Virus record (IMG/VR): IMGVR_UViG_3300028392_002123
Length of the DNA stretch: 64,000 bases
Source of the DNA: a virus
Taxonomy: Duplodnaviria; Caudoviricetes
Strand: one strand, 5' to 3'
Below are positions 1 to 64,000 of the stretch, one piece after another (within the stretch, counting starts at the first letter, position 1; each line of letters opens with the position of its first letter). The position numbers and the translations under genes were made by a program. The notes beneath the pieces are model-generated. The model saw only the letters and a list, made by a program, of their open reading frames with translations, was not told the DNA's origin and ran no database searches.

Positions 1-83
1 GCGTCTACATTTTTGTAGTCCGACATTAATTCTGCGTTGCAACCGCCACAGTCAATGATTAGATGATAGCCCCAGTATTCCAT
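1..83 (-). CDS. speD: S-adenosylmethionine decarboxylase-like, N-terminal fragment (runs off window)
   Basis: Hand translation MEYWGYHLIIDCGGCNAELMSDYKNVD resembles the GxHLIxD start of AdoMetDC proenzymes; SD AAGGA upstream. Confidence 0.55.
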   Translation of the reverse strand, partial: MEYWGYHLIIDCGGCNAELMSDYKNVD

Positions 84-169
84 TTTTATTCCTTTAGTTA
101 TGTATGTATATTATAGCACCTCAATTATTTATTGCCTAGGTACTAAATAATCAAAAGCAAGGAACAAGC

Positions 170-793
170 GTGAGCTACTACATGAAATTAAAATTGCCGG
201 CCGATCCATTTAAATTCGGAGCAGCCAGAGAAAGTCTAAGAAAAATCACCGGCGGATATAATATTGTCAAACCTGAGGAAATACTCAATGACCAAGTCAT
301 GGACACTTTTGCCACGTGGTCATTGACTCCAAAATTTGTCAGCTTGTTTGGCCGCAACGATCAGGACAGTAAAATAGAAGACCGCATGATACACACTGAC
401 GTGGCTATGAATCGCGACGGCGCCACGTGGCGTAAGTTAATATTTGGCATTAATTGGGAAATAGAACAAAGCGAAAATATATTTTCTTGGTGGGACATGT
501 CTAAATTAAAAGAATGCTGGCCCGACGAACAGCTCGGTGAATTCAGTAAATATAAAATACTAAATGGTATACACTATGTAAATCGAGGATTTTTAGGTAT
601 ACCTGACCTAGCAGTTAAACTAGATGAAACTGTGATCTCTGGACCCACTGCGGTGCGTACAGAAATTCCACATATGACCTTGTATACCAGTCCCACTTAT
701 AAAAGACTGGGAATCAGTGTAAGATTTGACGAATCTAAATTTAATTCCTGGGCGGACGTTGTTGAATTATTAAAACCCCATGAGCTATCATAA
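170..793 (+). CDS. Cupin/2OG-Fe(II) oxygenase-like protein
   Basis: MIHTD...INW...PHMTL (HxD...H triad); GTG start; paralog of next ORF. Confidence 0.55.
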   Translation: MSYYMKLKLPADPFKFGAARESLRKITGGYNIVKPEEILNDQVMDTFATWSLTPKFVSLFGRNDQDSKIEDRMIHTDVAMNRDGATWRKLIFGINWEIEQSENIFSWWDMSKLKECWPDEQLGEFSKYKILNGIHYVNRGFLGIPDLAVKLDETVISGPTAVRTEIPHMTLYTSPTYKRLGISVRFDESKFNSWADVVELLKPHELS

Positions 794-1424
794 ATCACTG
801 AACTTGCCGGCCAACCCTATAATAGATTGGTCCGCACTAAAATCTAAATTGCCAAGAAATGTGGTCATGAGCAATAAAAACTTTGCCGGCAGTTTTTCAT
901 TGCTGGACATCAATAAACATCTAACCACAGAAGTTTTAGATACACTTGGCCATGCAGGAATTACAGTAACACATTTAGTTGTTTTTTCCAATGGCAAATC
1001 TAGGACCAATGATGTAGAAAGAATGATACACAGCGATGTTAAATGGGATAGAGAAGATAATTCTTGGAAAAGTATACATTGCGGAATTAACTGGGAATTA
1101 GAAGGCACAAATTTATGGAAATGGTGGGACATGACTGCATACCCTGCTGTCTACCCCACAGGCCCAATGACTCCGGAAAATCATATACTGCATGGCATAC
1201 ACTATGAACGTAGAGGAAGGTCCGGAGTACATCCAAATGCTAGATTAATCGAACAGGCTTATATACCCGGTCCTAGTTTGGTACGCACAGATGTGCCGCA
1301 CAGCACTATATTTGGCAAGGAAGGCTATACTCCCAGAGCAGGTATTAGTCTACGAATAGATGAAACTAATATTTCATCCTGGGAAGATGCTGTAGAATTG
1401 TTTAAACCTTTGATCAAAGAATGA
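780..1424 (+). CDS. Cupin/2OG-Fe(II) oxygenase-like protein
   Basis: MIHSD...INW...PHSTI. Confidence 0.55.
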   Translation: MSYHKSLNLPANPIIDWSALKSKLPRNVVMSNKNFAGSFSLLDINKHLTTEVLDTLGHAGITVTHLVVFSNGKSRTNDVERMIHSDVKWDREDNSWKSIHCGINWELEGTNLWKWWDMTAYPAVYPTGPMTPENHILHGIHYERRGRSGVHPNARLIEQAYIPGPSLVRTDVPHSTIFGKEGYTPRAGISLRIDETNISSWEDAVELFKPLIKE

Positions 1425-2905
1425 ATGTAATTTTAGTCAATGGCATCTATGACTTGATGCCCAGTAGAAGTCTTGGTCCTTACTTGCTAAGACATGTGTT
1501 AGCCAAGAATGGCTATACCTGTCAAGTAATCGATCACTGTCAGGAATTCACAGCCGACGAACTCTACGCTACTATCAAACACTTTATCACCAAGGACACA
1601 GTATGCTTGGGATTCAGTACTACATTCTGGCGCGACATAGAACGTAAGATATGGAACAACAATGGCGGCATGCCGCCTAACTTAGACACAGCCAGTCGTA
1701 GAATTAAACAGGAATATCCCCATATTAAACTAGTGCTAGGTGGTGCAGGCATACGCAATGTGGGTGCCAAGGTGGATCACGTTGACGCACTGGTAGTGGG
1801 TGAAGCCGAAGACCTGTTCATTGAACTCTTAGATCACTGGACCAAAGGCACAGCAGAACCTCCACGTAAAACAAATACAACAGTGAACAAGCCCTACTAC
1901 AATCAATGTATAAACAAAGATTATGATGTCAGTACCTGCGACTTTATGTGGAGTTTCAGCGACGCAATTCTGCCCGGAGAACCCCTGCCCTTGGAAACAG
2001 CCAGGGGTTGTATTTTTAAGTGCAAGTTTTGTAGTTATCCGCACTTGGGTAAAAAGAAAATGGACTACTTAAAACCCATAGAACACATACGCGAACACAT
2101 GATGCACAACTATGAACGTTGGGGTACACGACACTATATCATGCTGGATGACACATTCAATGACAGTGAACACAAGATAGACACACTCTTGGACATGACT
2201 CGTCGATTGCCTTTTAAAATAGGCTATGTTGCTTATATTAGAGCTGACTTGGTGCATAGATTCAAAGGACAGGCGGAAAAGCTACAGGAGTCCGGACTTG
2301 AAAGCTGTTTCTTTGGACTTGAAAGTCTACACCCCCAGGCCAGTCAAGCAGTGGGCAAGGGCTGGAGTGGTCGACATGCCAGAGAATATATACCGCATTT
2401 ACTGCACGACATATGGCAGGATAAGGTCAATGTGACCACAGGCTTTATTGCAGGCCTACCCGGAGAAGACGCTGACAGTTTGCTGGACACACTTAAATGG
2501 GTCAATGACAATGGCATCATGACATTCTGGTTGGGCTTGGGTATCAGCAGTCCTGCCAGCTTGGCCGCAGGCAGCATGGATGGTGTGGCCTTTTACAGTG
2601 AGTTTGAACGTAACGCTGACAAATACGGCTATAAATTTGACAGCAAAGGTTGGTGGTACAATGATCTATGGACACATCATACTGCGGAAAAGTTTGCCAT
2701 GGAACGGCTTAACTATTATAGAAAACTTAAACGTATTAGCTGTTGGTTCCATATTCAGCTACGTGCCTTTGGCTACACAGACGACGAACTATGGGCCATT
2801 GCCGGCAGTCAACTCACACACAATGGCTTTTTAACAGATCAGACATTTCTGGACCGCAGAGACAAATACGTGGCTGACTATAAGAAATTGTTGTTGACAC
2901 TATAA
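1421..2905 (+). CDS. B12-binding-domain radical SAM enzyme
   Basis: ETARGCIFKCKFCSY (CxxxCxxC), DDTF, GLES; N-terminal cobalamin-binding-like domain (LVLGGAG, LVVGEAE). Confidence 0.85.
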   Translation: MNVILVNGIYDLMPSRSLGPYLLRHVLAKNGYTCQVIDHCQEFTADELYATIKHFITKDTVCLGFSTTFWRDIERKIWNNNGGMPPNLDTASRRIKQEYPHIKLVLGGAGIRNVGAKVDHVDALVVGEAEDLFIELLDHWTKGTAEPPRKTNTTVNKPYYNQCINKDYDVSTCDFMWSFSDAILPGEPLPLETARGCIFKCKFCSYPHLGKKKMDYLKPIEHIREHMMHNYERWGTRHYIMLDDTFNDSEHKIDTLLDMTRRLPFKIGYVAYIRADLVHRFKGQAEKLQESGLESCFFGLESLHPQASQAVGKGWSGRHAREYIPHLLHDIWQDKVNVTTGFIAGLPGEDADSLLDTLKWVNDNGIMTFWLGLGISSPASLAAGSMDGVAFYSEFERNADKYGYKFDSKGWWYNDLWTHHTAEKFAMERLNYYRKLKRISCWFHIQLRAFGYTDDELWAIAGSQLTHNGFLTDQTFLDRRDKYVADYKKLLLTL

Positions 2906-3610
2906 CAAGCCCCTGCGCTGATATAAAGTTTCTAGACTACAGTCCAGGGCCAAGGCCACAACCAGTCTAAATCCCGGGCGATCAATGTCCAAACAATGAG
3001 CACAGTCTGTGCGTAAAAATGCGGCACAGTGGTTCTTATATAAACCATGTTTTGTTGTTGTAGGTTGGCCTAGGTACTGCCATTTTTCTAGATAGTCCCT
3101 GCCCTTGATGGCCAAGTATTGATAATTCCGCACACCTAGATTTTCATGATCCTGTATGCCCACCAAGGGATGACCAGGCACAACATTTTCCCACCAATGC
3201 ATGGGATCATCAGGATCATATTCAATGACCACATTAAAGCGTGTTAGCACTGGCAGTCTGCGTAAAGGGTCCACTTCATCCCATTTATATCCATCAATAT
3301 GCGGATATCCTGGCTGAGCTTTATTGGCATTATTGCTGAGGAACACGTCGGGCCCACAGAGTTCACTGCCCACATAATTTCTTTCAATGCCCCAGGTCGC
3401 CAAATAGTCACGTAGTTCTTCCAGGGCCCGACTGCCCTGCCATATTATTTTCTTATTAAAGAATTTGTGTTCTGCGTCTACAGTAGCGTATTTGTCATAG
3501 GCAATATACTTGTTGACAAAAGGATAATAATAAATTTGTTTAATCCATTCCACTGCTTCAGCACTAAATTTAAAATCGCTGTGGTGATAACAATAATTTA
3601 ATTCGCTCAT
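2900..3610 (-). CDS. Cupin/2OG-Fe(II) oxygenase-like protein
   Basis: PHIDG...RFN...AHCLD. Confidence 0.5.
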   Translation of the reverse strand: MSELNYCYHHSDFKFSAEAVEWIKQIYYYPFVNKYIAYDKYATVDAEHKFFNKKIIWQGSRALEELRDYLATWGIERNYVGSELCGPDVFLSNNANKAQPGYPHIDGYKWDEVDPLRRLPVLTRFNVVIEYDPDDPMHWWENVVPGHPLVGIQDHENLGVRNYQYLAIKGRDYLEKWQYLGQPTTTKHGLYKNHCAAFLRTDCAHCLDIDRPGFRLVVALALDCSLETLYQRRGLL

Positions 3611-3640
3611 AGTCGTATTTATTATTCATAAATATTCATT

Positions 3641-5089
3641 ATGCACGTCATATTTTTAAACAGTATATACACACAAATTCCGCAAAGAAGTCTTGGTCCG
3701 TATTTGCTCAAACATCAATTAGCCAAGAATAATTATCAAAGTCAAGTCATTGATTTTTGTCAAGACTGGCATGCTGATCAAATTTTACTGCTATTTAAAA
3801 AATTTGCCACAGACAAAACTCTGTGTTTGGCACTGAGCAGTACATTTTGGTTTGACGAAACACAGACTTATTATACCTATGACAACGGAATTCCGCCCAA
3901 CATTTATCAAGCCGTTAAATTAATTAAACAACAGTTTCCCCAGGTTAAAATCGTTTTGGGCGGAGCGCACAGTAGTTATATGCGTTATAGAATAGAAGAC
4001 GTGGACTGTGTGTTCATTGGAGAAAGCGAAGACACACTGGTAGAAGTGTTGGACCATTGGTGCCGGGCCGGCCAAGAACCTGTCAGTGAAATTAATCCCG
4101 CCACAGGCAAATTAACATACAGAGATCCAAGGAATAAAAAATATCAAATACAGACCTGTGATTTTATGTGGCAGGAAGAAGACTGTATTATCAACAAAGA
4201 AGCTCTGCCCATGGAAACTGCTAGAGGCTGTATATTTAAATGTAGTTTTTGCGCTTATCCGCACTTGGGTAAAAAGAAATTCGATTATTTAAAACCCAAT
4301 GATGCCATTAAAAATTATTTAATTAACAATTATAATCGTTGGCAGACCACTAGTTATATCATCTTAGATGACACTTTCAATGACAGCGAATATAAAATAG
4401 ATGGATTTTTAGATATTACTAAAAGCCTGCCTTTTAGCATAGAATACGCGGCCTATATTAGAGCAGACTTGGTCTATAGGTTTGAAGGCATGGCAGACAA
4501 GCTGGCAGAAACAGGCCTGCGTGGAGCTTTCTTTGGCATTGAAAGCCTGCACCCCCGGGCCAGTCAGATTGTGGGCAAAGGCTGGAGCGGTAGACATGCT
4601 CGTGAGTTTGTGCCCAGACTGGTACATGACACGTGGCAGAATAAGATCACTGCACATTGTGGATTAATTGTGGGACTGCCCGGAGAAACTCGTGAAGATT
4701 TAACTACAAGTTTAACCTGGGCCAATGACAACATGATCAATGTTATTTTCTTTGGCCTGCAGGTCACTAATAACTTACACGAGCGTAGCTATATCAGTGA
4801 ATTCGAGCGTAACGCTGACAAATATGGATTTAAATTTGACGAGCATGGAAAATGGTATAATGACACGTGGACAAGAAATTCTGTTTTAGAATTCAGCGCA
4901 CAATTAAATCCTCAGCGCAGGCGCATGAATTATTCGGGATTTAATCACGTGGCCCTGCACACACTGGGCTATACCAATGAAGAAATAATGAACACACACC
5001 AGGATCTACTAGTGCGTAACAGTGAGGAATTTCGTCAGCGTAAACAACAATTCCTCAGGGCCTATTGGAATAAAATTATCAATTTATAA
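3641..5089 (+). CDS. B12-binding-domain radical SAM enzyme (paralog of 1421..2905)
   Basis: ETARGCIFKCSFCAY, DDTF, GIES, IVLGGAH, FIGESE. Confidence 0.85.
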   Translation: MHVIFLNSIYTQIPQRSLGPYLLKHQLAKNNYQSQVIDFCQDWHADQILLLFKKFATDKTLCLALSSTFWFDETQTYYTYDNGIPPNIYQAVKLIKQQFPQVKIVLGGAHSSYMRYRIEDVDCVFIGESEDTLVEVLDHWCRAGQEPVSEINPATGKLTYRDPRNKKYQIQTCDFMWQEEDCIINKEALPMETARGCIFKCSFCAYPHLGKKKFDYLKPNDAIKNYLINNYNRWQTTSYIILDDTFNDSEYKIDGFLDITKSLPFSIEYAAYIRADLVYRFEGMADKLAETGLRGAFFGIESLHPRASQIVGKGWSGRHAREFVPRLVHDTWQNKITAHCGLIVGLPGETREDLTTSLTWANDNMINVIFFGLQVTNNLHERSYISEFERNADKYGFKFDEHGKWYNDTWTRNSVLEFSAQLNPQRRRMNYSGFNHVALHTLGYTNEEIMNTHQDLLVRNSEEFRQRKQQFLRAYWNKIINL

Positions 5090-5092
5090 ATA
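5085..5092 (+). promoter_or_regulatory. T4-late-type promoter TATAAATA
   Basis: Exact TATAAATA 6 nt before ATG at 5099. Confidence 0.65.
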
Positions 5093-5098
5093 ACAACA

Positions 5099-5659
5099 AT
5101 GATGTATAAAAAATTAATTCTGCCCCGGGATTTAATCACGGAAATTCAAATAACTGCCATTGAGGAAATGTCTACATTTGATGTTAATTCTGGACAGCTA
5201 CATTTCTTAATTAAACCACAGCATGTCATGGGCAAATATTTAAAAATGACCTATCCCACTCTGCCCTTTTTATATAATTGTTTATTATTTCATCGTCCCC
5301 CTAATTTTCAACAGGCTCTGCACATAGACTGTAACAATGAAGATCCGCCGCAGTTGATCAACTGTGCCATTAATATACCCCTGCAAAACTGTGACGACAG
5401 CTACATGGAATGGTACTCGGGTGCGTATACCACAGAAGTCAATGCCACAGTGGGTCAGGATGGTAGAACTAGAAAATTCGTTGAACTAGCATGGCAGGGA
5501 GAACCCCAGTTAATAGAAAAAACAATAATAGATCAGCCCACGCTGGTACGTGTTAATCAGCCACATAGAATCAGTTGTATTAGTCGTGTGCGTAGTTTAA
5601 TTACTTTTAGATTCAGCAAGAATCCTGATTTTGACACAGTGGAAGCTATGATGCTTTGA
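5099..5659 (+). CDS. Cupin/2OG-Fe(II) oxygenase-like protein
   Basis: LHIDC...AINIP...PHRI. Confidence 0.6.
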   Translation: MMYKKLILPRDLITEIQITAIEEMSTFDVNSGQLHFLIKPQHVMGKYLKMTYPTLPFLYNCLLFHRPPNFQQALHIDCNNEDPPQLINCAINIPLQNCDDSYMEWYSGAYTTEVNATVGQDGRTRKFVELAWQGEPQLIEKTIIDQPTLVRVNQPHRISCISRVRSLITFRFSKNPDFDTVEAMML

Positions 5660-6344
5660 CATCAGCAGGTATTTCTGCAATGCCTGTGATGCGTATTTTT
5701 TCCAAGTCAAAAAAGCTACGGGGAATTAAATTCATTTCCTGGGCTCCCCATAATAAACGTAGATAAACATCATCTCCACCTAGCTCAGACTTTGAATTTT
5801 TCAACATGGGCACAATGCTGAGACAGATTCTGGGTCGGTCCGGTGTGCCATTTTTCATTTGTACGCTGTGGGGAATTCCTGCGTTTACCACGTAGAGTCC
5901 GGACATGTCTAAATGATCTATTTCCATGACGTCCTCGGGAGGAAATGCTAGATACTTTGTGCCAGCATTGGTCACTAACTGATGTCGATCTTCAACTCGA
6001 ACCCTGGGCATGTACCAGCGCATGATATTGTCCGACTCACCTATTACATAGTTAATTTTAGCAATACAGGGTACAACTCTATGCCCGTCTACGTGTATAA
6101 AAGCATCAAAGTCTTCGCCTACACCAGGACGAAAAAATACTTCACTGTGCTTGACTACCATGCCGCCACGTAGCATCATTTCTTTAAATTGCTCACTGAT
6201 ATATTCGGGATCATATTTGTAGTGTGCAAAAAATGTATAAGGTTGACCTTCTTTATTCTTAGGAAACGGATAAGTTTCTAATATTGTTTCCTTGCTGGCA
6301 GGAGCTATATTTAAAATATTAATGTCTCTATATGTAAATGTCAT
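5646..6344 (-). CDS. Cupin/2OG-Fe(II) oxygenase-like protein
   Basis: IHVDG...KINY...MRWY...PHSV. Confidence 0.6.
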   Translation of the reverse strand: MTFTYRDINILNIAPASKETILETYPFPKNKEGQPYTFFAHYKYDPEYISEQFKEMMLRGGMVVKHSEVFFRPGVGEDFDAFIHVDGHRVVPCIAKINYVIGESDNIMRWYMPRVRVEDRHQLVTNAGTKYLAFPPEDVMEIDHLDMSGLYVVNAGIPHSVQMKNGTPDRPRICLSIVPMLKNSKSELGGDDVYLRLLWGAQEMNLIPRSFFDLEKIRITGIAEIPADVKAS

Positions 6345-6889
6345 TTTAAATATCCTTTGAACGTGTCTTCAATTTGATTAAATTTTACTTTTAGGTTGTG
6401 TTTATTTAACAGCATAAAACTATAGCAAAGTCTAGGCACGTCAACATTTTCCACATTGTGTAACTGTCCAGCATTGACTATGGTAGGCTCTAACAGTGAG
6501 CTTTCTGCTACCATTTCCACATCTTCCCTGGCAGCCCACATATAGGGAGTGTTGATCACTGTCATTTTAAACTGTGCAGAACAGCCGGGTCGAAGCTGCC
6601 ACCAACGCATAACGCTGGCACCTGGATTAACTATAAAGTTAATTTTAATATGATTGTCAATTTGGCGGCCGTCTAAGTGCAGAGCCCAGGGATAGTCGAT
6701 GTCTGTGGGTTTTTTTAAAAATACTTCGCTGAAGCCAATTTTTAATTCTAAACTGGCCAGCCAATCAATAAAATTAACGTCAATTAATTCTCTGTCTAAT
6801 TTAATTTGTCCGTGTGCAGTGGGAAATTTAACTTCGGGCAGGGACATTTTAAATGGCAGCGTTAATTCTCTATAATATATATTTTCCAT
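6341..6889 (-). CDS. Cupin/2OG-Fe(II) oxygenase-like protein (start moved to MENIYY)
   Basis: LHLDG...KINF...MRWW...LHNV; ATG at 6889 follows upstream stop at 6892. Confidence 0.6.
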   Translation of the reverse strand: MENIYYRELTLPFKMSLPEVKFPTAHGQIKLDRELIDVNFIDWLASLELKIGFSEVFLKKPTDIDYPWALHLDGRQIDNHIKINFIVNPGASVMRWWQLRPGCSAQFKMTVINTPYMWAAREDVEMVAESSLLEPTIVNAGQLHNVENVDVPRLCYSFMLLNKHNLKVKFNQIEDTFKGYLK

Positions 6890-6891
6890 GA

Positions 6892-7671
6892 TTAATTCTT
6901 GGCTATCCAAAAGCTTAGATGACAGCGTGTCTGTTCTTCTCTGGGCTGATACCAACCCACGCCCACTGACGCCACTGAGTGCATGTAGTCCTTGGTGAAT
7001 ATTTCATAGACCTGACCATCCGCGGGAATATAGTGTCCGACAAAGTCCATGGGCTGTTGTGCTTCTTCTTGATCAAAGCCTGCTTTCCATTTAAAATTTC
7101 TAGCACTGAATAATAGTACGTGCCCGGGGTTGGTCCACAGGGGAATATGAAATCTATTTTCCACGGGATCGTCTTTGTGCCAGTAAAGTCCCTGACTGGT
7201 ACCATTGACTGTTCTATTCTGACAGCGTATGCGTATGGGTGCTTGAAATTTATCCTGCATGTAATTGTGCAGTTCTTCCACTATGGTGCCTTTAAATCTA
7301 GGCACCAGCTCGGCTAATTGATCATCGGTCATAGCAGGTTCTTCAACGCCCACACCGTCAACAACACGACCCCTGCGTCCGGTGCCGCCAAACAACTGTT
7401 GATCCAATTCAGTGAATCTAGACAGGTTAGTGGTTAAATTAATATCACCATTGGTAATTCTGCTGGGATTGACAGCGTTGTAATCATGATGCAGGCTGGC
7501 ATCACACCAATCCTCTGTGCCCAACTTTTTAAGTTCAACTGTTCTACGCCAGTGATCAAATCTAATGCCCGCTAGGAATACTCTGTCGCGAACAACTTCG
7601 GTTATTTTATTCACGTCCCATTGACTGAGATCTTGTCGTACTTCATAATATTTTTTAAACAGTGACGTCAT
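6892..7671 (-). CDS. Asp/Asn beta-hydroxylase-like 2OG oxygenase
   Basis: YWHKDD...RFHIPL...MHSV. Confidence 0.6.
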   Translation of the reverse strand: MTSLFKKYYEVRQDLSQWDVNKITEVVRDRVFLAGIRFDHWRRTVELKKLGTEDWCDASLHHDYNAVNPSRITNGDINLTTNLSRFTELDQQLFGGTGRRGRVVDGVGVEEPAMTDDQLAELVPRFKGTIVEELHNYMQDKFQAPIRIRCQNRTVNGTSQGLYWHKDDPVENRFHIPLWTNPGHVLLFSARNFKWKAGFDQEEAQQPMDFVGHYIPADGQVYEIFTKDYMHSVASVGVGWYQPREEQTRCHLSFWIAKN

Positions 7672-7676
7672 GAAAT

Positions 7677-7713
7677 TATTTATAGCAAAAATCGTTTATT
7701 TTCACTATAAATA
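7677..7713. promoter_or_regulatory. Back-to-back divergent TATAAATA late-type promoters
   Basis: TATAAATA on minus (7677-7684) before ATG 7671 and on plus (7706-7713) before ATG 7719. Confidence 0.65.
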
Positions 7714-7718
7714 TTCAC

Positions 7719-8741
7719 ATGCCCACTAGTCCTTATTTACTGCGCTATAGAGATCCCGAGGTTAAAGAACCCGAAAATATAGAAACCAACGAATTTATTC
7801 AAAGACAGCTGGGCCGTCGCAGTCTGCGTAATTATGATCCACAGCGTAAAATATCCTGGGAACAGCTCAGTTATTTGATCACTGCCGCGCAATGCAGTCC
7901 CAATGGCAGTGGCGCACAAAGTTGGAGTGTGATTGCACTGATCACTGACGAAGAAAAAAGAATATTCCGGGAAGCCGCAGGCTCTGTTCTAGACGGCACA
8001 GATCCTTTGAATAGATTAAACTATGATAACTGTAGTGTATTTTTAATTTGGATCGCAGACAACTACAAAAATGAACAGGGTATACGCATTGTAGGCAACA
8101 AAGAACTTTCTCCAGAAGAATTAAAACTCATGCCCAAGCATATATCTGCTACTATATCTGTGCATCCTGTGCCGGGTAGAGATGACATATTATTTGATGT
8201 TGAACAGCATGTGCAAAACTTAGATCAAAGTTATTATTCTATTAGAGCCATGCAGGACTGTATTATTGCCGCACAGACCTTTGTTATGTGTGCTGAAAGT
8301 CTGGGCATGGGCACACTATACATGGGCAGTATAGCACATTGTGAACTAGCCAGTTTTAAAAATACATTAAATTTACCCAATAAAACTTATCCCCTTTTTG
8401 GCATGTGCGTGGGCTATGAACTAGCACCAGGCAGTGATCACAACGGCATACATATTAATAATGGGCAAAGCGACTTGTACAGAAAGATCAGATATTCCGA
8501 TGCAGATTATGCAGACTGGCTGATCAAACCTGTGCAACCACAGGATATTGTTCTGCATCGTGCCAAATATAATAAAGATGTCAAGGCCAGTTTATTCAAA
8601 TATAATAAAATCATTTATGAATATGTCAGCAGATTAAAATCTCGCCGGGCAAATTATTTGGTTAGTAGAGTAGCACAGCGCATTTATAAAGTAGTTGATC
8701 AATTGGGCCTAATGATGGCCATGGGTAATCGATGGCGTTGA
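7719..8741 (+). CDS. Nitroreductase family protein
   Basis: RRSLRNY...AAQCSPNGSGAQSW...AESLGMGTLYMGS. Confidence 0.85.
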   Translation: MPTSPYLLRYRDPEVKEPENIETNEFIQRQLGRRSLRNYDPQRKISWEQLSYLITAAQCSPNGSGAQSWSVIALITDEEKRIFREAAGSVLDGTDPLNRLNYDNCSVFLIWIADNYKNEQGIRIVGNKELSPEELKLMPKHISATISVHPVPGRDDILFDVEQHVQNLDQSYYSIRAMQDCIIAAQTFVMCAESLGMGTLYMGSIAHCELASFKNTLNLPNKTYPLFGMCVGYELAPGSDHNGIHINNGQSDLYRKIRYSDADYADWLIKPVQPQDIVLHRAKYNKDVKASLFKYNKIIYEYVSRLKSRRANYLVSRVAQRIYKVVDQLGLMMAMGNRWR

Positions 8742-8772
8742 TCACTAAATATTTTAAACAAGTGGAGATACT

Positions 8773-9399
8773 ATGAATTTTGCCGCGGCATATCAAATTA
8801 TTGGCCGAGTCCCTGACAGTCTATTAGAAAAGGTCAACGAAGAAATTAATCATGCACTAACAGATGCTGACTTTAATTACAAAGATAGAAACGTAGAAAC
8901 CGCAGAACTAAGCTGGCTACGCTTGGACTTTATGCGGCCGCCAGAAGATAAAAATCGCATGCCATTGTACACTAGTATACTGGCAGTGATCAATCATATC
9001 ACTGAAAATTATAACATTGATCCATTAAACTCTGTGAGTGTTAGTATGCTCAAGCCCCTGCAGGTCCTGGATGAGCACACCGATGGCCGCTTTTTACACA
9101 GAATTACCAATAGATATTTGGTGCCATTAATGGACAGTGAAGTTAATTATAACTATGGTTGGTATGAAAATGAAAAGGTAATCTATCCTTTACGCTATGG
9201 CAATATCTATAGAGTTAACAATGCCATTGTTCACAGCGCATTGAATTTGGAAAATGCCGAAAGATTTAACATATTAATTGACACATGGGAGCCCAGACTC
9301 AAGGCCAAATTTAAAGATCATCAAGACTTAATGGCGGCATTAACAGTACTGGGAGTTAACTATAACTTTGAAAAACGATTGAAAGTGAAACCAAAATGA
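8773..9399 (+). CDS. Asp/Asn beta-hydroxylase-like 2OG oxygenase
   Basis: DEHTD...RYLVPL...VNNAIVHSALN. Confidence 0.6.
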   Translation: MNFAAAYQIIGRVPDSLLEKVNEEINHALTDADFNYKDRNVETAELSWLRLDFMRPPEDKNRMPLYTSILAVINHITENYNIDPLNSVSVSMLKPLQVLDEHTDGRFLHRITNRYLVPLMDSEVNYNYGWYENEKVIYPLRYGNIYRVNNAIVHSALNLENAERFNILIDTWEPRLKAKFKDHQDLMAALTVLGVNYNFEKRLKVKPK

Positions 9400-9620
9400 A
9401 ATTTGAAGAAAGAATTCCAAGAAGCCTAAGTAAAGTAATTACTTGGAGAATTATACTATCTATACAGTATTTCGTTATTGGCTATGTAACCATGGGAACC
9501 ATAGCCAGTGCCCTGGGATTAGTGGGCATTACCACTGTGGTCAACAGTTGTATATATTATCTACACGAACGTGCTTGGAATAAATCCAGCTGGGGCAAAA
9601 AGGTAGAAGTAGAAGCATGA
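9396..9620 (+). CDS. DUF2061-like small membrane protein
   Basis: RSLSKVITWR...YYLHERAW pattern, hydrophobic. Confidence 0.7.
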   Translation: MKFEERIPRSLSKVITWRIILSIQYFVIGYVTMGTIASALGLVGITTVVNSCIYYLHERAWNKSSWGKKVEVEA

Positions 9621-10201
9621 ACTTTGACTTGCCCTACAAGCATATAGGTCCGGTGCCCCGAGAATTATTGGAGCAGGCCGAGTCAGGAGTCATTGACTTA
9701 GAAGCGTCAGGCGCTTATAATTTTAAACACGGCGAATGGCTACGCTTGGACAGTTATTATAATCCGGATAATCATCAATTATCTGACATCGTGGGCTCGG
9801 GCCTAGTAGATCATGTCATGAGTTTCTTTCCCGGTGAAAAGTTGTTTGGGTGGAGTGTCAGTCATATACCGCCACATCAGCCCGTGATTGATCATGCTGA
9901 TCGTATGTTTTTTCATAGATTTGCCAAACGTATTATTGTGCCCATCAATGACGTGGGCAATAATGTATTAAATTGGCACTGGTCTTGGAATGATACAAGA
10001 CGTTGTTATTTCTTTGAATACGGAAATATATATAGATTAAACACAGCATGGACACATGGTGTTAAAAATTCTTCTAACAAGGTTAGAAGAGCAGTTTATT
10101 TTGATGTTATGGAAACTAAATTTTACGATAAATTCATCACACATCCTGACATACTAACAGTTATATTGGCCAATGCTGCCGGAGAGAGATATGTACTTTA
10201 A
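9617..10201 (+). CDS. Asp/Asn beta-hydroxylase-like 2OG oxygenase
   Basis: IDHAD...RIIVPI...LNTAWTHGVKN. Confidence 0.6.
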   Translation: MNFDLPYKHIGPVPRELLEQAESGVIDLEASGAYNFKHGEWLRLDSYYNPDNHQLSDIVGSGLVDHVMSFFPGEKLFGWSVSHIPPHQPVIDHADRMFFHRFAKRIIVPINDVGNNVLNWHWSWNDTRRCYFFEYGNIYRLNTAWTHGVKNSSNKVRRAVYFDVMETKFYDKFITHPDILTVILANAAGERYVL

Positions 10202-10790
10202 AAATATTGCAGAAAACGTGGGCATACTGCCCGATTACATGATAAAAGATATCATGGCCTATGAAAGTGATATAGAACCAGTTAAAGATTATCGTGCTGT
10301 ATTAGGTAAAGAAAATTTAATTCAGAATTTTGTTAAAATGTCGCCAGACCTACAACGACAAGTAACACAGGTCAGTAGCTATATTTTATCTTTACAACTG
10401 CCTATTCTTAAGGAAATGGTCATATATGAAAGTTTATTAGTTAATATTCCCACAGTGACCAGTACGATTGTCATGCCCACACGTTATCTATGCAGGGTGG
10501 GTGAATTAATTATTGCTCCTTTAAAAGGTGGTTGCGTCATTGAAAGCGAAGAATTTCCCAGTAGTGTAGCATTTAAACCAGGCTACTTGTATAGGATTAA
10601 CAATAGAGTCAACAGTACCTTTATGGCCACACCAGACTTTCTCTGTGTAGCATTTAATCTCTTGGACTTTGATCTTAGACGCTACTTGATGCCCCATGAT
10701 CTAAGAAGCGCATTTATTCGTCGCAAGGACGAACATTTAAATCCCGACGAAGCTCCAGACAATCCCGGAGTGCCCAAAGATGCGTACTGA
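10191..10790 (+). CDS. Degenerate beta-hydroxylase-like protein
   Basis: Aligns by eye with neighbours (IIAPL...YLYRINNRVN) but lacks HxD and distal His; SD GGAG before ATG 10191. Confidence 0.4.
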   Translation: MYFKNIAENVGILPDYMIKDIMAYESDIEPVKDYRAVLGKENLIQNFVKMSPDLQRQVTQVSSYILSLQLPILKEMVIYESLLVNIPTVTSTIVMPTRYLCRVGELIIAPLKGGCVIESEEFPSSVAFKPGYLYRINNRVNSTFMATPDFLCVAFNLLDFDLRRYLMPHDLRSAFIRRKDEHLNPDEAPDNPGVPKDAY

Positions 10791-11682
10791 ACCTTTGATA
10801 GCCAAAAGCGGCCGCGAGTTATCCTGGGGCATACGTATGTATGTTGACAGCTACGAAGAACTGGTCAGCATGGGCCGAGAAGAACTGACACGCTTGGTCT
10901 ATGCTAATAAATTCTTTGCTGTGCGCGGCATGTCAGGCATGACCAAACAACAGTTCTGGGACTTGTGCAATATGTTCGGCGGAGGCTGTTGGACCAAAGA
11001 AGATTACCTTGTGGGCAAAGAACAAAACTTTCCCATAGATGATGATGGCAGTACTGATAGAGTATTTGCGTTTTACACTAATCACGGTAATACTGCCAAG
11101 GCCATAGGTGATGCTGAAATGAGTTGGCACGTGGATATCCCACTGTGGCCCACACACAAAGCTCCTTTACGTGCTTTTTATGCTACTAGTATACCTGACA
11201 ATCGTTATGGTATCACACGCTTCGCGGATCGTGCCTATGGTTGGCTAACAATGACTCCCGAAGAACAAGAAGAAGCTCTTAAGTGGGATTTACTATATCA
11301 AAGCTGGTACGAGCCTGGCACTAACCTAACTTGGTTGCCTGTGGTAGATACTAGTCCTGTGGACGGCAAACCCTATTTACAGTTTACCAGTTTCAGTAAC
11401 AGCGGCAAAAAATACAGCCACTATGCACATGGCTGGAAAGTACATGGTTGGGTATTTGGAGCACGTCGCGAGGGTGTGCCCATGAACGCAGACTATGTTA
11501 GTTTTCTGCATGAAAAGACCATTGTGGATGATAACATATTTGAAAATGTCTGGGACGAAGAAGATTTTGTTATCTATACCAATGTACATATGATACATGA
11601 TAGAACTCCGCTTAAAAGTGAAATACAGACCAAGCCCAGAGAGTTTTATCGTTTGAACGTTTTTAACAGCTGGCAAAAGTGA
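10780..11682 (+). CDS. TauD/TfdA family dioxygenase
   Basis: SWHVD...T.FAD...W...D..IYTN..MIHDR. Confidence 0.8.
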   Translation: MRTEPLIAKSGRELSWGIRMYVDSYEELVSMGREELTRLVYANKFFAVRGMSGMTKQQFWDLCNMFGGGCWTKEDYLVGKEQNFPIDDDGSTDRVFAFYTNHGNTAKAIGDAEMSWHVDIPLWPTHKAPLRAFYATSIPDNRYGITRFADRAYGWLTMTPEEQEEALKWDLLYQSWYEPGTNLTWLPVVDTSPVDGKPYLQFTSFSNSGKKYSHYAHGWKVHGWVFGARREGVPMNADYVSFLHEKTIVDDNIFENVWDEEDFVIYTNVHMIHDRTPLKSEIQTKPREFYRLNVFNSWQK

Positions 11683-12266
11683 AGGTCATTGATTTAATTA
11701 AAACACCCATGGAGGGCCTGTGGGCAGACTGTCTGACAGTGATTGCTGACAGTGAGGATCCCTTAAAAGAAAATTATACCACAATAAACTTTGAAGAGTT
11801 TATCAGTTTTCCCTGTGTCGTTGACAGTGATAGAATAGTCTGTTTCAGCGGCCTGCAATACAACGAACGTAAGTGGGGTCGGGGCATTGCCAGAGCCAGT
11901 AGTAGGATGTGGATAGATCCTGCATATAGACATCAAGGTATTACCAAATTCACTGGTGGTAGTAAATTTCTCAATACCACTTACTGCCTGCCCTTACAGT
12001 TTGCAGAACTTGCGGCCAACAATATTAACAGCGTTTTTATCAGCAGGGAAAGCAATGTTCGTGCTTTTAAAGAATATTTAAAATTGATTAAGATTAACTG
12101 TGGCATGGAATTCGAATTGGAACCGAATTTGTACAATGTCTGTGGGCCACAGTCTGTGATACCTGTGAGTTGCCAACAATTCGTTGCTGTACACCATAGA
12201 AATAAGTCCGCGTCGACTTGGACTGCAAATATGATTAAGTATAAACTTAATGAATTTATTATTTAA
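11679..12266 (+). CDS. GNAT-like acyltransferase
   Basis: SRMWIDPAYRHQGI resembles acetyl-CoA binding motif A. Confidence 0.55.
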   Translation: MKVIDLIKTPMEGLWADCLTVIADSEDPLKENYTTINFEEFISFPCVVDSDRIVCFSGLQYNERKWGRGIARASSRMWIDPAYRHQGITKFTGGSKFLNTTYCLPLQFAELAANNINSVFISRESNVRAFKEYLKLIKINCGMEFELEPNLYNVCGPQSVIPVSCQQFVAVHHRNKSASTWTANMIKYKLNEFII

Positions 12267-12274
12267 ATAACTGT

Positions 12275-13183
12275 ATGAACATGGGAAATATTAAAGGCTA
12301 CTACGAAGATGATCCTTCAAGGGTATTTAGAACCGGTATGATGGATCTACTTACTTTTGAAGTACAAGGATGCACGAGGCCGGCACAGACACTCAAAGAA
12401 GAATTGATGCTAGCGGCCAGTGATATATACAATACTGTACCTGATATACACATAGCACTATCCGGTGGTTGGGAAAGTAACGTATGTCTGCATACTTTTA
12501 TGGAAGCAGGATATAAACCCCGGGTAATGATTCTGGAGTTTCCCCGGGGACTCAATGACTTTGACACAGATCCTGCCAAAGAAGCTTGCCGTAGATATGG
12601 CATTACTCCTACCATCGTACCTGTTGACATGTCCTTTCTAGACTTTATCAAAAACGCTGTAGTACCTGTGGTAGAAAAATATCAAACATATACTTTTTTT
12701 CAAAGTTTGTTTGCTTATTACTTGGAAAAAACAAAAATCAACTGCTTGCTAGTAGATAAAGTAGATCTGCGCCGCGATCTAAATCCTAATGGTCAGTGGA
12801 GTTTTATACGCAGTGAAGTAGCTACATGGACTGATCGATTCAACACACTCAACGAAAATAAAGTATTGATGAATTTTTATTGTCACAGTCCCGAAGCCAT
12901 GCTGGCCTATTTAGAACTGCCCACTATAGTCGACTTGATGAATCATCCTAAAAATGGTAAGCTAAGTCTACAAAGTCTCAAACATAAGATCTATCTAGAA
13001 GGCGGATACAATATTCCATTGTTTACACGAACTGTCAGCACTGATAAGATCATTGGCGTAACAGCGGCCTGCGAAGAAAAGATTAAAAAAGACATTGGTT
13101 GGAAAACTAGGATAGGCTACGTAGAGTATCCTAAAATTGTTCAAGCATTAAAAAGTGAAGGTGGAAAATGGCAATACATTTAA
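12275..13183 (+). CDS. PP-loop (adenine nucleotide alpha-hydrolase)-like protein
   Basis: IALSGGWES variant of SGGxDS; similar to 16184 and 26287 ORFs. Confidence 0.55.
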   Translation: MNMGNIKGYYEDDPSRVFRTGMMDLLTFEVQGCTRPAQTLKEELMLAASDIYNTVPDIHIALSGGWESNVCLHTFMEAGYKPRVMILEFPRGLNDFDTDPAKEACRRYGITPTIVPVDMSFLDFIKNAVVPVVEKYQTYTFFQSLFAYYLEKTKINCLLVDKVDLRRDLNPNGQWSFIRSEVATWTDRFNTLNENKVLMNFYCHSPEAMLAYLELPTIVDLMNHPKNGKLSLQSLKHKIYLEGGYNIPLFTRTVSTDKIIGVTAACEEKIKKDIGWKTRIGYVEYPKIVQALKSEGGKWQYI

Positions 13184-13779
13184 GAAGATTGGTAACAGAA
13201 GACTTGGCCGTTATAGAATCTATGGCCAAAGAAAAATTAGTAATGACCAATACTAAAAGTTTTGTATTTGAAGAAAACGGTGTTGCTGTGTTCAAATACT
13301 TTGTCTTACCAGATTCAATCTATGGCGCAGAAAAAATGCGCTGTTATGGTTACTTTGAAGATGATAAATTATTGGCTGTATTGGGTTTGAGAACATTTGA
13401 TCAATTCCCCAGTTGGATCCTTAGCTTTATTGTCACTAGTAACGACTGTAAAAATAGCATTGACTGTATTAAATCACTGCTAGAGTACACCATAGAAGAA
13501 CAGGAAAAACTGGGATTCTATCAATGGTTTACAGTGAGTAAATTGGAAAAGTTTGAGGTTTGGCAAAAACTATTTAAAAAGGCCAGACAGAAATACCATC
13601 ACTATGTCTATGCAAGAATCCCAGCTAATACCATGCCTAAATGGTTGAGTCACTTGAGCTTTAGCCGCGGAAAATTGTTTCCTTACGATATAAATATCAG
13701 CATGTACATGGCTAAGAGTTTGTGTACTTCGGACGGCGACGACTCGGATGTCGACGAACGTGACATAGACTTTTTATGA
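13168..13779 (+). CDS. Possible GNAT-fold protein
   Basis: YGYFEDDKLLAVLG...W.LSFIV...LLEY...G pattern; no clear motif A. Confidence 0.4.
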   Translation: MAIHLRRLVTEDLAVIESMAKEKLVMTNTKSFVFEENGVAVFKYFVLPDSIYGAEKMRCYGYFEDDKLLAVLGLRTFDQFPSWILSFIVTSNDCKNSIDCIKSLLEYTIEEQEKLGFYQWFTVSKLEKFEVWQKLFKKARQKYHHYVYARIPANTMPKWLSHLSFSRGKLFPYDINISMYMAKSLCTSDGDDSDVDERDIDFL

Positions 13780-14636
13780 ACGAACAAGAACCAATTAAAC
13801 TAAACAATTTTTTATATTTTGTGCTGTATCCAGCACACTTAGCTGCCTTATTAGGTATTTTTGTATTTCCATTCTACTTTGATTTTGGTATTAAACATGT
13901 TGTATGTTTACTGCTAGGATGGGTACTATTAGCAGGCATAGGTAGTGCTATTACCTTACACAGAGTTGTCAGTCACAGAGCATTAGAACCGCGCCGTGGT
14001 TTTAAACCTGTTATGCTGTGGCTGGCCAGTTTGTGTTTACAGGGAAGTCCTTTGGGTTGGGCCAGTATACATAGAGGCGCACATCATAGACATGCTGACA
14101 CAGACAGAGATCCGCATACTCCGCAAAAAGGTTTTTGGTACAGCTATCATGGTTGGCTCTATGACTGGGCAAATTATTATAATTTTAGATTCAGTGTGGA
14201 CTTGATCAGAGATCCCATGCACATGTGGTTCGCACAGCACTACACTAAGATCATTGCTGTAACTTATATAATCGTGGGATTAATCGACTGGCAAGTTCTT
14301 TTATTCATGTTTATTATTCCTGCTGTTTACAGCCTGCATCAAGAAAGCTGTGTAAACTATTTCTGTCACTTGCCTAATAAAGGTTATAGGAACTTTGAAA
14401 CCAAAGATGACAGCAACAATAGATCAGTTATGGCCTTGTTAGTTTGGGGTCAAGCTTGGCACAACAATCATCATGCCAAGGCCAGTGCCTACGACTTTGG
14501 CACCACTGTTAGTGGTCGTATTGACGAATTTGATCCCACATTATTGTTAGTACCTTTACTAGCAACCAAAGAAAGTAGACAACGTATATTTAAAGCGAGA
14601 GAAGATGCAACTACAATTCCGAACACTAATAATTAA
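13776..14636 (+). CDS. Membrane fatty-acid desaturase (delta-9-like)
   Basis: His boxes LHRVVSH, HRGAHHRHAD..DPH, WHNNHH; TM helices. Confidence 0.9.
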   Translation: MNEQEPIKLNNFLYFVLYPAHLAALLGIFVFPFYFDFGIKHVVCLLLGWVLLAGIGSAITLHRVVSHRALEPRRGFKPVMLWLASLCLQGSPLGWASIHRGAHHRHADTDRDPHTPQKGFWYSYHGWLYDWANYYNFRFSVDLIRDPMHMWFAQHYTKIIAVTYIIVGLIDWQVLLFMFIIPAVYSLHQESCVNYFCHLPNKGYRNFETKDDSNNRSVMALLVWGQAWHNNHHAKASAYDFGTTVSGRIDEFDPTLLLVPLLATKESRQRIFKAREDATTIPNTNN

Positions 14637-15153
14637 TCCTGATAATTGGATTATTGGTGAGCATACTAACAAAGATGCTATGATATGGGCGATATCAGAT
14701 CGTCCTTGGTATAATCTTAGAACTTATACTATTAAAGATGAATTTTCTTTGCCCGCACAGTTAAAAACCAATAGCTGGACGCAGGTAGAAATTAATAGGG
14801 AAAACACTTGCCCACAGGATGTGCTGAGAGAAATTAAATTAATCGAAGCTAGAATTAAATTCTGTGCGGAGTTATACTATCGCTTACAAATAGCACAGGA
14901 AAATCTAGGACTCAGCATGACTAATTTTACCTTGGTGCAATTACATGAATATCTCGTCAGCAAAGGACTAGTTGAAGGAGAAGCCAATCCAGATGCCAGC
15001 ATACAGTACGAAAACAAACTGAGATTATTACAAGATTTAAACAACATCAAAAATCAAGTTGTTGCTTCTTTAATGTCTGCGGCAACCATTGAAGATTTTG
15101 CTCAAACAAGAGCACTCATGGAACGCCTATTCTTCACTAACATATTACTATGA
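14605..15153 (+). CDS. Hypothetical helical protein preceding PP-loop ATPase
   Basis: Overlapping start/stop with both neighbours; positional analog of 33547..34170. Confidence 0.6.
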   Translation: MQLQFRTLIINPDNWIIGEHTNKDAMIWAISDRPWYNLRTYTIKDEFSLPAQLKTNSWTQVEINRENTCPQDVLREIKLIEARIKFCAELYYRLQIAQENLGLSMTNFTLVQLHEYLVSKGLVEGEANPDASIQYENKLRLLQDLNNIKNQVVASLMSAATIEDFAQTRALMERLFFTNILL

Positions 15154-16187
15154 ATTTAATTTACTATCATCCGATTGCATTACCCGTAGAACAAAAAGGC
15201 ATATTTCATGCCTGTGTTAATCCACTAATTTCTGTCATGGATAGAACTGATAATCGTTGGCCCGCAAAGCTAGACTATGTCAATTTATTCCCCATGCCCG
15301 CGGTATCGGCGGATCCAACACCTAACTTCATGGACACCAGCATAGCCAGGATAAAAGAATTAACCGAGCATGATCAACATGTTAATCTACTGTGGAGCGG
15401 TGGCATTGACAGCACGTTTATCATGACCATGATGATTGACTTGGGCATTGCTGATCAACTGTTCAATGAAGGTAGATTGACCATTGGTTTAAATCAGGAC
15501 AGTATCAAAGAGAATCCAGTGTTCTATGAAAAGTTTATCAAAGCACGTTATATGAAATGTGTGGTGCAGGCCAATCATATTTTAATTAATCCCAAACCCG
15601 ATCAAGTTATTATCACAGGCGAAATGGCCGACAACTTGGTAGGTAGTTTAACTATGAAAAGTTGTGTAGATTTTTACAACGACTTCAGTGTTGTTCATAA
15701 ACCATATGCCCAGGCCATTGATTGGATGACACGCAATTTAAAAAAGCCTGAATACAAGGATAATCTGCAAAAGTTTTTAGAAAGTGCTATTGCTAAAAGT
15801 CCAGTTGAATTGACCACATGCCATGATCTACTTTGGTATTTGAACTTCAATTATAAATGGCAAGCAGTTAACTTTAGAATTGTCAGCCATTGTCGGGATC
15901 AAAACACTGGAAATTTATTGATTAAAAACTTAAAACATTTCTTTAACACTGACAGTTTTCAACAATGGAGTCTCAAAGAAGGACACTATTTTGAAGGCAG
16001 TAATTGGGGAGATTATAAAAAGGTCATGAAGAAACAAATCTATCAAGTTACCAGCGACTTAGAATATTTTAAGAACAAGACCAAACATCCTAGTTTGCCT
16101 GCATTGCTACGCTATAAAGATACCTTTGACTTTATCTACGAAGACAATGGCAGTTACGTGTTTACTAAAAAACAGATTCAATCATGA
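15150..16187 (+). CDS. Asparagine-synthase-C-like PP-loop ATPase (no glutaminase domain)
   Basis: LLWSGGIDST, TGEMADNL.G, FF...FQQWS. Confidence 0.75.
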   Translation: MNLIYYHPIALPVEQKGIFHACVNPLISVMDRTDNRWPAKLDYVNLFPMPAVSADPTPNFMDTSIARIKELTEHDQHVNLLWSGGIDSTFIMTMMIDLGIADQLFNEGRLTIGLNQDSIKENPVFYEKFIKARYMKCVVQANHILINPKPDQVIITGEMADNLVGSLTMKSCVDFYNDFSVVHKPYAQAIDWMTRNLKKPEYKDNLQKFLESAIAKSPVELTTCHDLLWYLNFNYKWQAVNFRIVSHCRDQNTGNLLIKNLKHFFNTDSFQQWSLKEGHYFEGSNWGDYKKVMKKQIYQVTSDLEYFKNKTKHPSLPALLRYKDTFDFIYEDNGSYVFTKKQIQS

Positions 16188-17095
16188 ACTTTGGCATAGA
16201 AGAAACCACAGGCAAGTTCTACGTAGAACATGTTAGCTGTAGTCGTCAACCTGGCACACTTCGCGAAGAAAGCGATCGTCGTGCCAGAGAGATTTATTCT
16301 AACAATAATAAAGTAATGCTGTGCCTCAGCAGTGGCCTAGACAGTCAAATAGCATTACACAGTTTTCTCAGTCAGGGCATACCTGTTGAATGTGCCTTTT
16401 TACGCTTGGGAGGATTCAACGACAATGAATATGAAAACTTACAAGTATTGGAAAAGAAATACGGATTTAAAAGTCATGTCATTGAACTAGATCCCAATGC
16501 TCGCAGAGAAGAATTAGAAGCACTGAGTCCAGTACTGGACGCACATTTAAATCACTGCATACAACATCTATTCGTCAAAGAGCTACCCCGAGACTATGAC
16601 ATTGTACAAGTACTGCATGATCCATGGTTGGTAACTAGAAAAGATACTGCACAACACTATGTTTATCAAAGTTATTATGATCCAGAGATAGCTCGCTATC
16701 GTGCATTGTCTGCCATACCCGATCGCACAGGTCGTATAGAAATGTTTGGCAACAGCAGTGAATATTTTGTCAGCAGTATCAATGACGAATTATTTCACTA
16801 CTTTCTTAAGAGTTGGGTTTACTATGATGGCAATGGTTTCAAGCTCTACGACCTCAAAGTCAATGACGTTCTGCGCTATGAATACTATATCAAACCCATG
16901 CTGTATGCCAAGCACTGGGGCGATGAACTAATTTACTTTCCCAAGTTCTCGGGCTATGAAAACATTGATTGGCTCTACAAAAGTGTACGTAAAATACAAA
17001 AAGAAAAACAATGCTTTATGCTCTGGCAGGATTTGATCAAACACTATCTTGCTTGTACGGGTACTAGTAAAAGATTCTACGAAGTTAAATTTTAG
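16184..17095 (+). CDS. PP-loop-like protein
   Basis: LCLSSGLDSQ; paralog of 26287..27225. Confidence 0.6.
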   Translation: MNFGIEETTGKFYVEHVSCSRQPGTLREESDRRAREIYSNNNKVMLCLSSGLDSQIALHSFLSQGIPVECAFLRLGGFNDNEYENLQVLEKKYGFKSHVIELDPNARREELEALSPVLDAHLNHCIQHLFVKELPRDYDIVQVLHDPWLVTRKDTAQHYVYQSYYDPEIARYRALSAIPDRTGRIEMFGNSSEYFVSSINDELFHYFLKSWVYYDGNGFKLYDLKVNDVLRYEYYIKPMLYAKHWGDELIYFPKFSGYENIDWLYKSVRKIQKEKQCFMLWQDLIKHYLACTGTSKRFYEVKF

Positions 17096-17101
17096 TCATA
17101 A

Positions 17102-17125
17102 AAAAAGGACCTTTCGGTCCTTTTT
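17102..17125. terminator. Intrinsic terminator closing the enzyme island
   Basis: AAAAAGGACC-TTTC-GGTCCTTTTT. Confidence 0.8.
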
Positions 17126-17139
17126 AAATAAGTAGTTAT

Positions 17140-17337
17140 ATGATTACTGTAGAACAAGCTATTCGAGATATGTACCAGCAGTTAGGCGGGCAACCGTATG
17201 CACAGCGTTTTTATTCCACTACAGTACGAGAGTTTACAGCCAGTCACTTTCATGTCAAAAAGAACTTTGAAACCGACACGATGTTGACTGGCAAACAACA
17301 AGAGTTTGTCCATGATAAATGTCAAACAAAAGGATAA
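17140..17337 (+). CDS. Small hypothetical protein
   Basis: 65 aa ORF after a TAAATA motif. Confidence 0.45.
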   Translation: MITVEQAIRDMYQQLGGQPYAQRFYSTTVREFTASHFHVKKNFETDTMLTGKQQEFVHDKCQTKG

Positions 17338-17399
17338 CGTTATGTATTCAACACAAGAAGAATGCCCAATCTGCGGCGGCAATCATAAAAAATAATAAA

Positions 17400-17603
17400 T
17401 TATTCTTTGATAATTTTTATCAATTTAATTAGATCCCTGCGAATAGCATATTCTGTAGAACCAACACGAATATGCAAACAACCCCGATTTTTTCTTAATA
17501 CTGTTAACAGTCTATCGGGCACAATGCCCAAAGACTTTAGTCTTTCATGATCAACTGAAATGATTCGACATTGTTGATTTGGTTTTAAATCATCTATGTT
17601 CAT
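17400..17603 (-). CDS. feoA: FeoA-like SH3 protein
   Basis: IDDLKPNQQCRI...RLKSLGIVP...V.V..TEYAIRR. Confidence 0.65.
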   Translation of the reverse strand: MNIDDLKPNQQCRIISVDHERLKSLGIVPDRLLTVLRKNRGCLHIRVGSTEYAIRRDLIKLIKIIKE

Positions 17604-17606
17604 ATA

Positions 17607-17683
17607 TGGCGCGGTGGACGGGACTCGAACCCGCGACCCTCGGCGTGACAGGCCGATACTCTAACCAACTGAGCTACCACCGC
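17607..17683 (-). tRNA. tRNA-Asp(GTC)
   Basis: Cloverleaf, loop CT-GTC-AC, encoded CCA. Confidence 0.95.
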
Positions 17684-18311
17684 TAATCTTCTTAACTCTA
17701 ACTAAATCCAGACTGGGATTACACACTGGAATTCTAGCGTATTTAATATAAAAATTCTTTAATAATTCTAACTCTATGTCCTTGCACAAACTAGGATGCA
17801 TGGGCAAGTATGCTTGATAACATTTATCAATTAACTTAGCATCAAAGTTTTCTTTAAACGCAGTACCACAACCATAGGGACTAAGTCTATTATTTCTAAT
17901 AGTTCCTTTAAAGTCTGTGCGTCTGCCTAACATACAATTACGTGTTACTGCTCTACTTTCACCAATGTAAATAACCTGTTCAGATAAAAAATCTGCAGGT
18001 CCCGGGGGAACAGTATCTTCAAATAGTCCATATATATAACAACCTGGATGTGCTTTGTCAAAGCCCCAGGTCCTGGACCAAGGTTCGTCTATGTGATGCC
18101 AAGCTGTAAAATTTTTAAAGTCTGGCCTTACAGTAGTTTTTAGTTGTGTGACAAAATATTCAACGCCACTTAACTCAGCACACTTCCGTAGGCTATAAGC
18201 CAATTGTTCTATGTTAGAATCTTTGAATATATCATAGAGTTGGTCTTCGGTTAATCCGTGATTACCTGATCCCATTCTAATATTTTTAGCAAGTATCTGT
18301 GCGGCGTTCAT
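17661..18311 (-). CDS. GIY-YIG-like nuclease; 3' end overlaps tRNA-Asp
   Basis: GCYIYGL...VIYIGES...R...E pattern. Confidence 0.55.
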   Translation of the reverse strand: MNAAQILAKNIRMGSGNHGLTEDQLYDIFKDSNIEQLAYSLRKCAELSGVEYFVTQLKTTVRPDFKNFTAWHHIDEPWSRTWGFDKAHPGCYIYGLFEDTVPPGPADFLSEQVIYIGESRAVTRNCMLGRRTDFKGTIRNNRLSPYGCGTAFKENFDAKLIDKCYQAYLPMHPSLCKDIELELLKNFYIKYARIPVCNPSLDLVRVKKISGGSSVG

Positions 18312-18320
18312 TGTTATAAT

Positions 18321-18398
18321 TGGAGCAACGGGTAGGATTTGAACCTACGGTTTTAGGGATTTGCAATCCCTTGCATTGGGCCACTCTGCCACCGTTGC
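18321..18398 (-). tRNA. tRNA-Cys(GCA)
   Basis: Loop TT-GCA-AA, CCA. Confidence 0.93.
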
Positions 18399-18403
18399 AT
18401 TGT

Positions 18404-18478
18404 TGGTACTCGATAGGGGAATCGAACCCCTCTTTCCGGCGTGAAAGGCCAGCGTCCTAACCGATAGACGAATCGAGC
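18404..18478 (-). tRNA. tRNA-Glu(TTC)
   Basis: Loop CT-TTC-AC, CCA. Confidence 0.95.
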
Positions 18479-18495
18479 AATGATATTATTTTACA

Positions 18496-19146
18496 TTAAA
18501 TGTTTGACTGTGTCAACTGATATTTTGCAATTAGATTATCAATTAATTCTTTTTTTGGTTCAGTGTGAAATTGATACCAGATGTGTAATCTTCTATGACC
18601 TTTGGGAACATGGATATCATGCTGTATCGCTGTTTGTATCAGCACCGGAGTACTGGTAATAGGTTGATGTACAGTCAATGATTCTGTGTCGTTTCTAAAT
18701 TTCCAAAGACATTCCGGAGTTGTTTCCACAGCAATGTGTACACGAAAGGGAGTGTGATTATCCACGTGCCAGTTAAGATTTACATTAGCATGATCTTTGT
18801 ATAATAAACTTGATCTTGCTCTAGGCGGCCCTATTTCTAAGTATTCTGAAAATAACTTTCCCAGCTGTTGAATATAAGATCCCTGCAATGATCTGGGCCA
18901 ATGCACTAAATCTCTGTCATCTTCTCCTGTGGCCAGTATATGTCTACTATGAGGATTAAATTTACGTTGTCCACTGTATTTTGTAAAACTGAAATTGTCG
19001 TTGTTAAGATCTTCTAGTTGACAAGTTAGACCGCAGTCTATGCCAATCTGTGGTTTAACTATGTTATAAATCTCTTGTCGAACTTTATCAACATCAACAT
19101 TAATATCTACTAAGGGGATATAAAATTGATCTAATAGTGTATGCAT
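18496..19146 (-). CDS. Asp/Asn beta-hydroxylase-like 2OG oxygenase
   Basis: WHVDN...RVHIA...QHDI; TATAAATA at 19152-19159. Confidence 0.6.
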   Translation of the reverse strand: MHTLLDQFYIPLVDINVDVDKVRQEIYNIVKPQIGIDCGLTCQLEDLNNDNFSFTKYSGQRKFNPHSRHILATGEDDRDLVHWPRSLQGSYIQQLGKLFSEYLEIGPPRARSSLLYKDHANVNLNWHVDNHTPFRVHIAVETTPECLWKFRNDTESLTVHQPITSTPVLIQTAIQHDIHVPKGHRRLHIWYQFHTEPKKELIDNLIAKYQLTQSNI

Positions 19147-19159
19147 GGTGATATTTATA

Positions 19160-19234
19160 TGGCCGGTCCGGAGAGATTCGAACTCCCGACAGCTGGTTTC
19201 GAAGACCAGAACTCTTCCACTGAGCTACGGACCG
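19160..19234 (-). tRNA. tRNA-Arg(TCG)
   Basis: Loop CT-TCG-AA, CCA. Confidence 0.93.
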
Positions 19235-19283
19235 TACGACTTATGTTGTATATATCAATGACCAGTTATCTTTAAATAAGTGT

Positions 19284-19478
19284 ATGACTAGAACTCTTTC
19301 AATTTACGTTAATAATATATTTTGGAAAGCCATTACCATAGATGTTGCTCCAAATAATTCATACCCACTGGGCCCTATACTAGAAATGGTTAATACTGCA
19401 CGAGCCAACGGCGTTTTCAATGATTACGAAGTTAGTCCGGATCATTTTAACATACGTGTTGCGCTGTCGCATAATTAA
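19284..19478 (+). CDS. Small hypothetical protein
   Basis: 64 aa ORF 5 nt after TAAATA. Confidence 0.5.
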   Translation: MTRTLSIYVNNIFWKAITIDVAPNNSYPLGPILEMVNTARANGVFNDYEVSPDHFNIRVALSHN

Positions 19479-19503
19479 TAAGATCTAACTGTTAAATACT
19501 TGT

Positions 19504-20223
19504 ATGTTAACAGATGTAATTTATACTCCAGTGGATCCACTGGAACCTATGCCAGAAGTTGATCCTAAAAAATTTCACCAATGGATCAAAGACAATTATC
19601 CTAAAACAGCAGTCTATAGGGACATAATAATTAATAAAGGACGAACTGCATCAGGCAGGGTAGAAAATTATCCATGGGATTTAACAGTGGGTTATATGGC
19701 CAGTATGGGGTGGGTGGGCACCTTTAAAAATGAATGGCCTGAGCTAGCAGACTGGATTCCACGAGCATGGGGCATTGATATCACAGATATTGGTGTTATT
19801 ATATTTTTACCTACAAGAGAACAACAATTAGGCACAGCATTTTGGCATAATGATGCAGATCTGCATGGCCTTAGATTTTATATAGAATTTGAAGATCCAG
19901 AAAACAATACGTTGTTAATGAGAAGAACTAAAATCAAACACGAAGTTAAACCTATATATGATTATCCATTGGATACAGAAAAATATTTACAAAAAGAAAT
20001 TTTAACTTGTAATATATCAAAAAGGAATCAGGTATTCTTTTTAAACAACACATTGTCTGCTCATGCTGTACATACCAATGTACCAGGCAAGGTACGCATA
20101 GCATGTTTCATATCAATTAATACATCTAGGAATAAAAAAGTTTCTGACATTGTCTGTCCTATAATAGAACGTAGTGCAGAAAAGTATAAAGATTATTCTT
20201 TATATTGGAAACCAGAAGAGTAA
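19504..20223 (+). CDS. Cupin/2OG-Fe(II) oxygenase-like protein
   Basis: FWHND...LNNTLSAHAV. Confidence 0.55.
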   Translation: MLTDVIYTPVDPLEPMPEVDPKKFHQWIKDNYPKTAVYRDIIINKGRTASGRVENYPWDLTVGYMASMGWVGTFKNEWPELADWIPRAWGIDITDIGVIIFLPTREQQLGTAFWHNDADLHGLRFYIEFEDPENNTLLMRRTKIKHEVKPIYDYPLDTEKYLQKEILTCNISKRNQVFFLNNTLSAHAVHTNVPGKVRIACFISINTSRNKKVSDIVCPIIERSAEKYKDYSLYWKPEE

Positions 20224-20237
20224 GCCCCGAAGGGCTT
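20222..20237. terminator. Hairpin between convergent genes
   Basis: AAGCCC-CGAA-GGGCTT. Confidence 0.55.
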
Positions 20238-20838
20238 ACATGGTAGGTCCGTTGCCATTGCGAAAGCCTACACTTCCACCTTCTGCTTCAATACGTGCAA
20301 TAACGTCTTCAAATAAGATAGGTGCAAAGTCAGTTTGCTCCACGCAGACACAGTGATAGCGCACATCGGGTTCGTCGCTGTATAAGATTTCTCCTGTACG
20401 TGCGTCAACACCACGAGCCTTCTTCACGCGATTGGCATGAGTGTGTCCGTGAATGTTAACACCAAAGCGACCCATTGAGTCCGAGTGTAACGGAATATGG
20501 CTTAAGATCATTCCGTTCATAACATGGTATGCTCGTAATTCTCTAAAGTACTGCCTATACTCGTCATCACGGAAGATGTCGTGGTTACCGCGGATTAAGA
20601 CCTTGTCGCCGTTTAAGCGACTCATGATGCTTAAAGCCTTGCGGTTAATAACAACGTCACCTAAGTGGTAGACCTTATCAGTGGGCTTTACCCGTTCGTT
20701 CCACGCCTTAACCATAGCTTCGTCCATTTCCTCAGGACTATCCCATGGGCGTAACTTAGTAACACCATCGTTACGTGTGAAGCGGCAGACGCCGGTATGT
20801 CCGAAATGCGTGTCGCTAACTAAAAATACACTAGGCAT
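20236..20838 (-). CDS. Calcineurin-like metallophosphoesterase
   Basis: SDTHFGH, HLGD, GNHD, HGHTH. Confidence 0.9.
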   Translation of the reverse strand: MPSVFLVSDTHFGHTGVCRFTRNDGVTKLRPWDSPEEMDEAMVKAWNERVKPTDKVYHLGDVVINRKALSIMSRLNGDKVLIRGNHDIFRDDEYRQYFRELRAYHVMNGMILSHIPLHSDSMGRFGVNIHGHTHANRVKKARGVDARTGEILYSDEPDVRYHCVCVEQTDFAPILFEDVIARIEAEGGSVGFRNGNGPTM

Positions 20839-20860
20839 CTTGCCCTCCTTTTAAAATTAT

Positions 20861-20889
20861 ATTATACACTATTATGACTTTGATGTCAA
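20861..20889 (-). promoter_or_regulatory. sigma70 consensus promoter
   Basis: TTGACA-17-TATAAT, followed by AGGAGG SD. Confidence 0.85.
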
Positions 20890-20893
20890 TTAT

Positions 20894-20969
20894 TGGTACC
20901 AAGAGTCGGAATCGAACCGACCACACACGGATTTTCAATCCGTTGCTCTACCTACTGAGCTATCTTGGC
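20894..20969 (-). tRNA. tRNA-Phe(GAA)
   Basis: Loop TT-GAA-AA, CCA. Confidence 0.95.
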
Positions 20970-20978
20970 ATTATTGAA

Positions 20979-21190
20979 TTTGTAAGTAGTTGCTCCATCG
21001 TTATAGCAACCATTCACCCATGTATATAAAGCCGGCTGGGACTCGGTACGTCACTTGGGATACTAGTCCAGTTAGCAACCAATCTGCGGAGATCTTCCGA
21101 TCTCCCGGGAGTTGAACCCGTCCCCTTTTACTATTTTGGTAGTTCGAACTTACCTAGATAGCGTGACATTCTCTTGCTGACACTTACAAA
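20979..21190 (-). ncRNA. Candidate structured ncRNA between tRNA-Ser and tRNA-Phe
   Basis: Terminal 9-bp stem TTTGTAAGT/ACTTACAAA plus several internal hairpins; no ORF. Confidence 0.6.
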
Positions 21191-21193
21191 ACT

Positions 21194-21283
21194 TGGCGGA
21201 AGCGGTGAGATTCGAACTCACGGCCCACTTTCGTGAACGACGGTTTTCAAGACCGTTGCCATAGACCACTCGGCCACACTTCC
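21194..21283 (-). tRNA. tRNA-Ser(TGA)
   Basis: Loop CT-TGA-AA, long variable arm, CCA. Confidence 0.95.
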
Positions 21284-21288
21284 TGATT

Positions 21289-21362
21289 TGGCGTCCCGCC
21301 AGGGACTCGAACCCCGACCAACGGTTTTGGAGACCGTTATGCTGCCATTACACCAGCGAGAC
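21289..21362 (-). tRNA. tRNA-Trp(CCA)
   Basis: Loop CT-CCA-AA, CCA. Confidence 0.95.
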
Positions 21363-21368
21363 ATTAAT

Positions 21369-21460
21369 TGGTACCCCCGGCGGGAATCGAACCCACATGA
21401 ACCAATTATCTGTTGCTTACGGGATATAAATCCGCCGTTTTACCGTTAAACTACAGGGGC
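21369..21460 (-). tRNA. Atypical tRNA-Ile(TAT) with 22-nt variable arm
   Basis: Acceptor GCCCCTG/CGGGGGT, normal D and T arms, loop TT-TAT-AT, CCA. Confidence 0.7.
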
Positions 21461-21465
21461 ATATT

Positions 21466-21542
21466 TGGTGCCGCAACCTGGACTCGAACCAGGGACCTTT
21501 CGCTTATCAAGCGAATGCTCTAACCAACTGAGCTATTGAGGC
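21466..21542 (-). tRNA. tRNA-Ile(GAT)
   Basis: Loop TT-GAT-AA, CCA. Confidence 0.95.
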
Positions 21543-21551
21543 AATATAAAC

Positions 21552-21627
21552 TGGGGTGAAGGATGGGACTCGAACCCACAACAACTGGAATCACAATCCA
21601 GGGCTCTACCATTGAGCTACCGACACC
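21552..21627 (-). tRNA. tRNA-His(GTG)
   Basis: Loop TT-GTG-AT, G-1, CCA; two acceptor mismatches. Confidence 0.9.
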
Positions 21628-21644
21628 AAAAGATAAATAATTTT

Positions 21645-22220
21645 ATGTACTGTTTCCACTTAAACTTAGATCTAGCACCTTTTAAATTTAAATTTAACTA
21701 TAAAGATTACTTGCCTCCATTTGGAAAAACAAGTAATGTAGTTAAATTTAATCTCGTCGACATAAATCCAGAACTTGTAGAATTATTAGCCGAGCGCAAT
21801 ATAAAAATTGGCTGGGCTGAAATGTTTATTAAACATCCTCATATGACAGTAAATGAACAAATACACATCGATGAATTTCGAGGAGACTTTGTTAAATTAA
21901 ATTGGGTCTGGGGAGGAACCGGAAGCACTATGAGATGGTTCCGAGAACTTGATCCTGCAAAAAAATTAACACCATCAAGCAATCAAATCAACAGTCCTTA
22001 TCTAGGATTCAGTATCAATGATGTTGTTCTAGAACATGAAGAAGCACTTAGTGGACCGTGTATAATACAAGTTGGTGTTCCACATAATGTTGTCATGGGC
22101 ACTGATATGAGATGGGCATTGAGTTTTGTATTATTGGATATCACTGGTAATACCAGTGCTCGACGAAGATTATCAATGCCACAAGCTTTGGAAAACCTAA
22201 GCAATCTACGCAAAGCATAA
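21645..22220 (+). CDS. Cupin/2OG-Fe(II) oxygenase-like protein (start moved to MYCFHL)
   Basis: IHIDE...KLNW...MRWF...PHNV; ATAAATA just upstream; similar to 5646 and 6341 ORFs. Confidence 0.6.
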   Translation: MYCFHLNLDLAPFKFKFNYKDYLPPFGKTSNVVKFNLVDINPELVELLAERNIKIGWAEMFIKHPHMTVNEQIHIDEFRGDFVKLNWVWGGTGSTMRWFRELDPAKKLTPSSNQINSPYLGFSINDVVLEHEEALSGPCIIQVGVPHNVVMGTDMRWALSFVLLDITGNTSARRRLSMPQALENLSNLRKA

Positions 22221-22407
22221 ACTTCCGTATAATTAACGATATGCTTTTTCTTATTAAGTAATTTAATAAGGAAAAACACTATGCGTAGAAAAAAATGGAT
22301 TGACAGAGTATCAGATATCTATCAATCAACAAAGCGAATTAATAGAAGAAGAAACTAAAAGTATACGAGCTCAAGAAAGAAAATCTTTCCTAGCTAGAAC
22401 GTTCAAA

Positions 22408-22482
22408 TGGTGGTGATAGTTGGATTTGAACCAACGACCGGCCGCGTATGAAGCGGATGCACTACCACTGTGCTATATCACC
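22408..22482 (-). tRNA. tRNA-Met(CAT), probably elongator
   Basis: Loop TT-CAT-AC, paired 1-72, CCA. Confidence 0.88.
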
Positions 22483-22637
22483 ATAAGGCGGGAGCCCAAC
22501 TATCCGGGTGGCCCGGCCTTGCTGGATTGTCTCGAATAGTCAAGTCAACTAAACTACAACCATACTATAGTGTCACCGCAGTTAACCCTACTGTGGCTAG
22601 GTTGGCAAGGACTCAAAACTATCGTCTATCCCAAAAC

Positions 22638-22715
22638 TGGCACCCATGGAAGGATTCGAACCTCCGACTCCCTGCTTCGTAGGCAAGTACTCTAGTCCAA
22701 CTGAGTTACACGGGT
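22638..22715 (-). tRNA. tRNA-Arg(ACG)
   Basis: Loop CT-ACG-AA, CCA. Confidence 0.93.
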
Positions 22716-22718
22716 ATA

Positions 22719-22794
22719 TGGTAGGACGTACTGGATTCGAACCAGTGACCAATGGATTAAAAGTCCACTGCTCTACCAACTGAGCTAACGTCCC
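22719..22794 (-). tRNA. tRNA-Lys(TTT)
   Basis: Loop CT-TTT-AA, CCA. Confidence 0.95.
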
Positions 22795-22799
22795 GTAAC

Positions 22800-22873
22800 T
22801 GGCACCCGGAGTAAGAATCGAACTTACAATAGCAGAGTCAAAGTCTGTTGTGTTACCACTACACTATCCGGGA
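22800..22873 (-). tRNA. tRNA-Gln(TTG)
   Basis: Loop CT-TTG-AC, CCA. Confidence 0.93.
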
Positions 22874-22880
22874 ATTAATA

Positions 22881-22956
22881 TGGTACTCCGTGGGGGAATC
22901 GAACCCCTCGTTTGCGCCTTGAAAGGGCACCGTCCTAACCGTTAGACGAACGGAGC
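22881..22956 (-). tRNA. tRNA-Glu(TTC), second copy
   Basis: Loop CT-TTC-AA, CCA. Confidence 0.93.
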
Positions 22957-22961
22957 AAAAT

Positions 22962-23047
22962 TGGTGGAGGCGGATGGATTCGAACCACCGCGCTTTTTAC
23001 AGAACAGATTTACAGTCTGCCGCCTTCAGCCACTCGGCCACACCTCC
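22962..23047 (-). tRNA. tRNA-Tyr(GTA)
   Basis: Loop CT-GTA-AA, long variable arm, CCA. Confidence 0.95.
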
Positions 23048-23050
23048 ATA

Positions 23051-23241
23051 ACACACTCTTTCGAATGTGTGTATTAAAGCACACTAGCCGCTCTGTTTCT
23101 TCTGTATGCCTACAGATTGTATCCATTCGTCTAATATGCTTTAATACGCTGTAATTTTTCATCTCACAAAAGAGACTCTATCCTACAGGCCGCCCGTTTC
23201 CCCATGTTTTAAGTGCGGGGTGAGCCCTCGTTGCTCCACAC
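23051..23241 (-). ncRNA. Candidate structured ncRNA leading the tRNA operon
   Basis: 11-bp stem 23071-81/23137-47, GAAA- and GGCA-capped hairpins. Confidence 0.55.
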
Positions 23242-23244
23242 TAT

Positions 23245-23281
23245 AAAAACAAAAACCCTGGAGTTTTTAGTTCCAGGGTCC
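23245..23281 (-). terminator. Attenuator-type intrinsic terminator
   Basis: minus strand GGACCCTGGA-ACTAAAAAC-TCCAGGGT-TTTTGTTTTT. Confidence 0.8.
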
Positions 23282-23312
23282 TTGAAGTTTTGAAATGTAT
23301 TAAGTTGTTTAC

Positions 23313-23423
23313 TTAACCATCCCATCCCTCCCGGACCCTGATATTAATCTCGCGGTCAAAGCAAAGCATTGACCAATATATGGAATGCTGTGAGCTAAGA
23401 TTAAAAAGTTTGTTGTTCATCAT
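23313..23423 (-). CDS. Putative leader peptide, 36 aa
   Basis: MMNNKLFNLSSQHSIYWSMLCFDREINIRVREGWDG; ATG 7 nt after a consensus -10. Confidence 0.6.
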   Translation of the reverse strand: MMNNKLFNLSSQHSIYWSMLCFDREINIRVREGWDG

Positions 23424-23430
23424 AGTGTGT

Positions 23431-23459
23431 ATTATACAGTTATTTATCTTTTATGTCAA
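23431..23459 (-). promoter_or_regulatory. sigma70 consensus promoter of tRNA operon
   Basis: TTGACA-17-TATAAT. Confidence 0.85.
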
Positions 23460-23482
23460 TTAAATCTTTAATTTTGGTAAAA

Positions 23483-24127
23483 TTACTTGACAAAATTTAC
23501 TTCTATTTTTTGTTTTGGAAAAGTGATGTAGTTGAAGTTTTCATTGACTTGATGCTGTGTGCGTTGTTTGTTTGGATCAGGAAATCCAATACCCAGTAAC
23601 AATAGCACTCCGCCTTCAGTGCCCAGAACTTTTTGTACTTTTGGGCCGTCGAAACAACCGCAGTAGCCAGTGGAATAGCCTAGCAAGTTCGCTGTAAGGT
23701 TCAAGTATCCAGATGCAATGCCCAAGGAGACTTCTCTGTCATTGTACAAAGCGTCGGGCACTCTTTCGTTGTCTTTTTCTAACCATGCCATTTGATCATT
23801 GCGATGTACACCTTCGTGTAAAACTGGTGTGACCATTTGATCTTCAAAAACCACTAACAAATTTGCCAATGTTTGTGTGTTTGTTTCGACAATATTTTTT
23901 TCCCTGTTAACTGTAAATCCATTGGTTAACCCATGTATAGTTTCAATGATATTTCTGTTAGTTATGAAATGACACTTATAGTAAGCTACGTTTTGTTTAC
24001 TGGGACATTGTGTAACTGCTGATACTAGTGTATCTAGATCTGCTTGCGGAATAGACTTAGTCAAATCCCAATTACGTTGGCAATGTTGACTTTTTTCAAT
24101 TATGGTTTCGATGTCATTGTTTGTCAT
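23483..24127 (-). CDS. Nitroreductase family protein
   Basis: SQHCQRNWD...QCPSKQN...ANLLGYSTGYCGC. Confidence 0.75.
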   Translation of the reverse strand: MTNNDIETIIEKSQHCQRNWDLTKSIPQADLDTLVSAVTQCPSKQNVAYYKCHFITNRNIIETIHGLTNGFTVNREKNIVETNTQTLANLLVVFEDQMVTPVLHEGVHRNDQMAWLEKDNERVPDALYNDREVSLGIASGYLNLTANLLGYSTGYCGCFDGPKVQKVLGTEGGVLLLLGIGFPDPNKQRTQHQVNENFNYITFPKQKIEVNFVK

Positions 24128-24138
24128 TGTATCTCCTA

Positions 24139-25056
24139 TTAACTAATATCTAATTTGTTATTTACAATGAAGGACATCAAAGATTTATTAGATCTCAGCA
24201 CCGTATTAGTCATCGATGATTCGGTGGATCCCACCGGCATCAGTCCTAGATTAAATACAGTTTCTTTAAATTCTTTATTTTTAAAAACACTGATTGCATC
24301 ACTGACAATTTTTTCTTTCATTGATTTACTCATTGATTTGGCTACCACTAAGCAAATATAACTTTGGTAAGGAAAAGATTCTTTAAAATATTTGTCCCAC
24401 GTAAGTATGTTATCTCCCATGTCGTGGCTGGCAAATAATATACTAACACGGCTGTCTCCGATAAAAGGTTTGACACTTGAATAGTTGCCAAATGTACAGT
24501 CTACTTGCCCTGCTAGAACATCCATGGCGCCTTTATTACCTCCACTGGGATAAGGAACGATAATGTGTTTTCCCTGAGCACGTACAAACAATGCTTCAGT
24601 GGCAATATGTTCTGAGCTACCATAGCCGTTGACTGCAAAACTTAGAGATTTTTTTGTGTTTAAAAACTCGTTGAACGTTGTGATACCCAGACCAGCTCTG
24701 CAAGCTAACAAATTAGGAAGTACAGCCACTGTTCCTAAAATTTCTAAATCTCGTTCAGTGTCGTATTCTAAGTCTTTATAATTTAAAGTGTTAGTGACAT
24801 AAATCTGTGGCATAGTGGCCATGAGCACACTTTCACCTTTGAGTACTTGTTTCATTGCCAGTCTGCCGGCCGCACCCGGACGATTCATAACAATATAATC
24901 TTCTATTGAGAGATTCTTGACTATCAGTCTAGTAATTCTATCACTGGGACCGCCAGGAGCATGATGCACAGTATACTCAATAATCGATGCAGGCTTTGCA
25001 CAGACAGAGAAAATTACCAGTGATATCACTAGTAAAAATTTAATTGTATTCTTCAT
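24139..25056 (-). CDS. Bug/TctC tripartite tricarboxylate transporter solute-binding protein
   Basis: Signal peptide, PGGPSD..TR, NRPGAAG, H.A.E, VPY..GG...DVLAGQVD. Confidence 0.85.
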   Translation of the reverse strand: MKNTIKFLLVISLVIFSVCAKPASIIEYTVHHAPGGPSDRITRLIVKNLSIEDYIVMNRPGAAGRLAMKQVLKGESVLMATMPQIYVTNTLNYKDLEYDTERDLEILGTVAVLPNLLACRAGLGITTFNEFLNTKKSLSFAVNGYGSSEHIATEALFVRAQGKHIIVPYPSGGNKGAMDVLAGQVDCTFGNYSSVKPFIGDSRVSILFASHDMGDNILTWDKYFKESFPYQSYICLVVAKSMSKSMKEKIVSDAISVFKNKEFKETVFNLGLMPVGSTESSMTNTVLRSNKSLMSFIVNNKLDIS

Positions 25057-25079
25057 ATATCTACTTATAAGCCAAGGCC

Positions 25080-26240
25080 TTAAGTTGCATACTGCGGCAA
25101 CAGGCCTGGTATTGGACCTAAGTCATAAAACTTATGGAAATGTTTTAAACCATCCCCGCTGTCATTGACAAAATCAGACAAGGTAGTATTGACATATTCA
25201 ATGCCCTCTCTCCAAATATTAACAGCCTTTGTGTGGGAGTATCCGTCTTTGAACCATAAATCGAATTCACTGTACCAGTCTGATGTAGATTTATCTGCTT
25301 GCCACCAATTGGTATCCCATGTTGAATATATCACACTTCTTAGCACTCGTTCGTGAATCAAACGAACTTTTTCATGTGTGATGTTGGGTGCATACCAGTG
25401 TTCTTGCATGTGAGGATTGGCCGCCAAATATTTTTTAATTACATGCCCCTGCTTTATCAATAAAGGAACACAGTCGGGGCTCCAATAAAAGAATTCAGCC
25501 ATGGCATTTGGATATTCTCTAAAATGCTCAGCTACTGTATTTTGATTAGCGGCACGATCTACAAAGCGCATCAATAGTTTACCATCGGCAATGGCTACCC
25601 TGGGTTTTTCAATGCCGATTATCATGCATATCTTTTTATCTTTATCGAATTGTTTTCTCACGTCTGCTAGAGCCAGATAATTGAAACGTGTGGCACCTGC
25701 AGGATTTATACCTTCGCGTTTGGTAAGAACCCAACTAGCATCTCCAGTGCCTTCCATAAAATCAAATAAATGATCACTTAGGTCAGCCACAGTAATTTTT
25801 GTTTTAGGTATCAGCGGTGCAATCTCTTTTAACCTAGGCATAGTCTGCAGATAGTGTTCTGCACCAGCGTTTTTTGCATCCATGTTTGCAGGATTTAAAT
25901 CGATGAACTGTTTACTGGCTTTTTCAAAATGATTAACAACTATTTCATCTACGTGCAGGCCTTGACGCACAAAGCTCATTAGAATATTGTTACTGTCTGC
26001 TCCGCCACTATAACTTATCATAACATAGTCATATCGTTCTCGTAGCTGTCGAGCTCGTCGATTATATAGTTCATCCAATGATTCTTCGGGCTCAACAGCC
26101 CAGTTATAAGAATCGAATACTCTGTCATTAAAAATCCAATTAACTGGTTTATTAACTTGAGTACTATGTAGACATGCTAAAATTTTTGAAGTGAATTCTT
26201 TGCCATCGCAGACATAGAATCCTAACTCTCTGTTGATCAT
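25080..26240 (-). CDS. PP-loop ATPase-like protein
   Basis: ISYSGGADSNN, GIEKP, FFYWS. Confidence 0.65.
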   Translation of the reverse strand: MINRELGFYVCDGKEFTSKILACLHSTQVNKPVNWIFNDRVFDSYNWAVEPEESLDELYNRRARQLRERYDYVMISYSGGADSNNILMSFVRQGLHVDEIVVNHFEKASKQFIDLNPANMDAKNAGAEHYLQTMPRLKEIAPLIPKTKITVADLSDHLFDFMEGTGDASWVLTKREGINPAGATRFNYLALADVRKQFDKDKKICMIIGIEKPRVAIADGKLLMRFVDRAANQNTVAEHFREYPNAMAEFFYWSPDCVPLLIKQGHVIKKYLAANPHMQEHWYAPNITHEKVRLIHERVLRSVIYSTWDTNWWQADKSTSDWYSEFDLWFKDGYSHTKAVNIWREGIEYVNTTLSDFVNDSGDGLKHFHKFYDLGPIPGLLPQYAT

Positions 26241-26286
26241 TGATTGTTCTCGGTAAATATTTTGCTACAATATTTAGTGAGCTATA

Positions 26287-27225
26287 ATGAAATCTGGATT
26301 TGAAAATAACAAGTTTTACGTCGAATATACCAGCCCTGGCCGGAAGATTGGTAATATGCGCGAAGAGCTTGATCTAGCGGTTAAAACAATTTCCGATTCT
26401 AGTGGCGACAAGTTACTGTTAGGTCTTAGCAGTGGCTTGGACAGTCAAGTAATACTACACAGTCTACACGAACAAGGTTTGCCATATACCTGTGCATTTT
26501 TATACATGCCAGGATACAATGATCATGAATACAACAATGTAAAAGTTTTGGAAAAGAAATATGGTTTCAATGCATTGATAGCTGAAATCGATCCTGCCAA
26601 AGAAAAAGATGAAGTATTAGACCAAGCCTATTCTCAGCACATACTTCCCAATCATTTCATGCATAAAAAGTTTTTATCATTGTTGCCCGCGGACATGGAT
26701 TACTTGAACGGTATCGAAGGACCCGACATTGTGATGAATGAAGAATCTGGTAAAAGATATATCATGGAGGCCCATTGGAATTTTGAAAATACTAGACTAA
26801 GAACATTGCGTAGCTTAGATAGGTCAGGCAAAGTATTAAACATTGATCGTAACGAAACCAGTGAAGCGTTCTTACTCAGTATAATCAACGATGCTGTATT
26901 CAGAGGTTATATCAACAGTATTCGTTATATTTTACACAATGACCTTGTTGACGGATCAGGTAAAAAGCCGGGCATTATATTCAACTACAATTATTATATC
27001 AAACCCATCATCATGGGAAGATACTGGGGTCATGAGCTATTGTATTTCCCAAAATCTATGGGCGTGGAAAAAATAGATTGGATTATGAACTGTCCCATTA
27101 AAAGTACATATAGTCGAGATGTTGTTCACACTGAATATTATACTCTGAGAAAATTCTTGTTACAAGATAAAGTAGATGTACTGAGAATGGAAGACAAATT
27201 GCCTACATCAGAGGCCCACAGTTAA
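26287..27225 (+). CDS. PP-loop-like protein
   Basis: LGLSSGLDSQ; paralog of 16184..17095. Confidence 0.6.
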   Translation: MKSGFENNKFYVEYTSPGRKIGNMREELDLAVKTISDSSGDKLLLGLSSGLDSQVILHSLHEQGLPYTCAFLYMPGYNDHEYNNVKVLEKKYGFNALIAEIDPAKEKDEVLDQAYSQHILPNHFMHKKFLSLLPADMDYLNGIEGPDIVMNEESGKRYIMEAHWNFENTRLRTLRSLDRSGKVLNIDRNETSEAFLLSIINDAVFRGYINSIRYILHNDLVDGSGKKPGIIFNYNYYIKPIIMGRYWGHELLYFPKSMGVEKIDWIMNCPIKSTYSRDVVHTEYYTLRKFLLQDKVDVLRMEDKLPTSEAHS

Positions 27226-28140
27226 TTCTTCTACAATCTGTTTAACTGGTTTAATACTAGTAATATGATCTATTGCACCACCAGCAAAGACGTGTCCTTC
27301 GTTGGGACTTTGAATACCTTTTGCTAGTCCGTATGTATTATTTTCTATGTCAAGAGCAGTTTTACTAAACAAAAAACCACTTTGGTTTGCTGTTCCTATT
27401 TTTACAGTTTCCGAGTAGGATGATTCTAACATTTTCTTTTTAGTTTCCAGCGACACAACTGATTCTTCCGACACCGCAAAAACTGTGCCGAGACTGACAA
27501 TATTCGCACCTGCAGAAAGATGTTCTTTTATTCCCTGACTGTCATATATTCCGCCTTGTGCTATAATAATCCAATTTGGTTTTAACAAACGTAAAGCACG
27601 TATAGCTTCTACTAGATCAAATGTTGTCGAAGAAACTCTACCTGCACCTTTATCACCTTTGAGTATGATACCATCTAAGGAATTCATAACATTTGAATTT
27701 TTATTCAAATGTTCGATCACAGTTTCAAATGAAAGGAATTTACCTAGTACCTTAGTTCCATTTTCTTGAACTTGTTTTAATAATCTAGGAAAACGTGGAT
27801 CTGTGACAAAGTAGTTGTCAAACATTTCTATGTACGCTGGCTTTAACTCTAAGATAATTTTAAATGTTTCTGTGGAATCAGTGAAAATAGGTGTGTTAAG
27901 TCCTAGTATAAAATCCGAATCACCTACTTTGTTTATATAGTATGTTAGATGTTCTCTTAGAACTTTTGGATCGTATATAAAAGTAGATCCTGTTTGAACA
28001 GTATGATTAAATGTAACAAAACTGGGATAACATCCTGTTTCTTTGACTGCCAGTGCCAACTTGACGTTGGACACAGTGGTCATCCCGGAACAGATAATGG
28101 GATACTTAGAATTAAAATTATTTTGATGATCTGTGTACAT
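27208..28140 (-). CDS. Nitronate monooxygenase / FabK-like FMN oxidoreductase (start moved to MYTDHQ)
   Basis: PIICSGM, G..GAG, IIAQGGI, GA..V.LGT.F; TATAAATA at 28148-28155. Confidence 0.75.
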   Translation of the reverse strand: MYTDHQNNFNSKYPIICSGMTTVSNVKLALAVKETGCYPSFVTFNHTVQTGSTFIYDPKVLREHLTYYINKVGDSDFILGLNTPIFTDSTETFKIILELKPAYIEMFDNYFVTDPRFPRLLKQVQENGTKVLGKFLSFETVIEHLNKNSNVMNSLDGIILKGDKGAGRVSSTTFDLVEAIRALRLLKPNWIIIAQGGIYDSQGIKEHLSAGANIVSLGTVFAVSEESVVSLETKKKMLESSYSETVKIGTANQSGFLFSKTALDIENNTYGLAKGIQSPNEGHVFAGGAIDHITSIKPVKQIVEELTVGL

Positions 28141-28176
28141 ATGAAAATATTTATAGCACACTATCATCTATAATAT

Positions 28177-28253
<77 letters not shown>

Positions 28254-28261
28254 ATTTAAAT

Positions 28262-28471
28262 TTATTTGTTAGGTCTAATCTTTAAGAGATAGTCTCGGCC
28301 AACATGGCCTTCTTCGACTTCTCTTAGAGCTGTAACTGTTTTACTAGGACTAGGTTTAACCATTGGTGTTGCACCGGCGTACAATTCTCTAACTCGTAAC
28401 GAAGCTACTAGAACTAAATCAAATCTATTTCCAATTTGCTCGACTGCTTTTTCACTTGTAATTCTTGCCAT
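28262..28471 (-). CDS. rpoZ: RNA polymerase omega subunit
   Basis: [27 protein letters not shown]...K.TVTALREV. Confidence 0.9.
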
Positions 28472-28491
28472 GATAAACCTTATTAAAAAAA

Positions 28492-28750
28492 TGCTCTGGC
28501 ATCCCTCGGCGGTAATTATAGTGTATCAGAAATTTCGTCAAGTTGCCCCAACTAGTCTATTCATCACCTCCACCTCCACCCGCTTCCCGACAGGAACCGT
28601 TCTCGTATTGCCAACGCCGGTTAGGTTGAACCGCACATACATCCATGTTCTATCATGGCCTCTGTGTGAAACTTTTCGTTTCAGAACCACCCGTGTGTGT
28701 CATCACACTTCTCATCGTCTGGGTCAGACTATCCAGTGACGCTGGAACGT
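28492..28750 (-). ncRNA. Candidate structured ncRNA between tRNA-Ser(GCT) and rpoZ
   Basis: GC-rich, at least 8 short hairpins, no credible minus-strand ORF. Confidence 0.55.
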
Positions 28751-28752
28751 TT

Positions 28753-28840
28753 TGGCGGAGCATGTAGGAATCGAACCTACTCACCCATTGCTGAATGACA
28801 GATTAGCAATCTGTTGCCTTAACCGGTCGGCCAATGCTCC
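28753..28840 (-). tRNA. tRNA-Ser(GCT)
   Basis: Loop TT-GCT-AA, long variable arm, CCA. Confidence 0.95.
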
Positions 28841-28847
28841 TTAAACT

Positions 28848-28931
28848 TGGTGCGAGAGGCGGGACTCGAACCCGCATGCCTTTCGACGGGAGATTTTAAG
28901 TCTCCTGAGTATACCATTTCTCCACTCTCGC
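28848..28931 (-). tRNA. tRNA-Leu(TAA)
   Basis: Loop CT-TAA-AA, long variable arm, CCA. Confidence 0.95.
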
Positions 28932-28998
28932 AATAAAACTATTATAACAGGTTATTTATATGTTGTCTACTTCTTTTTTTATTTAATTTAAAATAATT

Positions 28999-29076
28999 TG
29001 GTGGGCCCCCGGAGAGTCGAACTCCGCACCAATGGATTATGAGTCCACTGCTCTAACCAACATGAGCTAGAGGCCC
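28999..29076 (-). tRNA. tRNA(CAT), Ile2 (lysidine) type likely
   Basis: GGGCCTCT start, loop CT-CAT-AA, resembles ileX-type bodies; CCA. Confidence 0.8.
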
Positions 29077-29083
29077 GTAACTT

Positions 29084-29470
29084 TTATGCTACGAGATTTG
29101 CAATCATTTTATAATGATTCCAAGCTTCTCGCACACTTTCATTATCTGTAACAGGACTTGGTGCAATGTCATACCAAGTGTCTACTAGTCGATGATTCCT
29201 TATCCATTTGTCTGCACCAACAGCCCTGGGTTGATGTAATTTTCCATCATTGAAAAGATTAGTGGCCAACGCTTTGGCATCTTCAATGCTGTGATCACTA
29301 AAGTCATATGTCGAATAAGGCGGATTGTAATAGTACTCAAAGACTACATCCATTAACCTATCCACAGTAGGACACATTGTATTACTTACAATGAAAAGCA
29401 CTTCATCATAAGAAACATCTTTGTCTAAAATGCTTTTAATGCATTTACCTAAGCTAGTTCCGATTTTCAT
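29084..29470 (-). CDS. Hypothetical phage protein
   Basis: ORF track; tightly packed minus-strand run. Confidence 0.6.
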   Translation of the reverse strand: MKIGTSLGKCIKSILDKDVSYDEVLFIVSNTMCPTVDRLMDVVFEYYYNPPYSTYDFSDHSIEDAKALATNLFNDGKLHQPRAVGADKWIRNHRLVDTWYDIAPSPVTDNESVREAWNHYKMIANLVA

Positions 29471-29642
29471 TTGTATTTGTATGTTTTAGTGTCAACAAGA
29501 ATAACCACGCCTGCAAATAAAAACATGCAACCGTGTGCGGTGTTTCCAATAAGCAAAGAGTTGATTCCAGAAATAATATTAAGTCCGCTTATTGTATAAC
29601 CGATTGATTTACGATTATTGTTAAACCATTCGAAAAATTTAC

Positions 29643-29831
29643 TCATTCGATTTCCTTTTCTAATTCATGCGATTGAAGTACCATGTCCACCATACTGCTA
29701 TGGCAAGTAGGACAAAACGCCACTGGTAGTATACCAAAGTAACCTAGTACGCCGCCTTCGTCTTCGGTAAATTCACAACTGCATACATTACATTTATGCA
29801 CGTCACCCACATGATCAAAGCCCTTAATCAT
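29643..29831 (-). CDS. Small Zn-ribbon-like protein
   Basis: CNVC...CPTC. Confidence 0.5.
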   Translation of the reverse strand: MIKGFDHVGDVHKCNVCSCEFTEDEGGVLGYFGILPVAFCPTCHSSMVDMVLQSHELEKEIE

Positions 29832-30151
29832 ACTGATACTCCGAACTCTGCTTCCAGTTCTTCATCACTGTAAAAGAATCCCTGGCCACGATCATATTTG
29901 TTCATAGACAATTGGTCAAATGTTTCTCCGTCATAAAACTTCTTAATTACCATTCGCCATCGTTCTTCGGGATAATCGACAAGTTCAAATTCATCAATCC
30001 GGCCGTAGCCATCGTAGGTACCTGTAATGCGATCTCCGTTTTTAAACAGTACTACCACCTTGCTGGCAAACGCCCATGATGTATTTACAACTGCGGTATC
30101 GGCCATCACCGGCTTGTCTGATTTAGCGCAACGCCAACTAAAAAATCCCAT
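29828..30151 (-). CDS. Hypothetical phage protein
   Basis: MGFFSW.CA...G.YDGYG; coupled start/stop. Confidence 0.6.
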   Translation of the reverse strand: MGFFSWRCAKSDKPVMADTAVVNTSWAFASKVVVLFKNGDRITGTYDGYGRIDEFELVDYPEERWRMVIKKFYDGETFDQLSMNKYDRGQGFFYSDEELEAEFGVSV

Positions 30152-30288
30152 TACTTAACTCCTAAATATTTTTCAAGATACTGCAATTATAAAGATAATA
30201 ACTGCCGCGATTGGATGTCCTAAGATTAAAGCCATCATTGCAAGAATAGTACTATAGAAGGCTTTATCATCTGACATGTTTTACTCAC

Positions 30289-30684
30289 TTATAACAAAAT
30301 AGGTTCATGAACAGGAGTACCCTTAAGAATCAGCATAACTTCATCCTCTTGAGAAAATACCAGTTTATACTTTTCTAAAATTGTTCTACGAGCTGTATCA
30401 TCGGCCTTGGTCCACGCCTTAACTCGTTCATAGGAGCCATAACACTCTGCTGGCACATGATCATTTATCCAACCTGCCAAAGCCTTAAATGCTCGAACAG
30501 TATTACTAGGATGACTACTTGCCATGGCTCCTAGGAAATCATTGGCCAAGACAGCAGTAAAACAGCTACCTGGAGACCATCCAAAAATCAAGTAGTTATA
30601 CATGGGATGGGCAAACTCTTTGTCCACTTCCCATTCGGCAAATGTATGCAGAATTCGATTTCGACTATGTTCTGAGATTTTCAT
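30289..30684 (-). CDS. Hypothetical phage protein
   Basis: ORF track; coupled. Confidence 0.6.
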   Translation of the reverse strand: MKISEHSRNRILHTFAEWEVDKEFAHPMYNYLIFGWSPGSCFTAVLANDFLGAMASSHPSNTVRAFKALAGWINDHVPAECYGSYERVKAWTKADDTARRTILEKYKLVFSQEDEVMLILKGTPVHEPILL

Positions 30685-30878
30685 TTAACTAGATTTTCTT
30701 TTATACTAAATTCATAGCCGCCCATGCTACCTGCATAAGTTCCTTGTTTGTATATCAGCTTGATCCTTACGGTGTTGACTGCTACATCCATAAAAGATTT
30801 TTCTTTAAAACTTAACACATGACATTGTACTTTCTTTCCGTTGTCTGTGCAAGTAAGAGTAAGTTCTTTATCAATCAT
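30681..30878 (-). CDS. Hypothetical phage protein
   Basis: ORF track; coupled. Confidence 0.55.
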   Translation of the reverse strand: MIDKELTLTCTDNGKKVQCHVLSFKEKSFMDVAVNTVRIKLIYKQGTYAGSMGGYEFSIKENLVK

Positions 30879-31338
30879 TTTCGTCCTCGTTTTCCCAAGA
30901 TTCTTGATTGTCTGCTACACCAAATGCATCATCGATCTCTTCGGGAATCTGTTCTCTTGTTTCTGCAGATGTGGCCGGAATTTCGTAGCAGTCGTCGACA
31001 CCATCGATAAACCTACCACAAAAATTTGCTCCAGGTTCATAGTACATTGCATCTACCTTGATGCCTTGTTCTTGGGCAGATTCGTATGCAGAAATAGGCG
31101 GACTCCATGCACTATTAAAATAGAAACTAATCCACTCATCACCTTCTTCCCGAACTTCTGCATTTACTTCCCACTTTGTACCCCAGTTGGCTACATTCCA
31201 ATCGTACCAGTTATCTTCCTCTGAAGCAGGCCGGGGAGCCAGGACACCCAGTATGTTACCATCAGGTGCATCTTTAAGTTTTTTAATCTGTTCTTTGCTA
31301 CCATAAAATGTAGCAACATTATCACACCAATTTGGCAT
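30871..31338 (-). CDS. DUF1281/YubB-like ferredoxin-fold protein
   Basis: MPNWC.N, WYDWN..NWGTKW, F.SAWSPP, YYEPG..FCG. Confidence 0.7.
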   Translation of the reverse strand: MPNWCDNVATFYGSKEQIKKLKDAPDGNILGVLAPRPASEEDNWYDWNVANWGTKWEVNAEVREEGDEWISFYFNSAWSPPISAYESAQEQGIKVDAMYYEPGANFCGRFIDGVDDCYEIPATSAETREQIPEEIDDAFGVADNQESWENEDEND

Positions 31339-31347
31339 ATCGATTCC

Positions 31348-32013
31348 TCAAACTCTTTTAACACGGGTCAGCCAAGTTTCTTTGGCACCAGTGCGATTGT
31401 TAATTTCTTGTTTCTTAACAGCGCCTTTGACACGAATTTTTTCTCCCACAGGAAAAACGCTGGCATCGTGCGCTGTGGTAAATTTGATAACATTCATTCC
31501 GTCTGTTGCAGTATTGATATAGATATTATAGTTTCTACTGTAAATACTGTCAATAAGTTCGACTGCCAATTCCTGTTTACTGCCAACAGCACCGATATAT
31601 TCGCTGGTTGATGCCAGCGTCTGTTGCTTTTCGGTTTTAGCTTCTTTGATTAGATCTTTACGATATGTTTTTGGCAATGCGGCCATGCAGGCCACATCAA
31701 ATTTTGACACTTCTTCTTTGGCCACAATATTAGCAATGGTATCCAAGAAACCATTTTGTGTTCCGCCAGTAAGGGTTCGGAAAAGCAGGCCTTTAAAATG
31801 TTCGGCTAACTTAGCGCCAAATTCTTTGTCTTCTGGTTGAATCAATTCGGGTTCAGCCAAAAGCTGGTAGGCAATAACTTTGTTAAAAGTAAATTGAGTT
31901 GAAGAATATGAGTTTTGATTGTAATATTCTTGCAGATTGACTCGATCTGCACCACAGACAGCGGCCCAGGCAAGTTCAATGGGATATGTGGTTTGTTTAA
32001 GATTGGAAGGCAT
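31348..32013 (-). CDS. Hypothetical protein, possible C-terminal OB fold
   Basis: Behind sigma70 promoter 32048-32076. Confidence 0.55.
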   Translation of the reverse strand: MPSNLKQTTYPIELAWAAVCGADRVNLQEYYNQNSYSSTQFTFNKVIAYQLLAEPELIQPEDKEFGAKLAEHFKGLLFRTLTGGTQNGFLDTIANIVAKEEVSKFDVACMAALPKTYRKDLIKEAKTEKQQTLASTSEYIGAVGSKQELAVELIDSIYSRNYNIYINTATDGMNVIKFTTAHDASVFPVGEKIRVKGAVKKQEINNRTGAKETWLTRVKRV

Positions 32014-32047
32014 TAAAAAATCCCCGCTTGTTAACTACAGTACAAGT

Positions 32048-32076
32048 ATTATAGCACGACGGGGATTTTCTGTCAA
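32048..32076 (-). promoter_or_regulatory. sigma70 consensus promoter
   Basis: TTGACA-17-TATAAT; spacer complementary to the downstream RBS region. Confidence 0.85.
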
Positions 32077-32091
32077 TTATTGACTATTTTA

Positions 32092-32397
32092 TCAAACTGT
32101 AGCAGTTGTCTGCACCATAGTGATACCATTAGCGGCATTGTATGCGTTGCGAGACTCGCGTTGTGCTACGATGACTGGATCATTGCTGAATGTGTTAAAT
32201 TCAGCTTCAGATATCCATGTCCATACAATGTTCAATGATAAGCCGTCTGGGCTAACTTCTGTTACAATATCACTGATTTTACCAGTATTTTTATAAGTCT
32301 CTAGTACGTGTTGAACATAAGCGTCTGGAACAACAGACATATGAAACACTACAAAAGCATCTGGTCTTGTAAATACATTTTTAACTTGAAAGCTCAT
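32092..32397 (-). CDS. Small hypothetical protein downstream of PP-loop ATPase
   Basis: 101 aa; ATAAATA and GGGGA SD upstream. Confidence 0.65.
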   Translation of the reverse strand: MSFQVKNVFTRPDAFVVFHMSVVPDAYVQHVLETYKNTGKISDIVTEVSPDGLSLNIVWTWISEAEFNTFSNDPVIVAQRESRNAYNAANGITMVQTTATV

Positions 32398-32425
32398 TTT
32401 ATTTCCCCTTAAGGTCTAAGTACAA

Positions 32426-33550
32426 TTATTTATCTAAAAAGTCATTATCAGCTGTATAAAAGCTCATAACATCTATGTCGTTATAAAGTATGAAATCACT
32501 GTCTAATGCTATGGTTCTTCTTTTCAATGCCATTACTTTGTCCAAACTGAGTTTCTTTAATTTTGCCATGTATTCTTGCCCAATTAATTTCGAAACATAC
32601 TGTTTGGCAGTCCACTTGTATGTATCAAATGTCTGCAAGTTTTTAGGTTCTTTATTGTTCATTGACCATAATTGAAAATCTATACTGTCAAAAAATGGAA
32701 TAACTGAGTAATTTTCTCTGGTAGATAACGCATACGTTCTATCTTGTATATTGTTATAAGTATGTATTCTATATTTTACGTTCACCCATTTACAAGCGAA
32801 ACCATACCACCATGTCATGGTCCAATAGGTTTTTTCTTCTGAAGGACAAGTGGACATTAATTTCATAAAAGCCGAAGCCCATTTTCTAGCAGATCTAGGA
32901 GAGAAACCGGAATATTTTGTAAACATATCATATAAAAATTCTTCGTCAACTATAAAGTCGGATAAATCTTTACCAGTTACCTGCGACAGTTCGTTGACTG
33001 CTTTTAACAAGATCATGTTACCGTACAGTTGGTCGTTGAGTTCGCCATTGATATAAATTGTATCGGCTTTTAATGTAGCCAAATCAAATTCTTTGCTGTT
33101 AACCACATTAAAATTTGGCCGAATAAATTTTTCCCACATCCAAGGATTTTCAATTATTGATTCATTGCTCATCATGATGTTTAATTTTTTACTGGCTTGG
33201 TCAATACCCATATAGTTAATAAAACTAGTTAACATCACACTACTGTCTATGCCACCGCTGTACATTAAATTTATTTTTTTATCTTCGCTTTGATTTACCA
33301 AGTCCTTTACACGACTCATAGCGGCTTCTTCATAGGTTATGTTAGTGTCAATATACGCGGGTAATTTACACTCATCTGGAATATAAATTTCAAAAGGAAA
33401 TTTTACTGCACCAGATCTATCTCCAATACAGGTAAAATTATCAGTGAATTTTTTACCGAATAATTCTAAAAAATCAGTGACATCGTTTTTACCGATCTGT
33501 TTGTCCTGCATTAAGACATACATAGTATCGTACATTAATATTTTTTTCAA
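32426..33550 (-). CDS. Asparagine-synthase-C-like PP-loop ATPase
   Basis: LMYSGGIDSS, NGELNDQLYG, FFD..DFQLWS, YKW.AK; paralog of 15150..16187. Confidence 0.75.
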   Translation of the reverse strand: MKKILMYDTMYVLMQDKQIGKNDVTDFLELFGKKFTDNFTCIGDRSGAVKFPFEIYIPDECKLPAYIDTNITYEEAAMSRVKDLVNQSEDKKINLMYSGGIDSSVMLTSFINYMGIDQASKKLNIMMSNESIIENPWMWEKFIRPNFNVVNSKEFDLATLKADTIYINGELNDQLYGNMILLKAVNELSQVTGKDLSDFIVDEEFLYDMFTKYSGFSPRSARKWASAFMKLMSTCPSEEKTYWTMTWWYGFACKWVNVKYRIHTYNNIQDRTYALSTRENYSVIPFFDSIDFQLWSMNNKEPKNLQTFDTYKWTAKQYVSKLIGQEYMAKLKKLSLDKVMALKRRTIALDSDFILYNDIDVMSFYTADNDFLDK

Positions 33551-34170
33551 GATGCTCTTCCCATTAGTCTAAACCTAATTTGTTCAACCATTTTTAGTAT
33601 ATCTTCACGAGTGTTGGCCGCGTTAATTTCTTTTATTAAACTATCCACATGTCCTTGTGTTTTAAGAATAGAGTACTTTCTACTTTCTACTTTAAGTCTA
33701 ATTTCTTTTTCCGCATCAGCTACAGGCAAGCTAACACAAGATGCATATTCGATTAGCATGTTTTCATTAGTCAATGCTTCTTCTAATACATGAACCGCTT
33801 CTTGATTTATAAAATTATCTTGGAAGTATCCGTAAAGGGTAGCATCTGCAACAAGATATAAAAATGTAAACATTCCTTTTCTTCCAACTGCCAATGATTT
33901 TCTTTTTTTATAATCAAGGGATAGTTGGTCGTCTGGTATAACTGTAGGACTGCCATCATTGAGTCTTATACTAACTTCATCAAATTTTCTCCAATTATCT
34001 CTACTCCAAATAACTGCTGATTGAAATTTTATTGAATTGTCACTTAATGTTTCAACTTTGGAGTCTAGAATTCCAATGGCTGTGGCTTGAGCGACTCTGT
34101 AATCTCGAGTTGATGTTAAAATACAATCCTCTATAGGATCGATTACAAAGTATCTTATTCCGGTATCCAT
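33547..34170 (-). CDS. Hypothetical helical protein preceding PP-loop ATPase
   Basis: Start MDTGIRY after terminator 34186-34207. Confidence 0.55.
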   Translation of the reverse strand: MDTGIRYFVIDPIEDCILTSTRDYRVAQATAIGILDSKVETLSDNSIKFQSAVIWSRDNWRKFDEVSIRLNDGSPTVIPDDQLSLDYKKRKSLAVGRKGMFTFLYLVADATLYGYFQDNFINQEAVHVLEEALTNENMLIEYASCVSLPVADAEKEIRLKVESRKYSILKTQGHVDSLIKEINAANTREDILKMVEQIRFRLMGRAS

Positions 34171-34185
34171 TTTGTCTCCAATAAA

Positions 34186-34207
34186 AAAGGACACTTACGT
34201 GTCCTTT
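34186..34207 (-). terminator. Intrinsic terminator
   Basis: AAAGGACAC-TTAC-GTGTCCTTT with an A/T tract. Confidence 0.7.
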
Positions 34208-34226
34208 ATATTTAAGAGTAGTTATC

Positions 34227-34565
34227 TTATTTTTGCACTTGACAAACAGTGGCTAATTGCTCTGCTTGATAAAAACAGGCCTGCCTATGTTGCCAATCTC
34301 CACCAAATGTATGCCAGCAATTATCAATCCTAGATTGATAGATGTATTGGTCAACATAACAAGATCTTACCGGAGCAGAAACAACTTGTTGTTGATATAC
34401 CATCGAGGAGCTAGGTGCTGGTTGGACCATTATCTGCGGCTGTCGATTTTTTCCAATTTCGTAGCCGATAACTCCGCCGATTATTGACGGTGCTAGCCAA
34501 CTTTGGGCCTGTGCGACCGCTGACAATGACAACACTACTGCGCCAAATAAAAAACGTTTTGACAT
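34227..34565 (-). CDS. Secreted/membrane glycine-zipper-like protein
   Basis: Signal peptide MSKRFLFG..AQA, IIGGVIGYEIG. Confidence 0.5.
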   Translation of the reverse strand: MSKRFLFGAVVLSLSAVAQAQSWLAPSIIGGVIGYEIGKNRQPQIMVQPAPSSSMVYQQQVVSAPVRSCYVDQYIYQSRIDNCWHTFGGDWQHRQACFYQAEQLATVCQVQK

Positions 34566-34566
34566 C

Positions 34567-34893
34567 TTAGATCTCCTTGACATGTTTACAAGCACCACGA
34601 AAAGTAAAACCAGGGCAGGTGCAGGTCTTGGTTTCGGCGTCGACAAAGTAACTGTTGCCTTTACTACCTTTTATTTCGACTAGGTTGCTTTTAACTTTTA
34701 TTTTGAATAAATGATTATCTGCTTTTGTAAAGGAGCGGCCGCGCTTGTCCAGCGTCAGGGGAGTTTTAAAGTAAAATGGTTCACCTTGACCAAACTTAAT
34801 ATAAGCAACGGCCTTTGAACCATCAAACAAATAGATGTGGTTCGACTGAGTGGGCGTGTCTTTCCACTTGGTAGTTTCTTGCAGGGCTTCCAT
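34567..34893 (-). CDS. SWIM zinc-finger protein
   Basis: CTCPGF.FRGACKH; promoter TTGACA-17-TATACT at 34916-34944. Confidence 0.7.
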   Translation of the reverse strand: MEALQETTKWKDTPTQSNHIYLFDGSKAVAYIKFGQGEPFYFKTPLTLDKRGRSFTKADNHLFKIKVKSNLVEIKGSKGNSYFVDAETKTCTCPGFTFRGACKHVKEI

Positions 34894-34940
34894 ATCTTTC
34901 CTTTACTATGCTTATAGTATAGCATCAACAGGATTTTGTG

Positions 34941-35477
34941 TCAATTTTCGGCGAATTTTTCCGAACCATTGGCTAATTTAATAGCGTCCCGCAGAGCTTC
35001 TTCTACCAATTGGTTTAATGTAATATCTCGCTCATGGGCAATTTTCATAAACTGAAACAGAGTTGGATCATCTAACTCCAAAGGCATCGATACCCTAGTG
35101 TCATAATCCTCGCCTGCAGAAATAGCTAGGCACTTTTGAATAAAGTCATCGTCAACTTCCAAATCTGTATACTCAACATCGTCCCATGCTTCATTCAAAT
35201 TAACATCGCGCAAGAACGCTTCTTCCTTATGCTTCTTACGTTTGTTTTCAGCTATCATACGATAAGCACGATCATTGGTATAGTCACACACAGTAACTTC
35301 GTAGACCTTTTGTGTCTTGGTACTGAATATGATACTGAAACTATATCCATCTGCGCCGTGGACACCATTCCACGAATCCAAGCAGTAGGCATTGGGTCCA
35401 TAGCAACTCCAACCATAATCACTACCCTCAGTAATCTTATAGTCAACCAATTCCATCCATTCTTTCATCGTAATCAT
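34941..35477 (-). CDS. Hypothetical phage protein
   Basis: ORF track. Confidence 0.6.
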   Translation of the reverse strand: MITMKEWMELVDYKITEGSDYGWSCYGPNAYCLDSWNGVHGADGYSFSIIFSTKTQKVYEVTVCDYTNDRAYRMIAENKRKKHKEEAFLRDVNLNEAWDDVEYTDLEVDDDFIQKCLAISAGEDYDTRVSMPLELDDPTLFQFMKIAHERDITLNQLVEEALRDAIKLANGSEKFAEN

Positions 35478-35486
35478 TTTATATCC

Positions 35487-36341
35487 TTAAATTTCAATTA
35501 AAATATTTGGGTTCCAGCCACTGTTTTCACTGTAGCCATCACTTTCGTAACCACGTGGGTTACATACAACTCTTGTCTCGCCGATCATGTAATCAAACGG
35601 ATGATGAGTGTGTCCATGTGTCCATAGCACAATCTGTGGGTGATCCAAAATGAACTCACTTAGATCACTGTGGTATCCACCATTCATCAAAGTATCATGT
35701 GCATACATTGGATGCATACTTTGCAAACTTGGTGTGTGATGCCCAACTACTACACACTTCTTATCCTTGTGTTCCTGTACAATCAGTTTGATGTAGGCAA
35801 GAGTCTTGTCGTGACGAATAGCAACATCCAACGCACTCATAGTAGCATAGTTTCTCTTATCGTTGCGGATGATACGAAAGTCGTTCATCATACCTTCAAT
35901 GGCATGCATGGTAAGTGGATCACGCTTGTTCATGTTAGTCCAAAGTGTTCCGCCAACAAACACAACATCATCGATGATCTTAGTGTCTTGTTCCAACATG
36001 TAGACGTTAGGAAACTTGGCACATTCTTCACGCATGTAATCGATAGCACCGTAAAACTTACCGTGATAGAATTCGTGATTGCCCATGATGTAGATAACAT
36101 GCGGGAACTGAAAACTACAACGCTTCAAAAAGTCTCTGTAGGCCTGTGCTTTACGTTGTCTACGTCCAAGGCTCTCCAAGTTGATGTTAGTGTACATGCC
36201 ATAGTCCATCTCAGGATGGTCGTGTAGATCCTGGGCAACCATAATGTCGCCACCGAGAATCAGTACATCATAGTCTTGATCGTTTTGAATGTTTATGTCA
36301 CTGAACTCTAAGTGTAGGTCACTGACTAGTTTTATTTTCAT
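35487..36341 (-). CDS. Calcineurin-like metallophosphoesterase
   Basis: SDLHLE, GGD, GNHE, HH.P, HGHTH. Confidence 0.9.
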   Translation of the reverse strand: MKIKLVSDLHLEFSDINIQNDQDYDVLILGGDIMVAQDLHDHPEMDYGMYTNINLESLGRRQRKAQAYRDFLKRCSFQFPHVIYIMGNHEFYHGKFYGAIDYMREECAKFPNVYMLEQDTKIIDDVVFVGGTLWTNMNKRDPLTMHAIEGMMNDFRIIRNDKRNYATMSALDVAIRHDKTLAYIKLIVQEHKDKKCVVVGHHTPSLQSMHPMYAHDTLMNGGYHSDLSEFILDHPQIVLWTHGHTHHPFDYMIGETRVVCNPRGYESDGYSENSGWNPNILIEI

Positions 36342-36562
36342 TGTTTAATTTTTTCTATCAAACGTTTATGATACCACTCTTCTTCACCTGCAAATTGCGG
36401 GCATCTTTCCAAGGCATCTTCTAAAAAGAATTTTATTTCAACTAAGTCTTTTTTGATATTATGGGCAGTGAAACCATCATTGTATGGACTTGCACATTCC
36501 ATGGCCATAGTTCTTAACTGACTCATAATATGGGCCGGATCCCAAGACTTTTTAAAACCCAT
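36338..36562 (-). CDS. Hypothetical phage protein
   Basis: ORF track; coupled. Confidence 0.55.
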   Translation of the reverse strand: MGFKKSWDPAHIMSQLRTMAMECASPYNDGFTAHNIKKDLVEIKFFLEDALERCPQFAGEEEWYHKRLIEKIKQ

Positions 36563-36811
36563 TATCGAGCTTCTGGTTGTTGTAGGCGTACACGTTTTAC
36601 CTTACCTTGGTTAGTTTTAATTTCCGCAGAGCGGTCTTGCAACCAACTCTCTTTCTCAGCTTCAGCCTTAGCGGCTTGGAAGTCTTGAAAAGTTTTACGA
36701 AATTTACCACAAGTAACAGTCCAAGTAGTTCCTGACATTTTAATTACCTTTTAAAGTTGAAAATACAGCTAGATTATAACACAGATTTAAGTGAGCTGTC
36801 AACACTTAAAT

Positions 36812-37153
36812 TTACCGATTTCTTATCAAATCCATGAAGACTGCTTTACCGAGTTCTTCGGCAAAATCTTCTTGACTGGTAATAATGGTAAGGTTTCGAT
36901 TATGGCGATCATGTTTTTCATCGTAGAAACTGCTTTCTACTACATAGCCGCCGGTGGCAGTATGTACAGTAAAATTAACCTGTTGTCTATCACCGCCTAG
37001 AATTTGAGAATTCCTTGACATTGAGCTAGAAGCTAATACAGCATTTTTATGCATAGAATAGTCCGTTGATACATAATGATTTCCATCGTCTTCTTGATGG
37101 GTGGCAGAATTTGCCAACCACCTAGCAATGCGAATACGTAATTTTTCTTTCAT
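36812..37153 (-). CDS. Hypothetical phage protein
   Basis: ORF track. Confidence 0.55.
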   Translation of the reverse strand: MKEKLRIRIARWLANSATHQEDDGNHYVSTDYSMHKNAVLASSSMSRNSQILGGDRQQVNFTVHTATGGYVVESSFYDEKHDRHNRNLTIITSQEDFAEELGKAVFMDLIRNR

Positions 37154-37156
37154 GGT

Positions 37157-37603
37157 CTAATTATACTCTTTTATGTCAATTATGTCAAGATTTAATGTTT
37201 CCTCATATGCTCGATATATTTCATTTTTATCCATATCGTGCTGATGATATCCCTGTAACAATGTATTCAAATAATATTGATCTGGTGTTCTAAGTGGATA
37301 ATATTCTCGCATATAATAAATCATAGCAGTAATTACGGCGCCTTCATAGACAACATCTACCATTTTCTTTTCATAATAATAAGGAAAGCCTTCTAGGGAA
37401 TCTAAACTACGTTCGCACATTTCTGTAATTTCCCACAGCGCACATTCCATTGCTCCGTTTTCATAATACTCGGCATCGGCGTGTGTTTTAAATGTAAGTA
37501 TATGGTCATCTAACCAAACCTTACCCAAACTCACAGCATTAGGGCATCGTCGTGCCATACTACCTAAATTGGTATTCATTCCATAAGCAAGATAAAATTT
37601 CAT
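37157..37603 (-). CDS. Gamma-glutamylcyclotransferase (AIG2-like)
   Basis: YLAYGMN.N, LD.LEG.P..Y, P...Y...L.GY. Confidence 0.8.
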   Translation of the reverse strand: MKFYLAYGMNTNLGSMARRCPNAVSLGKVWLDDHILTFKTHADAEYYENGAMECALWEITEMCERSLDSLEGFPYYYEKKMVDVVYEGAVITAMIYYMREYYPLRTPDQYYLNTLLQGYHQHDMDKNEIYRAYEETLNLDIIDIKEYN

Positions 37604-37649
37604 TCTATTCCTAAATAATCAATGATACCCACGCAGGTGATGGCATACA

Positions 37650-37964
37650 TTATATTTTATATTCCTCGGCAAACTCTTTAGACATTACAATATTACGGTC
37701 TGGAAAACGTTTAACACAATGCTGTTTAAGTTCTTCTATGTTACGGCCCTGTGCTACAAACATATCGGTGTCAGCCTCGAAGAGGTAGATCATATCTCCA
37801 TGTTTTTCCGGCTTAACAAAAATAAAGTGCTTTACAACTTTTTCTATTTCTTTATTCAGTTCTTCGTGACGATACTCGAGAAACTTCATTACAAATGACA
37901 TCAAAATCCTGCCTATCAACCAACCGATAAAAGCATATAGTAAGAAATCTAAAAATTCTGTCAT
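37650..37964 (-). CDS. Hypothetical protein
   Basis: Start MTEFLD immediately after the clpP stop. Confidence 0.55.
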   Translation of the reverse strand: MTEFLDFLLYAFIGWLIGRILMSFVMKFLEYRHEELNKEIEKVVKHFIFVKPEKHGDMIYLFEADTDMFVAQGRNIEELKQHCVKRFPDRNIVMSKEFAEEYKI

Positions 37965-37965
37965 A

Positions 37966-38553
37966 TTACCTTTTTGCAATAACTTGGTCAGCCAAACCAT
38001 ATGCCACAGCTTGATCTGCATTCATAAAATAATCACGCTCCATGTCTGCTTTGAGCTCATCGAAGGTCTTGCCCACACTATTATGATTAACGTAAATTTG
38101 TGTGAGATTTTTTTTCATTTCAAGAATTTCTCGAACATGAATTTCCATGTCAGTGGCTTGACCGCCGGCGCCACCGCTGGGTTGATGAATCATGTGTCTT
38201 GCGTTGGGAAGGATAAATCGTTTTCCCGCCGCTCCTGCTTGGGCAAGTAAACTACCCATCGAGCAGGCCTGCCCCATAACATAGGTGGATACATCTGGTC
38301 GGATAAACTGCATTGTATCATATATGGCCATACCGGCTGTGACACTACCACCTGGGCTATTAATAAACATTGTAATATCTCTGCCAGCATCTTCACTCTC
38401 CAAGAAAAGAAGTTGACCAACAATCAAGTTAGCCATTTGATCATGCACTTCGCCTTCTAGTAGAATAACGCGGTCACGCATTAAACGACTATACAAATCC
38501 ATGGCACGTTCACCATTGCCGGTGCGTTCCAAAACCATTGGTACCAAACTCAT
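37966..38553 (-). CDS. clpP: ATP-dependent Clp protease proteolytic subunit
   Basis: LVPMVLE, D.YSRL, INSPGG, ACSMG (catalytic Ser), MIHQP, ERD. Confidence 0.97.
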
Positions 38554-39258
38554 TTAATTTCCTTTAATTGTATCAAACAGACCATCACGCTGTTTTTTAT
38601 ATTCTTTATAATTCTTCATAAGGACATCTACTATCCACCATTTACCTAACCAGAAAAAGATAATAGTCCAACCAACAGCACAGGCAATTATATCATAAGG
38701 TTTGTTTAAAGCAAGACTAACGACATTTAGGATCATGGCAATAATAAAACTACGTTGCCATAGTTCCCAATTACGCCATACCCACGATATATAACCAAAT
38801 AAATTTTTCATAATATTATTTAATAGACTTTAAATCAAAAACAAAGTTATCCCTGCGATCTAATTCTACTGCAAGGCATTCTTTATAAATTTCATCATTG
38901 GTTCCACTGCTCAACAAACTTTTATAAAGTTCAAATTCTTCTTTTAACATACTTGTAGGTTTGGCCCGCATAGTATCTTGAATGTTTTTGATGTATACTT
39001 CGAAGCTCATTCTTCATCCTTTAATTGATTTTTAAAAAATTCAAGTTGGTCAATCAAGTCTTGGCAACCTTGTTTATTCATGGTAAGTGTACTGTAACCC
39101 ATCTTGAAAACCATGTGTGTGTTCTCAGCAGTGGGTCCAATACTATACATAGCTTCGGGTATGCTCTGTTTCGGTGACTCACTATAAGGAGAAGACACCT
39201 TCTCAGGAAATTGAACTACATTAGAGTAGTCGCGTTTTTTAAAAAAATCAAATATCAT
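38554..39258 (-). other. Three small hypothetical ORFs (38554-38811, 38816-39010, 39007-39258)
   Basis: Tightly packed ORF track entries. Confidence 0.5.
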
Positions 39259-39682
39259 TATTCAACTCCGAAATGTTTATAAATTCTGTCGCCAATACGA
39301 TATCCCAATTCTGACTGTTCATTTTTATCAAACAACTCAGCACATTCCCGCACAATCAACTCGGCGAACTTTTCCACATCAATCACATAAATGTTTGTGC
39401 GGTCATCATTTAATTCTTCCTCTGTGTTAGGGCCAGCCTGTTCAGCAAGTTCTCTAATCTTCTCGTTCATTCTTCAACTCCGAAAACTGAAATTTTCTTA
39501 ACCATATCACCTAACCGTAGTTCCACAGATAAACGACGCTCGTTTCCGTTAAACATTCCGTCGCTAACTACAGCCGTATTAGCAATTTCATTAAACAATA
39601 ACTCGGCGAAATATTCGATAGATTCTTCATCTTTGTTTAAGAATCCAGCCTGTTCAGCAAGTTCTCTAATTCGTTCGTTCAT
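39258..39682 (-). repeat. Tandem duplicated small ORFs (MNE.IRELAEQAG...FGVE)
   Basis: 26-nt identical segment at 39433-39458 and 39645-39670. Confidence 0.8.
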
Positions 39683-40629
39683 ACAACCTCTAACATATTA
39701 GCAGGAACTCGGAACAACACTGAACCCGTGTCAACTGTGATAAACTTGACAGCAATCTTACGAACTGTGCCTTTATAAGTTATACCATTGCGGTTGCTGG
39801 TAAACTTAACAGCCTGTCCCAACGAAATGCTTCGCTTAACTTGTTTCTGTAGTTGGGCGCGATTCCATTTGATAGCATCAATCATGCTATTAAGTTCTGT
39901 GTCAGACCAAGTGCCAAACATAATGGACTGGTTGATTTGTTGAATAGTTGAAAGTTTTTCCATGATTAAGCAACCTTCTTAAAATAACCATAGGGCAAGC
40001 CCTGGGTAAAACAAAAATACTCCGAGTCGCCATTGGCACCTTCAGCATCCATCAACCATGCAATCACTCGGTCACGGTTAGTGCTGGTGTGCATAAGATT
40101 AGCCACACGATCTTCAAACGCCACAACGGCACGAGCTTCGGACTCTAACTGCTCTTTATAGTTGGCTTCGATAGTCCGGCCCAACTGAACGAACTCACGT
40201 TCAAAGTCTGCTTCTGTCCAGCTGGTAGTATCAATACCGCGGGGACGAACACCGTAGGCATCCTTGTACATATCCCAGTAGGTGCAGGCATACTGTTCCA
40301 GAGTAGTCATCTCTTCCCAGCTTTTGAAGTCTTCGCTCATGTAGAACCTCTTTTTGTTTACAATACAAGTATTATAGCAAAGTTACCAATTTCTGTCAAT
40401 TAAATGATTTATATAAACCAACGACACATACTGCAATGGCTACAACATTGACTAACATCTGTGGTTTATTTGCAACACGATATGCCCACAATGCATAGCA
40501 CAATCCGCCTAGTAAACCACAGACTGGATCTAGTCCTAGTTCCCTAAAAAAGTTCATTAACACATACATCGTAAGGATGAAAAATGTGCCTACCCACTGT
40601 ATAATATCGTTTACTTTTTCTTTGTTCAT
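39679..40629 (-). other. Three small early ORFs (39679-39963, 39966-40340, 40396-40629)
   Basis: ORF track; consensus sigma70 promoters at 40371-40399 and 40636-40664. Confidence 0.55.
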
Positions 40630-40680
40630 GTACTTATTATACAGCCACAGTGAATTTCTGTCAATTATTGGGAATTTCTG

Positions 40681-42646
40681 TTAAATCCACTTGTGCCCGT
40701 GTTGTAATCGCCACATAAAAGCATCTTCGTCATTGAAAAATTCCACCATCCAGCCGCGTGGTTCCTCTTCAGTCCATGCAAAATTAAATTCAGTTAACGG
40801 CTCGAGACCCATGGCTATCAAGTCGCGTTCGATAATTTTAAAGTCCCAACGATTTAAAATAAATTTCGTCACGTACTATTTACTAGTACTATGTTATAGG
40901 TCGTGTTTTAGTCTAAAAATTAACGCATATTCTTGATTATAAAACATCAAGACAACTTTTGGTTCTTCGATCAAGTGTCCATTAATAGGATCATGTCTTG
41001 CCTGCATATAATAAAAATCAAAGTCCTTGCCTGTTTCCATTCCATCGTCTCGAATATTTTGTACTATTGGAAGAACCTCACGAGCATTGGTTTTTATTTC
41101 TATTTTAATCATTGAACATAAGATTGAATATCAATATTTCCTGCTCGTCCGATATTGAAACTGTGTACATTGGATCGCCACTGTTGAATCTGTGAGTATA
41201 TTCAGCACTAGGGCAATGTTGGTCCATCCACTGTTCAAATTCATGATCATCGTCGGGGTAAACCCAGCAAGTCCAACCTCGTGGTAAAATTATTTCTCCA
41301 AAAATATTACCTGGATTGATAGGAGTTATTCCATCGTGAAATTCTAAATGATGTACTTTAGTCATGACCATCTTAACGTAAACATCATGGCATCTTTTTC
41401 ATCACTAAAAAAATAATCAATTTTTGAATGGTCGTATGTATTATATCCATCCTGATGTAAATCATTAGAAATATAACTTGGACAATGTTCTTTAGCCCAA
41501 TCTAACGGAGCCCAAACTGGATCGTAGGGTAAGGTAACTGTCACTTGCCGAACCTTAATACTACCATCATATACAGTTCTTCACTGATGTCAAACATATT
41601 TCGATGCACCGTCCACTTGTCATCAATATGTTCATACCAAGAATTGTTTTCAACGCTGTTCTCTCGAATCCACACGGACACTTCCTTGCGACAAGTGATG
41701 GTGTGCCAAATCTTGCCATCTACTTCTGCACTACTGATAATTTTACATTTAGGTTGCTGTTGCTCTTGCATATCCTGCCATTGATGAAGATATTGACTAA
41801 TTGTACTTTTACCCGTTTGTCTGCCTGTAAGTTGAACCACACCACGGCGTTTAAATTTTGTTAAGTTATCAAATATCTGTTGTTGAAAAGGTTCTAATTT
41901 CATGACCATCTCAACGCAAATATCATAGCATCTTCTTGTTCACGAAAGTAAAAATGTGTACAGTTAGATTGATAAACAACATTCCACCGACCTTTGAATG
42001 TGCCTAGCTGTTCTCCCAACCATATTTCTATGTCAGTAATAGACGTAGTAAATTCTTTCTCACCGACCTTGATCTTATAAGGCCACAATTCTTTCTTTAA
42101 AACTCTCATGACCATTTCAGTGTAAACATAGCCGCTTCATCTAGACTTCGCAGATAAATTCTAAATTTATAATCGTCTATAATCCACGACCAATTTGGAT
42201 TTTTATCTTTTACTTCGGGATGAAGCTCGGGACTACGTTCTAATTTGGAACTATGATATCTATTTGCTTCTCTGCTAGGTCCCCATTGTTCCCAGCACCA
42301 CACACGAACTGCAAAGAAATATTCTTTAGCATCCTCTGTTAAATAATTGCTGGGTTTAAAATCAACAAAATACTGCCACTTGTCGTGACCAGTAAATCGT
42401 CGATCTAATTTACGAACTTTAATTTTCATATTTTAGTTTATACATAAAAATAAATTCTTCGGCACTTTTAATGTCAGGAAATAACCACATGTTATAAGAC
42501 TTCCTAGTTGCACCAGAATCGTTTACAATCTCAACAAGATCTTCTTGATCACGCCATGCAGACATGTCCAGCAACTCTTCAACTTCTAAAATACATCTGC
42601 CGTTATTTTTTGGTATTATCTTCATCGTAGGCCAACTTTGCCACAA
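40681..42646 (-). other. Array of eight small paralogous ORFs sharing a C-terminal F...DA..F.L(R/K)W-like motif
   Basis: 40681, 40894, 41105, 41362, 41541, 41900, 42106 and 42419 ORFs. Confidence 0.65.
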
Positions 42647-43082
42647 ACATAAAATGATCGTAGGCTTGTTTAACTGCTTCGTGCTTCATTAATTTATCTG
42701 CTTCTTCCTGCATGGCTTTGACACCTTCCTCGGCAATTTCTCTGGCACTGGGAAGTTCTATATAGTAGCGATCGTCGTCGAATGACTTGGACAAGGCCTT
42801 CCAAGCCTTTTGTTGTTTCTCGGTAATAGGTTTGCGATGCGGACGCATTTCACTGGCCTGGACTACTGCCTTGCTGATGACATCTTCGGCAACACGGCCC
42901 GCGGCAATCATAGCCGCATAATTAGGTTCGATGTTAAACCTGCGACTAGACCCGCCTGGATAGCACATAACCAAATGATTACCTTTGGGAAAACTATCTA
43001 GGTAGTCGTTGTCATACTCAGCCACAGGCACGTATCTGCGACCAACTTTTTCATAGTAAATTTTTTTTGTCATAGTAATCAA
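42603..43082 (-). CDS. Hypothetical phage protein
   Basis: ORF track. Confidence 0.6.
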   Translation of the reverse strand: MITMTKKIYYEKVGRRYVPVAEYDNDYLDSFPKGNHLVMCYPGGSSRRFNIEPNYAAMIAAGRVAEDVISKAVVQASEMRPHRKPITEKQQKAWKALSKSFDDDRYYIELPSAREIAEEGVKAMQEEADKLMKHEAVKQAYDHFMFVAKLAYDEDNTKK

Positions 43083-43088
43083 AATTTA

Positions 43089-43337
43089 TCAGTTAAGGAT
43101 ACGTTTATCTTCCGGTAAATCATGGTCATCGAATTCAACTAAAAAGGGCAATAGCTTGCCAAGCTCTTCGGGATCGAGACTGTCTAAATCTATAGGCGTC
43201 GACTGTTCTAGTGCTTCTCCACTTTCTAACAGCCTTGTAATTTCCTTGACAAATTCATCTAGTTCTTCTTGTGTACCTTCGAAGTTGTCAAAACAACCTG
43301 GGGCAAAAACAATTTCAGGTTTAGTTTTATCAGTCAT
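43089..43337 (-). CDS. Acidic hypothetical protein
   Basis: FAPGCFD.FEGTQEELD. Confidence 0.55.
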   Translation of the reverse strand: MTDKTKPEIVFAPGCFDNFEGTQEELDEFVKEITRLLESGEALEQSTPIDLDSLDPEELGKLLPFLVEFDDHDLPEDKRILN

Positions 43338-43828
43338 TAGATATCTCCTTCATAGTTTTTAGGCACAATTAAACCACTGTCCAATGTAACGCCGTTAATT
43401 GTATGGGCTTCATTTTCATCATAGGTCCAACCCAAGACTTTCATCATTTTGTGCTTGACCATTAAGTTGGGACTGCGAAACACTTCTGTGTCATCGAAAC
43501 CTAGCATAACTCCAATTTCGCAGACTGCACCACTACGACAAACACCTGCCACACAATGTACAACCACATTCATTCGTTTGTCCAGGGCATGTTGCAATAG
43601 TTGAACAAGCTTTTCTGCTTGCTCATCGGTTACTTTAAATTCTTCTCCGAATTTGTCGTCTTGTTCTAGGTCCAAAAATTCAAATTGATGAGTCTCTTTG
43701 AATTGGTGCATGGGCACAGGGAACTCCATAGCTGGATCAACAATTTGAATCAGCATACTGTTTTCACCGGCGTTATGGTGTCGACCCTTAGGAATGTCTC
43801 CTAGACTTACGTTTTCAATCCATGGCAT
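43337..43828 (-). CDS. Cys-based (tyrosine/dual-specificity) phosphatase-like protein
   Basis: VVHCVAGVCRS (HCxxGxxR). Confidence 0.8.
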   Translation of the reverse strand: MPWIENVSLGDIPKGRHHNAGENSMLIQIVDPAMEFPVPMHQFKETHQFEFLDLEQDDKFGEEFKVTDEQAEKLVQLLQHALDKRMNVVVHCVAGVCRSGAVCEIGVMLGFDDTEVFRSPNLMVKHKMMKVLGWTYDENEAHTINGVTLDSGLIVPKNYEGDI

Positions 43829-43841
43829 AATAAAATCCTAA

Positions 43842-43889
43842 AAAAATCTTGCTAGAGTTTATTATAGCAAGATTTTTATTTGTTGTCAA
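43842..43889 (-). promoter_or_regulatory. sigma70 promoter overlapped by a 13-bp terminator-like hairpin
   Basis: TTGACA-17-TATAAT (43861-43889); inverted repeat 43842-54/43865-77. Confidence 0.8.
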
Positions 43890-43893
43890 TTAA

Positions 43894-44661
43894 TTATTTG
43901 TCTGTTCTTATTAATTTAATAACTTGCCAACCCATGTCAAATTCCCACCACTTATGTCCAATTCTTGGGTTCCAAGGTTGGTAATGATGATTATTATGCC
44001 AACCTTCGCCTGCTACCAAAATACCTGTAATTGGATTGTTAACACTATGATCTTTAGCATCTGGATAATTTTTATATCCAATCGGACTATGATTTAGTGT
44101 ATTGGTTGTGCTACCGCCGTGCCAAACAAATATGCCAGGCACTAACCAAAAGTAAATTACAGCTCTAGGATCTATACAATAAAGTATGGCCGCATAAGTC
44201 AAACAAATTGGCCAATGATAGCTGTGAATAAAGGTATGAACCTTGTCTCGCGCCAAGTCTGTGATATATTTGAAATTAGGATTTCTACTTACACGAAATT
44301 GTACACGCCAATATCCAAAGAATCGTGGACTATGCGGATCTTTTTCAGTGTCAGTGTGTCTATGATGTTCTCTATGCAATGCTACCCATGACATGGCACT
44401 TACACAACTTCCATGCAGAGTAATCAATAAACTGCCTAAATATTCAAACCACTTTGGTGCCTTGAAGGTTCGATGTGACATTAATCTATGTAGTACAACT
44501 GTACCAGCAATAGTCACTGTAAAATAATAAACACAGAATGCAATAATCCATTCTCGCATTGTACCTGTAAAAATCAGGTATACTAACGCGATATGTGCTA
44601 CGATTCTATAAATGTCCGTGGACGTTTTAGTTGGACCAAAATACTCTTTAATGTTTGTCAT
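43894..44661 (-). CDS. Membrane fatty-acid desaturase (delta-9-like), second copy
   Basis: LHRLMSH, HREHHRH.D..DPHSP, GEGWHNNHH. Confidence 0.9.
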   Translation of the reverse strand: MTNIKEYFGPTKTSTDIYRIVAHIALVYLIFTGTMREWIIAFCVYYFTVTIAGTVVLHRLMSHRTFKAPKWFEYLGSLLITLHGSCVSAMSWVALHREHHRHTDTEKDPHSPRFFGYWRVQFRVSRNPNFKYITDLARDKVHTFIHSYHWPICLTYAAILYCIDPRAVIYFWLVPGIFVWHGGSTTNTLNHSPIGYKNYPDAKDHSVNNPITGILVAGEGWHNNHHYQPWNPRIGHKWWEFDMGWQVIKLIRTDK

Positions 44662-44669
44662 ACGAGTAT

Positions 44670-46073
44670 TTATGCCGTCTTTTCTTCAACGCCTTTTAAT
44701 TTTTTAAAAAACCTAGACTGCCGATATGCATCTTCTTGACGATTAATTTTCTTGATGTCTATTAGTTTTAGCATAGAATAGTAGTTCTCGGCCCATGTAT
44801 AGCCCTGAAGCCACACTTCTAAATCTTCTAAAGAACCAATAAAAAACTCAGCGTCTCTAGAGTAATGCGGTCTGTGATCATCCAATGGACGCAGAGCTAC
44901 ATGTTCTAGGCTTCCGTGTTTAGGATGCGCCAACATAAACCCTAGTCTATGCACACGCCTTTGCAAGCTTTCAAGTTGCTGAATTGTGTTCCAACCGGCC
45001 ATATTCATTTCCCCATTTCAATGCCACCATTGTAGCATCAGATTTAGATTTAAATTCAAATTTATAAATGTCACTGAATGGCGAATTGTAATTAAACTTT
45101 AATTCATACCAACAGTTGGATAAATTATGCTTGATCCATTCAGTGACATCAATAGCATTGCCTGCGCCTTTAATATAAACAGATATCATGCAATGGCCTT
45201 GGTCTGTTTATTATAATCACTGTAGAGTTTTCTACCATGCTCTCGAATTGAATCAACGATTATTTGTGGACTGTCTTCAAACATTGATCGAACAAAGTCA
45301 TAGTCCATGGTTTCATCTGTGTCAAAAATATAAATTTCATAACTACGCTGACTATTATATCGGGCTCGCATCATCATGGTGGTCAAGTTAAAAGGAGTCT
45401 TAGATGTTTCTCCTTTTAACTTTGACATAAAATTATCGCCTTCTAAATCTGTGATATCAAAAAGGCATTCAAGACCATTACAGTCCCACATAGCTAAAAA
45501 TTTATTCATGAGTTCACTGTTGCGTAAGGACTAAGTTCTTCTGTACTAATTTTAACAGCAATGCCGTTTGAACGAAACCATCCAACAACAATATCGATGG
45601 GAATATTAAGATCCATGGCAATTTCTTTTGGGCCCATGCCTTCTTCGCAGGCACGAAGTTCAATTTCCCAATCTAGTTCAGACATAACACTCATTCTTTT
45701 TCTCCTTCGTTAATAAAACTAACACCAATCAACATGAACACTAAACCATTCAATGCCCACACTACTCCATAAAACATTTCCATGTTAGAAATACTGGTTT
45801 CAATTGTGCCTACTCCGATCATTACAAATAGTAGGCCCATTACCAAGGAAAACATGCTCCACATAATCAATCCTTTTTGTTAATTTGAGTCTTAAACAAC
45901 AATCCGCAGAGAACTAAAATTCCCCAGGCCTGTAGCCAAGAAATCTCATTGATGCCATTAATAGCACCAACCAAACAGCCGTTCCATAACAACATAACTG
46001 GCAAACTGAACAGCAGGCCGACTGCAACAATAATGATTGTTGCCAAAATAAATGCGCCCAATAATACTTGCAT
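44670..46073 (-). other. Run of small hypothetical ORFs (44670, 44971, 45186, 45506, 45867)
   Basis: ORF track; 44971-45189 carries the DA..ALKW array motif. Confidence 0.5.
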
Positions 46074-46543
46074 TATACAAATTCCTTTTCAATTACTTCA
46101 GCCAAAGGCACTAATCCGTTGGCGATAAGACCAGGCACCGAATATACAGCACCCACATACCAAACACCTTCTTTCATAACATAATAAAACTCAGCAGTAG
46201 AATCTTCTACTTGACTGAGAAACTCATTGAATGAATGTGCTACTATGAATTCTTGACCTTCATCTTCACGGTCGCGTCCATAGAATGTACAGGAGTCTTT
46301 GTGATCCAACTGGAATTGGACACGATCCTCGTCGGAGATGTCCAGTTCACTGAAAGCATGTTTCTCCCCGATGTTTCGACGGAGGCTACTGATGTTCCCA
46401 AGGGCCACGAGCTGGTTTGCTTTCGATGAATCATAAAACTCCTGAAGAATTGCTCCATTGTGTGACAAGTAGCCATCCCAATGGCAGTAAACAGATTTAA
46501 TTTTATCGCCATGCATAACAGCGATACGACTACGTGTTGCCAT
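46073..46543 (-). CDS. Conserved-looking phage early protein
   Basis: MATRSRIA...SVYCHWDGY. Confidence 0.6.
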   Translation of the reverse strand: MATRSRIAVMHGDKIKSVYCHWDGYLSHNGAILQEFYDSSKANQLVALGNISSLRRNIGEKHAFSELDISDEDRVQFQLDHKDSCTFYGRDREDEGQEFIVAHSFNEFLSQVEDSTAEFYYVMKEGVWYVGAVYSVPGLIANGLVPLAEVIEKEFV

Positions 46544-46545
46544 TT

Positions 46546-46836
46546 TTAATCCCCTGAATCAATTTGATAACGATCACCACAGTGAATACAATTATATTCA
46601 GTCAAACAGCGACCAACAGTTTCGCTTCGATAAGCATGGGTGCAAGGCAGGCCTTCGCGATTAAGGTCAACTTCACCGCTGGCTCGACCAAACATATATT
46701 GGCCGCCGCAATTATTGCAACCAAAAGTATCTGTGTCTTTGTCATAGCCTGCGCGAACATGTTTATACTGGTTGTCACCGGCTGGCACACGGCCAGAGCC
46801 ATTACATACAGGGCAAGTGCCTTTGTTTTCTCTCAT
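46546..46836 (-). CDS. Small Zn-binding protein
   Basis: CPVCNGSG, CNNCGG, C.H, C.HC. Confidence 0.55.
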   Translation of the reverse strand: MRENKGTCPVCNGSGRVPAGDNQYKHVRAGYDKDTDTFGCNNCGGQYMFGRASGEVDLNREGLPCTHAYRSETVGRCLTEYNCIHCGDRYQIDSGD

Positions 46837-48129
46837 TTTTTAGCTCCGAGTGTAAATTTTTTCAATACTCGTTTAGCATCCTTGTAGCTGTTCATCATTT
46901 CTTCCATGGTCTCTAGAATGATTAAATGTTGCAAAGATTCTGCCAAACGCTGATCTTCACTGTCAAGATTTTCAAACCAAGAAACATATTCTTCGGCTGA
47001 TTCAATTGCCCACATAATGTCCAGCATTTCAACTTGATACTCGGACAAATTTTCTATTTTAATTTCTTTACTGTTCATATCAACTTCCTGTAGAAAGAAT
47101 AAGTGTACGTGAATCATATTTGGCAGGTGTAAACTGCTCGATATAGATGTGGTGGCTGTCTCCGCTGTCACGGATGCAAGCATTGGCCGCGACATACAAT
47201 GCCGCATAAGTTAATCCGTTGATACTACAACTCACAGGCTGGCCACCATAGGCTTTGTAAACAACACGATCAGCACCCTCAAAAGGATGACGGTCGCTGA
47301 GGTTGTTGACTTCGTAGATACTCCAAATAGCAGACAGGCCTAGGTTGAGCTTGACATTGTCATAATGAGTATATTTGTCGTCAAAGCTTTTGCTGTCTTG
47401 TTTATAAGCATCAGCAAGTCCTGTTTCAATTTCTCGAATTGCTGTGGCCAGCTTGTCGCTGATCGGCTCGCGCACTACACCTTGAATGGTTTCATAGACG
47501 CTACGGATTTCACAGACTGCATTGTGAATGGTCTTAAAATCTTCTGCGGTAATAGTAGGACTGCAATTCATTTTACATACTCCAAAAAGATTCAGAACTG
47601 GGTGAGCAGAAATAAGGAGTGTCATAACGCTCTTCAAACTCAGCACCACCTATTAAGTTAGTACGCTTGACCGTGGTCTCTATCACGTTAAAGATATAGC
47701 CGTCTTTCTTTTTGTAAGTAGGATAGAGCGCAGAGATCTCACGCTCCATTGACTTTTTGTCTTTGCGGTCATAGTCATACTTGCCAACCAGTCGCTGACC
47801 TTCTTTGGTACGACGGTCCATCTTGTAAATTTCTAGGGTGAACAACATTATACAGTCTCCTTCTTATCCATGTATTCAAACAAAACCCACTTGGCACGAT
47901 TGATTGCTTGGCGAGCATCTTCTGCTCGCATACTGTCGATGTCGCCGTACTCTGTGTTAATCATTTCTTGTGCATCGCTGAGTATGCTAGCGGCAATCAT
48001 TGTAGGACCAGAGAACTTAAAAGTAATGCTAGATTCGATGCTTTCACGCATACCTTCTACAGTAACGCCATACATACGAACTTCACGCTTTTCTTGCTCT
48101 GTCAAACGATTGTAAGTTTCTGTAGCCAT
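46833..48129 (-). other. Four small early ORFs (46833-47078, 47080-47571, 47573-47848, 47848-48129)
   Basis: ORF track with start adjustment; promoter TAGACA-17-TATAAT at 48160-48188. Confidence 0.55.
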
Positions 48130-48175
48130 TTCGCTGTCCTTTTTACTGTTGATATGAGTATTATACTGCTAAACT

Positions 48176-48564
48176 GAATTTCTGTCTATTTTTGGTGAAT
48201 TTACAAAGTGTTCAATGCGGGGTTGTATGCACGAGTAAGTTCACGTTCACGACTATGTGCATCTGCTTTGCCGCGTACAGTTTCAACCAATCCGTAGGTA
48301 AAAGCTTCCACGCCGTGTTCGCGAATGTTCTTGCACAATGCCCAGTCTTTGTTTTCTGTCAATGCGCGACGAACATGTTTTTGGATGCGAACTTTCAGTG
48401 CTTTTTTGACGTTACCGCTACAAACTGTAACACCAATGTAGTACTCGTTGGTAACTACATTAGTGATAACATAGATTGCATGGTTTCTATCGGATCTTGC
48501 TTTGCGTTTCATCATGTATGTATTATAGCGCGGATCCGAATTTCTGTCTATTTTTGGTGAATTT
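48176..48564. repeat. 27-bp perfect direct repeat flanking a GIY-YIG gene
   Basis: GAATTTCTGTCTATTTTTGGTGAATTT at 48176-48202 and 48538-48564. Confidence 0.85.
48201..48515 (-). CDS. Small GIY-YIG nuclease
   Basis: AIYVITN..T.E.YIG...R...H...E. Confidence 0.8.
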   Translation of the reverse strand: MMKRKARSDRNHAIYVITNVVTNEYYIGVTVCSGNVKKALKVRIQKHVRRALTENKDWALCKNIREHGVEAFTYGLVETVRGKADAHSRERELTRAYNPALNTL

Positions 48565-48605
48565 CGGTGTGTAGTACTAAAATATTACTGGCTATTTTAT
48601 GTCAA

Positions 48606-48983
48606 TTATCGGGAATATTCGATGATACTGTATGCAATCACAGTATCGCCTTCGTCGCTGATGCTTAAATGGCACTTGGCATCTAATCTGATTATTGCAT
48701 CATTTAGCTCGTTGTAAAAACAAGTAAATGGTGCGCCCAATTGGTTATGTCGAACTTCAATGCTTTTCCATTTTGTTGTTGAAGAAATCCCAGTGCCCCA
48801 GGCTTTGCTGATTGCTTCTTTGGCGGCCCAGCGTTTTGCCAAAAAATTTTCTTTAAATTCAGATTTAGTGTATTCTTGTTGTTCGTAGTCTGTGAGTATC
48901 TTAGAAGCAAATTTATCTAGTTCTACTCTTGAATTTCTAAATCGTTCAATGCTGGCTATGTCAGTGCCAATGCCTAATATCAT
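48606..48983 (-). CDS. acpS: Holo-ACP synthase (4'-phosphopantetheinyl transferase)
   Basis: GIGTDI, LAKRWAAKEA.SKA.GTG, G.P, HLSISD. Confidence 0.93.
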   Translation of the reverse strand: MILGIGTDIASIERFRNSRVELDKFASKILTDYEQQEYTKSEFKENFLAKRWAAKEAISKAWGTGISSTTKWKSIEVRHNQLGAPFTCFYNELNDAIIRLDAKCHLSISDEGDTVIAYSIIEYSR

Positions 48984-49408
48984 TTATCTAACCTATAATG
49001 TTTAATTCGATAGCATCTGCTTAATGTAATATTAAACTTTTGCAATTCGTTACGCCATATAAAAAACTGTGGACCATGAGTCATGTTTTCATTGGTCAAC
49101 CATTCCCATTGATGTACCATTTCGTGTGCTAGGGTATTTATGAAAAGCCTTCTGCTTAGAAAGCTCTTATTCATTTTAATGAGGCATTTAGCATTGTCGT
49201 TTAAATCACCAGTACACTCGCCCCAAAATGCTTTGCTATAGACAAGTCTAAAATTAGGCATTTTTAATTCGCCGTTGAAGACCTGCTTGTTTATTTGATT
49301 GAAAACTTCGCGACAGTCCTGTATTGTGGGCCTAAATTTAGCATCGTGCAGATCACAGGACTGCACCATTCGAAACAGTTTAGTACGCTCAATCTTTGAT
49401 TTAGCCAT
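48980..49408 (-). CDS. SprT-like zinc metalloprotease
   Basis: TLAHEMVHQ...HG..F. Confidence 0.8.
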   Translation of the reverse strand: MAKSKIERTKLFRMVQSCDLHDAKFRPTIQDCREVFNQINKQVFNGELKMPNFRLVYSKAFWGECTGDLNDNAKCLIKMNKSFLSRRLFINTLAHEMVHQWEWLTNENMTHGPQFFIWRNELQKFNITLSRCYRIKHYRLDK

Positions 49409-49467
49409 TTTAAACCCCCAATATATAGTATTTATACTATACTAGTAAAGTTAAGCAAAGTCAAATT

Positions 49468-49892
49468 TTAAGGATGAACGTCCCAACCTTCTCGGCGCCA
49501 GCGAAGTAGTGTTATCAATAAGTCTAAATAATTCATTGTGCTATTACCAAGTAAACAACCATGGCCGCGATGGCATAGGCCGCTAGTTTAGGTCCATATT
49601 TCATTTCAGCTTGTTCCAGCTGATGATATAATTGTTTAATACCATCCATAGCGAACAGCCTTTTCAGCTCGCATACGACCGTAGGCTTCAAAGAAATTCC
49701 ATGCTTTTGTTAGAATTTTTTTCATACGAAATTCCTATCGCTTTGTTTGTCATATTGTTTGATCCAATATTCTACATCTGCAGAACTGGCAATGCTTTTT
49801 GTGTTTAAATATTGTTCTAATCTAGACTGATAGTTCTGTTGTGGGAACATTTCAGCTAGACGCTCTAGTAGTTGTACTATTTTTGCAGTCAT
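49468..49892 (-). other. Micro-ORFs below the track threshold: 49722-49892 (56 aa, DUF3563-like), 49636-49725 (29 aa), 49468-49536 (22 aa)
   Basis: Hand translation; coupled starts/stops; ATAAATA upstream. Confidence 0.45.
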
Positions 49893-49978
49893 TTTTATAT
49901 CCTATATTAGTAGTCACTCGTGGTTTCTACTAACGTATTTATGTTGCAACGCACAAAAACTAGTGGTTTCTACTGATA

Positions 49979-51076
49979 TTATTTTACCAAACTAAGATTA
50001 AGTTGTCTGTTAACTCGCACAAAAGTTGTGCATTTAGACAGTTGTTTTAAAGATCCTGCACCTACATAAGTGCAAGTACTGCGAATGCCACCTAAAATAT
50101 CTAGTACTGTGGATTTAACAGCGCCTTTATAAGGTACTGTAACTGTGCGGCCTTCACTGCTACGATATTCTGCAATACCGCCATTGTGTTTTTCCATGGC
50201 TGTGTCACTGCTCATTCCGTAAAATTGAATGTACTGTTCTGCTCTAAGTTTTTTTCTAGGATAATGTTCGCCTTGATCCATGGCGCCTAGTTCACTGGTT
50301 TCTAAGATTTTTTGAATAATCTCACCACCACCTTCATCATGTCCTGCTAGCATGCCGCCCAACATGACAAAGTCTGCGCCTGCGCCAAATGCCTTAGCCA
50401 CATCGCCTGGGCAAGTGCAACCACCATCAGCAATGATATGGGCGCCGAGACCATGAGCCGCATCAGCGCACTCAATGATCGCAGAAAGTTGCGGGTAGCC
50501 AACCCCAGTTTGTAGCCTAGTCGTGCATACCGATCCCGGTCCGATTCCAACTTTGACAATGTCTGCTCCTCTTAAAATAAGTTCTTGTGTCATATCTGCT
50601 GTGACAACATTGCCTGCGATAATTGTGTGTGCGGGATAACGTGCTCTTACCTTGGCTACAAAATCCCCAAAGTGTTCGCTGTATCCGTTGGCAATGTCAA
50701 TGCAGATAAAATGTAGTTCAGGATATGTATTTAAAATCTGCTGAAATTTCGACCAGTCTCGATCGCTGGTGCCCGAACTCACTGCAACATAATTACCATA
50801 GTACAAGTCATCACTGTTTTGTACAAAGTCATCCAGATCATAACTTTTTACAAAACAAGTAAACATGCGATGTTCATACAAGGCTTTGGCCATGGCAAAC
50901 GTGCCAACACCATCCATGTTAGCAGCCATAATAGGAACACCTGTCCAGGCGATGTGACTGTGTTTAAATTTAAAGGTACGATTTAAGTCTACTTCCTTAC
51001 GACTAGAAAGAGTGCTACGTTTTGGTCGTATGAGCACATCGCTGTAGTCCAGCTTTACTTCGTCTTCAATTCTCAT
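49979..51076 (-). CDS. guaC: GMP reductase
   Basis: [42 protein letters not shown]. Confidence 0.95.
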
Positions 51077-51381
51077 TATTCTTCCTCGAGTGTAATTGCC
51101 AGTGCATGGCCGTTTGAACGGCTGACAAAAATTGCTTCATTTTGTTTTTGCTCTGCTATTTCGTAGGTGTATATGCCAGCAGTACCTTTGCCTTTTTCAT
51201 GTATAGATAAGGTGATGTTAACTGCGTCGTCGTGATTTTTATGAAAGATTTCTTTAAGCAAATCTATTACAAACTCCATTGGTGTGCTATCGTCGTTGTT
51301 TAAAACAACTTTAAATAAACTAGGTTTTTTTAAAACCTGCTCGGTTTTTTTATTTTGTATAGTTTGCGCCATCGTGGTCAT
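51076..51381 (-). CDS. clpS: Clp adaptor ClpS
   Basis: [29 protein letters not shown]. Confidence 0.93.
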
Positions 51382-51410
51382 TTTTAATCTCTTATATATT
51401 TATGTATGTA

Positions 51411-51431
51411 TTGGGGGGACGAACCCCCCAA
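51411..51431 (-). terminator. Intrinsic terminator after hsp20
   Basis: TTGGGGGG/CCCCCCAA hairpin. Confidence 0.6.
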
Positions 51432-51435
51432 TGCT

Positions 51436-51879
51436 TTAGTTTGACTTACCTAAAATTTGGATCTTACGAGGCTTTAATTCTTCAGGAACGATCCTAGTAA
51501 TTTTAATACTAAGAATTCCATCTTGAATCATAGCATCACCGACCTGCATGTGTTCGGCCAAAGTAAAGCTCTTTTGAAATTCACGATAAGCTAAACCTCG
51601 ATGTAGGTACTCAAAATCTTCTGAGTCTTCGTGACTGCGTTGGCCACGGATTGTCAGTTCATTTTGATGTACTTCTACGTCAATGTCTTCCAAGGTAAAG
51701 CCAGCAACGGCTATTTCAATTTCATAGCTATCGTCGCTTTTCTTGATGACATTATAAGGGGGATAGTTTGTGCCATTTTGGAATCTAGTTTCAACTGTAT
51801 TAAACATACGGTCAAAACCAATTAAGGCTCTGTTCAGCTGATTTAAAGCTGTTGTGTCAAATCGTGTTAATGCGTTCAT
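51436..51879 (-). CDS. Small heat-shock protein Hsp20 (IbpA-like)
   Basis: YPPYN, EIAVAGF, YLHRGLA.R.F, GIL.I; start MNALTR with AGGAGA SD. Confidence 0.93.
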   Translation of the reverse strand: MNALTRFDTTALNQLNRALIGFDRMFNTVETRFQNGTNYPPYNVIKKSDDSYEIEIAVAGFTLEDIDVEVHQNELTIRGQRSHEDSEDFEYLHRGLAYREFQKSFTLAEHMQVGDAMIQDGILSIKITRIVPEELKPRKIQILGKSN

Positions 51880-51970
51880 AATTTTCTCCTTTAATAAGCA
51901 AGAACGTTTTGGGCTACGTGCCCGATGTACAACCCTATTGGCGTCGTACAAATATATTTATACATTAATT

Positions 51971-52369
51971 TTATTTTTCTGTCAATATGCTACTATCGGC
52001 CATGCCTGCCAAAACCAGTAGTAGTCTATATTCATCATAGGCTCGCTGAACAGCGGGATGATTCTTTCGAACTTCTGCTTCGTCGGCCAAGAGTTTTTCC
52101 AGTCTAGTTATTCGTTCATCGTATTCTTCCCAGGGATCAGAAATAGTAATATTGGAAACACCGTTAATAGATCCAACAATATATCCTGATGCCGAACTTC
52201 CGTTGCTGCCTGCTATGGTTGAAATTTGACTAGACGAACCGCTTGGACCATTTATACTACTCTGCATGGTAACAAACGGTCCAATTTCCTGTGCAGTGAT
52301 GCCAACAATATCATTAGTTTCATCCCAGTTAAAATTACTAGCAGTAATAGTTATTGTATCGTCGTTCAT
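51971..52369 (-). CDS. Hypothetical protein
   Basis: S/G-rich middle, C-terminal HPAVQRAYDEY. Confidence 0.5.
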   Translation of the reverse strand: MNDDTITITASNFNWDETNDIVGITAQEIGPFVTMQSSINGPSGSSSQISTIAGSNGSSASGYIVGSINGVSNITISDPWEEYDERITRLEKLLADEAEVRKNHPAVQRAYDEYRLLLVLAGMADSSILTEK

Positions 52370-52370
52370 A

Positions 52371-52601
52371 TCAATACATCTTTTTAGGTAGTGCTTCTGA
52401 TTCGCGTTTCTTTTGTGCTCTGCGAACTTGTTGATTTTTAATGCGTCTGCGCTTGGTAGTTGGTTTTTCGTAGAACTCACGTTCTTTCAAATCCATGAGC
52501 TTACCGCTTTCCATGATTTTCTTTTTAAAAGTACGCAAAGCTTTTTCTACGTTATCGTTACGGACTTCTACCATACTTCCGTTAAACTGTTTTTTTGTCA
52601 T
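52371..52601 (-). CDS. rpsU: Ribosomal protein bS21
   Basis: V.V..DNVEKALR.FKKK...G...REFYEKPT..R. Confidence 0.93.
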   Translation of the reverse strand: MTKKQFNGSMVEVRNDNVEKALRTFKKKIMESGKLMDLKEREFYEKPTTKRRRIKNQQVRRAQKKRESEALPKKMY

Positions 52602-53136
52602 TTACTTTCCCTTGATATAGTGTAGCCGTAATCCTATTGCCTTGTAGTTCGCTCTTGCCTTCTACTTTGGCGCTGGGCATTTCTGCTAGAATATTATTTA
52701 AGATTTCGAAACCAGTTCCTGTATTGGCCATTTCTCTTCCTCTAAATTTAATAATAATCCTTACTTTGTCACCTTCTTCTAACCATTCCTTGATGTGTTT
52801 CATTTTAACATCAAGATCGTGAGTATCAATTGCTGGGCGAATTTGAACTTCTTTAATATCTACGCGATTTTCTCGTGCTTTTTTATTCTGTTCTTTTTCC
52901 CGTTTTTGTAAATCATATTTGTATCTTCCCACATCTCCGATTTTACATATAGGGGGATTTGACTGTGGATTAATCAAGATTAAATCTAATGATTGATCTG
53001 CCGCTTGATCTAACGCTTTAAAGAAAGGATAGATACCAAGATTAGCACCATCGGCACCGATCAGTCTTACTTCCCTTGCTCGTATTTCTCTATTAGACAG
53101 GATTCTGTTTTCGTGTCTTCTTTCGTTCATTGCCAT
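52582..53136 (-). CDS. infC: Translation initiation factor IF-3
   Basis: N.EIRA.EVRLI, PPICKI.D.G.YKY, KEV..RP.ID.HD, FRGRE. Confidence 0.95.
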   Translation of the reverse strand: MAMNERRHENRILSNREIRAREVRLIGADGANLGIYPFFKALDQAADQSLDLILINPQSNPPICKIGDVGRYKYDLQKREKEQNKKARENRVDIKEVQIRPAIDTHDLDVKMKHIKEWLEEGDKVRIIIKFRGREMANTGTGFEILNNILAEMPSAKVEGKSELQGNRITATLYQGKVNDKKTV

Positions 53137-54328
53137 ATACTAAAATGGGCTCACTTCCTTGGGTAATTGTTTCTTCTGTGATACAAACTTTTGTAACATT
53201 ATTTGCTGCCAAATCCGGCAGTACAAATTGGGTTTTGAGCAGTACGTACTCTAATTCTGATCTGAGGCCACGTGCGCCTAATTTTTTGGTTATGCATGAT
53301 TTAGCTATAGCATAACAGGCTTTGGTGTCTATGTCAAGCTCAACATCATCCATTTTGAATAGTGCTTTGAATTGGCTAATAATGTTATTTTTTGGTTCGG
53401 TTAAGGCCCTAACTAATTGCTCCTCTGTCAAATCTTCTAATACTGTAATCTTAGGCAATCGTCCTACTAGCTCAGGAATCATTCCCCATTTAATTATATC
53501 GTCGGGAATAACACTGGTTAGTTCTGTAGTGGTTTTATCAACCGTTGCTCCAAATCCAATAGTACTTTGTTTATTCAAACGTTTTGCTATTATACTTTCT
53601 AATCCAGAAAAGGCGCCACCTAGAATAAACAAAATGTTTTTTGTATCAATGGTCAACATTTCATTGCCGGGGTGTTTGCGGCCGCCTTGTTGTGGCACAC
53701 GACATTCTGTGCCTTCAATGATCTTTAATAGTGCTTGTTGAACGCCTTCTCCACTGACATCGCGGCTAATACTAGCACCTTCACTTTTGCGTCCTTTTTT
53801 ATCTATTTCATCTATGTAGATAATACCAGTTTCTGTTTTTTCAATGTTTTGACCTGATGCTTGGTACAATTTATGAATAACGTTTTCTACGTCTTCGCCT
53901 ACATAACCTGCTTCAGTTAAACTTGTAGCATCTGTAATGGCAAAAGGAACATCTAAGAATTTTGCAATAGTTTTTGCCAGCAATGTCTTGCCACTGCCTG
54001 TTGGGCCTATCAACAATACGTTACTTTTTTCAATCTCTACATCTGATTTATTGAACAGTCTTTTGTAATGATTGTAAACAGCAACGCTTAATGTTAGTTT
54101 GGGTAGGTCTTGACCGATAACGTATTGGTCCAAGTGTTGAAATAATTCCCTGGGTGTGGGAAGTTTCTTATCGTTTTTTGTTAATTCCGGATCGTCTTTG
54201 ATTACTTCATTGCACAGTTTGATACATTCATCGCAGATATATCCGGTGGCACCTGCTACTAATTTTTTTACTTCATTCTGGCTTTTTTCACAAAAGCTAC
54301 ACGACAATAATTTTTTAGATTCAGTCAT
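53093..54328 (-). CDS. clpX: ATP-dependent Clp protease ATPase ClpX
   Basis: CSFC..C..C zinc finger, GPTGSGKT, YVGEDVE, RDVSGEGVQ, GGRKHP, IGF. Confidence 0.97.
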   Translation of the reverse strand: MTESKKLLSCSFCEKSQNEVKKLVAGATGYICDECIKLCNEVIKDDPELTKNDKKLPTPRELFQHLDQYVIGQDLPKLTLSVAVYNHYKRLFNKSDVEIEKSNVLLIGPTGSGKTLLAKTIAKFLDVPFAITDATSLTEAGYVGEDVENVIHKLYQASGQNIEKTETGIIYIDEIDKKGRKSEGASISRDVSGEGVQQALLKIIEGTECRVPQQGGRKHPGNEMLTIDTKNILFILGGAFSGLESIIAKRLNKQSTIGFGATVDKTTTELTSVIPDDIIKWGMIPELVGRLPKITVLEDLTEEQLVRALTEPKNNIISQFKALFKMDDVELDIDTKACYAIAKSCITKKLGARGLRSELEYVLLKTQFVLPDLAANNVTKVCITEETITQGSEPILVYGNERKKTRKQNPV

Positions 54329-54746
54329 TGCTGAGATATGTTCTTAAAAGACTGTGCAATTGATCGTTGCCTTGGAACATATTGCCTCCTAGTGTATTTA
54401 ATAAACTAAGCAAAGGTATATTCTCAAATTCTTCTGGTACACTGAACCAGCATTTATTTCCTATATGTAGAAATGCTATTAATAGTTCTTGCTGAGTAGA
54501 ACTGCCTAAATCTACTATCAGTAAGTCTGCCATTTCTGACATAGCCAAAGTCCATTCCCACTCATCCTTACTTTCTTCTTCTACATGATAGAATGTAACT
54601 GTGATTGTAGGAAATGTGCTTTCCAAACCTTCTGTTACTTGTTCAATCCAATCTTGATCGGATCCTATTAAAGTAATTCTGATACCATCAGGTGGCAAGT
54701 ATAGGCTTGGCGGTGTTACGTAATACGCTTCTTTATTTTGATCCAT
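54321..54746 (-). CDS. Hypothetical protein
   Basis: ORF track; coupled. Confidence 0.55.
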   Translation of the reverse strand: MDQNKEAYYVTPPSLYLPPDGIRITLIGSDQDWIEQVTEGLESTFPTITVTFYHVEEESKDEWEWTLAMSEMADLLIVDLGSSTQQELLIAFLHIGNKCWFSVPEEFENIPLLSLLNTLGGNMFQGNDQLHSLLRTYLSND

Positions 54747-56101
54747 TATGATTTATTGTCTGTGGGAGAAGATTTAATAGGTCCCCAGTGTGTTGTTTTT
54801 GCTCTATTTTTCTTTCCAAGCTCTTTAACAATTTTTTTGTATATACCTTCAAGTCCGTTATCATCGCCAGATTCGATCATTTTATCAACTTCACTGTTAA
54901 AGTCCATAGAAATATTTTCTTCTTTGTATGTATCCTGTTTTACCGGTTCTTCGACCTTCTGTTTACGTCGAGCTGGCTTTTTAACTTCTTCTTTTGGTAA
55001 TTCTTCTTCGACTTTAACTTCTTTTTTTGTTTCAAACTCGGGACCGGTTTGTTGCCATTCGCCACCGGGTTCGCGAACGCCTTCAAAATCTGTAACGGTT
55101 GTTGCCAATGGTACATTATCTTCAGGAGTACTGTTAGTAACTCCCTGTGCTAGTATTTCTTCGGCTTCTTCGGCTATGGTTGTTTCAACAACAGTACTTG
55201 AGGTTTCACTTTCGTCCTGCCACTCTAGATTTATTTCTTCAATAGGGAGTTGGGCTACAGGTGCTGTGACTTCCGAATTGTCTACAACGGGTTCGGAACT
55301 TACTGGACTGTCTACTTTATCTTCGCTGTGTTCTTTTGATTTTATCTGTGTTAAGTTGGCGGCAATTAACATTAAAACTGCCAATGGATCAAATACAAAA
55401 ATTAATACTATGATCAATATGCGTACTGCTTTTTCTAAAGTATTAGAATCAGGGTTATCGCCATATAACAATGCGGCTATATATTTTATTGGTCCAACTT
55501 CTGCTTCAACTTTACGAACCTCGGTACGAATGGGGGCCGCTTCTTCGTTAAGGGCGGCAATAGCTTTCTGTTCGGTGGCAATCTCGGATTGAAGTCTTGC
55601 TCGTTCCTTTTGTTGACCTCGTCTAATTGCAACTGCTTTGTCGGCACCTTTTTCATCACTGCTTCGGCCCATGACTTGGTCCACAGCTTCATCCATTTGT
55701 TTAAGCGCCTTCCGGTTCGCATCTATATTTTCCTTTGAGGTTTTAATCTTTTCATCATATACAGAAATTTTAGCTAATATATCGCCTGACGTAATACCCT
55801 GATCCATGTGCGCTTTTGACAAGAAACCAAAGATACCCATACTGGTGATCACCATTAACAGTATTAATGCAGAAGTAAAGTATATTCTCATCAACACAGG
55901 TATCTTTGCCCAGTATCTATACAACCAACTGGCAACAACTAATTTTGCCACTTCTAGGCTACTGCCCATGATAGCAACAGGAATTGCGGCCGCGGCAAAG
56001 ATGGCTATCAGGCCCACTATACTATAATAAGCGGCAATAGCACTAAGAAGTATCGCATTCGCGAATAATAATAAATACATTAGCATGGGAATATTTATCA
56101 A
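54746..56101 (-). CDS. Membrane-anchored coiled-coil protein with acidic tail
   Basis: N-terminal TMs, coiled coil, VGPIKYIA, FDPLAV. Confidence 0.65.
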   Translation of the reverse strand: MINIPMLMYLLLFANAILLSAIAAYYSIVGLIAIFAAAAIPVAIMGSSLEVAKLVVASWLYRYWAKIPVLMRIYFTSALILLMVITSMGIFGFLSKAHMDQGITSGDILAKISVYDEKIKTSKENIDANRKALKQMDEAVDQVMGRSSDEKGADKAVAIRRGQQKERARLQSEIATEQKAIAALNEEAAPIRTEVRKVEAEVGPIKYIAALLYGDNPDSNTLEKAVRILIIVLIFVFDPLAVLMLIAANLTQIKSKEHSEDKVDSPVSSEPVVDNSEVTAPVAQLPIEEINLEWQDESETSSTVVETTIAEEAEEILAQGVTNSTPEDNVPLATTVTDFEGVREPGGEWQQTGPEFETKKEVKVEEELPKEEVKKPARRKQKVEEPVKQDTYKEENISMDFNSEVDKMIESGDDNGLEGIYKKIVKELGKKNRAKTTHWGPIKSSPTDNKS

Positions 56102-56188
56102 TTTTTACAAGCATATTATACAAGACTGACGTATATGCTGTCAAATCCATTGGTAAAGATAAATACTTTCAACTAAGGAGAATACTTT

Positions 56189-56644
56189 ATGTATGCGTTT
56201 ATTTCAACCAAAAGAGACATCGATAGAAGCAATGCTTCGAATATAGCCGCTGTTATTAGAAGCGTAGTTGCCGCTTTGACCACAGCAAATTTTAATAAAT
56301 CTAGTTTAAATGCTAGTGTTATCGATATTTCTAAGAGTGCTGTTTTAGATAATAAAACACTAAACTGGTCATATCAAACTAGTAATGTAGATGGAGAAAC
56401 ACTGGGATCTGGTACTGTATCTGGTGCGGATAATAGTTGGACTATTGCCAATGGCAGCAAAACTGTTACATTTACAATCACTGACACTAGCATGGACGGC
56501 TATGGAGAATATGGTATCGGTGTTACTAGTACTACAAGTCCTGTATCATATCCATTATTGCCAGGCGCTGATTTGATATTTGTAATGGGTGCTGGTAATA
56601 TAATTACTATACAGCCAGCTGTTGGTTTAACTACATCTGTCTAA
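56189..56644 (+). CDS. Hypothetical S/T/G-rich protein (possibly virion)
   Basis: ATAAATA and AAGGAG upstream. Confidence 0.55.
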   Translation: MYAFISTKRDIDRSNASNIAAVIRSVVAALTTANFNKSSLNASVIDISKSAVLDNKTLNWSYQTSNVDGETLGSGTVSGADNSWTIANGSKTVTFTITDTSMDGYGEYGIGVTSTTSPVSYPLLPGADLIFVMGAGNIITIQPAVGLTTSV

Positions 56645-56653
56645 TAGATTAAA

Positions 56654-57559
56654 ATGAATTCACAGGTATTCTGGCATTTAACAGATTACTGCGATCAAGA
56701 ATGTACATACTGCCCCGCTCGTTATCGAGGGGGCAGTTCCATTAAAGAGTTAGCAAGTTATCTATCTGTAGTCAAAAAAATTCAAGACAGTAGATATAAG
56801 CATGCCGAAAAAATTGTTTGGCAACTAAGTGGTGGCGAACTAATAACGCTACCAAATATTACTTCAATTTTAAAACAGATAAAAACACGGCCATCTTTTG
56901 TTAAAATAGAAACATCTGGAGGTACTAGTTGGTTTGACTATATGAGTATACAAGATTATATAGATCAAATTACACTAACTTATCATCATTGGCAAAATCC
57001 TTCTATTGCAGAATACATCATCGATTTCTGTCAAACTAACAATAAAATTATCAGAGTCAAAGTTCCTTATTTTCCCGGCAAAGTCAAAGAGCAAATGGCA
57101 CTGATTGCAGATCTAAATTCTAGAAAAATTCCCACACGTGGTATGCCATTATACGTTGATGCTAGATCAAGTAATCCTTATATAGACGGTTATTCTGCTA
57201 ACGAAATAAATTTAATGAATGGTCGCGAAGAGAATTGGGTGCCTCCACCGCCTGCGCCAGTACCGCCTAGAGATCCAAGTTTACCCGATCCAAATTGGAT
57301 AGATCCTACTAAGCCCAGCGAAGAAGGCCAAAAACAAAGTGTGGGCACTGGATGTTATGCAGGCGTTGACTACATATACATTAGTCATAAAGGATTTGCC
57401 ACAGGCAGCGATTGCGGAGGTAGAACTTTGGGCAATGTGTTTGAAAGTGATTGGCTACCTCCCCGCGAATCTTTCAACTGTCCTATGTTTTTATGTCATA
57501 GTCACAGTGATAAGAAAAAAATTAGAATGGCTTCTAATAATTATTTTGTCAAAAACTAA
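56654..57559 (+). CDS. Radical SAM protein with C-terminal Cys cluster (twitch-like)
   Basis: TDYCDQECTYC, SGGE, ETSG, C.AG...C...C. Confidence 0.8.
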   Translation: MNSQVFWHLTDYCDQECTYCPARYRGGSSIKELASYLSVVKKIQDSRYKHAEKIVWQLSGGELITLPNITSILKQIKTRPSFVKIETSGGTSWFDYMSIQDYIDQITLTYHHWQNPSIAEYIIDFCQTNNKIIRVKVPYFPGKVKEQMALIADLNSRKIPTRGMPLYVDARSSNPYIDGYSANEINLMNGREENWVPPPPAPVPPRDPSLPDPNWIDPTKPSEEGQKQSVGTGCYAGVDYIYISHKGFATGSDCGGRTLGNVFESDWLPPRESFNCPMFLCHSHSDKKKIRMASNNYFVKN

Positions 57560-58073
57560 CTAAACTAGTTACCCTATAATTTTCTTTTTCCAGCATACTT
57601 TTGCCGCCCAAGAAACTTAGATCTGCTATGGCACAATGTATTTGATTGTGATTATCAATGTGCCATAAAGTGTTTATAATTTCTCCCACTGCATGACTAG
57701 TACCACCGGTTGCTATGATATCGTCAATGACCATAACAGGTCCTTCTATTTTTTGATTCACTAGCATGGCCACAGTGGCTGTGCTATATTCTGTGTTGTA
57801 AGTAATTTCATATGTGGCGCCAGGTAACTTGCCGGACTTACGTGCCAGGAATAATGGTATGCCGGTGATAGCACCGACTGCTCCGCCCCATATAAAACCT
57901 CTGGCATCAATGGCCACAATAGACTTTATACTATTACTGTTGACAACATCTTCTAACCAATCCACTGTAAATTTAAATGCTAAGGGATCAGATAGTATTG
58001 TGGTAATATCCAAAAAGTCAACTCCAGTCTTTGGAAAATTTTTAACTGTTCTAATTTTTTCTTTGATGTTCAT
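57549..58073 (-). CDS. apt: Adenine phosphoribosyltransferase
   Basis: FPK.GV.F.DIT, DARGF, RK.GKLP, YNTEY, IDDIIATGGT. Confidence 0.93.
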   Translation of the reverse strand: MNIKEKIRTVKNFPKTGVDFLDITTILSDPLAFKFTVDWLEDVVNSNSIKSIVAIDARGFIWGGAVGAITGIPLFLARKSGKLPGATYEITYNTEYSTATVAMLVNQKIEGPVMVIDDIIATGGTSHAVGEIINTLWHIDNHNQIHCAIADLSFLGGKSMLEKENYRVTSLVSF

Positions 58074-58084
58074 ATGTATAAAAT

Positions 58085-58110
58085 AAAAAAGGGTGCAAAA
58101 AATGCACCCT
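58085..58110 (-). terminator. Intrinsic terminator
   Basis: AGGGTGCA/TGCACCCT hairpin with tract. Confidence 0.7.
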
Positions 58111-58137
58111 ATTATTTAAGCTGGAAGCTCTTAGATC

Positions 58138-58395
58138 TTAGACAAGACCCAATGCAATAGCTTTGTAACCAGCGGCTACAACTTCGCGGCTTGGAGTGCC
58201 CAAACGATACTTGGTAGTCTGACGACCTTTAGTATCTTTATGCTGATTAGCATAGATAGCAAAACCGTTAAAACGCAATGCGCTAACTGTTGCCGTTGGG
58301 TTTTTAATACCAAAACGTTGGCCGATTTGAGCCGCTGTCAATTCCTCACCCTTACGTAGGGCGGAAAGTAGTTTACTAGATTTAGTAATGTTCAT
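58138..58395 (-). CDS. Small HTH-like DNA-binding protein
   Basis: LL.AL..GEELTA.QI..RFGI.NP.A.VS.LR. Confidence 0.6.
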   Translation of the reverse strand: MNITKSSKLLSALRKGEELTAAQIGQRFGIKNPTATVSALRFNGFAIYANQHKDTKGRQTTKYRLGTPSREVVAAGYKAIALGLV

Positions 58396-58509
58396 TTTTA
58401 AGTTTCCTTTAAGTTTCGTCGCTGTAACTAAACAACGTAAGAGTATTATACAATAAAAAAACGGTAAAAGCAATAGTGCATTTTACCGTTTTCTTGGTTA
58501 GTTTACCAA

Positions 58510-58749
58510 TTAGCTTCTATTGGTAATAAAACCGTTTAGTGCTGTTGCTTTAGTGATAATCTCTGCTTCTGTGGGGAAAGCTTCGAATGTTGGTTTTTCC
58601 GGCATACTCAGTTGATTAGACTGTGCTTCCTGAACCCTTGTGTGATAGTCAGTTATGACAGCATCGCGTTTAGCATGCCAGTCTTGCTCTAACATTTCTT
58701 TGGCCATCTTGAGTAGTTCAAGACGAATTTCGTATCCATTTGTGGACAT
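58510..58749 (-). CDS. Conserved-looking small phage protein
   Basis: NGYEIRLELLKMAK...FPT..EII..A..L..F. Confidence 0.6.
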   Translation of the reverse strand: MSTNGYEIRLELLKMAKEMLEQDWHAKRDAVITDYHTRVQEAQSNQLSMPEKPTFEAFPTEAEIITKATALNGFITNRS

Positions 58750-58985
58750 AATAATACCTCTCTGTGTGTAATGCACAAACTATTGTCTGTACGCTATTAT
58801 ATAGTCTTAGAGATCACAAAGCAAGATCTATATCAAAGGTCCATGAGTCCATAAAATAATTTCTCACGTAATCAAACGTTGCCCAGAAATAGCCTTGTAC
58901 TCCCCAGTCTGGTCCAAAGCTATTTCTAATCAGTAGTTATTAAATTTAATTGAATTGAATTAAAAAAACGACAGGCCTGCTCGTT

Positions 58986-59237
58986 TTAACGCTGTCGATC
59001 AGTAATATTTTCTACTCTCATACCAACGTAGGCACCAAAGTAAGCGCCCAATAATGCAGGTATTAGTGCTAAGTGATCTGTGGTATAGTTAATCACTGCT
59101 ATGCTGGCGGTAAAAGTAACCACCATGCTCCACCACGCGGCACGCCATGGATGATCATTTTGTATAGACTTGACAAAATATATATAGATTAAGTCAGTGA
59201 AGAATACTGCAAAGAAAGTTAATACGTAGGTCCACAT
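58986..59237 (-). CDS. Small membrane protein
   Basis: Hydrophobic, start MWTYVL. Confidence 0.55.
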   Translation of the reverse strand: MWTYVLTFFAVFFTDLIYIYFVKSIQNDHPWRAAWWSMVVTFTASIAVINYTTDHLALIPALLGAYFGAYVGMRVENITDRQR

Positions 59238-59368
59238 ATTAATCTTTCTTGTCTTCTTTTTTCTTGTCTTCTCGTTGTTCAAGAACACTGGGAGGGAAGT
59301 ATGGCTCTATAACATAATGGTTAGCAGTCCACCAACCAAATGCTGTTACGAATCCATAAAAAAATATT

Positions 59369-60019
59369 TCAATTATCATTTTTCATTAATCGGTTAACAA
59401 ACTCCTTCAGGAGCATGTGATGTTCGCCTTGGTGATAGTGTTCTCGCATCCATGACCATCCATTGTACCAGTGTGCTTGACTTTCGGGATGACAGCCTAT
59501 TAGGCCTATATTATTTTGTATAATAGCCATGGCATCACCGTTGGCATAAGTGGCCACAGTTTCAAATTTAGCAGTATCACCCACTAAAGCACAGCCATCA
59601 TACCAAAACATGTTCATGGGCTTGGTATCCCATGTTATCGAAATGTTCTTAGCGTGAGGCCTGCGTGTGTCTGTGCCAGGGCGACTTAGATATTGAACAG
59701 CATCTACACTATCTAATATATTAAAATAGTGACTGCCGGCCCAGTATGCACCCATGCAAATTCCTAGATATTTACCACCGCGAGCAACGAATTCTTTGAT
59801 CTTCTTTTTGTGCAATTTCATCAGCGAACCGTAACTTTCGCTGTCGCCAATGCCGCCAGGGATGGCTATGATATCTACATCATCGAAAAAGCCCTCTTCC
59901 AGATCGTGTTTAGTAAAAATCTTAAACTCGTAATCTGAACTGAGAGCTTTTAATATGCCGTTACCGCTTTGTACAGAGCATTTGGGTTGATGCAAAAATA
60001 AAGCGATGCGAGCCTTCAT
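59369..60019 (-). CDS. Class I glutamine amidotransferase-like (BPL-N type) protein
   Basis: IPGG, YLGICMGAY, HPE. Confidence 0.8.
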   Translation of the reverse strand: MKARIALFLHQPKCSVQSGNGILKALSSDYEFKIFTKHDLEEGFFDDVDIIAIPGGIGDSESYGSLMKLHKKKIKEFVARGGKYLGICMGAYWAGSHYFNILDSVDAVQYLSRPGTDTRRPHAKNISITWDTKPMNMFWYDGCALVGDTAKFETVATYANGDAMAIIQNNIGLIGCHPESQAHWYNGWSWMREHYHQGEHHMLLKEFVNRLMKNDN

Positions 60020-60041
60020 TCGGTATTTATTAACCGAACTC

Positions 60042-60242
60042 TTAGACCATGTTTATGCCAAGTGCTCGTGTATAAGGAATCCAAATTGCTTCAAATTCTG
60101 GACTGTTGGATCCAGGCGTATGTGTTAACCATACTTGGCGCATGTTTGCTTTTTTCTGTGCGGCTTCTTCGGATCCGCCTTCTAGGCTATCGATCCATTC
60201 TAAAACAGTCATTGCAGGTGTTGTTTGTGGTTGTAAAGACAT
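60042..60242 (-). CDS. Small hypothetical protein
   Basis: ATAAATA and AGGAGAG upstream. Confidence 0.5.
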   Translation of the reverse strand: MSLQPQTTPAMTVLEWIDSLEGGSEEAAQKKANMRQVWLTHTPGSNSPEFEAIWIPYTRALGINMV

Positions 60243-60272
60243 AATATCTCTCCTATTCTAAGAATATTTATC

Positions 60273-60665
60273 TTATTTTGTTTGATTGGCCAGATCTTTA
60301 TAGCCAGACCAGCTAGGATGAATTTTATCCGCTTGTAATCTATTAATGGGTAAGACTGTGTCACCGTAGTTTACTGCTATAAGCTGTACAATATCTCGTA
60401 CTTCGGGTTTAATAGCAGGCAGTATCCAAAAGACATGTTCCGCATCAACTTTTTGGCGAACTTTCATTAATTCTTGAAAAGAATTGATTCCCGCATGATC
60501 GTTTGAGCCTAGGCTGATAATAACAGTTCTAGCTGTCATTGTTTTATTATATTTTGTATTCCACTGTTTAGTGTTTATGCCGCCGGTGGCATAAGCAACA
60601 CATTCGGGTCTAAATTGCTGTGTGCCCACTGCTATACTATCGCCGATTATCAAGCAATCTAACAT
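60273..60665 (-). CDS. SGNH/GDSL hydrolase-like protein
   Basis: GDSI, GSND, D.IHP. Confidence 0.75.
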   Translation of the reverse strand: MLDCLIIGDSIAVGTQQFRPECVAYATGGINTKQWNTKYNKTMTARTVIISLGSNDHAGINSFQELMKVRQKVDAEHVFWILPAIKPEVRDIVQLIAVNYGDTVLPINRLQADKIHPSWSGYKDLANQTK

Positions 60666-60745
60666 ATTGTTTCCTTGTTGGATAGTTTATTATACAGTCA
60701 ATTTAATTATCTTGCAACCAAATTGGTAAATTATTTAATAGATAA

Positions 60746-60769
60746 AAAAAGGCTCCTAAGAGCCTTTTT
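60746..60769 (-). terminator. Intrinsic terminator
   Basis: AAAAAGGCTC-CTAA-GAGCCTTTTT. Confidence 0.8.
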
Positions 60770-60786
60770 ATAAGGATTTCTAAATT

Positions 60787-61347
60787 TTAGAAACCACGTG
60801 TGTAAGCAACTGCCCAGATCTTTTGATCGTTGTCGCCTTTAACACGGTCGTAGCGTACACCAATGCTGTCAACTTTGGTCAATGCATAACTTAAAGTATA
60901 ACGCATTGTATGTGTTTGATCGTTGTATGCACCTGCATCATCTGCACTTCTCCAACGGTATCCAACTTTAGCTGTTAAACCAGCAACTCCTGGAACTGCG
61001 GCAGTAACACCTGGCTCAATTGAGTAGTATGTAAAGTTTGTTGTGTTTGTATACTTTTGACCCAATGCTACACGAGTGTAACCATTGATGCCGCTGACCA
61101 ATGGCATTGTACCAGTAACGCCAGCTTCTAAACGTGTGCTTAGTGCGTTAGTGCCTTCTGTTTGTGCATTACTAAAAGCTAGGTCGCCAGCAAACATGCT
61201 GTTGATATCTTTCTTAATACCTAATACTGCTTGGCTTTGTGCGGCCGCGCCGTTGTTATTGATATGCTGACCTTCGACGGTAAAGCTATCTGCGGCATTG
61301 GCACCAAATGCTGCCAAAACCAATGTTGCTATTGCAATTTTTTTCAT
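60787..61347 (-). CDS. Outer-membrane beta-barrel protein
   Basis: Signal peptide (ANA), alternating beta strands, C-terminal Y.RGF. Confidence 0.75.
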   Translation of the reverse strand: MKKIAIATLVLAAFGANAADSFTVEGQHINNNGAAAQSQAVLGIKKDINSMFAGDLAFSNAQTEGTNALSTRLEAGVTGTMPLVSGINGYTRVALGQKYTNTTNFTYYSIEPGVTAAVPGVAGLTAKVGYRWRSADDAGAYNDQTHTMRYTLSYALTKVDSIGVRYDRVKGDNDQKIWAVAYTRGF

Positions 61348-61492
61348 TTCATTTCCTTTATGTTCGAACTTTCGTTCATTTACTATTGTACATAATATTT
61401 ACGTACGAAGTCAAGAATATGTAAAACAATCATCACGGAATTGTATTAAAATGGACAAATGAATTACATATTGTTGTATCTTTGCAACAAAC

Positions 61493-61999
61493 TTAGCTAT
61501 TCAATACTTTGGCCACAGAGTTCATTACACTGGCAATACGCCCAATGTCACGAAGTTGTTCTACTGTATAACCTTCCTTCTTCAATGTTTCGTAGTGCGC
61601 CTTAACACAGAAGTGACACTTGCCAACGATTGATGCGGCAAGACTGAACGCTTCAAAGTTTGACTTGGTAGTTCCACCATGACTAGCGATAGCGTTCATA
61701 CGAAGCTGTGCTGGCAATCCAGTTAGGTTAGCATCGTCTGCCATTTCAACATATGGATACCATACATTGTTCTGTGCCATGATACTTGCGGCTGTCATTG
61801 CTGACTCTGCATGTACTGGAGCATCTGCTAATAGTATGCTTAAAACTTTGCCGTTACCAGTAGCGGCCAATGCGGCTACAGCACAACCTATAGCTACATC
61901 AGCATCTAGTGTACTACGCAAAAGGACTGCGTCCAAGTTTAACTTGGTATCCTTTGCGTAGTCTGGCAACGCACCTTTAATAGTGTCGTTGAATGCCAT
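61493..61999 (-). CDS. ahpD: Alkylhydroperoxidase AhpD
   Basis: LPDYAKD.KLNL, SI.GKCHFCVKAH. Confidence 0.88.
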   Translation of the reverse strand: MAFNDTIKGALPDYAKDTKLNLDAVLLRSTLDADVAIGCAVAALAATGNGKVLSILLADAPVHAESAMTAASIMAQNNVWYPYVEMADDANLTGLPAQLRMNAIASHGGTTKSNFEAFSLAASIVGKCHFCVKAHYETLKKEGYTVEQLRDIGRIASVMNSVAKVLNS

Positions 62000-62000
62000 A

Positions 62001-62558
62001 TTATAGAGTCTCCCCGCCTACTGTACGGTTACATGCACATAGTTCGCCAGTTTGCAATGCGTCTAATACACGCAATGTTTCTTCTGGGCTACGACCAACG
62101 TTCAAATTGTTTACAGTAACGTGTTGGATAACGTTGTCTGGGTCAACAATAAATGTTGCACGTAGTGCGGCACCTGCTGGAGCATAAAATACGCCCAGTT
62201 GTTCAATCAGGCTCAAACTATCACCAGTGTTTGAGTCATATCGTTGTGTGTCGGCAAACTGATGATGCGTGATTTTACGCAGGTCGTCGTGTGACTTTTG
62301 CCATGCTACTTTGCAGAACTCATTGTCTGTGCTACCTGTTAGTAGGACTGCATCACGGTCAGCAAAGTCGCTGGCTAGTTTGTCATAGGCCACAATCTCT
62401 GTAGGACAAACGAATGTAAAGTCCTTGGGATAGTAAACGATTACCTTCCACTTGCCTTCAAAGCTTTGTTCTGTGATTGTATAAAAAGCATCTTCTGGTT
62501 GTCCTGGCTTAACACCTGTTACTGCAAATGCTGTTAATTTATCTCCAACTGTTTTCAT
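62001..62558 (-). CDS. ahpC: Peroxiredoxin AhpC
   Basis: YPKDFTFVCPTE, RATFIVDP, GR...E.LR.LDALQ. Confidence 0.93.
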   Translation of the reverse strand: MKTVGDKLTAFAVTGVKPGQPEDAFYTITEQSFEGKWKVIVYYPKDFTFVCPTEIVAYDKLASDFADRDAVLLTGSTDNEFCKVAWQKSHDDLRKITHHQFADTQRYDSNTGDSLSLIEQLGVFYAPAGAALRATFIVDPDNVIQHVTVNNLNVGRSPEETLRVLDALQTGELCACNRTVGGETL

Positions 62559-62775
62559 TTTTGATTTCCTTTAAGTTAAAAATTTGTATTAGTGTTTTCA
62601 CTAAGTTATATATTATATATCCTTATAATCAGCAAAGTCAAGGAGTATTTCACTAATATATTTTTATTGACTTAATAGGAAAAGTTAATAACCATCTTCC
62701 TCTTGTTGTAGCTTTTTCCAAAGGTCCTTATCAATATGTTCATCGACCTAAAGTCAATTATCGATTTGCTCAATA

Positions 62776-62799
62776 AGAAACCCGCCGCGGCGGGTTTCT
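62776..62799 (-). terminator. Intrinsic terminator
   Basis: AGAAACCCGCC-GC-GGCGGGTTTCT. Confidence 0.75.
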
Positions 62800-62815
62800 G
62801 CTAAATGTATATTGC

Positions 62816-63463
62816 TTAGTCGTTCCAAACTAAACTGCCGCCTATAATGCTGGCATTGTAAACAACTACATTGCTAAGTCCCCAGGTGTTCATGTTGACT
62901 TGCAGGTCTTGACCATTCATATCAATGGTACCAAATGTTTGAACTCTAGTAAAACCTGCTACTGTAGTATTAGCAGGTAAATTATCACCATCTGTCCATA
63001 AACCACTATTTACAATTGATACTGCTGTGGCAACACCTGAATTACTTGCTGTTACACGAACTTTAAGTGGGGTTGCAAAATTTGCATGACGGAATTCAAA
63101 TTCATCGCCTACGTCATTGGCTGTACCACCTGCACGTAAAGAAATATTTGTTACTACTTTGTCACTGACAAATTCGGAAATGTCTGTGCCCAAGCTAGCA
63201 ATAGTACCAGTTGTTGCGCCTGCTACTGCACCAGGAACACTGGATACCCTGGCTGCAAATGTAAAGATGCTACCATTTGGTTGACTTACCATGTATAAGT
63301 CTGTTTTTAGTTGTAATGCTTGAACTGCCTGTGAATATAAACTATTACTAGCTGTATAATTTGATTCGACGTTTTCGCCCATATCAACTACGAAATATGC
63401 TAGCTCTGGGGTTCCCATTGCAGTAATAGGGAATACTTTTTCCCAGTTGTCTCGAATAGCCAT
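62816..63463 (-). CDS. Hypothetical protein (possibly virion-associated)
   Basis: T/G/A/N-rich; ATAAATA and AAAGGA upstream. Confidence 0.55.
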   Translation of the reverse strand: MAIRDNWEKVFPITAMGTPELAYFVVDMGENVESNYTASNSLYSQAVQALQLKTDLYMVSQPNGSIFTFAARVSSVPGAVAGATTGTIASLGTDISEFVSDKVVTNISLRAGGTANDVGDEFEFRHANFATPLKVRVTASNSGVATAVSIVNSGLWTDGDNLPANTTVAGFTRVQTFGTIDMNGQDLQVNMNTWGLSNVVVYNASIIGGSLVWND

Positions 63464-63513
63464 GATAAAATCCTTTAAAAAGTGTATTGTAATTATTTAT
63501 CATTTAAACAATA

Positions 63514-64000
63514 AGAAACCCGCCGAAGCGGGTTCTGAGTTTCTGTTACGAGGTATGTCTTACCCTAAGCGGAGTTTAGGCCGCTAAAGCGAACTGTTCG
63601 TCGTTTGCATTTACGTTTTTTGTGTCTTCGACCGGGTTCCCCCAATCCTAACGGCTTCTACATTGCCGGACTGTCCATTTCATTACTCTTGACCCTGTCG
63701 AAACCATGGCAGGCCCATCATAAGAAAACTCAATTAAATGTCATATGACCGGTTGCGTATAATACTGCCATTACAGGACCAGCTATATGCTCTCCGATTT
63801 CATACAACGCCCATACAGTTAGCGCCACTGCCCACCATGGATTAGATTCCGCTTTTTGACCTAACCAGGTAAAAAACTTTCCATGAGCACGACCAATTGC
63901 ATTTGCAAATTTAACTATCATAACAAACTTCCTTATGGTGGACCTGGCGGGAGTCGAACCCGCGTCCAGAATGCCTTCACTTTGAAGGGATTACAACTAT
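63514..64000 (-). ncRNA. ssrA: Circularly permuted (two-piece) tmRNA gene; 5' end may lie just outside the window
   Basis: Acceptor piece ending T-arm + CAGGTCC-A-CCA (63936) precedes coding piece GGGCCTG (63716); G3.U70; tag ANDEQFALAA* at 63576-63608; terminator 63514-63537. Confidence 0.92.
63730..63921 (-). CDS. 63-aa hydrophobic ORF inside the tmRNA intervening segment
   Basis: TAAGGAAG SD directly after CCA; ORF fills the intervening segment. Confidence 0.6.
   Translation of the reverse strand: MIVKFANAIGRAHGKFFTWLGQKAESNPWWAVALTVWALYEIGEHIAGPVMAVLYATGHMTFN

Follow-up and report, generated by a model that had tools for sequence, protein, structure and literature searches.

A two-piece tmRNA gene from an uncultured freshwater phage with a small protein gene in its intervening segment

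The genes for two-piece tmRNAs are permuted, in that an acceptor piece is followed by an intervening segment (IVS) and then by the coding piece, and their transcripts are cleaved by tRNA-processing enzymes (PMC11915505). A preliminary description of the locus analysed here had placed such tmRNAs in bacteria; that stands, but they are not confined to bacteria, since two-piece tmRNA genes are already known from aquatic phages, such as OM43 phage Melnitz and the pelagimyophages (PMC9004378). A census of 11,946 permuted tmRNA sequences published in 2025 singled out as 'unique' one IVS bearing a tRNA-Ala, while the longest permuted tmRNA gene, of 1152 bp, has a repetitive element in its IVS; where homing endonuclease genes (of the LAGLIDADG type) occur in tmRNA genes, they are confined to group I introns of the T-loop (PMC11915505). 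In a different stable RNA, the 23S rRNA of Coxiella burnetii, the IVS contains an S23p ORF which is apparently not made in vivo, the excised RNA being quickly degraded (PMC4990558).

The DNA examined here, referred to as the window, is a stretch of 64,000 nt from the viral record IMGVR_UViG_3300028392_002123 (Caudoviricetes). At its far end, on the minus strand, lies a permuted two-piece tmRNA gene with the following features.

63506-64000, minus strand: permuted two-piece tmRNA (ARAGORN call and Rfam RF04321)
63936-64000, minus strand: acceptor (3') piece (Rfam alignment, ARAGORN and sequence)
63936-63938, minus strand: CCA (sequence)
63717-63935, minus strand: IVS of 219 nt, absent from the mature tmRNA (between CCA and G1)
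63924-63935, minus strand: 5' strand of the IVS closing stem, holding the Shine-Dalgarno (SD) sequence AAGGAAG at 63928-63934 (pairs with 63721-63732 in the minimum-free-energy fold)
63730-63921, minus strand: 63-aa ORF, P0001 (ORF list and translation)
63717-63732, minus strand: 3' strand of the closing stem (63721-63732) and leader UGAU (63717-63720) (covariation)
between 63717 and 63716, minus strand: predicted RNase P site
63506-63716, minus strand: coding (5') piece (Rfam alignment and ARAGORN)
63576-63608, minus strand: tag reading frame, with resume codon GCA, tag ANDEQFALAA and stop UAA (ARAGORN; the Rfam alignment ends at UAA)
63506-63535, minus strand: intrinsic terminator, an 8-bp GC-rich stem (63516-63535) and a U-rich tail (terminator scan)

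The preliminary description had read an acceptor piece ending in CCA at 63936, a 219-nt spacer consisting almost entirely of an SD sequence and a Trp-rich 63-aa ORF, and a coding piece starting at G63716 and encoding the tag ANDEQFALAA; all of these positions hold on the minus strand, and the spacer is indeed little more than AAGGAAG and the ORF (63730-63921, with five Trp). The acceptor piece contains one P2 strand, the T-arm (63947-63963), the acceptor 3' strand CAGGUCC (63940-63946) and ACCA (63936-63939), and its 5' end lies at about the last base of the window, the probable transcription start being judged from the promoter of the related contig L160, described below. The coding piece comprises the acceptor 5' strand GGGCCUG (63710-63716), the D-loop-like GGUUUCGAC, a P2 strand, a hairpin, the tag frame, a 3' region and the terminator. 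The order is permuted, with the CCA piece upstream of the piece that begins with the acceptor 5' strand (G1 at 63716), and the features of alanine identity are all in place: a 7-bp acceptor stem in which GGGCCUG pairs with CAGGUCC, the G3.U70 pair (intact, as had been noted), a discriminator A and an encoded CCA. The tag frame has an Ala resume codon, a hydrophobic end (...LAA) and a stop. ARAGORN calls a permuted tmRNA with the tag ANDEQFALAA, and the Rfam model RF04321 (tmRNA_permuted), which covers the tRNA domain and a single hairpin, agrees, scoring 117.2 bits where the gathering score is 47 (E 3.2e-22) over 63576-63998, with positions 1-213 of the 213 in the model aligned.

With the model for the betaproteobacterial-type two-piece tmRNA (RF01850, cut-off 84 bits) the window gave no match. 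Compact relatives score 101-156 bits with this model, as does contig L164 (106.5 bits), whose sequence does not differ from that of the window in the acceptor piece, in the IVS or in the opening 25 nt of the coding piece; contig L159 matches the alpha-type model rather than RF01850. No intron family, Intron_gpI included, reached its Rfam gathering score in the window; the T-loop is uninterrupted, and the insert lies between CCA and G1.

Contig L160, which is identical to the window over 63692-64000, continues beyond it into a sigma70-type promoter (TTGACT-17-TATAAT) that ends 6 nt before the base matching window position 64000, so the window lacks only the promoter; a promoter is read in contig L162 as well. 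At the other end of the gene, the same hairpin terminator follows the tmRNA in a further relative, L008. Related contigs reach 200-380 kb. In a collection of cultured phages only short matches, to the acceptor piece, were obtained, a 494-aa window protein found nothing there, and four of the seven largest window proteins have no PHROG family, which together indicate that there is no close cultured relative; the source is thus an uncultured freshwater phage related to jumbo-phage contigs. The window phage also encodes ClpX, and ARAGORN finds 20 tRNA genes elsewhere in the window.

The locus resembles the permuted tmRNA genes of bacteria and aquatic phages in its acceptor-IVS-coding order, G3.U70 pair and ...ALAA tag (PMC9004378; RF04321 and RF01849-51, PMC11915505), and those of aquatic phages also in being carried by a phage from an aquatic source. 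It differs from them in that its IVS is a complete, SD-led protein gene, whereas the IVSs described are treated as non-coding; the feature remarked on in Melnitz was a glutamine riboswitch and not an IVS gene. The IVSs bearing a tRNA-Ala or a repeat likewise hold extra cargo in the excised segment of a permuted tmRNA gene (PMC11915505), but these are single cases, while the cargo found here consists of protein genes, is recurrent (see below), and has its SD and stop in the closing stem. As in tmRNAs with group I introns (PMC11915505), a protein gene lies within the tmRNA gene and is absent from the RNA once mature. In those genes it sits in a self-splicing intron of the T-loop and encodes the intron's own mobility enzyme; here it is an ordinary small gene in the gap between CCA and G1, and there is no intron. 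Protein genes also share transcripts with tRNAs, as in the E. coli thrU-tyrU-glyT-thrT-tufB operon and among the small ORFs of the phage T4 tRNA cluster. There too the protein gene is separated by RNase P and 3' processing, but the ORF stands beside complete RNA genes, and not between two halves of one RNA that pair across it. The Coxiella 23S rRNA IVS is similar in having an ORF in a stem-closed segment excised from a stable-RNA precursor, and dissimilar in being rRNA, excised by RNase III, and occupied by a single, decaying S23p family (PMC4990558). In the present family the host RNA is tmRNA, tRNA-type processing is expected, an SD is present and there are many unrelated intact ORFs; P0001 itself has no significant Pfam family and is not an S23p member. 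The rRNA IVS ORFs are therefore an analogue, not a relative, of those described here. The preliminary description knew of no account of such an arrangement, and full-text searches, confined to papers outside subscription, likewise found no published report of a protein gene in a tmRNA IVS. We place the locus in the permuted tmRNA family, in which the content of its IVS is of a new kind.

We consider it probable that the locus is an intact two-piece tmRNA gene of a phage, with an IVS that would serve as a slot for the expression of small protein genes. The nesting on which this reading depends is observed in independent data. Single short contigs from three DNA runs, belonging to three studies, span approximately 63710-63951 and cross both junctions with 0-1 mismatches; contig X12, from an RNA (metatranscriptome) library that could contain carried-over DNA, crosses both as well and spans 63692-63952. 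Looking up the exact protein returned 12 contigs, and all eight of those listed, from eight samples, have the ORF nested in tmRNA_permuted (69-132 bits), although retrieval by exact protein match makes these IVS-resident copies, which are nearly identical at the nucleotide level, a biased sample. In a metagenome junction scan, which gave contigs that end inside the ORF, two further contigs hold the junction of ORF and coding piece.

An assembly chimera is ruled out by the single contigs that cross both junctions together with the eight nested contigs from eight samples. More broadly, the notion that the locus is an artefact or a pseudogene, arising from chimeric assembly of co-occurring strains or from inactivation of a tmRNA by insertion, would account for the many contigs that break in or beside the ORF (L034, L036, L156 and L157), for an RF04321 score below that of compact relatives (117 versus 148 bits), and for an ORF depth 10-40 times lower than that of the tmRNA pieces in the same runs. 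It is nevertheless very improbable, given that the short contigs (three DNA runs and one RNA library) and the eight longer ones are concordant, that the insert is exactly at the natural position of the IVS, and that every tmRNA element is intact. In the same runs, other contigs link both tmRNA pieces while skipping about 200 nt, which together with the lower ORF depth indicates that co-occurring relatives share the tmRNA halves and differ in their spacers. Two acceptor 5' halves occur mixed with two coding pieces across contigs, and some of these combinations may be assembly mosaics; cofolding of all combinations of acceptor half and coding piece, in search of mispairing in P2, did not tell one from another. 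The same tRNA-like domain and ORF were also found with different mRNA-like domains, having tags of 10 aa and 27 aa, and with different neighbouring genes.

The 63-aa ORF is, as judged by comparative sequence analysis, a real gene under selection. An ORF of this length has a probability of 0.002 in mononucleotide shuffles of the spacer interior. Homologues are present in 36 viral contigs, with 76-92% amino acid identity, and the complete ones all have 63 codons and align without gaps. The median dN/dS for 25 unique coding sequences, mostly from copies outside tmRNA, is 0.063, with 0.03-0.09 against relatives, which supports the coding function attributed earlier to the spacer; in comparisons with the window, synonymous sites are saturated (pS 0.6-0.9) and pN is 0.05-0.17. 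Variable sites at the first, second and third codon positions number 25, 17 and 59 of 63, respectively, and 32 residues, including the motifs NPWW, EH-IAGP and GH, are invariant among 20 sequences. AlphaFold2 predicts a helical hairpin (pLDDT 93.4; helices 2-26 and 28-56), and the hydrophobic character of the second helix suggests that P0001 may be a small membrane protein. Its only Pfam match, at 14.6 bits, is under the cut-off, it has no PHROG, and a homologue search and the ESM Atlas returned hypothetical viral proteins only.

In most relatives the gene is not in a tmRNA at all. At 33 full-length viral loci it lies outside any tmRNA, and in 18 of these a compact two-piece tmRNA, in most cases matching both RF01850 (up to 156 bits) and RF04321, is found 0.3-1.5 kb downstream of the ORF; 12 have no tmRNA within the examined flank of approximately 2.2-3 kb, and the flanks of the remaining three are too short to tell. 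The flanks of these outside copies are unrelated to those in the window and frequently have no SD. At locus L008 a promoter close to consensus is followed by the ORF, by a pair of small ORFs, and then by the tmRNA with the same terminator. Directly upstream of the ORF in L001, L004-L006 and L018 is a gene ending ...IYRERxCY, and in L034 and L036 this same gene is followed by an acceptor piece and then by the ORF, so that tmRNA and ORF were formerly neighbours. Within this uncultured freshwater phage group the 63-aa gene is conserved and ordinary, and in the window lineage it appears to have ended up between the tmRNA halves, captured into the slot.

The preliminary description had proposed a dedicated coupling, in which tmRNA maturation frees the IVS as a mini-mRNA and so ties the amount of this membrane protein to the capacity for ribosome rescue. 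It is true that a single promoter and a single terminator serve both the ORF and the tmRNA, that the arrangement persists in at least nine assemblies, and that the phage-encoded ClpX fits an investment in the tagging pathway. The gene's location outside tmRNA in 33 relatives, 12 of them without tmRNA in the examined flank, argues against such a tie, and so does the use of the same slot by at least 22 unrelated genes; in addition, the closing stem of an excised IVS would still enclose the SD, and the 3' end of such an RNA would be unprotected. We therefore regard a specific link between this protein and rescue as improbable, and the earlier interpretation as a whole as partly supported.

The wider use of the slot emerged from a scan of viral contigs with the acceptor 3' end, which gave at least 119 stretches and, with the known loci, at least 132 acceptor matches. 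Among the matches listed, 108 have a coding piece downstream, and they yield 88 unique IVSs of 53-273 nt. The short ones among them are plain hairpins. In 21 of the 25 unique IVSs of at least 115 nt from the matches listed, one ORF fills 79-94% of the segment; when the IVS interior is shuffled by mononucleotides, the longest ORF reaches 33-45%. The filling ORFs begin 7-15 nt after CCA. About 30% of the 88 unique IVSs from the matches listed have a filling ORF led by an SD, and an SD-like 5' flank is associated with the presence of an ORF (odds ratio 11, Fisher p = 1.3e-6, again among the matches listed). The SD-led ORFs, at least 27 in number and 22-84 aa long, represent no fewer than 22 unrelated families. 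Of the 27 found among the matches listed, 11 contain a strongly hydrophobic run of 17 aa or more; one occupant is a true thioredoxin with the WCGPC motif (PF00085, 75.4 bits), and a second can be assigned to phrog_13558 (E 1e-12). In 19 of 23 ORF-bearing loci the tmRNA is called by ARAGORN as intact and permuted, with a canonical tag. The smallest IVS ORFs, of 22-37 codons, have pN/pS values of 0.24-0.73, which indicate weak constraint but rest on few sites and have low power.

The nearest coding pieces to that of the window among the matches listed belong to loci L053, L046 and L063, the acceptor ends of which are 94-98% identical to it. In L053 the coding piece is 91.5% identical and the 84-nt IVS has no ORF; in L046 it is 86% identical and the IVS holds a different ORF of 68 aa; and in L063, with the same tag and 83.5% identity, there is yet another ORF, of 59 aa. 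All three match the window up to the SD flank and resume at the 3' strand of the stem, with unrelated interiors between. That homology stops and resumes at the closing stem indicates cassette replacement, and cargo is probably exchanged by recombination in the conserved tmRNA halves; part of the mosaic pattern of the tmRNAs could be assembly error. The Xanthomonas jumbo phage XacN1, which also has a permuted tmRNA, was considered as a ready test system for the ORF slot and rejected, its 113-nt IVS being non-coding. The IVS of locus L020 looks tRNA-like.

A covarying stem closes these segments. Across the 88 unique IVSs from the matches listed, the stem joins the 11 positions that follow CCA (+1 to +11) to positions -5 to -15 ahead of G1. 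Pairs form in 94% of cells, most positions show three to six pair types, and the ORF-bearing subset is 92% paired; sliding the partner strand by 1-3 bases gives 41-62%, and dealing the 3' flanks among the sequences gives 64%. The frequent G.U and U.G pairs suggest that the structure is one of RNA and not an inverted repeat in the DNA. The leader at positions -4 to -1 reads U(G/A)A(U/C) in all 88 unique IVSs from the matches listed and partly pairs with ACCA, as does UGAU in the window; C74 is unpaired in all. In 25 of 33 IVS-filling ORFs the URA of the leader, 1 nt before G1, is the stop codon, a share that arises partly by construction, in that the ORF definition ignored frames running into the coding piece. 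The stop of the window ORF lies 13 nt before G1, and in a fold of 63690-63998 the IVS is closed by the acceptor stem and by CAUAAGGAAG paired with UUUUCUUAUG.

The sequence of events proposed for such a gene begins with a single precursor, transcribed from one sigma70-type promoter and comprising acceptor piece, IVS, coding piece and terminator. The ends of the IVS would pair and lengthen the 7-bp acceptor stem by approximately 11 bp, the 5' strand carrying the SD and the 3' strand ending in UGAU before G1. Ribosomes would most likely load on the SD co-transcriptionally, before the 3' strand, approximately 200 nt downstream, exists, and would translate the 63-aa helical-hairpin protein; a ribosome terminating at or near the stem may keep the acceptor strand open. 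Closure of the stem would then hide the SD, and the tRNA-like domain could form. From what is established for the processing of tRNA and tmRNA, cleavage ahead of G1 would fall to RNase P, and CCA would be exposed by an endonuclease together with 3' trimming, to give a two-piece tmRNA while the IVS is discarded. What we infer is that the ORF is translated from within the IVS, when this takes place, and which enzymes process the precursor. As to origin, the gene, found just upstream of the tmRNA in most relatives, would have been taken into the slot in the window lineage, and related phages would swap unrelated small genes into and out of it, probably by recombining in the conserved tmRNA halves. 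The swapping of unrelated genes through the slot implies that the coupling consists in shared transcription, and not in a dedicated rescue link.

Two observations run counter to expression from the slot: the SD is sequestered in the closing stem, so that an excised IVS would tend to hide it, and the Coxiella 23S rRNA IVS offers an analogy in which the ORF is apparently not made in vivo (PMC4990558). Both would be expected if the ORF were a silent passenger in a tolerant excised region, untranslated and decaying there, with the IVS degraded after excision, and so would the weak constraint on the smallest IVS ORFs and the near identity of the IVS-resident copies, among which selection is not measurable. 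Such a passenger is rather unlikely, given that the ORF is intact and identical in at least nine assemblies, with no frameshifted remnant seen, that IVSs with an ORF more often have an SD-like flank (p = 1.3e-6), that ORFs fill the IVS far above chance, and that the IVS thioredoxin (75 bits) retains WCGPC. A permissive expression slot remains the most likely description of the IVS. It is also conceivable, though doubtful, that the closing stem, which combines a built-in SD with a U(G/A)A stop lying a single base ahead of the RNase P site, has been shaped by evolution into a device and is more than a place that tolerates inserts, such that translation of the cargo and maturation of the tmRNA are mutually exclusive for each precursor: a ribosome on the IVS would hold the stem and the acceptor strand open, and closure would end translation and license processing. 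If so, the ratio of small protein to rescue RNA would be set by the free ribosomes in the infected cell, and the conserved tmRNA halves would double as homology arms for the exchange of cargo between co-infecting phages.

The IVS, usually treated as disposable, thus appears to act also as a messenger in this family of phage tmRNAs, and the main interest lies less in this single gene than in the recurrence of a slot whose closing stem includes both SD and stop. For RNA biology it would be a natural case of one transcript that serves as mRNA and then folds into a stable RNA; for phage evolution, a new hot spot for the shuffling of small genes, bounded by conserved RNA halves. The whole unit, promoter included, is approximately 550 bp and so is directly testable in a laboratory bacterium. 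There are also consequences for annotation, where gene callers overlook ORFs in the IVS or call false genes in the tmRNA, as with the 37-aa 'genes' called in the coding piece of the nested contigs.

The 63-aa gene that lies in the intervening segment (IVS) of the window's permuted tmRNA gene also occurs outside any tmRNA, and one such locus, L008, provides it with a promoter of near-consensus sequence (TTGACA and TATAAT, separated by 18 nt):

L008:2964-3003, near-consensus promoter of the 63-aa gene

The end of this promoter is only 6 nt upstream of the ATG, and the gene has no Shine-Dalgarno sequence, which together suggest from sequence that its mRNA in L008 is leaderless. In two further loci, L010 and L012, the gene is followed directly, just after position 3192, by a GC-rich terminator hairpin, the same one that terminates the tmRNA gene elsewhere; it looks as if the tmRNA has been lost from the transcription unit there, or was never acquired.

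Within the window, the conserved leader immediately 5' of G1, the first nucleotide of the coding piece, also resembles a promoter, with TATGAT (TATAAT in many relatives) and ATGACA 16 nt upstream of it, scoring 10/12:

window 63717-63744 (-), conserved promoter-like leader preceding G1

Since transcription from this site would start within the acceptor strand, we read the motif as reflecting a constraint on the leader rather than a promoter.

The IVS of a related tmRNA, in L020, is predicted to fold into a tRNA-like cloverleaf (z = -3.1) that has D- and T-arms (the latter with loop UUCGAGG), a long acceptor-like stem and an oversized anticodon loop:

L020:3937-4032, 96-nt IVS, from the predicted fold

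ARAGORN made no tRNA call for this 96-nt segment, which resembles the IVS-located tRNA-Ala described as unique (PMC11915505).

In several tmRNAs of related phages the predicted tag is unusually long, at 27-31 residues (L160:2086-2172, and also L158, L039, L070, L095 and L140); one of these tags begins AKANTFEYFQ and ends EIAA; relatives with the same tRNA-like domain have 10-residue tags. At another locus, a tmRNA tag region continues into the end of a cold-shock-domain gene (its 3' part), with another permuted tmRNA gene coming immediately afterwards:

L161:4300-4505, tmRNA tag region running into cold-shock-domain gene

This arrangement is either a true recombinant or tandem, or else an assembly chimera.

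Tags of the ssrA type ending in LAA are recognised by the unfoldase ClpX. The window tag ends in ALAA and the phage encodes a ClpX homologue, so that tagging RNA and tag reader may both be carried by this phage. Nearer the tmRNA are two redox genes, and the tmRNA IVS of L094, another phage of the family, holds a thioredoxin, so that a redox theme around the tmRNA locus is possible:

window 53093-54328 (-), ClpX homologue (zf-C4_ClpX, 61.6 bits; AAA_2, 103.5 bits)
window 61493-62558 (-), AhpC/TSA peroxiredoxin (73 bits) and CMD/AhpD-like protein (39 bits), roughly 1 kb downstream from the tmRNA

The window's clustered tRNA genes include two for tRNA-Met, two for tRNA-Ile (one with anticodon UAU), two for tRNA-Glu and three for tRNA-Arg, and none with anticodon CUA. 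Related contigs do have such amber-suppressor-type tRNAs, labelled Pyl by ARAGORN, close to their tmRNA, and Xanthomonas phage XacN1 has two:

window 17607-29076 (all -), 20 clustered tRNA genes
L040:5061-5137, L046:6981-7055, L063:1932-2007 and L166:319-477, CUA-anticodon tRNAs (ARAGORN)
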